A stretch of 64,000 nucleotides of DNA. Source: Lepidodermella squamata (taxonomy: Eukaryota; Animalia; Gastrotricha). Each line of letters opens with the position of its first letter. Within the stretch, counting starts at the first letter, position 1. The notes under the pieces were generated by a model that saw nothing but the letters and a program-made list of their open reading frames with translations, did no database searches and was not told where the DNA came from. A program made the translations under genes and the position numbers. Below, in pieces: positions 1-64,000 of the stretch. The DNA lies in contig JBLDXI010000030.1 of the NCBI GenBank assembly GCA_047495785.1, positions 1,240,001 to 1,304,000 of the forward strand. The letters run 5' to 3'.

Positions 1-414
1 TGCAGTGGTGAATATGATGATCCGATTTCACAACATTAAATAATAGAATTAGAATCCATGGTTTGCGCGATTTCAAGTTGATGAATTATTTCGCTAATTA
101 CAAGTTGGCAGCCGACACAAGGTAGAGATTGATGCCGAGAAGTACGAACACCGCTACCATGAAAGCCATCACGTCGTATACGCGAGCGAGAGACAGTTTT
201 GGCAGACCCTTCAGCGGAACAATCTGCTCGTATTTGCCAGTTTTGTCCCGCGAAGCCACCGCCGATAACACGATTTCGTAGATGAAAATAGCCGCAGCAA
301 GGCCAGCTAGGCACAGCATGTAGTTGGCGAATAGAATTTCATGGCTGGTTTGCGGAACGCTGGCCAGGACGTTGGCTTGAGCTACTGTAAGTGATAACAA
401 CAGAGTGCAGCAGA

Positions 415-753
415 CATTGTGTTTCAAGTAGTAAGTAGCACTTTGACCGGCGCGCTGATTGGTCAATTTATTGTTGCTATGACTCCGGGATGAAACAATT
501 TAGTCGTGCAATCCACTAATAAATTGTTTCTTATTTATGCAAAAAATGACCTTGCCACACCCTCTGCACGGTTTCCATTGACCACGAGCGTAAACCCCAT
601 AATAATCGTAGCAATTTACTGCGGCAAAAAACACTTGTTGCAAAAAATTTAATGGATCGCACAACCAACATGTTTCATCCGGGAGTCATAGCAACGATCG
701 ATTGACCAATCAGCGCGCGCCCAGAAATTCTACTATTTAGCTCAAGCACAATG
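415..753. mobile_element. MITE, 339 bp, ~110-bp imperfect TIRs (CATTGTG...CACAATG), 3-bp TSD AGA
   Basis: AGA flanks at 412-414 and 754-756. Removing the element plus one TSD copy restores DRPAICCTLLLSL, which aligns without gaps to the paralogue's DRPSFACTILLSI. Confidence 0.85.
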
Positions 754-2030
754 AGATTGCTGGACGGTCGCTTGTCGCCGGGTCCATGAGGAAGGTTGCG
801 AAGGCCAACACAACCAGAATGTAGCAAGGGATGATCAGGTTCAACATGTAGTAGGCAGGATCTCGTCTGTAGTACAGGGTGACCTATGAGGCAAAAGGGA
901 AATTTACTTAAAGTATTTCTCTGGAACCCTCAATGGAACCCCTCGATTCGTTTGGCTGCGCCAAACTCACTCGGGTTCCAGGTCGGGGGGAAATTATATT
1001 TCTCCATGGCGTACTTCATAGGTTAATTCACTCTCACGTACCTTAGCAAAAGAGAGCTTCATATTTCGCCTCGTTCGCCACGTCAAAGTTCCAAGCGTCA
1101 TGTTTTGCGACTTGAGGTTCCAGACGCCAGCGGATAAACTTGTCGACGTTTCTACAACCATGCCGCCAAAGGCTACGAAACTCACTGGCTCGTCGAGTTG
1201 AAACGTAAAATCACACATTTGCTCATCGAATGGGAAGAGTGTCAGATCGAGCTTACATCCAGCGCGGAACACGCCAACTCGGTTCTAGTGGAAAATCAAC
1301 GTTCGATTCGGCTCGGTTGGATAGTAGACAATCTCCAACTTATCACCATACACAGGGTTGGTCAGGTAGAAATCAGTTGTTGAATTGGCGAATATGACAG
1401 AAGGCCGCCATATATCGGTTCGCTTTGTCTGAACAAGCCTCTCTTTATCATCGCTATTAGGAGCTGTATACGTGCTGTCGCAGGATGTAACAATCCATTG
1501 CAGCATCAAAGCTCCCCACAGGGCCATGCTTTGATCAGCCTGATCTATGGCAACTAGTCGATCGATGAAAAACGTAGCCCAGATTTTGGTACCAACCTCA
1601 GGCACTCTTTGCTGGCTCGATATGTATGGGCACGGCAGGATTTCTTCGATTTGAACTTTGGGCGGCACATTGCCTTCAATAACTGGCGGGATCGGGAACC
1701 CAGTCTCAGGGTCGACATCGGGCGTCGCGCCAGATGGTTTGGTACTTGTTTGCAGTTTCGAGGTGGAAATTGCTGGATTTGACGTAGGAGCAGTCTGAAT
1801 TCCGGTTGTAGTAGGTGGAGGGGTCGTAGTCACCACTTTTGACGTCGATGGGGCTTTCGTAGTTGAGGTACTGGTACTTGTGCTCGTCGAAGCTGTGGTT
1901 GTAGAGGTCGTGCTTGTTGTAGTTGTGGTCGTTGACGGTCTAGGCATTGTTGTATTTGTTCCATTAGAGAGATACCATACATTTCTGAAAATCAAAACTT
2001 TTGATTATCTCACATAGCTTTAGAGGAGGT

Positions 2031-2066
2031 TTAGGATTAGGGATTAGGGTTAGGGTTAGGACTAGG
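2031..2066 (+). repeat. Short degenerate TTAGGG array inside an intron
   Basis: ttaggattagggattagggttagggttaggactagg. Confidence 0.8.
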
Positions 2067-3215
2067 ATTTTGATTTAACTCAGATCCACAAGTGATGTTA
2101 ATTCCACATTTTTGTTACGCAACAATGAATGTGACCCAATAAAAATACATTTTACCTGGGGTTAGCCATACCTAAGAGCCACCTGTGGTAGAATCACCCA
2201 TTCAAATGGTTTCGAAACTCAAAATTTGCACTTTTCTTTTAATCACAACTGTGTAAATCGCGAATAGTTTGTTCCAGATGACACAGTCGAAATCAATCAA
2301 AAAGGGACTTCAACGGCGATTTTTTAGTCAAATTTTATAAATTAATAGAAAAGTGTCTCGAAATGACTGGGATCTTTAGATGGATCTCGGTTTAAGGTTT
2401 AGCCTAACTTAGTAAAACTTGAGGAATATTTAAGTTAGTTTCCAACATACGCCCCAAGGGATTTCAATTTGTGAACCCAGCTCAACTTACATTGAGAGAA
2501 TTGAGATTGAAGCGTTTCCACCGTTCAACCCGAAAATGGTAAGATGTGAAACAATGTCACTTCGGAAGTTCGGCAACGTGTAGAAACAGACATTGGCATT
2601 TTTGTCGGCGGGCAGGCGGCTCAGCGAAAGCTATGAGATTTTAAAGTTTCTTCATTAAGTTATACTGGAAATGCTTCAGAGAGATTACTCTTATGAATTG
2701 TGTTTGGGGGCCTTGAAAGTAAAGTCGATAGCGAGCTACGCCCGATGCATCGAACAGTGTAGTATCACCACAGCCGGGTGCTGTCGAAGTTCCATTGAAA
2801 GGCACTGCTGTTTTTTGCGAAACAGGCGAGCTGATATCGCTACCGTAGAACTCGCCAGCATTGAGCCCTAACTTCTGCCAGTAATATGGCCCAATCGTAG
2901 TTGAGAGGCTGTCATGTATAGTGCCGTTATTCATACTCTCTTCAAGCATAATGAGTTCAACAAAATGCAATAAAAACATTAGACTAGTTAAACCTAATTT
3001 GTTCTGCCAGGCTATCACTGCATCACCGTAATTTTCAAGAATAGGCGTAAATCCGAGCCAAGCTTGCGATCCGTCGGTTTTGTATCGAACTTCAAAGTCC
3101 ATCTCGAAGCGCATTGGTTTGCCCCAGCATTGATAGCCACAAAGCTATAGTCAAAGGCAATAAATCCTCCCTTATTATCGAAGTTGAGTCGCCTATCGCC
3201 TAACGCCTAATACTG

Positions 3216-4430
3216 ACATTTACAACTTCTTATCGATAAAAATTTGAGCCTGAAGCCCTCATGGTTAAAGCATGGTTAAAGTAATCAAAAATGGCAGATT
3301 TTCGCGCCATTTTGTTCCTCCATTCGTATTCTTGCATCGCTCTTAGGTATAGTATTCTTCTACGGCTAAGAACATGAGTCCAGAATGGGCACTCCCAACT
3401 TCGCTTCTGAAGCCTCTTCAGGCAGCTGAAGTGCGCGAAGTTTGGGGGGAATGAGGGGTATCGTACCCCCAGTTCGGCAGGCAAAAAGGGAAAACCCCCG
3501 ACCAAACCACAGGGGACCATTTGGTCATAAAACATGGGCCCGAAAATACCCCTACTTCGAGGATCCTACTTCGTGCACTGTTATGCAATTCTAACGTCAC
3601 TCATCCCATTTTAGATTCATGATCGAGCCTCGTGCTAATGGAACTCAGGCTCACCCATTGAAACTTTCGACCGACTGAAACTCACCCACTATGTGTCTCT
3701 TGAAACTTAAAATGTAATTAAATATTCCACTGCTTTCAGCTGCTAATCGACCACCGTCGAAAACTGCGTTTCGAAATCGAGCCATGACAGTGCGCGGAGT
3801 AGAACTGTCTAGCCGGGGACAACTCGTTCTGCCACTCAACATATGGTCACAAAAAATCGCTCGCGCTCGCGCTGGCTCGCAAACTCCTTCATTTCATCTA
3901 TTTTATTATTTATGTGACAATACGAGCACCAGCGAGCTTTTTATGAGAACGTTGGCGTATTTTTGATGCAGCAAAATGAAGACAATAACGATTTTATGAG
4001 TCAGATGCAACTGCGAGGGCAGCGAGCTTTAGCTGACGATATTTTTGGAAAATGATCACTGAAAAGCGCCTATGGCATATCGTTTGGTTAAGTTAACAAT
4101 ATTTTTGCGCCGCCTAAATGTACTAGAAACTAGAATTTTGTGCTTTAGAAGGCATTTTTCAATCAAAACCTATTGAGGCAATGAAAACGCATTGTTCACA
4201 AATCTGACAATAATCATAGCAATGGTAAAGGCGAGCGAAGCTCCAACTCAGCTCCGTCATTTTTCGCAAAATCAATAGATAAGGGTCTAGGAAATAATCT
4301 CCTGTGTAGTCAACCTGACGCAAGCAAAGGCCGTATTAAGCTTTTGAGGGCCCCTGAGCACTTCTTTCGGGGGCCCTTCAATAATATTCAAGAATTTTAC
4401 CATAATCTTTATTTTCCTGCTGCCGCTTGG
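3216..4430. mobile_element. ~1.2-kb non-coding insertion into an exon of the Cys-loop pseudogene
   Basis: Flanked by the direct repeat AATACTG (3209-3215, 4431-4437). The coding frame VYVLTNASI stops at one edge and protein-like sequence (RRLNFDNKGGF) resumes at the other. No transposase is visible. Confidence 0.5.
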
Positions 4431-6354
4431 AATACTGGCGTTGGTGAGGACGTAGACGCCATTCGAGTTCCAGGAAGTGTCCAAGAACGCATTCGCAACG
4501 GTGTCCGGGATGCTTGCATCAAAACTTCCCATAGTTGAGTGCTGGGTGGGGCCGCCCATGCCGTCAGGTAGTTGAAGCGAGTAGAAATCAGGCGATCGGG
4601 GTATCGTCGTAGTAAGTTGCCACGTATAGCTATATCAATCAACAATCAATATCAGTTTCCCGTCGCACAACAGGAAATGTAATCAACTTACAATTTTCTG
4701 ATCAAAACGTCACCATCCGCTCCGTATATTCCGATGAAATTTGCGTGAATCTCCATCTGGTATAGCAACGTGGCGAAATCCGTAATGTTTATATCAGTGA
4801 AGCAAGTCGCAGCGGGTAGAAATGTCGAATCGGAAATAGGAATAAGGCTCACCTATAGAAAATCGAGTTCTGTAATGTAAAATGTTATGTTTACAGACGA
4901 CATACGTTCAATTTGGAGCCAACTGCCTGAAGAACCATGCGATAGTTGGACGTGCCCGATGCGTTAAGAATCGCACTACTGCCACATCCTGGCTGAGATG
5001 CGACTAAGTTAGGAAAAGGCATTGCGGTGTTATTTGTGCTGATCATGGGCCAAACTGGAGAGTAGTTTGCGTAAAGTTTCCCGCCAGCTTCCAATTTCTG
5101 CCACAATGATAGCCCGAAACCGTATTTCGAAAACGTATTGTAGTCCGGAACCAGATTACTGGTCTTACCTGACAAAAAAAGAATTCCTTTCAGAGTAGAA
5201 GATTGGAATTTTACCGAAAAGGGGGTATAGATAAGGATCCCCCCTTTCCCCTTACATCTCTAAGTTGAGCCAGGAAACAAAACGTAAGGGTCCCCCCTGT
5301 GGTTAGGCTTCGTGCCCTAGGGCTCGATGCAGGGACAGTCCCCCTTCCTCCCCCGCCATCTTCGACACTGATTCCTCTAGTTCGGAAAATTATTCAATTT
5401 TCAAGTCCCACAAAACCGATGTTAATAGAAAACTTACCCAGCTCAATACTGGAGGGTTGAGAGAAGAAAAAGGCAAACCAAGCGCTGGAATTGGTAGGTT
5501 TGTACCGCACTAACACTTCGAATTCAATTCGCAATGGGTACATGTCCTCACTGACGCGTGGCCCAGGCATCATAGTCCCGGCACCCGTTGAACGGCTGGT
5601 GTTGTTCATCGAATTTATCTGATACCCATCGGCCACGGGTGTTATCGAAAAACTTGAAACAGTCGTCACGTTAGCTCTTCCGCTAACACTGCTGTTCGTT
5701 TTATCGAATGAATAGTTTCGAATGAATCGCGGTTTTCCGGCGAAGGCACTTGGGAGTGGCACGAAATCCGTCAAAGGGACAGGTTCAATCAACTGGGTCC
5801 ATACAAAAACTGGAATGGGAAACTAAAAACTGAGAGTTACCATGTCATATTGTACCAACCTGAAGCCGCAGTTGAAACAATAACCAGGAATCTTAACGTG
5901 AAATCTAACTGGAGCATTGCCTGCAAACTTTTTCTAGCTGATTCTGCGACGCAAAACAAAAACGAATAGTTGGGGTCTAATGTGAAAATTTTTTTGTTCC
6001 GCCCTCGCACAGCGACGCCATTAGCTGACTGCTGATAACAGCTAATTGCTGCCCAGGAGTCAAGTCGACCGACGACGCGATACAAAAAAGCTTTGTCTGT
6101 TGTCTCCAATAATTTTATATCGTGCATTCGCGAATTCAGTAATCATGAAGTCGAGCTCAATTCCCCAAATTAGTCCCTAAATTTACAGGTCGAAGTAATC
6201 TTCACAATACAGCATGATATTTCAAGACTCTTCAGTTCCCGAGGGGTGCCTTTCCACTGCAAAGGACATCTATTCAGAGATGCTAGATAGGTACTTTTAT
6301 TAATCAGGAGAGTGAAGTCACCTGGATTCATGACAGAAATAGATCTCAATCAAG

Positions 6355-8718
6355 TTAAGTGAAAATTGAAATCCGTCTATTTTTCCTGAATAACGCCGAT
6401 TTAGTACAAATACCGTACGCAACCACACTAGACGTTGTTATCGAGTAAACAAGCCCACCGTAAGCCATTACGCTCTGCTGCAATGACGTCTGCGTTGACG
6501 GCACAATGAACGACGTCACAACTACGCAGGCGAATGTGAACAGCGAGTTGATGACGCACAGTCGGGCCGTCATAAATTCAGCATTCATCCCAGGCGGCGG
6601 CAGCATGCGTCGAACCTCGTAAGAAAACAACGATCCGAAAAGTAGCAGAAGTCCGTGAATAGCCAAAATAGCGCCTAGCCAATTATCTTGTCCGTTAGAT
6701 TGGCAAAACGCTGTCCCTATGTCATAATACAGATCCTGTGTAGCATCGAATGCAATTCTGGAAACTTCCAAGCCAACTGCCATGGGAGAAACGAGCAGCC
6801 ATGCTGTTAGAATCACTAAGTTGAAAAGTAGAAAAATCACTGTTCCCCAGGTGATGAACACATTTGGCCGCCATTTAAGGACAATCCTGTGAAAGGAGGC
6901 GGTAGAAAGTCTCGAGGCGACTCGATGTTCTGTATTATCTTGAACGGACCCTCTCTTGCTTTCGAAGTGGGACACGCGTCTTTGGCTGTATCTGCGTGAA
7001 TTTCGAGCATGTTGGGTTACGCGGCGCAAGGCGCTGTTCTCCCCGGACAGCTCCATCATTAAAATTCTTGCGAAGGAGTTGCCGTTCATTAGGGACACGC
7101 CAATTACAGCGATTGCAATTCTCGAATTGCACAGGATGACACTTGGGCTGTCATTCAAGTTCAAGGTAACTGAAATCACGCACGCGACATTGATTGTAAA
7201 AGCTCCTAAGAACATGAGGTGATTAGCAACCTTGTCATTATGATCCCCTCCTATGCTTTTCGCATTGATGAACATGAAAATGAACTGGATAAGGGTTACG
7301 GCAATCGCTAGGCCGAGGACAACGTAGAAAGACACGATGGGATACGAGTAGTATCTGCGAACAACTGTTGAGAGATCTTTCGGGGGTTTCTTCGACCTTG
7401 TATTCCACTCGATCGAGCTCAGTTGTTGGATTTGCATTTGATCCCCGAAAAATTCCATTCGATGGGTCAGCTTCAAAGTCCCATTGGCGAACTGAGCCGC
7501 CCAAAATGGCTCAGAGTCGTACTCTAGCCGTTTGGAATAATAGATTCGACCTGTTCTCAGGCCTCGGAAATCCGCTGCAGCAGCGCTTGAGTTCAGAACT
7601 TGACCAACTAACTCTGGTTTCTCCAAAAAGTCTCTTAGTGAAGAGCTGAAATTAGAGTTCAATCGTCGATCAGCCTTGTCTAGGGCCAGAAGTCCCGCCA
7701 TTACTGCATCGTGGCAGGTATGTCTCAGGGCATAATCGAGGTAGCGGCTCTGATTCGTAGCAACATCAAGAGCTTTGTCGAATTCTCGAAAATCATAACC
7801 AAGCTCCGATTTGCCATTCGGAACTACAGCACTGTAGAAAAATCCTACCCAATAGATTATTTTGAACTGCTCAATCAGGACTGCCGTTGGACAGCCAGGG
7901 ATTGCAACGGCGTTTGGTTGGAAAAAAGCCAGGGACGGTATCACAAAAGCGAAATTCGACCCTGTTATACCAGCCTTATAGCTCATACACAACAATTTTG
8001 CAAGCATCACAAGGTTAACTGAGGCGAAAATGACTATTCGGGAGTTCGAGTCTAGAACCTCTTGCAGAAGGTCGTTATCTATGTCCAACACCCCAGCAAA
8101 CATGGTGAATCGAAAGCCGATTTTGATACCCTCGACAAACAAAGCTTGTGACGATAGAACTTCATTCGGTTGTATTAGGTTCGTTATCACTGCACCCTCG
8201 CGCCACAAACCGACATTCCGAGCGAAATAAGCTAAGGATATGATCATTTTCTCAACGGGTGTTGCAATTTTGTACAGATTTGGGTAGTTCTTCCGATCCG
8301 CGGTGAACATTGGGCCGTTGCAACCGATCGCAAATTGAACCATGTTGAGCTCTCGAAAAATGCGACTTGTGGATTGGCAATTCACTACTGTTCCTATTAT
8401 AGCTGGTGAGAGGTAGATTCCAGATGCCATGTAGGCTTCAGAATTCTTCATGTAGCCGTCGTAGAACTGAAGGAACTGTCTCGGAGAGTCGATTGCGATA
8501 GGCCCTTCATTCACAATGCTAACATCGATGTGGTAATCGGGCAAGTACTCGGTTTGATTGTTGAAGAGGTCAACTGTTAACTTTATAGCAGCAGCACAGG
8601 TTCGGCCGTCCATAGTTTCTGGGGCAGGTCGAAATGCAAGCAATTTCAGCACATGAGGCTTTCTAACTTGGGCATCAGCTGCCATCAGGAGAAACGTGAG
8701 TTTCAAAAGCATCTTCAT
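6355..8718 (-). CDS. Intronless orphan class C GPCR, GABA-B receptor type (Venus flytrap + 7TM, no Cys-rich domain)
   Basis: 787-aa ORF with a signal peptide and VFT motifs (LPDYHI, PMFTADRKNYPNLYK resembling GABA-B PALSNRQRFPTFFR, CHDAVMA, ADFRGLRTG, IEWNTRSKKPPKD). Seven hydrophobic helices with TM3/ECL2 cysteines (LCNSR, FCQS) and AWLLVSPM at the end of TM4. Confidence 0.85.
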   Translation of the reverse strand: MKMLLKLTFLLMAADAQVRKPHVLKLLAFRPAPETMDGRTCAAAIKLTVDLFNNQTEYLPDYHIDVSIVNEGPIAIDSPRQFLQFYDGYMKNSEAYMASGIYLSPAIIGTVVNCQSTSRIFRELNMVQFAIGCNGPMFTADRKNYPNLYKIATPVEKMIISLAYFARNVGLWREGAVITNLIQPNEVLSSQALFVEGIKIGFRFTMFAGVLDIDNDLLQEVLDSNSRIVIFASVNLVMLAKLLCMSYKAGITGSNFAFVIPSLAFFQPNAVAIPGCPTAVLIEQFKIIYWVGFFYSAVVPNGKSELGYDFREFDKALDVATNQSRYLDYALRHTCHDAVMAGLLALDKADRRLNSNFSSSLRDFLEKPELVGQVLNSSAAAADFRGLRTGRIYYSKRLEYDSEPFWAAQFANGTLKLTHRMEFFGDQMQIQQLSSIEWNTRSKKPPKDLSTVVRRYYSYPIVSFYVVLGLAIAVTLIQFIFMFINAKSIGGDHNDKVANHLMFLGAFTINVACVISVTLNLNDSPSVILCNSRIAIAVIGVSLMNGNSFARILMMELSGENSALRRVTQHARNSRRYSQRRVSHFESKRGSVQDNTEHRVASRLSTASFHRIVLKWRPNVFITWGTVIFLLFNLVILTAWLLVSPMAVGLEVSRIAFDATQDLYYDIGTAFCQSNGQDNWLGAILAIHGLLLLFGSLFSYEVRRMLPPPGMNAEFMTARLCVINSLFTFACVVVTSFIVPSTQTSLQQSVMAYGGLVYSITTSSVVAYGICTKSALFRKNRRISIFT

Positions 8719-8926
8719 TTTAATGAAATTTATCGAACGACGAACTGCGGCTTTATGTTGAAGGAAAGAAACTCGAGATGGGACTAATTACGCGCGCATT
8801 CTTTTCGACGAAATATCACGAGTTGACTAGTGCATTGCATTTCGCTAATGATATGGACCAAAAACAGACACATCGGTATGAGGAAAATTTATTCAACGAC
8901 GCATTTTTCTAGGAATAATCGAATGC

Positions 8927-11900
8927 TCAATCTTCGGCAACCTTCGGGGGTAGTCCCTGCTTGAGCCTCCTCACGTAGGCGTTAGCCCATTCACGAATAA
9001 GACCCTAAAACACAACAACAGAAATATGAGAATCTCAACGTTGATGAAGCAAATTTCTTACATCGCAATACAAAATTGTGCTCTCCATTTTGTCAAGTAG
9101 AGGCTGAAGCACTTCGTCCCGAACTAGCAGGTAGGAAACCTCATCAGGCGCTGGAGGGATCACCCTAGCATCTCTAGGTACCAGCAACCTTCGGTAGAGA
9201 TATATGAAGATCGACGAGATTAATTTAAGGTTCTCCTTCGATACAGGATCCGGTTCGACCGGGGTGAGGCCGTAATCGACTGGGTTAAGCAAAATCGTCC
9301 ATACTAGGCCACGGGCTAGGAAGTACATAATGATTAGCAGCATCGCCTCTCGAGTTCCAATATTTTTAGTCCTGCCGTTCGAATCGAAACGTAGCAGCTT
9401 CTTTTCGATTGCCCAAAATTCTTCGGGCGGGAATAATTGTCCATCCTTTATCAGGGCGAAAAGATGCGACCTTCGATGGGTACCCAAAACTCCAGCATCG
9501 GGCTGTGGAAAATTGAAAAATATTAAAATTTTGAATACTAGATTTTTGTTAGGAAAAGCAAAGCAGTTACAATGCTGCCTGTGATATGGTAAGTTAGCTC
9601 CAGGATGTAGTTTTCAATTTTCTGCGTCGATTCTTCGATTTGCTCGGGCGTTGGAGGCTCGATAGGATTGCCTTGTTGATCATAGGTTATTTCAGTGGGA
9701 GGAGGCAGGAAGGGGTATAAAGCACGACTCAGATCGTGGCTATCCTCGGCGACGAGTGAACGAAGGTGGTGCAGCAGCGGCTGCCAAGGCTGTTTTTAAT
9801 TTAATTTAAAATTATTTCAAAATTGTCAAAAAAATTCTACTGCTGCCTTGCGCTTCATTCACTCGATCCCGAGAGCCTGCTGAGACAAAGTGCAAAAAGC
9901 AGATTTTTGTGCGATGATTTCTTTTAAGGAGGAGTTTTTATAGAATATGACTGCTAGCCTACCTGGATATAGGTCATTTGAAAGATAATATTTTCAGTGA
10001 GGTAAATGAGCTCTTGCAGGGCCTCAGGCGAGTCACGAAACGCAAGGCGCAAGTCAATTGCATTTGGCGAGACGAGGGTTTGTAAAAGTTGGTACATCTC
10101 AGAGTCAGGCTACAATTGACCAAAAGGCTATCAAAATTTCACTAGTGAAAGTAACTGAAAGCTTACGTCAAGGTAGATGCGATGAACCCCGGCAATAATT
10201 TCGCGAATAATAATTTCAAACGCGATGATATCATCGAATTCAACTTTGTCGGTTTTGTACACTTTTCCTTTCTGAAAAAAATTCAGAATAAATCGGATAA
10301 AATAGACTGAAATGACGCTCACCGTTGCAGCCGAAGCTTTCATGCTTCCGATAAACCACGCAACGTAGAAAAAATGACGCATTTTGATGGCAACGCGGTC
10401 TTTCTTCCACCAAGTGTCGCCAGCGTTCCAGTCAATCTCGCTAACCTTCGCTTGTTGTACCTCTCTGCGGCGATCTGTAAATGATCAAATGTTCATTTTT
10501 GAACTAAAAGTTTGGGATTTTTAAATTTGCAATTTCCCCCGAATTTTATGGGAATTTTCCCAAAATTTTTAGTGTTCGGTGAAACTCGTTAAAGCAAAAA
10601 GTCACGCATGGTCACCTTCATAGCACGATTTATTGGCGAATCAAAAAAAGCACAGCGACTAAGCTAATTATTCAGAGGCAAGCACACATTCTATCACTAA
10701 ATTTAGCCCACAATTTTTTCAGTCCTCTGACTTGCGGCTCTTCATCACTCGTCCTCGTCGCTATCACTGCGCAGATTATCAGCTTCGAAATACTCGTAAA
10801 CTATGTGCGGGACATGGTCTGTTTGTTTATAATAATACAAACAAAATCAGTAAATCATGAGCCTTAATCAACTACACATTAATAACTACGGCCAGAAGGT
10901 GACACAAATGCGTGGGGTTTTTTGCGTTGTTTTTTTTACCACTCACCTTTTGGTAGACTCAGCGGGTCGACCTCCAACGCAGCCTGATCGCCGAATCCCT
11001 GCATCATCGGCGAGCTGGCAGCCATCATCGGAGCAGCCATAGTTACTTCTTTCTTCGAGCTGCGTTTCTGGCTACCGCCGCCAAATGATGGCATCATGAA
11101 TCGATTTGAAGCACTGGCAGATTTCGACGAATTCATTTGCTGCATCTGCTCCTGCATTTGTTGCAGCATCTCCTGTTGTTCCTTCAACTGCTGTTGTAAT
11201 CGTCGATCGGCAGACGACGAGCCTTGGCTCATTTGGGTCATTTGGTTCATGGCCATGTTAGAGTTCATTTGGCCCATGTTACCGTGACCGTGACCGTGAC
11301 CATGGCATCCGTGATGACCTAAAAACAATAAGGATAGACTTAGATTTTTTATCAAAATCCGATAAAATGTGGTCGAACGTGGGAAATCCAAAATATCCCA
11401 TTTTCATTCCGACTACGGTTTTGTACCAATTTTCTGATTCCCAGGAGCACAAATGTGAAACTATCGATTTAGTTGATAGATTTATCTTTTCGGTAGCAAA
11501 GACATAATCTTAGTCCGACCATTCCCAACTCAAAATCTCTACCTTTCAGTTAGAGAGCTCATTATAAGGAAACATACCGTGTCTGTGCTTTTTGCCAGCG
11601 ATCTGAACGATAGCCGGTCGATGGGCAACCGTAGCTTGCCCGCAGTTCGCCAAACCAGGCTGCGGGGCTGGGTTAGTCACAGCACTTAACAGCGCTTGCT
11701 GCATAACCATCTGCTGCATCTGGTAACTCTGCATCATCATCATCTCCATAAGATCCTGGTACTTATCCCCCATTCCTGGTCCTTGAATCGCAGCTATAGG
11801 CTGAGGGGCTGGCTGGGGTGGCGGAGGCGGCGGCTCTGGAATAGCGATAACTGGTACCACAGGTGCCCTTGGTGTTGGTATAGTTGGCGGGGCTACAGTC

Positions 11901-14089
11901 GCAGTAGCCGCCTCTCGAATCGCAGCACTGAGTGTTTGGATATCACTCCGGCTTGTTCCTGAACCCTTCGGCGCCTCAACTTTCACAACAATCTGCTGGG
12001 GCGGTGGTGGAGCGGCTGATTCTCGCCTCGGAGCTGGCGATGGTTGCGGAGTTTGAGCTCGCTTGACCTCGGTTGTTTCGTTTCTGTTCAGGCCAAGTTT
12101 GATCTCTTCGATTTGGCGTAGTAGCTCCTCGCGGTGAGCCAACGCCTGCTTCAAGCGGGTCTCAGTTACGTTGTCGCCACTAGTCGAATCACTGCACGTT
12201 GAGCAATCGTCTAAGTGGGGAAGTAAGTTTTATTTACACCTGTTAAAAAGTCGGGGCTTTGCTTTTGACAGGCAGCAAAAGTCGTCCCGAGTAACTAAGA
12301 AATGATAACTCACCTCTTTCAGGACTTGAATTAAGCGCGTCGCGTTCTCGTCGCAGTTTCTACAGTAAAAAAGGACAGTCAGAGGCTTTTCTTTTGATGA
12401 GAAAGAAGGAGGGACAATAATCTATGAATGCTTCACGAATGGTTGCTATGGGGCTATTTTTACTTTCTAGAAAATTTTGAGTAATAAAAATGATGGATGT
12501 GATAATTGGTTAAATGACCACTTTGGTCATTAGGATGGGCCGTTTAGAATGAGACAGCAAGTAAATACACTGCTGATGTTAAATCCACTGAAATTGAAAC
12601 TACGAGTCCTAAGAGTCCAAAAATCATCAACGACTATAATGTAATTGTTAACAATATGGGCGAACGTGAACAAGTGAAACTAGAATGTCAATTGAATTTT
12701 GGCGGAAGCTCAAACTGAATGCATTTTGAGAAGCCTGAAAGTTTTGAGCAAGATGCGGGAACATTGTGGCGTCAAACATTCACAGTAGGGTCTTTGAATC
12801 CAAACAATGAATCCAAACAATCCAAACAGAAAAGGCGTTTCTAACAAATTTAAAATTTTGACAAATTATTTGCAGCTTCCTAAACCCCTTGCAAAAGCAG
12901 GTTGTTCGCGACCGATCTGTCGGCCCCTGAAGCCGATCGCCTGTCGTCAGCCGTCCCCTAAACCCTCACGGGTAAGGCTTTTTTCTGCTTTCTAATATTA
13001 ACATCACATGGCTACGGAGGACGAAAAATAAAAATGATTCATTTCGTCATTCATTCTAAACCTCTTGCCGGTAATATCCTGATACTTCACGAACTGACAA
13101 AAAGGGTCAAGTTGCACATCTTCTAACAAAGTTATATTATGCGCTGTCCTAACTTCTAATGTCACATATTATATTATATTATATTATATTATATAATAAA
13201 CCTAGAAAATTTAGGGCCTGCTTACGGATCACAATAACAAAATTTGACTTGATTCAGCCCTCGAGTTAGCAGCTGAAAGTTGAAAGAAGAAGGTTTCAAC
13301 GCGATAAAAATGCTTATGCCTCATTAGGCGTGGTTCAAGTGATTGCACGCTTATTATGCGACTCATTGTAATTAGTTAAATGAGCATCTCCCGTTAGATA
13401 ATGAATTCGTGAATTTACCAGCTGAAATAATGTCCGATATTTAAATAGAACTCCAGTCGAAGAATGCGTAGCTGCTTTAAGCTAAAATCCCTGGGCGAAC
13501 AAGGCACATTCGGGAAGATTTTGGTTATTTCTTATTCAGATAAGGCTAATCTTGCTGGCAATTCGCTAAAATTTTGGAAATTCCTGAATTATTGTCTTTT
13601 AAGGAGCGTCTGGCCGCAAAATCGAGGTTTGAGAATGCTATGAGCTGCTATTAATTAGTATTAAAGTAGTATTAAAGTAGTGAGTATTGAGCTCCGTCTG
13701 AGTGAAATAGTCGAATTCCAAGACTTATTCATGGAATCGAAACAGAAAAAAACCATTCAATTTGGACATACCTCGCGTAGTAGTCGAAGCTGTATGATTG
13801 CCATAGCATCTCTCGCCCTGCGATCTAGCTCACTCGGCCCACCGCCGCCAGTCGCAGACGCCGCTCTCGCCGAATCAGGCGCATACGCACTCCCGATAGG
13901 CGGCACCAAACTCGGCTGTTGAGACCGCAAATGCGCCAGAGCAGCTGCATTAGCCGCTGTTTGATTCCCACTAGCCGCCAGAATGCCAGACAGCCTCGCG
14001 CCTTCCTGCTGTCTCTGATACCGCTCTTCCTCAGTTTCATGCGGAGGGTAACGAATGTCTCGTTCCGCAGCTGTAGTTCGGTAGCTCAT
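8927..14089 (-). CDS. Multi-exon C21orf58/DUF4587-like protein (long isoform with an additional C-terminal domain)
   Basis: ATG 14089 (MSYRTTAAERDIR). Segments AIIQLRLLRE|KLRRER, LKQALAHREELLRQI, a Pro-rich linker and QDLMEMMMMQSYQMQQMVMQQALL resemble, from memory, the C21orf58 DUF4587 motif. Downstream exons are linked by GT-AG introns to a stop at 8927-8929, with AATAAA at 8888-8893. Confidence 0.6.
10745..10818 (-). CDS. Alternative short terminal exon of the C21orf58-like gene (DHVPHIVYEYFEADNLRSDSDEDE*)
   Basis: The phase-1 donor at 10946 is compatible with acceptors at 10819 and 10475. TGA at 10745-10747 and AATAAA at 10629-10634. Confidence 0.6.
13166..13194 (+). repeat. (ATATT)n microsatellite
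   Basis: Direct reading; intronic. Confidence 0.9.
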
Positions 14090-14174
14090 CTCGTAAAACA
14101 CGCAAAGACAAGCAAAATAATTTGTAAGACGAAAAACGAGAGATTTCTCGGATTATTCTCGATTTTATTCCGCG

Positions 14175-15475
14175 TCAATGGAAAATAAACAAAACAACCG
14201 TGGCAACGGTGAATAGAATGTAAATTGTAATTGCCGAAGCGAACGCTACGCTGTCAATGAGCACAAAGTAGGTCCACGCCCGCCCGAATACAAGTTATTT
14301 CATGCGAGCACGGTCGCTATGCAGAACGATGAATGAACACATCGCCGCGGCGTAAATAGCGCACGCCATCGCGAAGATTGTTTGGCCTAATAGATAGTAC
14401 GCAATCAAAATTTGCTGGCTTGTTTTCGGCAGGTTGTCCAACATTTGAGCTTGCAGTACGAAGATTGATAGTAGAATGGTGCAGGCGAATGAAGGCCGGT
14501 CTGGTGCTTCTGCTGGGACGTAGAATGTGCCCAGCTCCATGAGGCCGAGGATAAGGCTTGGGACGAAAAGGTTAACGATGTAATATTCAGGGAGGCGCTC
14601 GAATGTGACGCAGAAATAAGAGTCCAAGCCTTCGATGTACGTCCGGTTTGAGACGTATCGCCACACTCCGGAGTCGGGAATTTCTGGTTGAAATGCACGT
14701 GGGAAATTGAGATGGTTCACCGCTGTCTCGCTGACACTACTAGTTAGGAAAAGATCGAGACAGCACTCCTGTCTAAAATAAAATTAGTTTCAGAGTTAGG
14801 GTTAGAGCTAGGGTTAGGGTTAGGGTTAGGGTTAGGAGTATCAGAGTTGAGGTTAGGGCTAGGTTTAGAATTTAGGGTTAGAGTTAGGGTTAGAGCTAGG
14901 ATTTGAGGTTAGGGTTAGGGTTAGGGTTAGGGGTTAAAGTGTCTAAAATTGAACAAATCCTTTTTTCAATTTTTCACGAACCTGTCAAATGGAAATTTGA
15001 GATATTTCATGGAGCAGTAAAACGTCCATAACCCAGAAACAACGTGTTGAAACACTCCCGTTGGTATTGACAAGAGAAGGAACCTCGTAAAATCGTCCTT
15101 TGTTATCGAGGGCGAAATCATCGCATTTCTCAGATAGATAGTTGGGGTCCAAAATCGATCGACGTCTGTGAATCTCTTCAGTTTTGTTTCATTTGTAAGT
15201 TCTATGACTTCAGCAGCGTTTTCAACAATGCAAGGCACCTGCCAAATTGAGAAGAGTGATCCACCGAATGATAGCGACTCGGTTGTGTCGCTGATATCAA
15301 CAACGCGGCTCAGCCAAAATTCGAGGCTGATATTCGTGAATTTATTGCCTGGGCTCAGGCTATTGGCTTCGATGTCACATCTCTCGTGAAGCAGATCTGC
15401 AGCTTTTGGGCCGGAGAAGCAATGAAAAACATGAAAGCATAGGCTGACTAAAATAGATTGCGCGAGGAAAGCCAT
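14175..15475 (-). pseudogene. Two-exon Cys-loop receptor with a conventional N-terminus; in-frame TAA before M4
   Basis: Signal peptide, FWTPTI, Cys-loop CSMKYLKFPFDR|QEC, ERLPEYY, M2 PDRPSFACTILLS. TAA at 14295-14297 is followed in frame by an M4-like helix (LIDSVAFASAITIYILFTVATVVLFIFH) ending at TGA 14175-14177, then AATAAA. Confidence 0.8.
14796..14936 (+). repeat. Interstitial telomere-like (TTAGGG)n degenerate array filling most of an intron
   Basis: About 140 bp of TTAGGG/TTAGAG/CTAGGG units inside the intron that splits the Cys-loop. Confidence 0.9.
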
Positions 15476-16190
15476 CAATATTAACTTCGCGTTATTTTAA
15501 TTTTTGGTCAAATATATAGGACGCTAAAATATCTGAGATTTGCGCATAGCTTTTTAATTGAGTGAGGAATGATGGCTTGCAAACAAAAATCTGGATTTTG
15601 ATGACGCGGCCAAACATGAAAAAAAACAGGTGCGATAATCAATATCTTTCATAGTATTTTTCTCGTATGGTTTTATTTGGTTTTTTCGTGATGCAGAAAT
15701 TCTTCCGCTATTTGTTCAATCGATTTTACATTTTGAATTTTTAAATAATTTTCCTTAGTCATGTTAGTAAAAGATGGATTGTACTTTGTTGGGGTTCTTT
15801 TGGGTTCTATTCAAGCCTGTTATTTTCTCACTCCTGCCCTTTGTCGCATTCCTGAATACTCGAATTTATTGATAACGCCATTGTGAACAGATGCGAAAAC
15901 GGGCGCGCCGTTCTAATTTACGAAAAATAATTTTGAACTGCATTGGAGTGAGATATGCGCGTCCTAGTAACGTGCTCGACCCTGTTAATTGCCCCACTTA
16001 TCCGATAAATTTTAATTACGACATCTGCCGTTTTTTCCGTTGACGCGATATATAAAATCAGCAATTTCCATAATCATGAAACTGCATGAAATTCGTAGGC
16101 CGAAATTTGCCATATATCTAGATATATCGAGGGTAACAGAAAATACCAAGACCGATGCGAGGTCACAAGGCAGGGGCTAACAAATCGTTT

Positions 16191-19100
16191 TTAAAACTGG
16201 GTCATCTCAAGTTGATGATGGAAGGTGGATTCAAAGGTCTTATGAAGCAGATGAAATGTTGGCCTGTCTTTCGGGTCTTGTGACCAGCATTCAAGCATGA
16301 CTGCATACACTTCTTCCGGGCATATTTCAGGCTTTGACAAGCGAAATCCATGTGATAGGTGAATTGCAATCTCCATTGGTTGCAAATCGTCATAAGGCTC
16401 AACCTTGCAATCTATAACAAAACGATGAATTTGATTTGTATCAAATGTGAAATCAGCTTTCATCTTACTTGTGAAGATTTCCCACATGACTACGCCGAAT
16501 GACCAGACGTCGCTTTTCAGCATGAAAATTCGGCGGATAAGCGATTCAGGCGGGTGCCATCGAATAGGGACTCGGTACTCGCAAGCGTCTATAGATTGAT
16601 AGAAACCATTTTCATCCTCAACCATGCGAGACAGGCCGAAATCGGAAACTTTAGCCGTTAAGCCTTCGTCAAGCAAAATGTTACGGCAGGCCAGATCCCG
16701 ATGCATGCAGTTCTTCTCGGAAAGATACGCCATTCCAGAGCTAATCTGCCGAATGAAACGGAACCGATCTTCCAAGTTCAAAGTGCCGGCTTTTGAGACC
16801 ATGTAGTCTTTCAAAGTGCCCGAGGACATGAAAGGAACAATCAAGTTAGGTTGATCCCTCAGAATGGCTATTCCAATAAGGGGTAGGACGTTAGGGTGAT
16901 GAAAGTCCTTCATTACGTGAGCTTCTTTGATCAGCCCAGCAACGTCAGCTTTCACATCGGGTCGGATGCTTTTCACGGCTACAAGTTGATCCGGTTGATT
17001 AGGCATCCGAAGGACTGCTTTTTGAACTGCGCCGAAACTGCCGGTGCCCAGCAGATCGGTTATTTCGAGCCAATCAGAGCAGACGCTGATTCGTTCAACG
17101 AGAATTACAAGATCTTCAGCTCCGTCGAGGCCTTGAAGTAATTTCGTGAAATCAGCGAATGGCTCGACGTAGTTGTTCTCATGGACACTTCTAGCTCCAG
17201 CGACTTTATGCCTTCTACGGATCACGAAGAAAGCCAAAATTCCTAGGAGTATGACTATAACGACACTTAAAGTCGAAGCGAGAATCATACTCAGATTATC
17301 TGTGAAACAGGTTTTCAGTTAATAATAATTTTAGCTATAATCAAGGTCAACTTTTTCATATTCAATTGTATCTGCTTCAATTGTATAGTAAGGGTTATGG
17401 CTGTTGTAGTTCTTATCTGCTAAGGGACATTTTGACGTCGGCTCAATAATCAGGCTGTAAATTGCTGCCGTTGTTTTAGAATCCTCTGCAATCTCTGGAA
17501 TCAGGAGTGTGGTAGATTCATCACTAAGTTCAATGAATCTTCTATTTAAGCGATCATAGAGAGTGACAATCGCTCCAAATTGCGCGTTCATCGATGAAAT
17601 TTTCACTGTATTCTCAGTTACTTCGTAGTCGATTGCAAATTTAGAGAAAATAACTATTTCTCGAAAAACCATTTTCGTTATGCCGTTTGGTAGTATTGGC
17701 CTTAGAATATCGACACGGTTCATTCGCAATCTCAAACCTCCAAATCCCGATAAAATAACATTGAGGAAAGCTGCTGCTGTATAGGTGTGTCCCATTGCGG
17801 CAGTTCTCTTGTCAGAAATGTTTCTCCAAACAAAAAAAGGACCAGAGTTGTAGTCGGACATCAATTTTTCGAAGTCGCTTCTCGCTGATTCGATTGACGT
17901 TCGAGAGCCGAGTTGCATTTCCAGAATGGCTTTGATTGCGAGGGAAGTCGCTGGAATAGGAACTTCGGAACCGGTGGTGGAAGCGAATTTCGAAGTGTAT
18001 CTCTAAAAAAAAGAGAAAGGTTCATGAAGTTCGAACCCAGAAATTGGAGCAACAACTTACTTTGATGTCATTCTCCAGAAGGCTATATGGAGCTTGTTCA
18101 AGAAATTTGCCCGAAAAATTGTATCCAATAGGGTAGTGAGCTAGGAGAACCTCAGCTTGACTGATCGTGTCTCCGAAATTGTAACCCTCGAATTCTCTAT
18201 TACTATTCTCAGCCTTGTCGAAGGGAAAGAAGAATCTCCTCGTCACATTTTTCATCTCTTCCTCGATAAAGGAATCGCTCAAACATGCCAGATACTCGTT
18301 GAAGTGCAACGCAAGAGATGCCAGGATGTTGGTAACTAAATTTTTGCTTTGATTCTGGTGCAATTCATCAGGGCCACAAACGTCGTTGATTGAGACGTAA
18401 AAGGTGTCCTTCAGTATTTTCTTAGCAATCATTTGCGAGATCTGATCGTTTATCTGCACTATTTCCGTTAATTTACTTTTCCCTCGCGTCGCTGAATACA
18501 AAATTCGGGTTGAAAAAGATAGCAACAATTCGCTGTAGAGCGCTTGTTCGGAGCAATGATCGCACCAAGTAGGCGGTATCACCAATTCATGAGCTGTTTC
18601 GAATTTCATTAGCTTCTCCTTGTTAACTGCCTTCCAGCGATTGAGGATTAACATAGGGATTAAGTCTGGTTGCAGGAGAGCTAGAATGGGTGTGATGAAG
18701 ATTTCGGATTCGGGAGTAACATGGCCGCCGAAGTTTTGCCTCGAACCACCCCTGCCCAAGCCACACGCTGAAACGCCGGCGAAATCTGCGTCGATTCCAG
18801 CTTCATTAATAGACTGATTCATGCGTTTTTTGTACGGTATTTGGCTGTAGATATTGTAAATAGCAGAGCCTATAAGCTTGTTAATCGTGTCTGCTTGCAA
18901 TCCTGTTTTTGCAGCGAGAATTAAAAATGAACAAATTAATGATTAACGAATTTGTCAATAAGATAACCTGTAAATTTGATATCCATTTTATAAATCCTGG
19001 CCTTCCAAGATGCCAATTGCGCGATCACAAGTTCAACAGGGCTTTCCCACGTAAATCTTGTGAATTCATAGTGAGCAATGCTGTAAATTTGATCCATGGA

Positions 19101-19936
19101 CATCCAGGATACTGTTCTTTCGTTATAGTTGCTATCCAAAACAGTTTCGAAATCCAACGAAGCATTCGTAGCGAATATTTCAATTGAATTTTTAGCAGAC
19201 AGTGAGTTGAAAGCAGTCACCTTATAATGCCTTAGAATAAAGAAATCCGTAACTATAAGGTCAAGTGATTCGGGTGTTACCTACGTGCTCTGAATCCCGT
19301 CGTGATCGTATAATTCCGATTCAACTGAAATGTCTTCATGAAAGAGATCGCTTTCCCACAGCGATTTGTAAATGTCCGGCTTGCGAAGTGTAAGCTTGGA
19401 TCCCAGGTGATCATCCGAAGCTTCAACAATCAGCACGTTGAAAAAAGTTCTTGAGAGATAGAAACTACACCCTGAAATTAGACGCAATAACAAGCCGCTC
19501 TCCGTACGAATCTCCTGTTCAAACAGGCCGATTTTATAGTAAAATTTGAATTTTTCGGCTTTGATCTCGTCAACTACGCTGTTAAGCTGAACTGTCTCGA
19601 TTCGGAATACCGCGTAATTCGGCAGCCGAATGCGACGACTGTAGCCATCAGAGGTTTTACGGAACATCGTCGATGAATAAATTGATTCCTAAGCCAGAAG
19701 CAATTGAACTAAGCGTGACATATGAACTGACTGAAGCATACACTGTAAGCAGTTGTTCCAATGACGCCGGATGAGAGCTCCGGTAACAGTGATGTATCAG
19801 GCAGATCGGTTACTTCGATGAAATTGACCCCTGCTAACAAACTATAGATGGTATGTGGTATGCTCGGTTCCATTTGAATCGAGAATGGCCATGACGCGAG
19901 ACAGGCAACAATTAGACCAAGATTGAAATCAATCAT
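16191..19936 (-). CDS. GH65 (PGGHG-like) ectodomain + TM + MET-like tyrosine kinase, copy 1
   Basis: Signal peptide, then five in-phase GT-AG-linked exons with GH65/PGGHG-like motifs (AGVSACGLGRG..FGGHVTPESEIF; CGPDELH..NLVTN; EFEGY..SQAEVLLAHYP; GPFFVW; AAFLNVILSGFGGLR). About 30 nt later an exon encodes TM + RRRHK + a kinase (GTGSFG, VAVK, HPNVLPLIG, HRDLACRN, DFG, VPIRW, SDVWSFG). The donor joining ectodomain and TM exon is not canonical in this copy. Confidence 0.8.
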
Positions 19937-20495
19937 CGCCTAAATAAGTAATAGATTAATAGGAGAAAACGAACAAAATTAATCGCAGTTTTTTAGACAT
20001 GATTTATGCTGTTGATATTTTATAGATGCAGACCCCGGGCCTTATCTTTCAGACGACATGTTTTTCGTATTACTAGTTTCCGATAATTAAATTGACCATA
20101 TGCCGCTAAAAAGTGCCGCTCTCAAAAACTCAAAAACACTCTCTAAAAATGAATTAGGACGAAAAGAAGGATCTTCGAGCTGGATGGCATTTCGATAAAA
20201 TTTTGGCCCGATTTTAATATTCAAATTTATAAGGCTTGGTATCACTCTCAGACCAACCGAATAAGACAGCTGCATAATTCGTTGCTAGTTTCTCTTTCAG
20301 TATGCATTTTTCTGGGGGAAAACCACGCTCTCATTTGTAAACATTCAGCAAGAAAAAACTTGAGCGGTAAGTCAAGTCAACATGGCCAGCCAAAAACCCG
20401 CCCGACCGACCTCAGCAGCAAAGATAAGTCAATTTTTGACTCGATTGTAAAATCCCCGAACTCTGTCTGGCGTCTAAAAGAAAATTAAACTAAAT

Positions 20496-22945
20496 GTGAT
20501 CAGTCCGTCCCCAGATGAATTTTTCGCTCATTTCAAAAATATTTTTGCCTCCCAACTTGCTTTTAATTATCGTGACATTGAAACTCCTGAAGCGAATGAC
20601 TCGGTAATAGATATCGCAATTCTGCTCTCGCCTGTAACTCAAAAAGAGATAATTGAGAATCTTAAGGACTGTATCCTTTCATCTGCCGCTGGTCTGCGAT
20701 GGTGTGAAATTCTCAAATATAAATGACGAAATCACCCTATTGGCTCCTTACCTCTCAGTGCTCTATTCGAAAACCAGCTCTGAAGAGATATGCCAAGAGG
20801 AGTGGAAGACTTCCTTGATCACTCCTGTGTTCAAAAGGGGGATGCTAACAACGTCGGCAACTAGCGTCCTATTTCTTTGCATCCGTGCGTCGCAAAGCTC
20901 TTCTCTAAAATCCTGGACTCCGGGCTCCGTGCGTGGCTTCATCCCGATTCCAAAGCTCTGAACGTTGAGCAATTTGGTTTCCATTCCAGTTAATCCACTA
21001 ATGATGGCGCTACAGTTCTTCATTGCGGTTTAGCTCCAGAGGTAGAGCGTGGCGTCTCTGTCCACGCCTGTTCACACTAGTGCGTTTGACACGACCAATC
21101 ATCAGTTATTGCTGAAAAAGCTACGCCAGCGTGGTATTCCTGAGAGCTTCGTTCGAATAATTGCCAATATGTATTCTAACTGCCGAGCGTCGATCTTGGT
21201 CAACCCTGAGCAGCAAGTGCACGTTTTTTGCAAAATACTGCGTGGGAATTGCAGGAAACTGCCTGAAAACGGCATTTACTGTCATTTTTCACATTTTTTC
21301 AAAACTTACTGCAGTTTTTGGAAAAAACTGGAAGTTAAAGCAGGAATCCGTAGTCATTTCGTGAAATTGACACAGTTTTTTCATGAAACTCGGGAAATTC
21401 GCGGCATTTTATTTGCGACCCGAAGTTAACTTCCATGTCAAATATTTCTTCGTCGCGCAGTTGAAAAACTTTCGATTTTTATTTATTTTCACTGCGAAGT
21501 GAGAAGTATAGTGAACGAAAGTGAACGAAATTCGATGGCTCGACGTCTAGTTTTCATTGCGGAAAATTCGAAAATCTGCCTTCTACCTTTCGGGATCAAA
21601 CTGTTTTTATTTATCATCAGGGTGCGATCTTCGATCCCGGAGCAGCCGGGGATGGAAAATTTTTTTTGCTGTATTTGCCAAAATGACTGGTCATTTTGAC
21701 TTATAACCGAGCGAACCGAGAAAATTTTGAAAAATGTCCCGTTTTTCCCCGATTTTTCCTAATTTTTCCTAATTATTTACCCGGATCCTGAAAATAACCG
21801 AATTTTTATCGTTTTCAGCCTGAACCATCAAGAATATAAGAATGCCAGCAAAATCCGATAATTTAGATATTTCGTAAAAGCCAAATTTTCAATGACTGAA
21901 AATTGTCGTTCTAAATAAAAGCTGAAATAGGGCAAAATCATTGTTATTGGGGCGCTCGATTGTTGTGCACACAAGCCTCAGGGTGTTGCGTAATCACGCC
22001 ATGCTTCAAAAATGTGGCTTTTTGCTTCATTCCAATCATCTTATTTTTGTTTTAAATTTCAAAACATCAGTTCCTATGTCATATTTAGTAAGAATTTTTC
22101 GTCCGGCCTCAATTTCGCATTTTGAGCTTCATCAATCCCCGCCGCCTTGCTACCAGGTGTGTCGACCATGCAATTTGAACAAGTCAGATAATTATCGAAT
22201 TTTCAAGGTAATTTTGATATTAATTCGATTTTCTTTAATTTACCCGCAATTTTCAAAGGTTTGTCCCGCGAATCGATTTAGCTGTCAAACCAGTCTTAAC
22301 GAGCCGGTCAACAATTCGTAACGGTATCGATGAATAATTAACAAGGTATTTTCGTGTTTAATTAATTTCAATTATAATTTCAATTTATGTATATAGTTTC
22401 GCTGGCCTGCTCCAGTGGCGGTTTCTGCATCAGTCACAGTCGTTGTTCGATCATGGCGTCTCGTGAAACATCATTCACTATTAACTTGACAATGTTTCTA
22501 TTTTTTTATTGATCAATTTTGATGAATAAAGAATAAAATGATACTTGCATCGACGGAAGGGTAAAACTGTCTTTTTTAAAGCTGAGAGTGAAAGCCGCAT
22601 TGTTAATAGTGAATGTGAAGTACAAATGGCCCCAAGTTAAAGTTCTATTAGCGATGAGCAAGTGACAGCGCAGTAGAAACCATCTCTCACCAGAAAAACT
22701 CTCACCGCGGGAAACCACTCGGAAAAACTGTCCAGCTCGGCAAAAAACTAGACTTTCAACAGAATACTGTCCACAGACAAACTCTCGCTAATTTGCATAT
22801 TTAGTTTTTTTGATTGAGGCAGTTAAAAGGCCCGAAATTGTCGCTCAGGGAATGGCGACGTAGCCGATTCCTTTCCCCTTAATCGGGGAGATCCGCTCTC
22901 GCCTCTCTTGCTCACACTATTTATCGACGATATCTTCGACGAGTT
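20496..22945 (+). mobile_element. Degenerate non-LTR retrotransposon RT fragment, split by an insertion
   Basis: WKTSLITPVFKRG, RPISL, QFGF, SAFDTTNHQLLLKKL; resumes after 22850 as NGDVADSFPLNRGDPLSPLLLTLFIDDI. Frameshifted. Confidence 0.75.
21204..22850. mobile_element. Non-autonomous CMC/EnSpm-like DNA transposon
   Basis: Termini CCCTGAGC...GCTCAGGG with a 2-bp TSD AA (21202-21203, 22851-22852). Excision restores the RT frame LVNGDVADSF. Confidence 0.7.
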
Positions 22946-23684
22946 CGCTAAACCATTAAATCATTACTTTCAACCATTTGATTTTGTTGCGAATTTTGTT
23001 GCATGGTTATTTGAAAGGTTCCAGCTTGTTAAGCATACTTTAATTTATAAATCCACGAAGTCTGAACCCAATAGGACACAAATTGAGCGAGTATGCAGAT
23101 TATGCAGAGCTTTTAGGCAATCTCGAGCGAACTTAAATTTTGCCTTTTTGACTTTCACCAACGATGGCTCACTAACGGTGAGGAATGGGCTCATGAGATT
23201 TTGTGAGCTTACTGGAATGGGTTCTGACAGTCAAAATTTGAGCCCGGAGAACCTCATGGTTATGGAATGACAAGCGTTTGAAAAAGTGGAATTTTTTATG
23301 CAGATTTAGGTAACCTTACCCTATTTAACAGGGTTCAAAAATACGGTGTACAAGCGAGGGAGCTTTTTTAAGGAGGGTGCCACCAACGAGGCTGCACCAT
23401 AAGTAAATTGTCAAATGATCAACCTGTGGCTATCGTTAATTTTTTGCGCTCACTGTGTTTATTTTTCAATCTAGTAACGCCCATCATGAATGTGCGTGGT
23501 GGAAACACGTTAAAATGAGTAGAAATGAGGCTGAGGCGATTTGGGAAGATTCTTTGCAGCCCTGGACATAGCAAGCGAGCATTAAGCTAAACAATGATGA
23601 AAAAATGATTGATGATACTTAAACATCAATTTCAAAATCAATCAGTTTTCGTCCTGTCATAAAATAAAACTCGTAAATTTCAGT

Positions 23685-25216
23685 TATCGGTAGCTCATCA
23701 CGTAGAACACGCGAAGACAAGCAAGATAAATTGTTAGAAACGAGATTTTTCAGAATATTTTCATTTTATTCCGTCAATGTGTATGATAAACAAAACAGCC
23801 GTGGCAACGGTGAATAGAATGTAAATTGTAATTGCCGAAGCGAACGCCGCGTTGTCAATGAGCAAAATGTAGGGCACGAAACGGCCGAAACGGCCGAATT
23901 TTCATGCTCTCTTTGTTGACTGCACGCCAACGCCTCAGGATTAGCTCAGCAATTAAACCCGGGTGCAGGAAAGCTAGAACGGGTAGGATGAAGATTTCGG
24001 ATTCCGGAGTGACATGACCGCCAAAATTCTGCCTTGAACCACCCCTTCCTAGGCCACACGCTGAAACGCCAGCAAAATCCGCGTCGATTCCAGCTTCGTT
24101 TTTGGATTGGTTATTGCGTCGATCGAAAGGTATTTGGCTGAAGACATTGTAAATAGCCGAGTGTGCCATTTTGTTCATCCTATCTGCACGCGATCCTTTT
24201 TTGATAACGAAAATTAACATATTTACATTCAATGTTCAATAAATTAACCTGTAAATTTGATGTCAAATCCATACGCCCTCATTTCCCAATATAACTTTTG
24301 GGAGGTCACAACTTCAGCAGGTTTTTCCCAAGGGAATATAGTGAATTCATAATGAGCAGTGTTGTAAATGTGATCAAGGGACATCCAGGATACTGTTACT
24401 TCGTTGTAGTTGCTGTCCACAGTAGTTTCGAAATCCAATGAAGCACTCGTAGTGAAAATTTCGATTGGATCAGAAGAAAGTGGGTTATAAGCTGTCACCG
24501 TATGATGCCTGAAAGATTCAAAATATCTGTATTTATAAGTTCAATAGGATTCGGTGACTTACGTGCACTGAATCCCATCGTGAACAAAACCTACCGATAC
24601 CACTGCGATATCTTCTTTAAAGAAATCGCTTTCCCATAGCCCTTCGTAAATGTCTGGCTTACGAAGTGTTAGCTTGGATCCGATATGTCCTATCGAAGCT
24701 TCTACAATCAGCGCGTTGAAATATGTTTTTGAAAGATAGAAACTACAACCGGAGATCAGATGCAACAGCAAGCCGCTCTCCGTAAGAATCTCCTGTTCGA
24801 ACAGGCCGACGTCATAGTAGAATTTAAACACTTTGGCTTTAATCTTATCAACCACGTCGTTAAGCAGTACTGTCTCGATACGGAAAACCGCGTAATTCGG
24901 CAGACGAATGCGACGAATGTAGCCATCAGAGGTTTTACGGAAAGAAGTCGATGAATAAATCGATTCCTAATCCAAAAGCTATTGAATTCGAAATGTATGG
25001 GAACCAAAAGTAGCATACGTTGTACGCAGTTGTTCCTATGACGCCGGATGATAACTCCGGAAGTAAAGTTGTATCATTAGGGAGATCGCTTACTTGGATG
25101 AAATCGAAACCTGCTAACAAATTCGAGATGGTATCAGGTTTAAGTGATCCGAGTTGATTTGACGAAGGCCATGACATGAGACAGGCAACAATTAGACAAA
25201 GATTAACAGAAATCAT
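23685..25216 (-). pseudogene. Truncated GH65-RTK copy 3, fused to a duplicated Cys-loop M4 remnant and the C21orf58-like start region
   Basis: Exons 1-4 are paralogous to 19936-18600. From ~23900 down to ~23685 the sequence matches 14300-14080. Confidence 0.8.
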
Positions 25217-26040
25217 CGCCTAAATAAATCAACGCCAACAATGATAACATCGGGCAATAGAGCAGCCTGCAGATGTAGGTCTTACAGGCTAAATCAAGGG
25301 TGGAATCAAGGGTGGTTTGGTAAATTGGTTAACGAAAAGCGAGCCGATTTTGCCGAAATAACGATAGTTTTGATTTTCATATTTTTCGAGGGGCGCAATT
25401 TAACAGAAAACGAAAAAATGACCCTATTACGTTTTTTTGAGAACATTTTTTCTTTGTTGGTGAATTTACATGATTTAAGCTTGCGATATTTTGTGGATGC
25501 CGAAAGCCGCAACACGCGCCTTATCTTCCAGGCGACATATTTTTCGTGATAATATTAGTTTTCCCGTAATTATATCTAGCATATGCCGCAATGAAAGTGC
25601 AATGAACAAGTCCATGAGACATTTGTTGCTTAGGCTCGATTGATTTGAAACAGTTCACTACCTCAACCTGAATTAGTACCAAAAGTAGGTAAATGGTATT
25701 TCGATATCATTTTGGCCCGAATTCCGCCAATTTAATATTCACATTGATAGGGCCTGGAATTCACTGAGACAAAACGATGGTGACGGAATGAAACAGCGGC
25801 ATAAGATTCGTTCTTAATTTTTCTTTCAGTCTGCAATTTCAGCATTTTCTGGGGGAAATTACGCTCTCATTGGTAAACATTCAGCGAGAAAAAATTCGCG
25901 ATCTCGGTTAAATTATTACGCGATTTTTGTATACAATATGGACAGTGAATATGAACAGCTGCCAGCAGATTTCTCGCGGCAAATTACCCGATCCCAGCAA
26001 ATGGGAAGGGACAGTTGTTTTAGTTTCTACTCCGAAATAA

Positions 26041-27572
26041 ATGCATCATATTGGACTCGTTCTCCTAATTTGCATCGTTGCTTTTTACGCAATTTCAATC
26101 CGCCAGAAAAATGATGCTGAGAAATCATCAATCATGAAACTTCCCGAGGTCATTGCTAACTTGTGGAGCCAACCGAAAAGACTACCGAACTACGTCAAAG
26201 AAGGCTTGGAGCATGTCATCAAGTCCCCTCATAGTATCATCTATCGACAATTTTCTGAGGCGACTATCAAGAATGTTGGCGATATCGAAAGTCTGCAAAG
26301 AGCTTTTCTCAGATTATTCGATCCTCCCAAAAAGAATTGGTTCAAAAATCTGAAGAATGAGCGCAGAAGCCTTAACGTCGTTCTTTTGGGCGAGTCAATT
26401 TCCTCCTGCGTATGAGTGTAACATATTCTCAGAAAAAACCTTTCATTCATTCTTTACTATAGAAAGGAGGACCTGTTCATCTCGACCATCTCCTGCGATG
26501 GCTCAACAAAACCCTCGAGCCATTCGGAGTTCACGCAAAGGGAGAAAATTGGGCGTTAGGAGCTACTAACAGCGGCTTTAACGCTTACTGTGCCCAACAG
26601 TTTATCAACCCGTTGGATTTCGACATCGCACTGCTTCAATTTACGAGAAATTCGGAAACTATGGATGAATTCCGCGCCCTGGTTACGGGATTGTGGCGTA
26701 ATAATCCGGATTTGCATATCATAATCGTTGATTTTCCGGATGTTTACGACATTTTCACGATACCAGATTACAACTCAGACGACGCTGATTCGAACTTCGC
26801 TAACCACACCAAAGCTGCGAAATCTTTGGATGTTACCATGATTAGTGGGGAAGAGTTCCTTTCCGATGCAAACCATTGGCAGCGGACTGCGGAGGAGTTG
26901 GCAGAGCTTAATGACATATTCGATTACTACATCTCTCCATCGGATTTCAAGCACCCTGGACCTCAGGTTCACGTAATGATGGCGGAGCACATTATCAGTT
27001 ACGTCAAAAATTCTCTCCGCGAACTTCTAGAATCTGATGAGTACCCCGAACAGGTACCAGTTCGAGAGTTGAAGAGCGATTTTTATTACGAATGTCACGT
27101 GACATATCAGAAGCATGAAGGCCGCTTGAAAAATGACCTAGTCCCGACAAAGGCCGGCGTTGATACTGACAGCATTGATTTTCTTATTTGCTGGCAAGTT
27201 CAACACTACTCATCGTTGGAATTTGACTTTACCGAGTTCAAGACGAATATTTCTACCTGTTTCCTGCCTCGAGTTATTTTATCCTACGGCCGCTTTACTT
27301 ATAAATGCATGGCAGAGGGCGGTTTCTTCAATATCGCTTATACTATTGAAATGGGTGATGGGCAGGTGTATGAAGCTAGTTACGATCTTCAATTTAATAC
27401 CAAACATCCTTACTTGCATACAGTCCTCATGACACCAGTCGATGCGCATACAGAAGTGGATTGCTTCTCGGTGCTTGAAAATTTGAAAGCGGTTCGAGTT
27501 GTTCTGACGAACCACTGCTCAAACATCTGCGACATGGGTGTTTACTCAGTTACTGTTGCTTTTAAGGTTTAG
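26041..27572 (+). CDS. SGNH/GDSL-family hydrolase with an N-terminal signal anchor (two exons)
   Basis: Block I VVLLGESISS, intron 26410-26462 (phase 0), block II NWALGATNSG, block III IALLQFTRN, block V DFKHPGPQVH, plus a C-terminal Cys-containing domain. Confidence 0.75.
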
Positions 27573-28179
27573 GGAATAAAGGAACCAGTGCCGTATACCC
27601 ACCGAGTTGATATTTCCATCAATATCTACTAGATTTACCGGTTTTATGTTGCTTCTTACAGTCTGGAACCACTGGGCTTCATTTTCGCTTTTCCGCGTCG
27701 CGAGTCGCGATATCAAGGATGCAGAAAGGTCAATGTCAAAACTCAATAGCTGACATATATGATGGCTTAAGGCTGCTGCAATGACAACATTCCTTCTGAT
27801 TGAATTCATCAATCTCATTGGCAACAGCAGCAGCAGAGCTGCTACAGTAGCGCCGGGAGAACCCATTGTACACCATTTCGTAAATTTCTGCTGCGGTTAA
27901 ACATTAAGCAGTTTATTTTTACACATGTATAAAATTGTTGCTCATGAGTGGAAAATAGAAGTGACACTGAAAAAACGACAAAACTCAGCGCTGAAAGGAT
28001 TGCCAGGGACGCAAGGGACGTGGGGGTAGCCCCGGGGACGCGTACCTGGCCGGTATGGGCTCCAGTTTCACCTCGAAGGTACGCTGAAATCCCTGGTTGG
28101 TTAGGGGTTTCTTGATTGAGTTACATCGATATGTGGATCGATATGTGGAAGAGGTCACATGTTCTGTGTTACTTGATTA

Positions 28180-29144
28180 TCAGTTAGTTGTTGGTCGACA
28201 AGAAACTTGACGAGTCGACGTTCTGAGGCAACTATGGCGCCGTCGCCGACGGGAGATGGGTCCGAATTCGGCTCGGTCCCGGGTCCAAAAAATGAGACTT
28301 CGTCGGCCTTTTCCTCGACGCACTTGAGGCGTGGAAGTCGGCCCTAAATTTTCATCATTTCGATGCAACACCGGCGACGTTGTTTGGGACTTGTTTCGGT
28401 CTACAGTCATACCAGATGGAAAGTACTAGCTACTTCCGATCACCAAGTAATTACGAGAGCACGGGAAATGCTCGTTCGGCAAAACACAGCTCGTCGACTC
28501 GTCGGCAAAACACAGTGCAACTTCCTGGAAGAGTTCACGTGTTACGTATCAGTTAGCTTCTTATTGTACGAGAGCTACTTGAGCAAATGCCGTTCAGTCT
28601 CGGATGAGCTCGAGGAACGAAGAGAACGAGCTGCGACTTGCTTGTCAACAGTTTGAACACCACTCAATGCTTATGGAAGCCGCAACGCCTGGTCGCCCCC
28701 AACGCCCTCGTTGAGATCGTAGGCAAGGAAGTTGTGAAAGGAAGCTCGTTCAGAAAGTGTGAGCTGCGATGCTCCGGAATCTAAGATACACTTTCGTTGT
28801 TCTGAGACAACCATGGCGCCGCCGGGAGACGTGTCTGCAATAGACTCGGTCCCTATAACTGAAGCTCTAACGGTGTTTTCCGGGACAGTCGTGGCCGAAA
28901 TTTGACGCTTGGAACTCGGCTTGTTGCGTTGCTGCTGCCGTTTGAGCACGACGGCGCCATGGTTGTCGCAGAGCAACGAAAGTGTATCGTTGACTCTGGA
29001 GCATAGAAGCACATGGTTTCTGAACGAGCTGCCCCGTACGTATGTAATGCAAATTTTGCCGCAGTTTTTCGAGGCTTTCACGGCAAAATTTCGTAAGGCT
29101 TCGTAAAAACTCGGCAAGCGGCAAGAAATGCTGGGGTGAAGCAC
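28180..29144 (-). mobile_element. Possible highly decayed Copia-like LTR retroelement remnant
   Basis: Only the motif ILDSGAS (Copia protease-like) in a broken frame. No LTR pair found. Confidence 0.25.
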
Positions 29145-30276
29145 TTGGGTTCTGAACGATGCCAGCTGTCCTTCACAACTTCATTGCTTACGATCCTATT
29201 TGAACATTTAACGGCAGGAAATTGGGGCGTTTCGTATTACGTGGGCTTGTATGCTTTTCTCCGTGAACGCTGTGTGAGCTAAAAACCGCGAAGCAATAAG
29301 CAACTATTCTTCTACTGTGCACAAAGGTTTACCAGGCAATTTAAGGTTCCAGAGGCTAGTGGTTGGAATGACTTCTTTTTGGCCGTGGAGTGATGTAGGC
29401 GGGTAGTCATGGGTTGCACATTGCATTACGATTGCATTCTGACAAGTTACGGTGTGCGTGGCGTGGGCGCGCACTGGCGGCATACAAAGATTTCCACGAC
29501 ACGAACGGCGACAGTACGGGGGTTCCCCCGGCATTAATCGCAAATAAAGGTTTAGTTTTTTTCGATTTTTTGACCATAGAAACACGATAAAACCAGACAT
29601 TTAGAATCGAATGTTCCAGACCACGATCGGATTATGCCGGATATTAGAAATATATTTATTTAGAGAACAAGTAAGCGTCGATGCTTTCAAACACGATTCT
29701 GGTATTACATTGTCGTATCGTGTGGGAATGCGGCTGACAGCACCGAAGTAAAAATGAACCAACATCGAAAACATCAGTTATTGGAGCTTTTGGATTCAGG
29801 ATAGCAAATAAAAAGCTCAATATTACAGTCTTTTCTACAAATTCCAGCCTCTCTGCTTCGGGCTCATCATGTGAAGCAAGCACTGTATTAGCAGTATTAG
29901 TTCAGACATGTCAATTCAGACAGTCGTCATTCCCTGCAGACAGTTAGAGTATTTTGTCAAAAGTGGAATAAGATATAGAAAATTAGCCGGTTGACTAGGA
30001 AAAAGTCGAAAACCATAGCCAGAGTTCAGAAAACTAAAACAATAATGACAAATAATGATGATAATAATGAAAAATAATGATTGATATTTCAAAATCAATT
30101 TCGAAATCGAGCATTTTTTCGTGCTGTCATATATATTCATCAATTTGAGTTAAATATAATAATACTTATATGATAACAATAGATCATCAAGCCATCAAAC
30201 TAAAATCGCGAATCGAAGAAATTATTTTCGATAAACAAGCATATTATTTACGAAAAGATTCGAGCTCAACTTCGCA

Positions 30277-33220
30277 TTATTCATAATTCAGCACGTACAA
30301 CGCATAAAGGTTGATTCCAAAGAAAAAGGCCACAGCCATAACAAAGCCGAGTGCATTCAGCAGATTCACGACTGAAATGCGTAGGCAGCCGAATTTCAGC
30401 ATCTTGTTGGCTGATTTTGCCATATCGGTCGCAATATAGCCGAGAAGCAAGTTGTAAAAGCTGACCAATCCGGTGTAGACTGACATGTAGAAAATGTACT
30501 CGGTCAACAGGATCATCGCAGCACTTTTCGGGACATCTTCCAAGACCTGATTCTGGGCAACAGTCAATGCGAGAAGGATCGTGACTACGAACATCACTCG
30601 ATCTGGCTTGTTAGCTTGCATAAGAAACGCTGCTAGTTCCAAGAATGTGAGAACCAGACAAGGACCAATGATGTTCAATAGGTAGTAGTTGGGCCTCCTT
30701 CTAAAGCTTAGTTTGAAAACAGCCACGCTGACTTTGCTTCCAATGGTCGGAGCAGACAACAGTTTGATTTCCCATTTCGTTTCCTTAGGCAGAATCTCCC
30801 ACTGGGCAACTGGGGATAGCTCATCAGGTGTTATCATATTCAGCTTGGAAAACGCTGTAAGATTGACTGAGCGATGAATGCCGAACTTGATCTCGCAGGT
30901 CTGCGTATCGAACGGGAACTTTCGCAGGTCCATGTCGCAAGTTGACTTAAACACGCCAACTCTCGACCAGTAGAACTGCATGTTAAGATACATTTCATCG
31001 AATGGCCTGATTATGAAGACGAAATCGTCCCCGAGTTGGCTATTCACCATGTAGACGTTATCAGGGCTAGATCTAAATGTCAAAGGAGGCAGCCAGTAGT
31101 CATCTTTACTTGCCACAAACACTCGAGAAGGACCGTCAACGTCAACTGGAATATCCGTCTTTTTACAAGTCGAAACGTTCCAATGCAGCTGAATGATCCC
31201 TGATAACGAAATCGTCTCACCAACCTCGTCGATCCCGAAAAATTGGTCGACCACAAAAATGGCTGAAATGGTAGTTGCACTGCCGTTGTTGGGCGGAGCG
31301 CTTCTGTCCGCAGAAAAGTCATGGCATGAGCTCTTAGCAATGTCCGAATCTCGAATTTTAGGCGTGGCGGTTTCTCCAACCAATTTGGGCATTCCTTCTT
31401 CTTTTTTCTGTTCCAAAGTTTTTTGCTGCGGTGGCGGGGCGGGGGTGGTCGTAGTAGTCGTTAGGCTAGTAGTTGTTTCGACCACTCGAGTCGTTGTAGC
31501 TGCTGTTGTATCGACTGCACCTTTCGTTGTTAGCATTGGTGACGTAGCTGCAATCGATCGTGTAGTACTATCCACAACTGCCGTAGTCGATACAACATTA
31601 GTTGTTGTCTTTAGCGACGAAGTTGAGATTGCAGCGCTCCCCGTCGTGGTTGAGATGTTAAGTTTATCTGTGAATAAGGTTTTTTTCAAACAATTCCTGA
31701 ATTGAAAGATGTTTCAATGCAACTCATTATCAGTTTGACGTAGAATCCGTTGGTTCGGTTCACGTTACTTCCAAATTGGTACTGGAGCACTTGCAACTCT
31801 CGTGCTTCGCTGGGTACGCTCGAGATCGATCCTGTCCATTTTTCTGTACTCTCGCTGTACATGTTATATAGCGTCTTATTAATCACGCCGTTTTCAAAGT
31901 CGATTGTGTTGATATAAAGATTAAATCCTCTGCCAGCTGACGTGTAGTTGAGATTTGCATATCTAGAAGAGAACAATTCAAAGTTAATAATACTCATCCA
32001 GTAGTTTCAATCACTGAAGTTGTCGATCCTCAGGTATCTTGACTCGCCACATGCATATTCTGTTGATAGTATTTAGCAGATTCGTCGGTTTCACCCCGAT
32101 CACGGCCTCTTCGAATTCCCAATCGATGGTTGCCAACGCATTGCATCCCCCGGTAATCTCGGGAAAAATCTTGGAAACAAGGCTTGATTGACCGACTGAA
32201 TCAACTTGCTCGAAATATATTTCCAAGCGAACGAAAAATGTAACTGGCGTTAATGTAACAAGCGCGGTTGAGCTTTTGCTCGTCAATGTAACGTTATTAT
32301 CAGGCCCTAGGTCGCTTGGGTAGAAAACACCGAGTGTTGGCGCTACACCCGAAAAACCTGCATCGTAGAGCTCGACGCGGACGTCATTTGTAAGCACCTT
32401 ACTACCATTGGCATGCACAACGAGCAAGTACATTTTAGAAAATGTGAGAACTTTCCCTGGGTTTGCGAAAATTCTCCACTGATTTGGCAAAGAGGACCCG
32501 ATGATGGTTACGTTGATTACTCCATTTTTCAAACCTCGAATCGTTGTTTTTTCCGCGAGGTACCATTCAGTGCTGTTGACAGTGTTGTTAGCCGTGTACT
32601 GACACGAAGGCCCGAATGATTTATCCGGGCACATACAGGCATATCCATTCCAGCACAAGCCCGTGCCACAGTTTGGAGAGCATGTGCTAGCCGCAGATGC
32701 TTGAAATGTGAAGAATTAATAAACTGGTTGTAACTTTACTCCTCTCTTACGGCTATCACAATTAGGGCCCTGGAACCCATATTTACAGTTACAGAAACCA
32801 ATCGCGTTACATGAGCCCGAATTCGGGCACCCAGCTGTTAAAGTAAATATTAAAATTGGTCATAATTTCCCATAGCCCTACAAATGCAATTAGTCGGCGG
32901 CACATCCCAGGAGCCATTGCTCAGGCATCGATGCTGGCTCGCAGGCTTGTTATTGATCAAGACCTGGATCGTGTCGTTGTAGTTATTCAGTTTATACACA
33001 TCGTCCTGGGTAATGTCTTGCCAAACGTAGGATGTGGCTGCGCTCGAACCATTCATGTACTGGTATCGAGCAAGTGCAGTTCTAAATCCCGTGCAAGTTG
33101 AGAAAGCTGAAATGTATTATGATTACGATTAAGGACAATTCTAGCGCATACTGATTTACCTGTGCAGATCAACTGCGAGAGAAGCACAAGAGAAGCAAAC
33201 GCAATATTGAAAAGCGCCAT
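30277..33220 (-). CDS. Modular Cys-loop receptor copy A: signal peptide-Sushi-like-EGF-EGF-CUB-like x2-mucin stalk-LBD-4TM
   Basis: MALFNIAFASLVLLSQLICT signal; RCLSNGSWDVPPTNC; CPNSGSCNAIGFCNCKYGFQGPNC; CSPNCGTGLCWNGYACMCPDKSFGPSC; CUB-like WRIFANPGK..LTSKSSTALV and ICMWRVKIP..GFYVKL. Then a Thr-rich stalk, YWLPP, CDMDLRKFPFDTQTC, RRRPNYY and M1-M4. Short phase-compatible introns link the exons checked. Confidence 0.8.
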
Positions 33221-33620
33221 TCCGACAAACAAAAAGCCACCGACTGCGAGAATCTGCTGGCGGATTGTGGATATCATCGCACATCTTGAGCTATTTTCGT
33301 CTTTCATCAACATGTTATTGTTTCAACGCCCACTTTGCAATATCCGCTCGGAAAAAAATTGTGCTTACAAGTTATTTGTTTTAGGTCAGTAGGCAGTGGG
33401 TAGACATTTCACATATTTGAAAAAGCGAAAAATACCGTCAGTTGGGGCTATCCGGACGGCGAAAAAAAATTACCCTCTGATTTTTTTGCATTTTTTCACG
33501 TTTCAGAAGGTCCTGATTCCAATGGAACCAGGATTCCGAATAGCTTCACGGATGGGGCTATTCGGACAGGTGTGGGGCTATTAATTATACATAAATATTC
33601 AATTCAAATATTACTAATAT

Positions 33621-33717
33621 GCTGTGTTCAGTGGTCGAGTGGCTTTGGATGTGCTTCTAGAAAGCATGGCAAAGTACGAAACAAAGGTTCGAGTCCACGC
33701 CGCGGAGCAATTTTTTT
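33621..33717 (+). mobile_element. tRNA-derived SINE-like head (Pol III A and B boxes)
   Basis: A-box TGGTCGAGTGG 33632-33642, B-box GGTTCGAGTCC 33686-33696, T-run 33711-33717. No clean cloverleaf. Confidence 0.5.
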
Positions 33718-34009
33718 CCGCAACATTTTTATTATTATTATTTTTATGCCCAAGAATTTGAGCAAACTAAAACACTGATTTTTAGTTGAATTATTTGTCA
33801 ATTATAGTCGTAATTAATTAATTGGCAATGTCGTAGGCAGTAACACTAGTATTTTGCAGAAGTGTGGGTTTATTAAGTAATGTTAGCAAAAAACAATCTC
33901 TCAGCCCGCAGGCTAAATAGAAATGACCGGACTTAGAGTGGTCCTTTAGTTTTAGCAATATTTAATATTCACAGCTACGGCCTCGTGTATTAAGCGAGGT
34001 CGACGGAAT

Positions 34010-35742
34010 TACAGAAAAACTATATATACAATGTTATATGAGTTAATATACAAGGAAGTTTCCATCCAACGCCTCGGGCCGCCGCTTTGCGCGTGCCGCC
34101 ACCCGAGGCCCAACCGCTGCCTGCATCGACGAAAATGTACAAGAAGTCCAACAACCGCCAGAGGTACCAACAACCAACAACACATCGCCTCGGGCCGCCG
34201 CTTGGTGCGTGCCGCCACCCGAGGCCCATCCGCTACCAGGATCGACGGTCACCGCCGAACTGCATCAACGATCAGCAAGCTGAGGTCCATGACTCTTAGG
34301 TTCATGTCTCAGTAGTACAATTCAATTTAAAGAATCTAGGATCTAGGACAAAAATAGAAAACATAGCCGGACTTGAACCGGGGCCTCTCACGGCACTAAA
34401 CCAAAGACGATTTAAACCGGACCCGAACCGATGCCTTTCACACACAGAGAGAATTTGAAAAGAACTAAAGGGACTAGAGAAAGATATAAGATACAAGAGA
34501 GGAACCCAGAGGGAACCTACTGCGCACGGATTGCAGCTATCCGCCGCTAGTCAGGAACCGGAAAGGCCCGGCCGCGCAGGGAGCGATGTTACCTTGCACC
34601 GCCACCCACAACGAACCGGTCCTCCCCGCGACAAGCTGCGCTCGGGCCGTTGCTTCCGTGGACCGCCACCCGCCGCTGGCTAGCCGCCTCTAACACCCGA
34701 CAGTAACCTAAACAGCTAAAATCGTAGGGAGTCGATCATCTGACGTTCGAATAGCCGGTAGAGGACCAGCGCCCAGAAGATGGTCAAGAAAGAAACGAAC
34801 CGGCGATTTACTCTCCGGAATGGGCCTATCGCGACTCTGGCGAACTATTCCGCCTAGCACACTACCTGCTTCGAGCGCCCTGTTGAAACAATGGAACGAC
34901 AAGCTGGACAAACGGTCTTGGATTACTTGGAAGTCGGGAAACGTCGCCTGCAGTCGCCGCTGATAAAGTTGATCCGGGCACCGACGGGGGAGCCCCAAGA
35001 TGATCTTGAGGGCCCGCCTCTCTAGGACCGCCAGTGTTTCGATATACTGTGGCTTCGAGTTAGCGAACGCCGGGGCACCGAATTCTAACAACGGCCTGAT
35101 TACGCTCTTGTAAAACAAGAGGCCCAAGGTGGGGTGGGTCTTGACTTTTCCGCGAAAAAGAGCGAAAATACGAGGGAGAGCTCGGGACGACACGTGTTGT
35201 AAGTGAGGCGTCCAGCATAGGTGCTTGGACAGCCAAACGCCCAGATATTTGAATTCCTGAACCCTTGGCAAGCAAATGCCGCCTAGCTGGAGCTGACCAG
35301 CTGTGTGATTTACATTGGCGCCGAATGCGACCCACTCGCACTTCCTCGGGTTCAGGTCTAGTCTCCAACGCTGAGACCAGCGTTCTGTGACCCGAAGTGC
35401 CGCTTGGACACGAGCAGTTGCAAGTGGGGCCGGTCGCCCAGTAGCCCATACAGCCTGGTCGTCGGCGTATGCCGCCGCGGCAGTTCTCTTTAGTGCGTCG
35501 TCCTTGTCTACCTCCGCTGGGAGGGACGAAGATGTGTAGATTATGCAGAGTATCGGGGATAATGGTGATCCCTGAGGGACTCCGCAAGCTACCTCGACAT
35601 CCTCACTAAAGCTGTCCCCTACTCTGACTCGCATACGCCTGTCGCGTAGAAAATCGGATATCCATCGCACAACGGCCACGGGTAGGCCGAGGCCTTTTAA
35701 AACCATGCGTAAACCGTTGTGCAGTCTTTCCAGCTTATTCAA
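34010..35742 (-). mobile_element. 5'-truncated non-LTR retrotransposon (Jockey/I-like RT C-terminal half plus 3' UTR)
   Basis: Uninterrupted ORF 34708-35742: GVPQGSPLSP, YADD, LNPRKCE, FKYLGV, FYKSVIRPLLEFG. The 3' boundary is approximate. Confidence 0.85.
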
Positions 35743-36897
35743 AAATTAAATTGTAAATGAAGTAAAAGTCCGCTTTAATCAGCCAGGAACGTTTGAACAA
35801 CGCAGTTCATTAGCATATTCAAATGGCAGACCGAATAGCCCCACAACATCATTTTTTCGTGGGGCTAAAAGGACGCAATTAATTAGACAAAAGTATGAGT
35901 CGGATCGGGGCGGTTTAAATTTTCATGGGTGCCCTAGCGTCTGTAGATTCAGGAAAAATTGATCGCAGGTCCAGCAAAATGCTTATCTGGTCCAGGTAAT
36001 TCAACGCAGAACAGTGCTTAAACTGAGGTAAACTTACACCTGAAAGGTAAGCCCATATCTTCACAAACACTTACTCTCAGGTCATGAAATTTTTATGGCA
36101 TGTGGGTCGTCTTTCCACCTAACTCCGTGCAAAATTTCATTGCTAACGGCCGGGTAGTTTTAGAGCCATGCTCATTCTCCCGTTTGCATGAACATTCGTC
36201 CGAATAGCCCCAATGACCCAGATTACCCCAACTGACGGTACGATGGATCGCATGCTTTCAAGTATGTGTAGGCTGCGTAGTATGTAGTCTGCGTCTGTGT
36301 AGTAACCGTTGGCAAGTGGAAAGCGGGGCTTGGCGAATTTTCCGTATATTTCCAGCAAATCTTTAAATCACCGAAATTAACCGCGCAGTTTAACAATTCA
36401 CAGTGAAAGTATTGAGGCTCAAGTCCGAAAAGTGCCTGTTCGCGCTCTAGCATACCCGAGCCTGATCGGGAAGCAGTGCTTTGCCTGTCCGAGCTCGGTC
36501 GATTCAAAGACGCCAGTACGCAACGTTGATGCTAAATCGAGTGAATGTGAACAACTCTCTGTTCATGTTCAACTCTTTAGCGCAATGTTTTATTTGTCGA
36601 AATAAAGGAGTTCGTTCATCTCAGTATTTCATCAGAGTAGGATTTATCTCGCCCCGGGTGGGCAAAGTCTAAAAGCTAAATTGCATGGTCGTGCTGTCGA
36701 GGCGTCGACAGCCCCTCGACCTGCTGTCATTAAGCCATTTGATGATACGCGTGGGAACATCACGTCAACATTCTACCCTTCACGCCCTTCTCCATGAATT
36801 AGCGCAATATCATTCATGTATCGAGATAGTACGAATAAGTTTTACGTAAAACTAAATCGTACTACAGTGAAACCCCGATTTGGCGTGTCAGCTCAAC

Positions 36898-36946
36898 TAG
36901 TAGTAGTAGTAATAGTAATAGTAGCAGTCGTAGTAGCTACAGTAGC
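36898..36946 (+). repeat. (TAG/TAA)n low-complexity microsatellite
   Basis: tagtagtagtagtaatagtaatagtagcagtcgtagtagc. Confidence 0.75.
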
Positions 36947-37020
36947 TCGTGGGGTCGCGTGTTGCAAAATTACAACTTAGACACTTCCAAATACCGATCG
37001 CGTGGATAACAACACTGAAA

Positions 37021-37143
37021 TTCATCTCGACCACCTTCTTGCGATGGCTGAATAAAACCCTTGAGCCATTCGGAGTTCAAGCAAAGGGTGAAAATTGGGC
37101 GTTAGGAGCAACAAACAGCGGCTTTAACGCTTACTATGCCCAA
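37021..37143 (+). pseudogene. Fragment of an SGNH hydrolase paralogue
   Basis: LRWLNKTLEPFGVQAKGENWALGATNSGFNAY matches 26475-26597. Confidence 0.8.
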
Positions 37144-37295
37144 AATATAGGACGCAGCGGCTTGCAGAAAATCAGAAAAAGCGTGATAGTTTTTAATGAG
37201 GTCCAAAGTCCAACTCGACCAATGAATCATCTCATTACACTTTTTGCAATCATGTCGAGCCTCGTTTTTGCTTAAGATCATATCAATGATTTTTG

Positions 37296-40200
37296 AAGGG
37301 TGCTTGTAAATCTGCCGCCCAAAAATGAAAAGCTCGCCCCATTATTGTCGCCCAAAAATAAATAACGCCGCACTCATTGCGTAATCGAAGCACTAATCAA
37401 CCTTAATTGCCCATTAACGCGAAAGGCCATGCCTGCATAAAAATCCGCCTTCAAATATAAAACTTCGCACAGTTTAAATATAAAGATGATGATACCTATT
37501 AGTCGCACGTCTATACTTTTATTTGGTATCAACATTACATCGGCTGAACAGGTATTTGAACCGAAATACCTACCACTTGGGATATGATTAATAGCGCGCG
37601 TCCTTTTTGTGTCTTCAGCCTTGAATGTTATGCCTACCTGCACTCCAGGCAAGCTTGTAAAGTGTGCACCCCCGCTGCGCGCCTTGCACGCACGTGAAAG
37701 AAGTCGAAGTGTTGCAAGCTCGCCGCGCTTTACTGCCGGGGGATCAAGGGATTATCTGCATCCGAGTGTTTACACGCCGGATAAGCTACGAAGCTGTGTG
37801 AAGAACTGTCGTCCCGTCGCTAAACTCGGCCGCTGTGACAATCGCTGTGACTCATTAGGCGTCGCCTAATCAGTTGATCACTCGAAACAGCTGCCGAGTT
37901 GGAGTATAAGCGTTTGGCTGCATTGAATTTAGAAACAGAGCGGGTTTTGAATACGGTATACACTGCGAGGCGTTGCGAGCATTGCCATGTCACGTTCATT
38001 CTCATTTGATCGAGCTTCAAGCTAAAAATGGTTTGGATATGGGTACCCTTCTTTTTTCAAAAGTTTCCTCGAAGGAAATAATACGCCACATTGCTTCAAT
38101 TATGCGTCAAAAACTAGTGAAGCACATCTGTGATGAGTCTATGGATCTATCTGTTATGGCTGACGAAAGTACGTCGGTTTCGACCAAATCTTGCCTATGC
38201 ATTTACTTGCGGGTAGTCGAAGTTATTGACGATCAAGAAGAGGCGATGACGTATCTGCTAGAATTGTTGAATTTAGAAAATATGAAGGCTGAGACAATAG
38301 CTGCGGCGATTCACAAGTCTCTCAACGATGCGGGATTTTCTGATCATTACCTGAACCAGCACTGGATAGCTCTTGCTACGGATGGCGCCTCGGCAATGTT
38401 CGGAAGGCTTTCCGGAGCCGGCCGTCGTTTACAGCGTTTATTTCCATTGCTAATGCTATGGCATTGCCTTGCCCATCGTCTTGAGCTGAGTATTGGCGAT
38501 GTTGTCCTCAAAGTCCAGGCTGTGAATCACTTCAAGCATTTTCTACAGGACCTCTATCATCTGTATAATCAGTAAGTTTCGCTTTTTCACTTGCTAATTT
38601 TGTGAGCATTTTTTGTTTCCAGATCTGGCCAGGCTAAAGCTGAACTCGAGGCCATCGGTGAACAGCTTGGTATCGCGGTCGTTGCTATTAAAAGGAGCTT
38701 CGATATTCGCTGGTGTCATTCGAGTTTCAAGGCTGTGTCCGCCATATCAAGAAACTTCAAGGCTCTGCATCAGCATCTTTTGAATCGGATGGAAGCCATT
38801 CCTGTTAACAGCAAGAATGCTGAGCAAAATAGCCTGCGCAAGAAACTTGGTGAATTGGCAAGTCGGCTGACTGATTTCACGTTTGTTGCAACACTGTGTC
38901 TCATGGAGGACATTTTGAGAACGGGTGGGCAGCTGAGCCTGGTTTTTCAGCGAATATCCTCCTCTCCGCTCAATGTTTGGGGCGAGATTCAGACGGCAAC
39001 CCGGGACATAACGAATTATCAAAATAAAGACGGAGTCAGTCTTGCCGCTTTTTCGCGTGAGTTTGAAGCAAAGAAGAGCTTCAAAGGAGTTGGTATTCGC
39101 GACGTCGATGGATCTGCGATTGCCTTCGAAAGGGAGTGCCACATTATGGCTCAATCGATATGGCAAACTCATTCTGTGATAACTCAATCTGTTACACTCA
39201 CTATGACATAACTCAAGATGGCGAAAAAAGGATTGACACACTTCCGATCTTGAGATCGTTCATTATGGCACAAACGGACATCAGTGTGACATTAAAATTG
39301 CCATATCATATCAATTTTGAATATGAGCGAATATGAGCCTCAAGACGCGGACGACGAGAGTGGCGAAGGCGATGACGAATCTGTTGACGAAGACGAGGCC
39401 CTTCAACGTCGCTGTGGCATCCGTGGGAAGAACCGACGGCTAGCCTGTTGCCGACTGTTACAGACGAACAGCCTATTGCTGAGCCTTCCCAGCCTGCCTC
39501 TGCAACCGCTAGCTCTGCGACGACCGTTCGTTGTATTAACCAGTGCTCGAGAGACCACAAGTTTCTGGTGTATCAAAGTCGGAAGCGAAAAAAGGACGGC
39601 TCGGTCTCATTTTTCGTCTCCATCGACGGTTTCAAATTCAAGCGAGGCTACGAAGCGTCGTCCAAGGAAAAAATTACCTGGCGTTGCACGGAAGCCGGCT
39701 GCAACGGGTATATTTTTACTAATTTGGACCACGCGCCGCTTCACTGCAATTTATGGCGCGAGCACAACCACTCTGATAGACGCAACGACATTGAAGCTGA
39801 AGCTTTGTGCCAGGATATGGTATTATTATAATTTTTAATCAGATTTTTTAAATATTATTAATACTGTTATAGGTGAATCGCGCGGCTGGTTGCCTTTATA
39901 AATCAGCATTCGAAGCCGTCAGATTCCTTTACCGTTCGTCGGTGTCTATCGCTATGGCATTCAACTGAGGCGTCCTCGATTCAGGCCCACCATCTGGAAT
40001 ATGCGACAGCGGGTCTTGGACGGCCTTCCCAGAACCGACAATGATGCCGAGGCTTGGCATAAAGCCATTCAGGAAGCTTTGGGCATAAACCATCCTTCAG
40101 TGTACCCGCTTATTCAGCACCTTCGAAAATCGCAGGACGTAACCGAACAGCGAGCCTCGAGAGCCGACCAGGGCGAACCAGTCCTCCTTAGACCGGGTTC

Positions 40201-42118
40201 CAAGACGCGACGAGGCAAGGACAACGCTGCATTGGCCAAGTTCCTAAACGACGAGCCGCTGCCTTCCGATGACGATCCGGCGGCAATCATCCGGTACATC
40301 AACACAATCGCCAAGAAATTCGATCTTCAGGTCAGTAAATTCAGCCATCTGGCCGATGAATTCAGCGCAACCGAAGACGAGGGGGACGAGGTGGAAGACG
40401 ACGAAGAATAACTCTCTTTTTTTCTTTAATAATTTGTTGCCACTCCTGAAAACTCAATAAATTCCGCTGACTTTCTGCCAGAATGATAACCTCCTGTTCC
40501 ATTACGTGTTTTGCCATAATGAATGACAAATTTTCGAGTGGTTTTAGGTCAAAGTAAAATTGTTCCATAGTGATTACTCCATGATGTGTTTGCCAAAGTG
40601 TGTTTGCCATTCTGATCGCCTCCCCTTCGAAATTTCAAGAAAAAACATTTGTAAGGCTGTCATCGACTCATTTTCCTCTCGCTTCGAACCATCAAGCGAA
40701 ATTATGAAGTGGGCTGATTTGCTCAACCCTCATTCTTGGCCAGCAGAAGACCTGGAAACATTTGGCCAAGGCCGCACGATTACCCTGGCTGGGAAAATGC
40801 GGGTCGACGCCGACAAAATCGGGTTTGAGTTTGCAAAAATGAAGCTCACGAAATGCGCCCCTGGCGAGGAGATCAACAAGCTCAAACGTAAGCTGAATAC
40901 GTTCCCGATCGCGAGCTCGGACGTCGAGCGGGGATTTTCCTGCATGGAGGGTATTTGGACGGATGATCGCAACCAACTCGAAGTTGAAACGGCCTCAGGT
41001 TGGATATAAGAATAGACTTGAAATTATTTTATGTGTTTTGCTTTCATTAGACTTGATGTTTGTCAAGGTGAATGGACCGGCTTTACGAAACTTCATCGCG
41101 ACTCCGTACGTGTTTTCGTGGCTTCAAGCGAATCACCGCAGCGCTGTCGCACAAGACAGAAGGCCCGACGTTGTAGACGATACCAAAGAACGAATCAAGA
41201 AAAACATCTTTAATTAAATGAGTTTAATTGTTGGCATGTTATCCGTTATTCTGAACCCTGAACTCTTTTGAAAACGACTTTCACTTATGACGAATAAAGC
41301 AGTTGCTAATACAAAGCGGTATAATAAGACCATGCGAGTGAGCCCAAGCGAGCGAGCTAAAAAAATTTTGAGTCAAACAGGCGTCCCTGGTAGTTGAATG
41401 TCCTACTTTCCACGCTGTTAGGCGTGACTCATTATATTCAGTTACTACCTTTAATGATAATAAATAGGAGCCAACTTTGCTGTCTAGTTCTGTTGTAAAC
41501 AAAATCTGCGATATGGCTATATAGAGAGTTAAGAGCAATGATTAGGAAATGGAGATCGCTTTTAGATTCGTTAACGTGTGGCGACATGATTGATTATAAC
41601 CGATATAGCATCAGACGTTCCCGATTTCGGCCTTGGGACTGGTAAGCATGTCGTAGTTTTATTCATATAGGCCCTCTGCCGGCCGGCGCTATAGGCACAT
41701 AGACTGTTTACAAATCAAATGCTTCAAAGACCGCGCGTCGTATAGCCCATCGTACTGCCATCTTCAAGGTCCCATTCGAACAGTTTGGATAAAAAATGGG
41801 CTAGCAGCTCATCTAGCAGGCCGAGAATACCCGCAATTTTTTATATTACTGCTCGCAAACAGCAATTGGTTGAGCCGCAGTTTCAACACTGAGCTTTCCA
41901 ATTTTAGGAAAGGATGAACGAGAAAATGATGAAAAACTGAGTAAAAGATTTTGGAGAAAATAATACATTTCATGGCTTTATTCTGAGGCGCACACTTGGG
42001 GCGAACATTCGCCATTGAGGGGCATCGGTTGCGCCACCGGGGCGGCTTTGTTTACCTTGAGAGCGCGCTTATTTTAAATGAGGGCGAACTTTTACATTTC
42101 GGGGCGACAGATTTTATG
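37296..42118 (+). mobile_element. hAT-family element with an intron-containing ZNF862-like transposase, disrupted by a nested MULE
   Basis: MADESTS, ATDGASAMFG, WHCLAHRLELSI, FDIRW and C-terminal PIASSDVERGFS..LMFVKVNGP. Introns ~38572-38621 and ~40999-41051. Imperfect inverted ends AAATCTGCCGCCC / GGGCGACAGATTT; boundaries are approximate. Confidence 0.8.
39132..40624 (+). mobile_element. Internally deleted MULE (FLYWCH domain + transposase C-terminus)
   Basis: Ends GGGAG...CTCCC with TSD CTTCGAAA (39124-39131, 40625-40632; 9 bp if the adjacent C is counted). Excision restores the hAT frame AIAFEISRKN. FLYWCH-like DGFKF..WRC..C..EHNH and MULE tail WN..PRTDNDAEAWH..HPSVY are present; no DDE core. 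Confidence 0.85.
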
Positions 42119-42407
42119 TTACCGATTTTTGAAATGGGGGCAATCGCATAAAATTAATAAAAATTAATAATTAATGGAAATGGTTATGGAATGAAAAGCG
42201 TTTGAAAAATAGGGAATTTTTTATGCGGATATAGTCAACCTAAGCCCTAATCGTAACTTACCTAACTTACCTAACTTGCCTAACGCATTAAAATAAGGGA
42301 TTAATGGGTAGCTCATGATAAACAACTTTTTCATCCTGTATTACTGGAGGATTCTCTTTTAGATTGTCTTGTCACGCAGAACACCAAGCTCGTGGCCAGG
42401 TCGGAAT

Positions 42408-42812
42408 ATATCGTTGGCGACGTTGAAAAACTCCATAGCGCAGCCACTTTTTACCGTGGCCGAGAATATCTCACAATAGAGCCCTTAATTTGAATAAGGG
42501 AACGCGAACAGATTTTTCGGCGAATATTTTTCATTTTGGAAATAAAAAATATTGGCCCAAAAAGTTTGTCCTTTTGTGCAGGCAATTCGTTTGCACTATT
42601 GTGCGATTTTCTCGGCTACGGTAAAAAGTGGCTGCGCTATGTCGGATTTAGGCGTTTTTACTTCCATTTCAAGGTGATAGGTGACAAGTAAAAAATCTTT
42701 TGTTTTTGCCTCTTCATTGACATTGAAAAAAACGCTTTTTACTTGTCACCCGTGACATTGAAACGGAAGTAAACAAGCCTAAATCCGAGTTATTCAACGT
42801 CGCTAACGATAT
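42408..42812. mobile_element. Two nested MITEs
   Basis: Outer TIR ATATCGTTGGCGACGTTGAA..TCGGATTTAGGC / GCCTAAATCCGAG..TTCAACGTCGCTAACGATAT. The inner element 42434-42641 (CATAGCGCAGCCACTTTTTACCG...CGGTAAAAAGTGGCTGCGCTATG) has a 2-bp TSD TC and sits in the outer left TIR. Confidence 0.85.
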
Positions 42813-43667
42813 GAACATTTCACAGAAATTTACCTAGTTATTTATAGTATTTTTGGCACTGGACTGTCTCCGTGATTATACGGTATACACAATGAGGAAA
42901 CTCTCTTTGAGAGAAAAGAGTAGATCATGAGCACTGACGCTTCGCTATGACCTAAGAGACTTACTTTTGAAGTGAAAAATGGCTCTGTCTAAAAAAAAAC
43001 ATCAAAAGTAACAAAACGAATCAGTTTTAGTGGACTTCTAGAGACGCAACCCATACATAGGATACATAGGACTTGGTATAGGGGTGAACATCGCTATTAT
43101 CAATTCCAGTCCATGACTCTGAAGTAACCAAGACGATGCCGGATATCGCTGCAATGTTAATGTATGCCTCATTTACGATCTAGTTGTTACCATCAGAAAA
43201 TTCATTCTGTTGAATTCATGCTCAGCTACTTGCGAATAACTTCTAGCGTTTGATTGTTTTGGCCACAGAAACACGATATAACCAGACAATTAGAAACGAA
43301 AGTAGACGGCGTTCGGATTATGCCGGATATTAGAAATATATTTATTTAGAGCACAGGTAAGCGTCGATGCTTTAAAACGTGACCTTCGTTTATAAAGTCG
43401 AATCGTATTGGAAAACGGCTGAAAACACCGAAAAAAAATAAAAAAAAATCGAAAAAAGCAGTCGAAGCAATAATTAGGAATAATGGTAATTGAGGCATCA
43501 ATTACGAAAATCAAGCATTTTTCATGCTGTCATAAAAAAAACCTCGTCGATTTCAGTCATCCCAGCAGAGCAATCCATCAAACTGAATTCGCGAATCTGC
43601 AGATATGATTTTTGATTTCCCATTTACCAGAAACATTATTATAAAGAAATTCAAGCTAAGCTTCGTG

Positions 43668-46537
43668 TCATTCGTACTTGAGAACGTACAACGCATATAG
43701 GTTGATTCCAAAGAAAAAGGCCACAGCCATAACAAAGCCGAGTGCATTCAGCAGATTCACGACTGAAATGCGTAGGCAGCCGAATTTCAGCATCTTGTTG
43801 GCTGATTTTGCCATATCGGTCGCAATATAGCCGAGAAGCAAGTTGTAAAAGCTGACCAATCCGGTGTAGACTGACATGTAGAAAATGTACTCGGTCAAAA
43901 GGATCATCGCAGCACTTTTCGGGACATCTTCCAAGACCTGATTCTGGGCAACAGTCAATGCGAGAAGGATCGTGACTACAAACATCACTCGATCTGGCTT
44001 GTTAGCTTGCATAAGAAACGCTGCTAGTTCCAAGAATGTGAGAACCAGACAAGGACCAATGATGTTCAATAGGTAGTAGTTGGGCCTCCTTCTAAAGCTT
44101 AGTTTGAAAACAGCCACGCTGACTTTGCTTCCAATGGTCGGAGCAGACAACAGTTTGATTTCCCATTTCGTTTCCTTAGGCAGAATCTCCCACTGGGCAA
44201 CTGGGGATAGCTCATCAGGTGTTATCATATTCAGCTTGGAAAACGCTGTAAGATTGACTGAGCGATGAATGCCGAACTTGATCTCGCAGGTCTGCGTATC
44301 GAACGGGAACTTTCGCAGGTCCATGTCGCAAGTTGACTTGAACACGCCAACTCTCGACCAGTAGAACTGCATGTTAATATACATTTCATCGAATGGCCTG
44401 ATTATAAAGACGAAGTCGTCCCCCAGTTGGCTATTCACCATATAGACGTTATCAGGGCTAGATCTAAATGTCAAAGGAGGCAGCCAGTAGTCTTCTTTAC
44501 TTGCCACAAACACTCGAGAAGGGCCATCAATGTCGACTGGAATATCCGTCTTTTTACAAGTCGAAACGTTCCAATGCAGTTGGATGATCCCTGATAACGA
44601 AATCGTCTCAGCAACCTCGTCGATCCCGAAGAATTGGTCGACCACAAAAATGGCTGAAATGTTAGTTGCACTGCCGTTGTTGGGCGGGGCGCTTCTGTCA
44701 GCTGAAAAGTCGTGACATGAGCTCTTCGCAATGTCCGAATCTCGAATTTTAGGCGTGGCTGTTTCTTTGGCTAACTGGGGCATCGCAGCTTCTGCCTTCT
44801 GCTCCACAGAGAGTTTTTGTGGGGGCGGGGCAGGGGTGGTCGTAGTAGTTGTTGGACTAGTCGTTGTTTCGATCGCTCGAGTTGTGGTTGGAGCTGTAGT
44901 TGAATCGACTGCACGATTCGTTGTTTGCATTGGTGACGTTGTAATAGATCGTGGCGTAGTATCTGCAACTGCCCCAGTCGATGCAATATCGGTTGTTGGC
45001 TGTGAAGTCGGACTATTCGATGCAATGACGGTCGTGGCTGGGGTCTTTGACATTGTACTGGTCAGAAGGGGCGAAGTTGCAGGTGTTGTTGACCTTGTAG
45101 TTGGACTATTCGTCGCCATGACAGTCGGTATATTCGTGGTTGAGGCCTTTGAGGTTGTACTCGTCTGAAGGGATGAAGTTGAGGTTGCGACGCTTGATAT
45201 CGTGCTGGTTGTTGAAATGTTCAGTTTGACTGTAAATATGCTCTTATTAAGCGCATGATAATGAAAAATAATTTCCAAACGCAACTCATTTTCAACTTCA
45301 GATAGAACCCATGACTTTGATTGAACGAACTTCCTCTCGGATGAAAAAAGACATAGATCTCTCGCGTGTCGCTAGATATGGTTGACATCGGTCCTGGAGA
45401 TAATTCCTCCTTATTTTCTCTGGTATCAACGTTGAAAAGCTTCGAATAAACTGTCCCTTTTTCGTAGTTGATTGTGTTAAGCTCAAGATATATCCCTCGG
45501 TCGCGAGTAATCGTGTAGTTGAGAAGAGAATATCTGAAAAAAGAGAAATTGACAGTCGTTACTATTCATTTGGTTTGTAATTAATCACTGAAGTTGTCGA
45601 TCCTCAGGTATCTTGACTCGCCATAAGCACTGCCTGTTGATAGTATCGAACTGAATCATCGGCCTCACCCCGATCACGGCCTCTTCGAATTCCCAATCGA
45701 TGGTTGTGAACGCATTGCATATTCCAACTATCTTAGGAAAAATCTTCGTACCAAGGCTTGATTGATCTGTTGCATCGACTTGCTCGAAATAGATTTCCAA
45801 CCGCATGTAAAGTACGACTTCAATCGAGGAGAATGTAACAAGCGCAGATGAGCTTTTGCTCGTTAATGTGACATTATTATCCGGCCCTAGGTCGCTTGGG
45901 TAGAAAACACCGAGTGTTGGCGCTACACCCGAAAAACCTGCATCGTAGAGCCCGACGCGGGCATCATTTCGGATCTTCCCATCAGAATCAACGACGCGCA
46001 AGTACATTTTAGAAAATGTGAGGGCTTTCCCTGGGTCTGCGAAAATTCTCCACTGATTTGACTGATAACCGGCGAAGATAGTGATGTTGATTAGTCCATT
46101 CTTCAAACCTCGAATAGTTGTCTTCTCCAGAAGATACCAATCGATGCTGTTGATTGTGTTGTTAGCCGTGTACTGACATGATGGCCCGAATGATTTATCC
46201 GGACACATACAGGTAAATCCATTCCAGCACAAGCCCGTGCCACAGTTTGGCGAACATGTACTAGCCGGCGATGCTTGAAATTTGACAAATTTATAAAAAT
46301 TTCCTAACTTTGTTTCGCTCTTACGACTATCGCAATTAGGGCCCTGGAACCCATATTTGCAGTTACAGAAACCAGTCGCGTTACATGAGCCCTGATTCGA
46401 GCAACTACCCGGGCAAGTCGATAAAGCTGAAATATATTATTATTACGATTAAGGACAATTCTAACGCATAGCGCACCTGTGCAGATCCACTGCGAGAGAA
46501 GCACGAGAGAAGCAAACGCAATATTGAAAAGCGCCAT
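43668..46537 (-). CDS. Modular Cys-loop receptor copy B: signal peptide-EGF-EGF-CUB-like x2-longer mucin stalk-LBD-4TM (no Sushi-like segment)
   Basis: Exon layout parallels 30277-33220. The first EGF reads CPGSCSNQGSCNATGFCNCKYGFQGPNC. The channel part is almost identical to copy A; no lesion seen. Confidence 0.8.
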
Positions 46538-48135
46538 TCCGACAAACAAAAAGCCACCGACTGCGAGAATCTGCTGGCGGATTGTGGATATCATCGCACA
46601 TCTTGAGCTATTTTTGCCTTTCATCAACGTGTTTTTGTTTCAACGCCCACTTTGCAATTTCCTATCGGGAAAAAAACAAGGGCTTGCAATTGATTGCTCC
46701 CCCGATATCAGCAACCCCGCTATCTGCCCACCCCCGTTAGTAGTCATCGATTTGTTGACCCTGCTAAATAAACTTGTAGAAAATTCCTAATTAAACAAAA
46801 ACTAATTATCTGATAGATTAAGAAAATTAAGTATAAAAAATTTGCGTTCCTGGCAACCTAGCGGCGCGTTGTCGTGGTTTTGAGAGATCTTTTTCGGATC
46901 CAGATATTTCAAGTTCAGTTAAAACGAGTTGAACAGCGCATTAAGCTGTTTTCGTGGTTTTGAAATGACTTTGATTATGCAACAGAGTGTGTGGATTAGC
47001 TGCACTCAAGTCGTGCTGCGAGTCGTCCTGTTTTTTCATCCCTAATTCATCATAAATTCTGCCAGTTCATCGTAAGAAAATCAGCAATTGATTTCTATAC
47101 CTCTACCTATTACAATTTCCATCCATCTCCTTGCTGTGCAAATTATTCCCGAGGTAGCTTGCTCATCAACTATTCACCCATCTGAATTGCCTTGATTTTT
47201 CATGTTTTCGAGTTTTCCCTGCTAAACAAATCGTGAACTGAATAGGAACAGTGGCAACAGTGGGACACCTGGGTTCTCATTTAAAATTTAAAAAATCTAA
47301 AAACCTGGAAGCTTCTGGAGCCTTATGGAGGCTGCTCATGGGTTTGATTAAAGTGATGATGTTACGTTTCGGGATTAATAGTACATGCTTCTGGTAGATG
47401 CCGATGGTCTTATTGAGCTATCGGTTAATTCGAGGTTGCTGTTTTGGTTAGTTTATCTTTTACTCTTTCGTTTTGGCGTTATTCGCTAGTCATTGATTAA
47501 ATAAATAGAATAAATAAATAAAATAATTTCGACGCAATCCGTGTTCTTCTTGCTGCATACGTGTTCTTGTGCCCACAATTTTCACACTGCAATATTTAAT
47601 CCCGATTTTCTTATTGAGTGTCATCGTCTGAACAGCTGCCCGGGGATATAACAGCGTATACCGGCAAATTAGGCGCTTAAAACTGGGGCAATTTCATAAT
47701 AAATAGTCATAATAAATGCATCCCAATTGCACTACAACCAAGCGCATTTGCCTCGCGCTCCTGTTATGCGTATATATTGGACATAGAGGAGGAAATAAGT
47801 TGAAAAACCGAACATATAATGACCGAGCCGAAGGCGAGGACATTATTTGTGAGGTTTTTCAACATATTTACGACTCTAAGTCCAATATTTGCATATACCC
47901 CGAGGCATAGTAGCATCTACTGAATGTCAGGGCTCCGTTGAAATACATACCCCCCATGTTGCAAGGGTTTCAATTAATAAAATATTAGAAAAATAAAAGA
48001 TCCAACTTAATTGTTTCATAAAAAATCGGGCTTTTCGCCATTTTTGAATCAAACGCTCATTCTGTCGATTTTCGTTTTGATTTTCACTCGCCATTTTGCT
48101 GCCGGATCGTCCTATCAATTTGGCTTTACTGTACA

Positions 48136-49078
48136 ATGGCTCAACCAGATCAACCTTCTACATCACGTGGTAGCAGGTTCGTTCACAGCAATGATCATCA
48201 AGACCTGACTAAACTAAGCATGATGAGCAACACTTGGAAGAAAATGAACACAGCTTTGGGCCTGTATGCCAAATGGGTGGAACGATGTTGCGGCGAAAGA
48301 TTCCTCAATCGTGCCTGTCGATGCTCGCGACTTGAAAGATCTTCCGAAAAACATTCTGGCAGATCAGGTAGCTTTGCCTGTTTTTTTTATTTTCCTTGTC
48401 GATTTTTGTTTTCATGGCAGGTTTCGATGTTTGTTCTTGCTCTGAGGAAGGATGAAGAAACACTCTACCCGCTGAAAACTGTGTCCGAGTATGTCGACAT
48501 GTTGCAACGGTATTTGAAGGAGAATGGTGTCCAATTTGTGTATCGTTCGGATGTCCAATTCAGAAAGGTGGTTCAGGCGCTTAATCTCTACGGCAAGAAG
48601 GGCAACGATGCAGGGGTAAACAAGCCCGTAAGGCAGTCGGATGAATTGCCGATAGAGATCGAACGTGAAATGTTCAGCTTGGGGATTCTTGGGCGGTCTA
48701 ATCCACGATTGCTGTTACGAACAATTGGATATTTGATCGGTATTCGCGTTGCTTCTCGCGGCGGGGGCGAACTGAGGTCGTTCGAACACCGTCACGTAAA
48801 GAGAATGGAAACTACAAATGGTCGGCCATATTTCCTGATGACGATTCCTCCATCCAAAACTACGCACACCAGCCTTCGAAACCTGCATTCTAAGATTACG
48901 GAATTCAAAATATTTCCGACACCGAATGCAGGCGAGAGATGCCTCTTCTCGCTCTTGGAACTCTACTTATCGAAGGTTCCCAATCGCGCCGAAACTAGTT
49001 GGTTCTTCCGCCAATCGATAGCCAACCCCGCCGATCCGGATGTATGGTACATGAAAACGGCAGCCGGACGGCACAAGC
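48136..49078 (+). mobile_element. Crypton-like (DUF3504/ZMYM-type) tyrosine recombinase, interrupted and 3'-truncated
   Basis: FVLALRK..E..YP..T, LQRYL, GILGRSNPRLL, ASRGGGELRSF, CLFSLLELYLSKVP, WYMKTAAGRHK(L). It continues only a few nt beyond the P element (52885-52889). Confidence 0.7.
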
Positions 49079-62766: not shown

Positions 62767-63305
62767 GCACATTATCAGTACATTATCAGCTACCTCAAAC
62801 AGTCTCTCCAGAAGCTTCTCGAATCTGATGAATACCTTGAGCAGAAGCCGGGTTCAAGACTGAAGAAGCCCTTTCATCTCGAATGCCACGTGCCCTATCA
62901 TGAGTTGGACATTCTCATATGCTGGCGAGTTCGCCACATCAAATCGTTAGAATTCGACTTTACCGAGTTCAAAACGAATATTTCAACATGTTTTCTGCCG
63001 CGAGTCTTTCTTTCTTACGGCCTCTTCAATAACGAGTGTACGGCTGAGGGTGGATTCTTCAATGTCGAATATACTTTCGAAATGGCCGATGGACAGGAGT
63101 GTGAAGCAGGCTACGATCTTGAATTGTATATACTGCTTACCCCTGCTTACATATTGTTCTCACGACGCCGATGGATGCACATAAAGGAGTTCCTTGCTTC
63201 TCAGTACTTCACGATTTGAAAGCGGTCAGAGTTGTTTTAACAAACCACTGCTCAAACATATGCGACTTGTGTGTATACTCTGTTACCGTTGTTTTTAAGG
63301 TATAA
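62767..63305 (+). pseudogene. C-terminal remnant of an SGNH hydrolase paralogue
   Basis: SLEFDFTEFKTNISTCFLPRV..AEGGFFN matches 26990-27572, with deletions and frameshifts. Confidence 0.8.
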
Positions 63306-63482
63306 AGGAACGTCAAAATCAGTTTACACGCTATTCTCGAAATGACATACCTCCAATTTCAGCAACTCGTTAAAACAAATGTCCCAGTATTTATATGATA
63401 ATTTCATTTTTACGAGGTCACGTCCGATGTGTGGAAGCGCTGCGCCGGGAGGTATTTCATCTCGATGGAGCAATTATGAATT

Positions 63483-63964
63483 ATGATGAAGCTAGAATTT
63501 CTTCTCATTCTATTAGTCTCAGTCCCACTGGCCTTAGGGTCGAGATCTTCGAAAGCCAGAAGAGATCCGCACAATGAATGGCGCATTTACAAGCGAACTT
63601 TTATGAAAAGCTACAAGCACTACGGCGAAGAGCTTCTGCGAAAGCGAACTTACGAACGTAACTCAGCCCTTATCGACGCCCACAACGAACGGTACAAAAA
63701 CTACGGCTTCCAACTGGGCGCGAACCGGTTGACTGATATGGCCCAGCATGAGTACAACATTCGCCTAGGTCTTAATTGGTCACCCTATAGCATTAAATTG
63801 CTCGGTGCGCTAAAAACTAACTCAACTGCGAAGAAACTCGGAAGCAATGCTGCATTAGTGGATTCGAACACTAAAACTGTTAATGGGTCCTTAGATTGGA
63901 GATCAAAAGGAGCCGTAGGTCCGGTTGTTGATCAAGGTGACTGTGCTTCCTGTTGGTCATTCAG
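63483..63964 (+). CDS. Cathepsin L-like cysteine protease (papain C1A), first exon; gene runs off the window
   Basis: Not in the ORF track. Signal MMKLEFLLILLVSVPLALG; I29 propeptide EW..YK..F.KSY..EE..R..YERN..I.AHN and GANRLTDM; mature LDWRSKGAVGPVVDQGDCASCWSF; GT donor at 63965. Confidence 0.9.
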
Positions 63965-64000
63965 GTTTGTAATTTTCAAGCATTTTAAGGAGGATTTTTC

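Follow-up and report, generated by a model that had tools for sequence, protein, structure and literature searches.

The window (the whole 64,000-nucleotide stretch of DNA analyzed) appears to encode type I receptor tyrosine kinases that form a small, lineage-specific family multiplied by tandem duplication and in which the ectodomain is derived from the GH65 glycosidase PGGHG and has lost its catalytic machinery (probability of roughly 0.6). As read from the sequence, this fused receptor is plausible but unproven; we favor it because copy 2 has an in-frame intron between the two parts, copy 1 has an allele with an in-frame donor, the two parts are duplicated together, and both are under purifying selection.

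Exon structure, transmembrane helix, and kinase of copy 1

Copy 1 (16191-19936, minus strand) is a multi-exon gene with seven exons that extends from an ATG at 19936 to a stop codon at 16191-16193, and all of its introns are GT-AG introns of 51-65 nt. Exons 1-5, which are delimited by GT-AG boundaries with consistent phases, comprise 785 codons with no stops and encode a hydrophobic N-terminus followed by a full-length PGGHG-like GH65 module. A transmembrane (TM) helix and a tyrosine kinase are encoded in exons 6-7. The features of copy 1 are as follows (a slash within a sequence marks a splice boundary).

Exon 1, 19742..19936, minus strand: ATG at 19936 and hydrophobic N-terminus MIDFNLGLIVACLASWPFS..., signal-peptide-like
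Exon 2, 19285..19688, minus strand: GH65 N-terminal beta-sandwich region
Exon 3, 18968..19230, minus strand: end of the N-domain and helical linker
Exon 4, 18061..18902, minus strand: (alpha/alpha)6 barrel core, with GHVTPE at 18709-18726, PDEL with the acid Glu at 18361-18372, and SQAE at 18151-18162
Exon 5, 17352..18002, minus strand: remainder of the barrel and C-terminal beta domain, with WRN at 17820-17828 and NYNSHN at 17394-17411, then a variable stalk
Exon 5/6 junction, 17300..17351, minus strand: GAAAAA/GTTGACC in the assembled allele, phase 0, out of frame with exon 6
Exon 6, 16469..17299, minus strand: NLS sequon, TM helix at 17217-17285, RRRHK, juxtamembrane region, and kinase through PIRW
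Kinase motifs in exon 6, minus strand: G-loop at 17025-17048 and HRDLACRN at 16680-16703, also VAVK, DFG, and PIRW
Intron 6, 16412..16468, minus strand: 57 nt, GTAAGA...ATAG, in frame, with the ORF reading through
Exon 7, 16191..16411, minus strand: end of the kinase C-lobe, short tail, and stop codon

An acceptor-like tttatttag sits 3 nt 5' of the ATG. The alignment to the PGGHG-like profile described below begins at residue 36, and a hydrophobic N-terminal extension of ~35 residues precedes the PGGHG-homologous part; from this extension, we infer a candidate signal peptide. The ectodomain contains 7-8 N-X-S/T sequons vs 0 in the cytoplasmic part of 340 residues.

After NYNSHN in the window, the TM helix of exon 6, 19 residues further on, is the sole hydrophobic segment. 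It is a single, strong hydrophobic helix (ILASTLSVVIVILLGILAFFVI; Kyte-Doolittle 2.9) followed by the basic stop-transfer sequence RRRHK. The kinase matches PK_Tyr_Ser-Thr (PF07714; 4e-76) and has all of the motifs GTGSFGAV, VAVK, HRDLACRN, DFG, PIRW, DVWSFG, and RPTF. The earlier description of one TM helix and a kinase with intact core motifs, made from the sequence only (hereafter, the sequence-only reading), therefore holds. The closest kinases in the PDB are MET, MER, TYRO3, and EGFR. An extra in-frame intron lies within the kinase ORF of both full copies (copy 1, 16468-16412; copy 2, 55508-55458), and in copy 1 it coincides with a gap of ~20 residues against EGFR.

The spliced gene would encode a protein of ~1135 aa that begins with a signal-peptide-like N-terminus and continues through the GH65 parts (N-domain, linker, (alpha/alpha)6 barrel, and C-domain) to a stalk, the TM helix, a juxtamembrane region, and the kinase. 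The predicted stalk is short and variable and has one N-glycosylation sequon.

The GH65 ectodomain, its active site, and its relatives

The spliced exons 1-5 (785 aa) matched a profile of 22 canonical animal PGGHG-like proteins with 217 bits, and this match covers positions 17-341 and 387-680 of 702. Using phmmer, exon 4 matched the human PGGHG chains 9sd4-9sd8 in the PDB (1.5e-10), and Glyco_hydro_65m of Pfam barely passed (27.7 bits vs a cut-off of 27.0). These matches support the full GH65-like domain of the sequence-only reading. The homology extends over the N-terminal beta-sandwich, the helical linker, the (alpha/alpha)6 barrel, and the C-terminal beta domain, and among canonical proteins, the closest relatives are named PGGHG-like proteins of animals.

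The motifs GHVTPE, PDEL, SQAE, and WRN are present in both full copies as previously read, and in the alignment they line up with GHxFWD, PDEY, KQAD, and W[TS]E. Based on published roles of the catalytic residues (PMC11012932; PMC8626586; PDB titles of 9sd5/9sd6), the general acid (Glu430 of PDEY in human PGGHG) is kept as the Glu of PDEL in both full copies, the general base (Glu574 in human PGGHG; Glu616 in FjGH65A) is Asn in the WRN of copy 1, copy 2, and the metagenomic relative P0001 described below, and Asp301 of human PGGHG is Glu in the window copies. In GH65 hydrolases including PGGHG, the Trp, Asp, Lys, and Gln of subsite -1 hydrogen-bond glucose and are completely conserved (PMC8626586). 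Three of these four residues are changed in the window, with Trp replaced by Pro and Asp by Glu (GHVTPE) and Lys by Ser; the Gln is kept (SQAE). Given Asn in place of the base Glu and the loss of three of the four subsite -1 residues, the GH65 ectodomain is probably a pseudo-enzyme, as had been proposed, and it is probably not a canonical glucoside binder. With the Trp, Asp, and Lys of subsite -1 replaced, the ligand is therefore not deducible from PGGHG, and the suggestion that the ectodomain senses a glucoside or collagen glycan is weakened. Within the ectodomain, constraint is strongest in the barrel core with the pocket region (dN/dS of 0.17).

A phmmer search with exon 4 against 1.84 billion representatives identified 123 homologues. 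A Pfam scan detected a kinase domain in none of the 4 homologues of at least 1,000 aa, and the remaining matches were too short for a full GH65 domain plus a kinase. The only close relative found was P0001, a 796-aa ORF at locus L001 on a eukaryotic metagenome scaffold, which has 39% identity to the window in the barrel core. A word-index search with P0001 returned only P0001 itself and one weak match, and two metagenome locus scans for fused relatives found nothing. Among proteins of 200-640 aa, a search with the kinase exon gave no match with >40% identity; the best kinase-exon match belongs to an unrelated tandem-kinase locus. In the literature, no paper combined GH65 or Glyco_hydro_65 with a receptor or tyrosine kinase (one irrelevant match). 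These limited protein, metagenome, and literature searches are consistent with the claim that no receptor tyrosine kinase class with this ectodomain has been described. Scans of the window as a whole gave no Rfam or tRNA match, and the class C GPCR ORF had no relative at E<=1e-10.

P0001 shares with the window GHxTP[DE], WRN, NYNSHN, and the position of intron 1 (as in copy 1); it also has a candidate signal-peptide exon and is membrane-tethered. Among the differences, no kinase lies within 10 kb of P0001, its C-terminus is a hydrophobic tail resembling a GPI signal, its acid Glu is lost (TDKL), and its gene is otherwise intronless. The membrane-anchoring tail of P0001 lies ~11 residues past the shared NYNSHN in the same ORF. 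P0001 served as a structural proxy for the window ectodomain, with the window exons included in its alignment; the best match of its AlphaFold model was human PGGHG (9sd8; TM 0.79; E 4e-32).

The exon 5/6 junction, the other copies, and competing explanations

In assembled copy 1, the sole GT donor, AAA/GTTGAC (exon end at 17352), is in phase 0, and the acceptor at 17300/17299 needs phase 1. Splicing at 17352/17299 yields ...EYEKII followed by a stop codon, and the unspliced junction encounters a TAA at 17331-17333. The copy 1 junction at ~17350/17300 that the sequence-only reading had put forward is, accordingly, out of frame in the assembled allele. A phase-0 acceptor that could rescue assembled copy 1 is not present at the locus. 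We rejected a GC-AG alternative (TATA/GCTAAA..., phase 1), which has a poor donor and would give an intron of 36 nt, while the other 11 introns are 49-67 nt.

The one sequencing run found to cover the locus is of genomic DNA, since its contigs cross the introns ungapped. In this run, a bubble contig at ~17266-17381 (60 of 125 depth) carries A>C at 17350 (plus strand). This variant creates GAAAAAG/GTGACC, a phase-1, in-frame donor like that of copy 2, with an intron of 51 nt; because copy 2 has the same donor, we regard the in-frame donor as the ancestral state. The bubble contig could come from a near-identical paralogue rather than from an allele. Read "joints" in the genomic run were rejected as splices, since their ends are non-GT/AG and they lie over diverged intron or stalk segments; they derive from paralogues or haplotypes. 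The reads show a single exonic indel, of 3 nt, and the listed variants include no stop. Raised read depth over conserved segments suggests that more paralogues are present elsewhere.

The window contains two further copies.

Copy 2, 55258..58982, minus strand: same seven-exon structure, 3396 nt in frame
Copy 3, 23903..25216, minus strand: 5' fragment covering ectodomain residues 1-385, with 68-74% identity to copy 1 and cut off within exon 4

In copy 2, the canonical phase-1 intron at 56388-56340 (GAAG/GTAACC...CACAG/AT), with its consensus donor AAG/GTAACC 49 nt from the acceptor, links the GH65 part in frame to the TM-kinase part. The fusing intron of the sequence-only reading thus stands, but that reading did not mention an upstream in-frame TAA at 57901-57903 (TAC in copy 1). 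An acceptor that would skip this TAA, atctacag/CC, was rejected because it is out of frame. Neither full copy therefore encodes an intact fusion in the assembled sequence, and each has one disabling lesion. Similarly, of the two full copies and a kinase-less third that had been described, the two full copies are present, but the third is only a 5' fragment; it runs on into unrelated sequence with no kinase remnant, and reverse-transcriptase fragments lie downstream of it at 20653-21429. Comparing copy 1 with copy 2, dN/dS is 0.245 in the ectodomain and 0.109 in the kinase at a dS of 0.4-0.6; these values indicate long-term constraint.

The junction could also separate two cistrons that are co-transcribed and resolved by spliced-leader trans-splicing, i.e., a secreted, soluble GH65-like pseudo-enzyme ending in ...VDLDYS or ...GNPC and a separate TM-anchored kinase that starts with MILAST... 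and has an N-terminal TM helix, with an acceptor 12 nt upstream. We consider this arrangement a serious rival, though an unlikely one. It would account for the unspliced stop that both copies have 5-7 codons past the putative donor, with the acceptor ~30 nt further on, and for the in-frame ATG 12 nt past the exon 6 acceptor, which begins exactly at the TM helix. Acceptor-like ttag/tcag sequences 3-5 nt before the start codons of all three GH65 copies, as expected with spliced-leader trans-splicing, the ATTAAA located 16 nt before the acceptor in copy 2, and the inability of the assembled copy 1 allele to make the fusion point in the same direction. However, the consensus donor (AAG/GTAACC or AAG/GTGACC) keeps the frame in both copy 2 and the copy 1 variant and lies at the intron distance usual for this genome (49-51 nt); such a donor would normally be cis-spliced to the exon 6 acceptor. 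Moreover, the two copies share no conserved poly(A) signal in the 30-nt gap, an ectodomain of three residues would be unusual for a kinase, and the relative P0001 is membrane-tethered within the same ORF.

That all three assembled copies are interrupted, by a frameshifted junction, a nonsense codon, or truncation to a fragment, would also fit a decaying family in which the fusion once existed and the present copies are pseudogenes from which nothing functional is made. This explanation appears quite improbable, because each full copy has a single lesion in ~3.4 kb, dN/dS values of 0.11-0.25 at a dS of 0.4-0.6 show selection over most of the divergence, and the in-frame donor is present on the second copy 1 haplotype; the exonic variation in the reads and the sign of extra paralogues in read depth likewise argue against it. 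Finally, the GH65 module could be an active enzyme that hydrolyzes or transglycosylates using the PDEL Glu and another base, with catalysis coupled to the kinase. The retained general acid in both copies, the conservative Asp301 to Glu change, and the strong constraint on the pocket region are compatible with this possibility, which we nevertheless judge highly improbable. The E616Q variant of FjGH65A, equivalent to loss of the base that is Asn in the window, retains <0.1% activity (PMC8626586), most of subsite -1 is replaced, and the absence of the acid from P0001 argues that the subfamily does not depend on it.

For the fused receptor, we propose that the remodeled former active-site pocket or another GH65 surface binds an extracellular ligand that is not necessarily a glucoside. 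Alternatively, the GH65 module may oligomerize; GH65 enzymes do so. Both routes would place the cytoplasmic kinases next to each other, allowing trans-autophosphorylation. Each assembled full copy carries one recent disabling change, G>T in the exon 5 donor of copy 1 and TAC>TAA in copy 2; with the other copy 1 haplotype retaining the in-frame donor, the family appears functional over evolutionary time, with null alleles segregating. Retention of the junction intron would give a soluble ectodomain from both copies. More tentatively, and at slightly less than even odds, an intact haplotype encodes a working single-chain receptor in which a GH65 fold without the base and the glucose-binding residues forms the ligand-binding head, the ligand being other than the ancestral collagen disaccharide.

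Comparison with known glycosidase-like receptors

PGGHG is a soluble enzyme. PGGHG/ATHL1 (GH65; protein-glucosylgalactosylhydroxylysine glucosidase; PDB 9sd4-9sd8) is homologous to the window ectodomain over its whole length, is the best PDB sequence match of that ectodomain and the closest structure to the subfamily model, and shares the acid Glu of PDEY. The two differ in that identity is ~16-30%, the window copies have Asn in place of Glu574 and Pro, Glu, and Ser in place of the subsite -1 Trp, Asp, and Lys, and the window has a hydrophobic N-terminal extension as well as a TM helix and kinase after GH65. If the fused mRNA is real, the gene would provide a natural experiment in reshaping an active site for binding, in which the base and subsite -1 residues were lost, yet the pocket is the most constrained region.

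In beta-Klotho and alpha-Klotho, a glycoside-hydrolase-like ectodomain without a catalytic Glu acts as a receptor module of high affinity that drives tyrosine-kinase signaling (PMC10229096). Klotho with FGFR would be the closest functional parallel to the proposed receptor, without being a family member: Klotho is a tandem duplicate of GH1 that lacks an intrinsic kinase and works in trans with FGFR, whereas the window has a single module with the GH65 fold, apparently in cis with its kinase. If the reading of an intact haplotype is correct, it would be a cis-fused counterpart of Klotho-FGFR and the first GH65 receptor derived from an enzyme.

Receptor-like kinases of plants with a GH18 (chitinase-related) domain, for example tobacco CHRK1, of which 91 plant sequences are described (PMC5485988), resemble the window in combining an ectodomain from a glycosidase family with a TM helix and an intracellular kinase. 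They differ in being plant proteins with a GH18 domain and a Ser/Thr kinase of the RLK/Pelle type, and their origin is independent. If the fused mRNA is real, GH65 would join the pseudo-enzyme receptor modules with known parallels in Klotho (in trans, GH1) and these plant kinases, and the window would hold an independent animal case of a glycosidase fold turned into a receptor head wired directly to phosphotyrosine signaling.

Extracellular domain shuffling is the recognized mode of diversification of holozoan receptor tyrosine kinases (PMC8662651), and the main text of that survey does not mention a glycoside-hydrolase ectodomain. As in the lineage-specific shuffled receptors with MET/MER-type kinases, the kinase in the window is a bona fide tyrosine kinase; the proposed fusion, if true, would show the freedom with which tyrosine kinases gain shuffled ectodomains in an animal lineage that is poorly sampled.

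Exons, ectodomain and kinase

The copy 1 gene model has seven exons, with all introns GT-AG and 51-65 nt long:

19936-19742, minus strand, copy 1 exon 1
19688-19285, minus strand, copy 1 exon 2
19230-18968, minus strand, copy 1 exon 3
18902-18061, minus strand, copy 1 exon 4
18002-17352, minus strand, copy 1 exon 5
17299-16469, minus strand, copy 1 exon 6
16411-16191, minus strand, copy 1 exon 7

The start and stop codons of this model (minus strand, 19936-16191) coincide exactly with the coordinates in the sequence-only reading. Spliced exons 1-5, the ectodomain, comprise 785 stop-free codons. The seven-exon structure recurs in copy 2 (58982-55258), with 3396 nt in frame.

The Pfam Glyco_hydro_65m match, which is weak on its own, covers exon 4 only (27.7 bits; cut-off 27.0). 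In a PDB search, exon 4 matched human PGGHG chains 9sd4-9sd8 at 1.5e-10. Against a custom profile of 22 canonical PGGHG-like proteins, the spliced ectodomain scored 217 bits over profile positions 17-341 and 387-680 of 702, which span the N-domain, linker, barrel and C-domain. As judged from sequence, the copy 1 ectodomain is a whole GH65/PGGHG module. The top canonical matches are proteins named PGGHG-like from molluscs, insects, a crinoid, an annelid and amphioxus, so the module derives from the animal PGGHG family and, by descent, is a member of the GH65/PGGHG fold family. The first ~35 residues (LGLIVACLASWPFS) are hydrophobic, lie ahead of the PGGHG-homologous part and are signal-peptide-like, making this extension a candidate signal peptide. 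The ectodomain has 7-8 N-glycosylation sequons and the cytoplasmic part none.

In exon 6, an NLS sequon is followed by ILASTLSVVIVILLGILAFFVI (Kyte-Doolittle 2.9) and then RRRHK, and what remains forms a tyrosine kinase domain (PF07714, 4e-76) with the motifs GTGSFGAV, VAVK, HRDLACRN, DFG, PIRW, DVWSFG and RPTF; the nearest PDB kinases are MET, MER, TYRO3 and EGFR. An extra in-frame intron inside the kinase ORF (16468-16412 in copy 1, 57 nt; 55508-55458 in copy 2, 51 nt; ends GTAAGA...ATAG) corresponds to an insertion of ~20 residues relative to EGFR.

Human PGGHG requires Asp301, Glu430 and Glu574 (PMC11012932); PDB entries 9sd5 and 9sd6 are the E574Q and E430Q/E574Q mutants. In FjGH65A, a bacterial GH65 hydrolase, the acid is Glu472 and the base Glu616, with E616Q keeping <0.1% activity, while Trp343, Asp344, Lys538 and Gln539 hold the subsite -1 glucose and are completely conserved across GH65 hydrolases including PGGHG (PMC8626586).

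GH65 motifs as aligned in copies 1 and 2
GHxFWD: GHVTPE in both copies; Trp to Pro, Asp to Glu
PDEY: PDEL in both copies; acid kept
KQAD: SQAE in both copies; Lys to Ser
W[TS]E: WRN in both copies; base to Asn

The alignment agrees in both copies with the motifs GHVTPE, PDEL, SQAE and WRN as originally read. From these changes, hydrolase activity has likely been lost, in line with the earlier pseudo-enzyme claim. The accompanying idea of a glucoside or collagen-disaccharide sensor is weakened, because three of the four glucose-binding subsite -1 residues are replaced in both full copies.

The junction, its lesions and the second haplotype

In copy 2, the junction intron between exons 5 and 6 runs from a good donor, GAAG|GTAACC, to the acceptor CACAG|AT at a distance of 49 nt, and is exactly the canonical in-frame intron of the sequence-only reading, which overlooked an in-frame TAA at 57901-57903 in this copy (TAC in copy 1). 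The assembled copy 1 donor, GAAAAA|GTTGACC, is in phase 0, whereas exon 6 needs phase 1, so that splicing yields ...EYEKII*; no acceptable alternative donor or acceptor was found for this junction. As for the proposed kinase-less third copy, a GH65 copy is present at 25216-23903, but it is a fragment ending at ectodomain residue 385. Given the phase error in copy 1, the TAA in copy 2 and the truncation of copy 3, no intact fusion is encoded in this assembly. Retention of the junction intron (17300-17351, 56340-56388) brings a stop within 5-7 codons in both copies and would give a soluble ectodomain from each, a possible decoy isoform.

Among public sequencing runs, the locus was found in one, X1, which is genomic DNA since its contigs span introns without gaps, and which may share its sample with the assembly. 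X1 reveals a second haplotype, present at roughly half the read depth. Three + strand variants, 17314 T>G, 17342 C>T and 17350 A>C, occur on a short X1 contig (~17266-17381, depth 60/125), which is read as an allele but may come from a near-identical paralogue. Seen from the coding strand, 17350 A>C changes GAAAAAGTTGACC to GAAAAAGGTGACC and creates a phase-1 donor, G|GTGACC, with a 51-nt intron and the in-frame product ...EYEK-D-NLSMILAST.... Because copy 2 shares this AAG|GTRACC donor, it is the ancestral state, the assembled T being derived and disabling. A single exonic indel (3 nt) is reported in X1, with no stop among the listed variants. The second haplotype is very divergent in places within 15900-20100, with 14 differences and 3 gap positions (a 3-nt insertion) in 187 nt at 19302-19485, and X1 depth rises 2-5 fold on conserved segments (651 at 16464-16604 vs ~125 elsewhere). 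Together, this implies that the genome holds more kinase and GH65 paralogues at other places.

The window is eukaryotic, and its other ORFs, among them class C GPCR genes (ANF_receptor + 7tm_3; 6355-8718 and 59686-62092, minus), Cys-loop channel genes (30277-31689 and 43668-45284, minus) and transposon remains, point to an animal. The duplication of the GPCR and channel genes alongside the two GH65-kinase copies suggests segmental duplication of a receptor-rich block. For a 787-aa class C GPCR ORF, a large protein collection yielded no relative at E<=1e-10. The transposon remains comprise a transposase ORF of P-element/THAP9-like type with TNP-like domains, a DUF3504 ORF, and fragments of reverse transcriptase, of which one sits directly downstream of truncated copy 3:

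50069-51880, plus strand, transposon remains
48136-49083, plus strand, transposon remains
34708-35742, minus strand, transposon remains
20653-21429, plus strand, transposon remains

A relative, and fusion weighed against its rivals

With exon 4 as query, phmmer against 1.84 billion representative proteins returned one close relative, P0001 (39% identity), a 796-aa ORF on a eukaryotic metagenome scaffold; the rest were ordinary GH65 proteins. A Pfam scan found no kinase domain in any of the four matches of at least 1000 aa, and the others are too short for a GH65 module plus kinase. A word-index search with P0001, two metagenome scans and a kinase-exon search gave nothing further. P0001 has GHITPD, WRN and NYNSHN in common with the window copies (GHVTPE, WRN, NYNSHN), and its first intron sits at the same place as theirs, after LPELSSGxIGTTxY. 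It has a candidate signal-peptide exon and, in addition, has lost the acid Glu (TDKL). Its AlphaFold model, with the window exons in the alignment (pLDDT 75, pTM 0.83), best matches human PGGHG (TM 0.79, E 4e-32). No kinase lies within 10 kb of P0001 on its scaffold, and this kinase-less dead GH65 protein argues that the dead subfamily predates the kinase association. The scaffold (L001:1-22391; GC 37%) carries many ankyrin-repeat ORFs, an ELO elongase and an SSF transporter.

P0001 appears membrane-tethered: ~11 residues past NYNSHN, the same ORF continues into a hydrophobic, GPI-signal-like tail. In the window gene, the sole hydrophobic segment after NYNSHN is the kinase-exon TM helix, 19 residues on. 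Both observations favor the fused reading, and we put the probability that the GH65 ectodomain and TM-kinase are joined as one receptor at roughly 60%. Less probably, the locus holds two cistrons, one for a GH65-like secreted protein and the other for a kinase anchored at its N-terminus, as could be read from acceptor-like ttag/tcag 3-5 nt ahead of the start codon in all three GH65 copies and from the position of the kinase-exon acceptor, which is followed 12 nt later by an in-frame ATG leading straight into the TM helix. However, cis-splicing is expected of the consensus in-frame donor at normal intron distance, the 30-nt gap contains no conserved 3'-end signal, and the relative P0001 is tethered. 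No upstream donor is visible for the acceptor-like tttatttag, cacattcag and tttcacag that sit 3-12 nt ahead of start codons, which is what spliced-leader trans-splicing would be expected to show:

19937-19950, acceptor-like site
58983-58995, acceptor-like site
25217-25230, acceptor-like site
17300-17310, acceptor-like site
56340-56350, acceptor-like site

That the family is decaying, as its lesions might suggest, is unlikely. Between copies 1 and 2, dN/dS is 0.245 for the ectodomain (dS 0.58) and 0.109 for the kinase (dS 0.41); as estimated from these ratios, purifying selection has acted on both halves through most of the time since duplication, and the single lesions in copies 1 and 2 look recent. 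Within the ectodomain, constraint is strongest in the barrel core (dN/dS 0.17), which is thus still selected for something. An active enzyme-receptor is very improbable: the acid is retained, but the ectodomain departs from active GH65 enzymes at the base and subsite -1. In the fused receptor, ligand binding at the remodelled pocket or surface would juxtapose kinases for trans-autophosphorylation; alternatively, GH65-type oligomerisation could bring them together, FjGH65A being a hexamer (PMC8626586).

Comparison with known receptors

The GH65-TM-tyrosine kinase architecture is apparently undescribed: our literature search found no paper linking GH65 to receptor or tyrosine kinases, and the main text of an RTK survey, in which ectodomain shuffling is the recognised route by which RTKs diversify, mentions no glycosidase ectodomain (PMC8662651). 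Plant receptor-like kinases with a GH18 ectodomain, e.g. CHRK1 (PMC5485988), resemble this architecture, but the window protein is not a member. Nor does it belong with beta-Klotho, the closest in function, whose GH1-like domains without a catalytic Glu form a high-affinity FGF19/21 receptor and drive FGFR (PMC10229096).

What the first reader, a model, noticed from the sequence alone, without database searches (positions are those of the whole stretch)
30277..33220. Pentameric ligand-gated channels with EGF/CUB/Sushi modules on a mucin stalk
Seen: short phase-compatible introns link a signal peptide, Sushi-like, two EGF and two CUB-like domains and a long Thr-rich stalk to a complete Cys-loop LBD and M1-M4 (copies at 30277-33220 and 43668-46537; fragment at 52889-54459). 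Established: animal pLGIC subunits normally start with the LBD right after the signal peptide, and CUB or Sushi proteins (LEV-10, LEV-9, NETO, SOL-1) act on ionotropic receptors as separate polypeptides. Inference: these channels carry a covalently fused auxiliary or adhesion module displayed five-fold above the glycocalyx. That suggests gating or clustering by protein, matrix or surface contact, or tethered mechanosensing.
Basis: partly seen in the sequence, partly recalled or inferred. Interest (0 to 1): 0.88.

Follow-up and report, generated by a model that had tools for sequence, protein, structure and literature searches.

The report
Ion channel with built-in adhesion-type modules
Two intact, transcribed genes of an unidentified animal encode neurotransmitter-receptor-type (Cys-loop) ion-channel subunits. 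Each carries a long extra outer arm of EGF and CUB-like modules on a mucin-like stalk, a layout that the channel literature describes only for bacteria.

Summary
On the minus strand, six exons (33313..30277) joined by five GT-AG introns of 47-56 nt give one 925-aa reading frame. It runs: hydrophobic leader, Cys-rich Sushi-like module, two EGF modules, two beta-rich CUB-like modules, an 80-aa Thr-rich stalk, then a complete Cys-loop ligand-binding domain and M1-M4.

- **Transcripts:** cDNA contigs of a public run carry three of the five introns spliced out at exactly the predicted sites. One contig links the CUB-like exons to the stalk exon.
- **Second copy:** copy B (46624..43668, 914 aa) is intact but lacks the Sushi-like module. 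All parts show dN/dS below 1. The channel cores are 98-99% identical, while the outer modules have diverged.
- **Third piece:** it is a broken fragment.
- **Relatives:** in one well-supported split of the channel tree, many unnamed metagenome proteins have 180-744-aa N-terminal extensions (Laminin_G_3, EGF, Thr/Ser-rich linkers) in single ORFs.
- **Literature:** current papers say such N-terminal domains occur only in prokaryotic channels.

Not shown: the CUB and Sushi folds (Pfam silent, AlphaFold failed, language-model leads only), introns 1-2 in cDNA, and any function.

This scan already noted the same class (LamG-, lectin- and SRCR-fused channels) on other pieces of this genome. Verdict: a new variant of a known kind.

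The parts
33160..33313 (-). Copy A exon 1: start codon (33313, or Met32 at 33220) and a hydrophobic leader (residues about 19-56). It is either a signal peptide or a signal anchor.
   Evidence: An in-frame TGA lies 12 nt upstream of the ATG. cDNA-run depth falls to 0 upstream of 33303 while the DNA run stays at 138.
32882..33106 (-). Copy A exon 2 (phase 1-1): Cys-rich 'Sushi-like' module with 3 Cys and a C..NGSW..P..C ending. Its last Cys serves as the first Cys of EGF1.
   Evidence: No Pfam hit. Atlas neighbours are Sushi/Sushi_2 clusters at 0.88, with recognition below threshold. The module is absent from copy B.
32751..32834 (-). Copy A exon 3 (phase 1-1): EGF module 1.
   Evidence: Six-Cys pattern. 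Pfam EGF_laminin 0.0042 and EGF_2 0.0049, both below cut-off. The donor at 32751 is joined to 32699 in cDNA.
32602..32682 (-). Copy A EGF module 2 (start of exon 4), pattern C-x3-C-x4-C-x5-C-x-C-x8-C.
   Evidence: It matches the EGF of relative P0017 (local phmmer E 1.7e-6 in a 295-protein set).
32203..32598 (-). Copy A beta-rich module 1 ('CUB-like 1', no Cys, 5 N-glycosylation sequons).
   Evidence: Atlas neighbours for this part alone are CUB clusters at 0.92/0.91; 62 of 100 hits are in the CUB set. The low-confidence models show only beta strands. Pfam and PDB sequence searches are negative. dN/dS is 0.29.
32015..32157 (-). Copy A 'CUB-like 2', first half (end of exon 4), with C340..C370-x-W-x-V.
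   Evidence: The exon end at 32015 is joined to 31962 in cDNA contigs of two runs.
31724..31962 (-). Copy A exon 5: 'CUB-like 2', second half, ending in GFYVKL.
   Evidence: It is covered whole by cDNA contig 12, which is spliced on both sides. It is only 39% identical to copy B, yet the frame is kept and dN/dS is 0.35.
31426..31667 (-). Copy A start of exon 6: Thr-rich mucin-like stalk (80 aa, T 35%, T+S+P 54%).
   Evidence: The acceptor at 31667 is joined to 31724 in cDNA.
31327..31425 (-). Copy A charged linker between the stalk and the channel.
30685..31326 (-). Copy A ligand-binding domain. It includes the clade motif C-HDFS..APPNN and the Cys-loop at 30939-30895.
   Evidence: Pfam PF02931 9.5e-12. 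PDB phmmer best hits are nAChR subunits, E 2.8e-21. Clade alignment.
30277..30684 (-). Copy A transmembrane domain M1-M4 with a short M3-M4 loop, plus the stop codon at 30277-30279.
   Evidence: Pfam PF02932 at 26.7 bits against a 28.1 cut-off. PDB alignments run through M3. Hydrophobic windows. Alignment.
46477..46624 (-). Copy B exon 1 (leader). The first ATG of copy A reads ACG here, and the next ATG is used.
46325..46426 (-). Copy B fused exon: 19 nt of exon 2 joined in frame to EGF1. The Sushi-like module and intron 2 are gone.
45589..46273 (-). Copy B exon with EGF2, CUB-like 1 and the first half of CUB-like 2.
   Evidence: 77% identical to copy A.
45286..45533 (-). Copy B exon with the second half of CUB-like 2 (9 nt longer than in copy A).
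43668..45229 (-). Copy B last exon: 137-aa Thr/Ser-rich stalk, LBD and M1-M4, plus the stop codon.
   Evidence: The channel part is 98-99% identical to copy A.
54040..54315 (-). Fragment C, stalk remnant (69% identical to copy A, with a copy B-like stalk).
52891..52988 (-). Fragment C, short LBD remnant (residues 655-688 of copy A). About 1 kb of unrelated DNA separates it from the stalk piece.

Best explanation
Shown: copies A and B are real, transcribed, selectively maintained genes. Each encodes one polypeptide in this order:
- a leader;
- a Cys-rich module (copy A only);
- two EGF modules;
- two beta-rich CUB-like modules;
- an 80-137-aa Thr/Ser/Pro-rich stalk;
- a complete Cys-loop channel subunit with a very short M3-M4 loop.

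They belong to a clade of eukaryotic pLGICs in which interchangeable extracellular recognition modules (EGF/CUB-like here; Laminin_G_3, EGF and other unnamed domains in relatives) sit in front of the ligand-binding domain, often on a Thr/Ser-rich linker.

Inferred: the subunits form pentamers. The stalk is O-glycosylated and extended, so five module arrays are held tens of nanometres from the channel body.

The arrays most likely act as built-in recognition or anchoring arms. They would bind matrix, cell-surface or glycan partners and so place, cluster or load the channel. This would replace the cytoplasmic-loop scaffolding and the separate CUB/CCP partners that classical receptors use.

Opening itself would still be driven through the channel's own extracellular domain, by an unknown non-cholinergic stimulus. 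The pore has an acidic -1' ring (PDR) and Glu at 20', as in cation channels, but Pro at -2', as in anion channels. Selectivity is therefore open.
For: Gene model and transcripts:
- The model has five GT-AG introns and an open frame.
- cDNA joints lie exactly at introns 3, 4 and 5, and one contig spans the end of exon 4, all of exon 5 and 181 nt of exon 6.
- cDNA-run depth stops near 33300 while DNA depth continues.

Selection and history:
- Copy B is intact, with the same splice sites despite 39% identity in exon 5.
- dN/dS is 0.2-0.5 in the modules and stalk, and 0.05-0.07 in the channel.
- A homogenised tract of 93-100% identity is confined to 31300-30301.

Channel identity:
- Pfam LBD and TMD hits.
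- PDB matches to nAChR subunits.

Relatives:
- Relatives with N-terminal signal peptides and 180-744-aa extensions lie in single ORFs. They carry Laminin_G_3 (6e-16), EGF_2 and Thr/Ser-rich linkers.
- All 14 rows with extensions of at least 150 aa fall in one split with SH-aLRT 98.
- The clade shares motifs and short M3-M4 loops.

Module labels:
- Language-model neighbours are CUB/EGF and Sushi.
Against: - Introns 1 and 2 lack cDNA support.
- The spliced contigs carry a few mismatches and a 6-nt insertion, so they may come from a near-identical paralogue or allele rather than from copy A itself.
- Pfam finds no CUB or Sushi domain, and both AlphaFold runs failed (pLDDT 35 and 39).
- There are no data on assembly, glycosylation, localisation or currents.
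- A long flexible stalk argues against tight allosteric coupling, but it does not tell anchoring from force transmission.
- The leader might be an uncleaved anchor, which would tie both ends of the arm to the membrane.
Confidence: 0.55

Rival explanations
1. Auxiliary subunit in cis. The EGF/CUB-like array folds back on the channel's own extracellular domain and controls assembly, surface delivery or gating kinetics. This is what LEV-10, SOL-1/2 and NETO do in trans, and what the DeCLIC N-terminal domain does in a bacterial channel.
For: CUB ectodomains of LEV-10, SOL-1 and NETO act directly on ionotropic receptors (PMC9083331). The DeCLIC N-terminal domain modulates gating (PMC9897478 and bioRxiv 10.1101/2025.02.24.640012). 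The modules are under purifying selection.
Against: 80-137 residues of Thr/Ser/Pro-rich stalk plus a charged linker separate the array from the LBD. Relatives use unrelated modules (Laminin_G_3, EGF) in the same position, which fits outward-facing recognition better than a conserved intramolecular contact. The modules diverge fast while the channel core is homogenised.
Confidence: 0.18
2. Contact- or force-gated channel. Binding of the arm to a matrix, surface or particle pulls on the stalk, which enters the top of the LBD, and this opens the pore. That would be a new gating mode for the family.
For: The classical agonist box is degenerate: the loop B Trp is replaced by His or a gap, and loop C has no aromatic residues and no Cys pair. 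The arm is attached at the N-terminal helix of the LBD. The genome holds many such channels with varied recognition modules (unchecked notes).
Against: No precedent in pLGICs. Mucin-like linkers are compliant. Loop B carries a clade-conserved Arg and the rest of the ECD is under very strong constraint, which suggests a small-ligand or ion site is still in use.
Confidence: 0.12
3. The arm is a pro-region or trafficking tag removed after biosynthesis, so the mature channel is conventional.
For: LEV-9 needs proteolytic cleavage for function (PMC9083331). The charged linker between stalk and LBD could hold a protease site.
Against: No dibasic or furin-type motif is seen in the linker (sequence). 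A 500-aa multi-module, heavily glycosylated pro-region kept under purifying selection, and swapped for other recognition modules in relatives, would be a costly tag.
Confidence: 0.08
4. Artefact: separate neighbouring genes, or decaying pseudogenes, joined by my gene model.
For: Introns 1-2 are not seen in cDNA. One nearby family member has an in-frame stop and one copy is a fragment.
Against: Spliced cDNA contigs cross the module-to-stalk junction. The channel exon has no leader of its own. Two diverged copies keep frame and splice sites with dN/dS below 1. Single-ORF relatives have the same layout.
Confidence: 0.03

Closest known systems
Animal Cys-loop receptors of the cationic nAChR / 5-HT3 branch
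   Same: LBD fold signature, C-x13-C Cys-loop with FPFD, pre-M1 RRxP, M1-M4, Leu 9', an acidic -1' ring and Glu 20'. The best PDB sequence matches are nAChR delta, alpha6, alpha7 and beta2.
   Different: - About 560 extra N-terminal residues of modules and stalk.
- Loop B Trp replaced by His or a gap.
- Loop C has no aromatic residues and no Cys-Cys pair.
- Pro at -2'.
- An M3-M4 loop of about 15-20 residues instead of a long cytoplasmic domain.
- An extra conserved Cys pair (C-HDFS and W-x-V-x-T-C).
Prokaryotic pLGICs with an N-terminal domain (DeCLIC type)
   Same: An extra domain lies N-terminal to the ligand-binding domain, and the M3-M4 loop is short (PMC9897478; bioRxiv 10.1101/2025.02.27.640520).
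   Different: The genes here are eukaryotic and spliced, and the channel has a true Cys-loop. The extra part is an array of animal-type modules (EGF, CUB-like) on a mucin-like stalk, not two compact lobes packed on the ECD. No sequence similarity of the arms was found. Those papers state that such domains are a prokaryotic feature.
CUB/CCP partners of ionotropic receptors (LEV-10, LEV-9, SOL-1/2, Neto/NETO1-2)
   Same: CUB- and CCP-type extracellular modules associated with ligand-gated channels for clustering or gating control (PMC9083331).
   Different: Those are separate polypeptides (type I membrane or secreted proteins). Here the modules are covalently part of the channel subunit. Their CUB/CCP identity is not proven, and they are spaced from the channel by a mucin-like stalk.
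Unnamed metagenome-derived pLGICs with N-terminal extensions (P0002, P0016, P0017, P0021-P0023, P0025, P0026, P0028, P0036, P0047, P0169)
   Same: Same channel clade (33-37% identity, SH-aLRT 98 split), the same C-DHFS..APPNN motif and short M3-M4 loop, N-terminal signal peptide, extra domains, and often a Thr/Ser-rich linker.
   Different: Their extra domains are Laminin_G_3/ConA-like, a single EGF, or unrecognised. None resembles the CUB-like modules here. Those examined are carried in single Prodigal-called ORFs on very gene-dense contigs.

Membership tests
Pentameric ligand-gated ion channel (Cys-loop receptor) superfamily | Extracellular ligand-binding beta-sandwich domain (Pfam PF02931) | tested here: met
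   PF02931 at E 9.5e-12, 45.2 bits against a cut-off of 26. phmmer against PDB gives 195 pLGIC chains, best E 2.8e-21.
Pentameric ligand-gated ion channel (Cys-loop receptor) superfamily | Cys-loop: two Cys 13 residues apart, with the FPFD core | tested here: met
   CDMDLRKFPFDTQTC at residues 706-720, window 30939-30895.
Pentameric ligand-gated ion channel (Cys-loop receptor) superfamily | Four transmembrane helices M1-M4, with M2 lining the pore (Leu 9') | tested here: met
   PF02932 at 26.7 bits, just under the 28.1 cut-off. PDB alignments run through M1-M3. The clade alignment includes M4. Hydrophobic windows.
Pentameric ligand-gated ion channel (Cys-loop receptor) superfamily | Assembly into pentamers and gating by a ligand | not testable with these tools
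   Needs expression, electrophysiology or cryo-EM.
Nicotinic acetylcholine receptor subfamily | Aromatic box (loop B Trp, loop C Tyr residues) and, in alpha subunits, the loop C Cys-Cys pair | tested here: not met
   HMMER alignments to alpha6 and alpha7 put KFGIHRS opposite KFGSWTY/KFGSWSY. Loop C reads LLSAPTIGSK, with no aromatic residue and no CC pair.
CUB domain | Match to the CUB profile (PF00431) | tested here: not met
   No CUB hit at E up to 10 for exon 4 or exon 5. No PDB sequence hit with the A+B profile.
CUB domain | About 110-residue beta-sandwich fold | tested here: inconclusive
   AlphaFold gave pLDDT 35 (single sequence) and 39 (two-sequence alignment), with only beta strands predicted. 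Atlas neighbours for module 1 alone are CUB clusters at 0.92/0.91, with 163 shared features, under the 170 guide value.
CUB domain | Conserved disulfides (first pair C..about 26-30..C-x-W) | tested here: inconclusive
   Module 2 has C340 and C370, followed by x-W-x-V. Module 1 has no Cys. The consensus is from my own knowledge.
EGF-like domain | Six Cys in EGF spacing within 30-40 residues | tested here: met
   Both modules have the spacing. Pfam EGF_laminin 0.0042 and EGF_2 0.0049 for EGF1, below the cut-offs.
Sushi / CCP domain | Four Cys and a conserved Trp in about 60 residues; profile match | tested here: not met
   Only three Cys, plus the C..NGSW..P..C ending. No Pfam hit. Atlas neighbours are Sushi/Sushi_2 at 0.88, with recognition under threshold.
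Mucin-like (PTS) domain | Long stretch rich in Thr/Ser/Pro | tested here: met
   Copy A: 80 aa, T+S+P 54%. Copy B: 137 aa, 61%. O-glycosylation itself is not testable here.
Prokaryotic N-terminal-domain pLGICs (DeCLIC type) | Extra domain N-terminal to the ECD in a Pro-loop, prokaryotic channel | tested here: not met
   The extra N-terminal part is present, but the gene is spliced and eukaryotic and has a Cys-loop. It works like this group in layout only.
Auxiliary CUB/CCP proteins of ionotropic receptors (LEV-10, LEV-9, SOL-1, NETO) | Separate polypeptide that binds the receptor | tested here: not met
   The modules are in the same reading frame and transcript as the channel.

The most novel reading that the evidence does not exclude
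These genes are part of a large family of ionotropic receptors for macromolecules or surfaces. Binding of a protein, glycan, matrix or particle by the outer modules would be converted, through tension or clustering of the five stalks, into opening of a Cys-loop pore. That is a gating mode unknown in this superfamily, and a new kind of fast contact, immune or chemosensory receptor.
Probability: 0.12. Interest if true: 0.95.

Novelty: new variant of a known kind. Interest (0 to 1): 0.77.

Why it matters
Textbooks and current structural papers treat the eukaryotic Cys-loop subunit as signal peptide, ligand-binding domain and M1-M4 with a cytoplasmic loop. They treat extra N-terminal domains as a prokaryotic peculiarity.

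Here an animal genome carries expressed subunits in which adhesion- or recognition-type modules are part of the channel, and the cytoplasmic loop is almost absent. In other animals the same kinds of modules work as separate clustering or auxiliary proteins.

This gives a natural system in which to ask:
- how extracellular scaffolds control pLGIC placement and gating;
- whether a pLGIC can be driven by macromolecular or mechanical inputs;
- how exon shuffling plus gene conversion builds a receptor repertoire with a constant channel core and variable outer modules.

It also shows that a whole clade of such channels sits unnamed in metagenome data.

Tried and rejected
Searches and models that led nowhere:
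- Pfam scans of each N-terminal exon at E up to 10 gave no CUB or Sushi hit.
- A word-indexed protein search with exon 4 gave no hit.
- A JGI metagenome scan with the A+B exon-4 profile matched 392 patterns, none confirmed.
- A PDB sequence search with that profile gave nothing.
- AlphaFold on exon 4 alone and on EGF2 plus module 1 with the A+B alignment gave pLDDT 35 and 39. I therefore ran no fold search, because it would be meaningless.
- The two CUB-like modules are not detectably similar to each other (z 0.7), so they could not serve as each other's alignment.
- A local phmmer of the whole arm against all fetched relatives matched only the EGF of P0017.
- Rfam found nothing in the window.

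Organism identity:
- A tyrosine-kinase query gave about 30-45% identity to many bilaterians and to metagenome proteins, so it is uninformative.
- The nearest named channel relatives are bivalve gene models.
- The window's own proteins are not in the databases.

Readings rejected:
- Separate genes or a pseudogene: rejected on the spliced cDNA and dN/dS.
- An acetylcholine receptor: rejected because the binding-site residues are not conserved.

I could not hand the spliced 925-aa protein to the remote tools, because no reference exists for a spliced product. All remote searches therefore used single exons.
Full report
**What is in the sequence.** All the pieces lie on the minus strand. Reading 33450 to 31600 and joining the open frames at GT-AG sites gives six exons: 33313-33160, 33106-32882, 32834-32751, 32699-32015, 31962-31724 and 31667-30277. 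The introns are 47-56 nt long with phases 1,1,1,2,1, and the frame is 925 aa and unbroken. An in-frame stop lies 12 nt before the first ATG.

The order of parts is:
- leader;
- a Cys-rich exon, the 'Sushi-like' module;
- EGF1, which is its own phase 1-1 exon;
- EGF2;
- a 130-aa Cys-free beta-rich module;
- a second beta-rich module, split by intron 4;
- an 80-aa stalk with 35% Thr;
- a charged linker;
- the ligand-binding domain, then M1-M4 (coordinates checked).

The stalk and the whole channel are one exon, so that link needs no splicing inference. The channel exon has no leader of its own.

**Transcript evidence.** A public run (X2) holds near-identical contigs and carries a SMART cDNA adapter in a loose end. 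It shows joints at 32699/32751, 31962/32015 and 31667/31724, each skipping CT..AC on the plus strand, which is GT..AG on the gene's strand. These are exactly introns 3, 4 and 5 of the model. A second run (X3) also shows intron 4.

One 512-nt contig runs from the end of exon 4 through all of exon 5 into 181 nt of the stalk exon. The stated refutation, that module exons and channel exon are separate transcripts, therefore fails for the module-to-stalk junction.

X2 depth is 0 upstream of 33303 while the DNA run has 138 there. That serves as an internal silent-stretch control and places the 5' end near exon 1.

Two limits remain. Introns 1 and 2 are not seen in the contigs. The spliced contig has a 6-nt insertion and a few mismatches, so it may come from an allele or a close paralogue.

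**Second copy, fragment and selection.** Copy B (46624-43668) has the same splice sites and gives an intact 914-aa frame. It lacks the Sushi-like module: 69 codons and intron 2 are missing, and the frame is preserved. Its stalk is 137 aa.

Nei-Gojobori comparison of A and B:

| Region | dN/dS |
|---|---|
| EGF modules | 0.20 |
| Beta-rich module 1 | 0.29 |
| Beta-rich module 2 | 0.35-0.52 |
| Stalk | 0.31 |
| LBD | 0.07 |
| TMD | 0.05 |

Every part is therefore constrained as coding sequence. Synonymous divergence is very uneven: 0.03 in exon 1, 0.3-0.45 in EGF and module 1, 1.4 in exon 5, and 0.07-0.13 in the channel.

Nucleotide identity is 93-100% from 31300 to 30301, including 400 nt in windows that round to 100%. 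It then drops to 74% just past the stop codon. I read this as gene conversion or recent recombination homogenising the channel core while the outer modules diverge.

Summed DNA-run depth is several-fold higher over the channel part than over exon 5 and the stalk. This fits several near-identical cores in the genome, but the tool warns that this depth is not a copy number.

The third copy is only a stalk remnant (54315-54040) and a 33-aa LBD remnant (52988-52891), with unrelated DNA between them.

**Identity of the modules.** The channel is certain:
- Pfam Neur_chan_LBD at 9.5e-12; Neur_chan_memb at 26.7 bits, just below its cut-off;
- 195 PDB pLGIC sequences matched, the best being nAChR delta, alpha6, alpha7 and beta2;
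- a C-x13-C Cys-loop with FPFD.

The two EGF modules have the six-Cys spacing. EGF1 gets sub-threshold EGF_laminin and EGF_2 hits.

The CUB and Sushi labels are not proven. Pfam gives nothing even at E 10, and the PDB sequence search gives nothing. Two AlphaFold runs stayed at pLDDT 35 and 39, showing only beta strands.

The leads in their favour are as follows:
- Protein-language-model neighbours of exon 4 are all CUB/EGF families (0.88).
- For module 1 alone they are CUB clusters (0.92/0.91, with 62 of 100 hits in the CUB set).
- For exon 2 they are Sushi clusters (0.88, below the recognition threshold).
- Module 2 has two Cys 30 residues apart followed by x-W-x-V, and it ends in GFYVKL. Both resemble the CUB consensus as I know it.

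The arm carries 13 of copy A's 16 N-glycosylation sequons, as expected for an extracellular region.

**Channel core.** In HMMER alignments to nAChR alpha6 and alpha7, the loop B Trp is replaced by His or a gap, and loop C has no aromatic residues and no Cys pair. This is not a cholinergic site.

M2 begins P-D-R where cation channels have G-E-K. That keeps the acidic -1' ring and Glu 20', but adds the -2' Pro typical of anion channels, so selectivity cannot be read from sequence.

The M3-M4 loop is only about 15-20 residues. A clade alignment shows conserved C-(D/H)HFS..APPNN before the LBD, W-x-V-x-T-C after beta2, an Arg in loop B, and PDR/PER.

**Relatives.** The window's proteins are not in the searched databases.
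- An exhaustive HMMER search with the channel core found 4735 hits. The closest reach 37% identity.
- In my own count from that table, about a dozen of the best 30 have the channel at the C-terminal end of a 534-1099-aa protein.
- The 20 of the best hits I looked up are, apart from two bivalve gene models, unnamed proteins from ENA metagenome assemblies.
- The long ones I read (P0017, P0025, P0047) start with signal peptides and are single ORFs on very gene-dense contigs.
- Pfam finds Laminin_G_3 in P0047 (6e-16), and more weakly in P0025 and P0023. It finds a weak, sub-threshold EGF_2 match in P0017.
- Five have Thr/Ser-rich linkers.
- In a quick maximum-likelihood tree of 60 cores, all 14 rows with extensions of at least 150 aa lie in one 27-row split (SH-aLRT 98), and none lies among the other 33. 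Several 'short' rows in that split are ORFs cut inside the LBD.

The layout is thus a property of a clade, not of one gene model. The modules are interchangeable.

**Earlier notes of this scan.** Notes on other pieces of the same genome describe Cys-loop channels fused to LamG/pentraxin-like, L-type-lectin-like and SRCR domains, some on mucin-like stalks. Two follow-ups reached the same 'only known in bacteria' conclusion. I did not check those loci.

**Literature.** The DeCLIC papers state that N-terminal domains are 'not found in eukaryotic relatives' (bioRxiv 10.1101/2022.05.06.490775). [quoted passage not shown]

The 2016 inventory of pLGICs across life does not mention N-terminal domains at all (PMC4795631). 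Four full-text searches for a CUB-, EGF- or LamG-fused Cys-loop channel found none.

The review PMC9083331 confirms that LEV-9 (CCP), LEV-10, SOL-1/2 and Neto/NETO (CUB) are separate polypeptides that cluster or tune ionotropic receptors.

**How it most likely works.**

*Shown:* one expressed polypeptide with recognition-type modules, a mucin-like spacer and a complete channel; strong constraint on the core; faster change and module loss in the arm.

*Inferred:* the subunits form pentamers, and the glycosylated stalk is extended. At roughly 0.25 nm per residue, 80-137 residues give tens of nanometres.

The arms would then bind external partners. With almost no cytoplasmic loop to hold scaffolds, extracellular anchoring, clustering or ligand capture is the most economical role. 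Gating would remain in the ECD and be driven by an unknown, non-cholinergic stimulus. I give this 0.55.

The rivals are:
- a cis-acting auxiliary or modulatory arm (0.18);
- contact or force gating (0.12);
- a cleaved pro-region (0.08);
- an artefact (0.03).

**Verdict.** The function is open, and the CUB and Sushi names are provisional. It is a new variant of a known kind, of high interest to channel biologists.

Noticed in passing
window 98-5800, minus strand: Another family member, only 28% identical in the LBD. It has a long Thr/Ser-rich stalk (ORF 1285-1995), and upstream ORFs (2641-3114, 4891-5175, 5394-5792) hold repeated modules that Pfam does not recognise. In this assembly it has an in-frame TAG at 1285-1287, where the family has the Trp of 'FYW'. 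A 300-nt insert flanked by inverted repeats (about 480-780) sits inside the M1-M2 region. It is probably a pseudogene.
   Followed up: partly
window 14295-15478, minus strand: A conventional Cys-loop subunit: the signal peptide is followed directly by the LBD, with no extra modules. It lies in the same cluster as the fused genes.
   Followed up: partly
window 16194-18900 and 55261-57804, minus strand: Two tyrosine-kinase genes (Pfam PK_Tyr_Ser-Thr, 4e-76 and 5e-75). Their kinase exon starts with a transmembrane helix. On the same strand it is preceded by ORFs with weak Glyco_hydro_65m matches. These may be receptor kinases with a glycoside-hydrolase-like ectodomain.
   Followed up: no
window 6358-8718 and 59689-62092, minus strand: Class C GPCR genes (ANF_receptor plus 7tm_3) flank the channel cluster. 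Together with the kinase genes, they suggest a duplicated receptor-rich block.
   Followed up: no
window 34711-35742, 48136-49080, 50069-51877: Transposon remains lie between the channel copies: a reverse transcriptase, a DUF3504 protein, and a THAP9/P-element-like transposase (TNP-like domains).
   Followed up: no
L001 341-2435; L002 2843-5456: On the metagenome contigs, P0002 seems to have an upstream signal-peptide exon (ORF 341-634). Two pLGIC genes sit in tandem on L002, so the relatives are clustered too.
   Followed up: partly
P0014 (Mactra antiquata gene model, 987 aa): It has four FPxD Cys-loop cores spaced 194 residues apart in one predicted protein. This could be a merged tandem array or mutually exclusive exons.
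   Followed up: no
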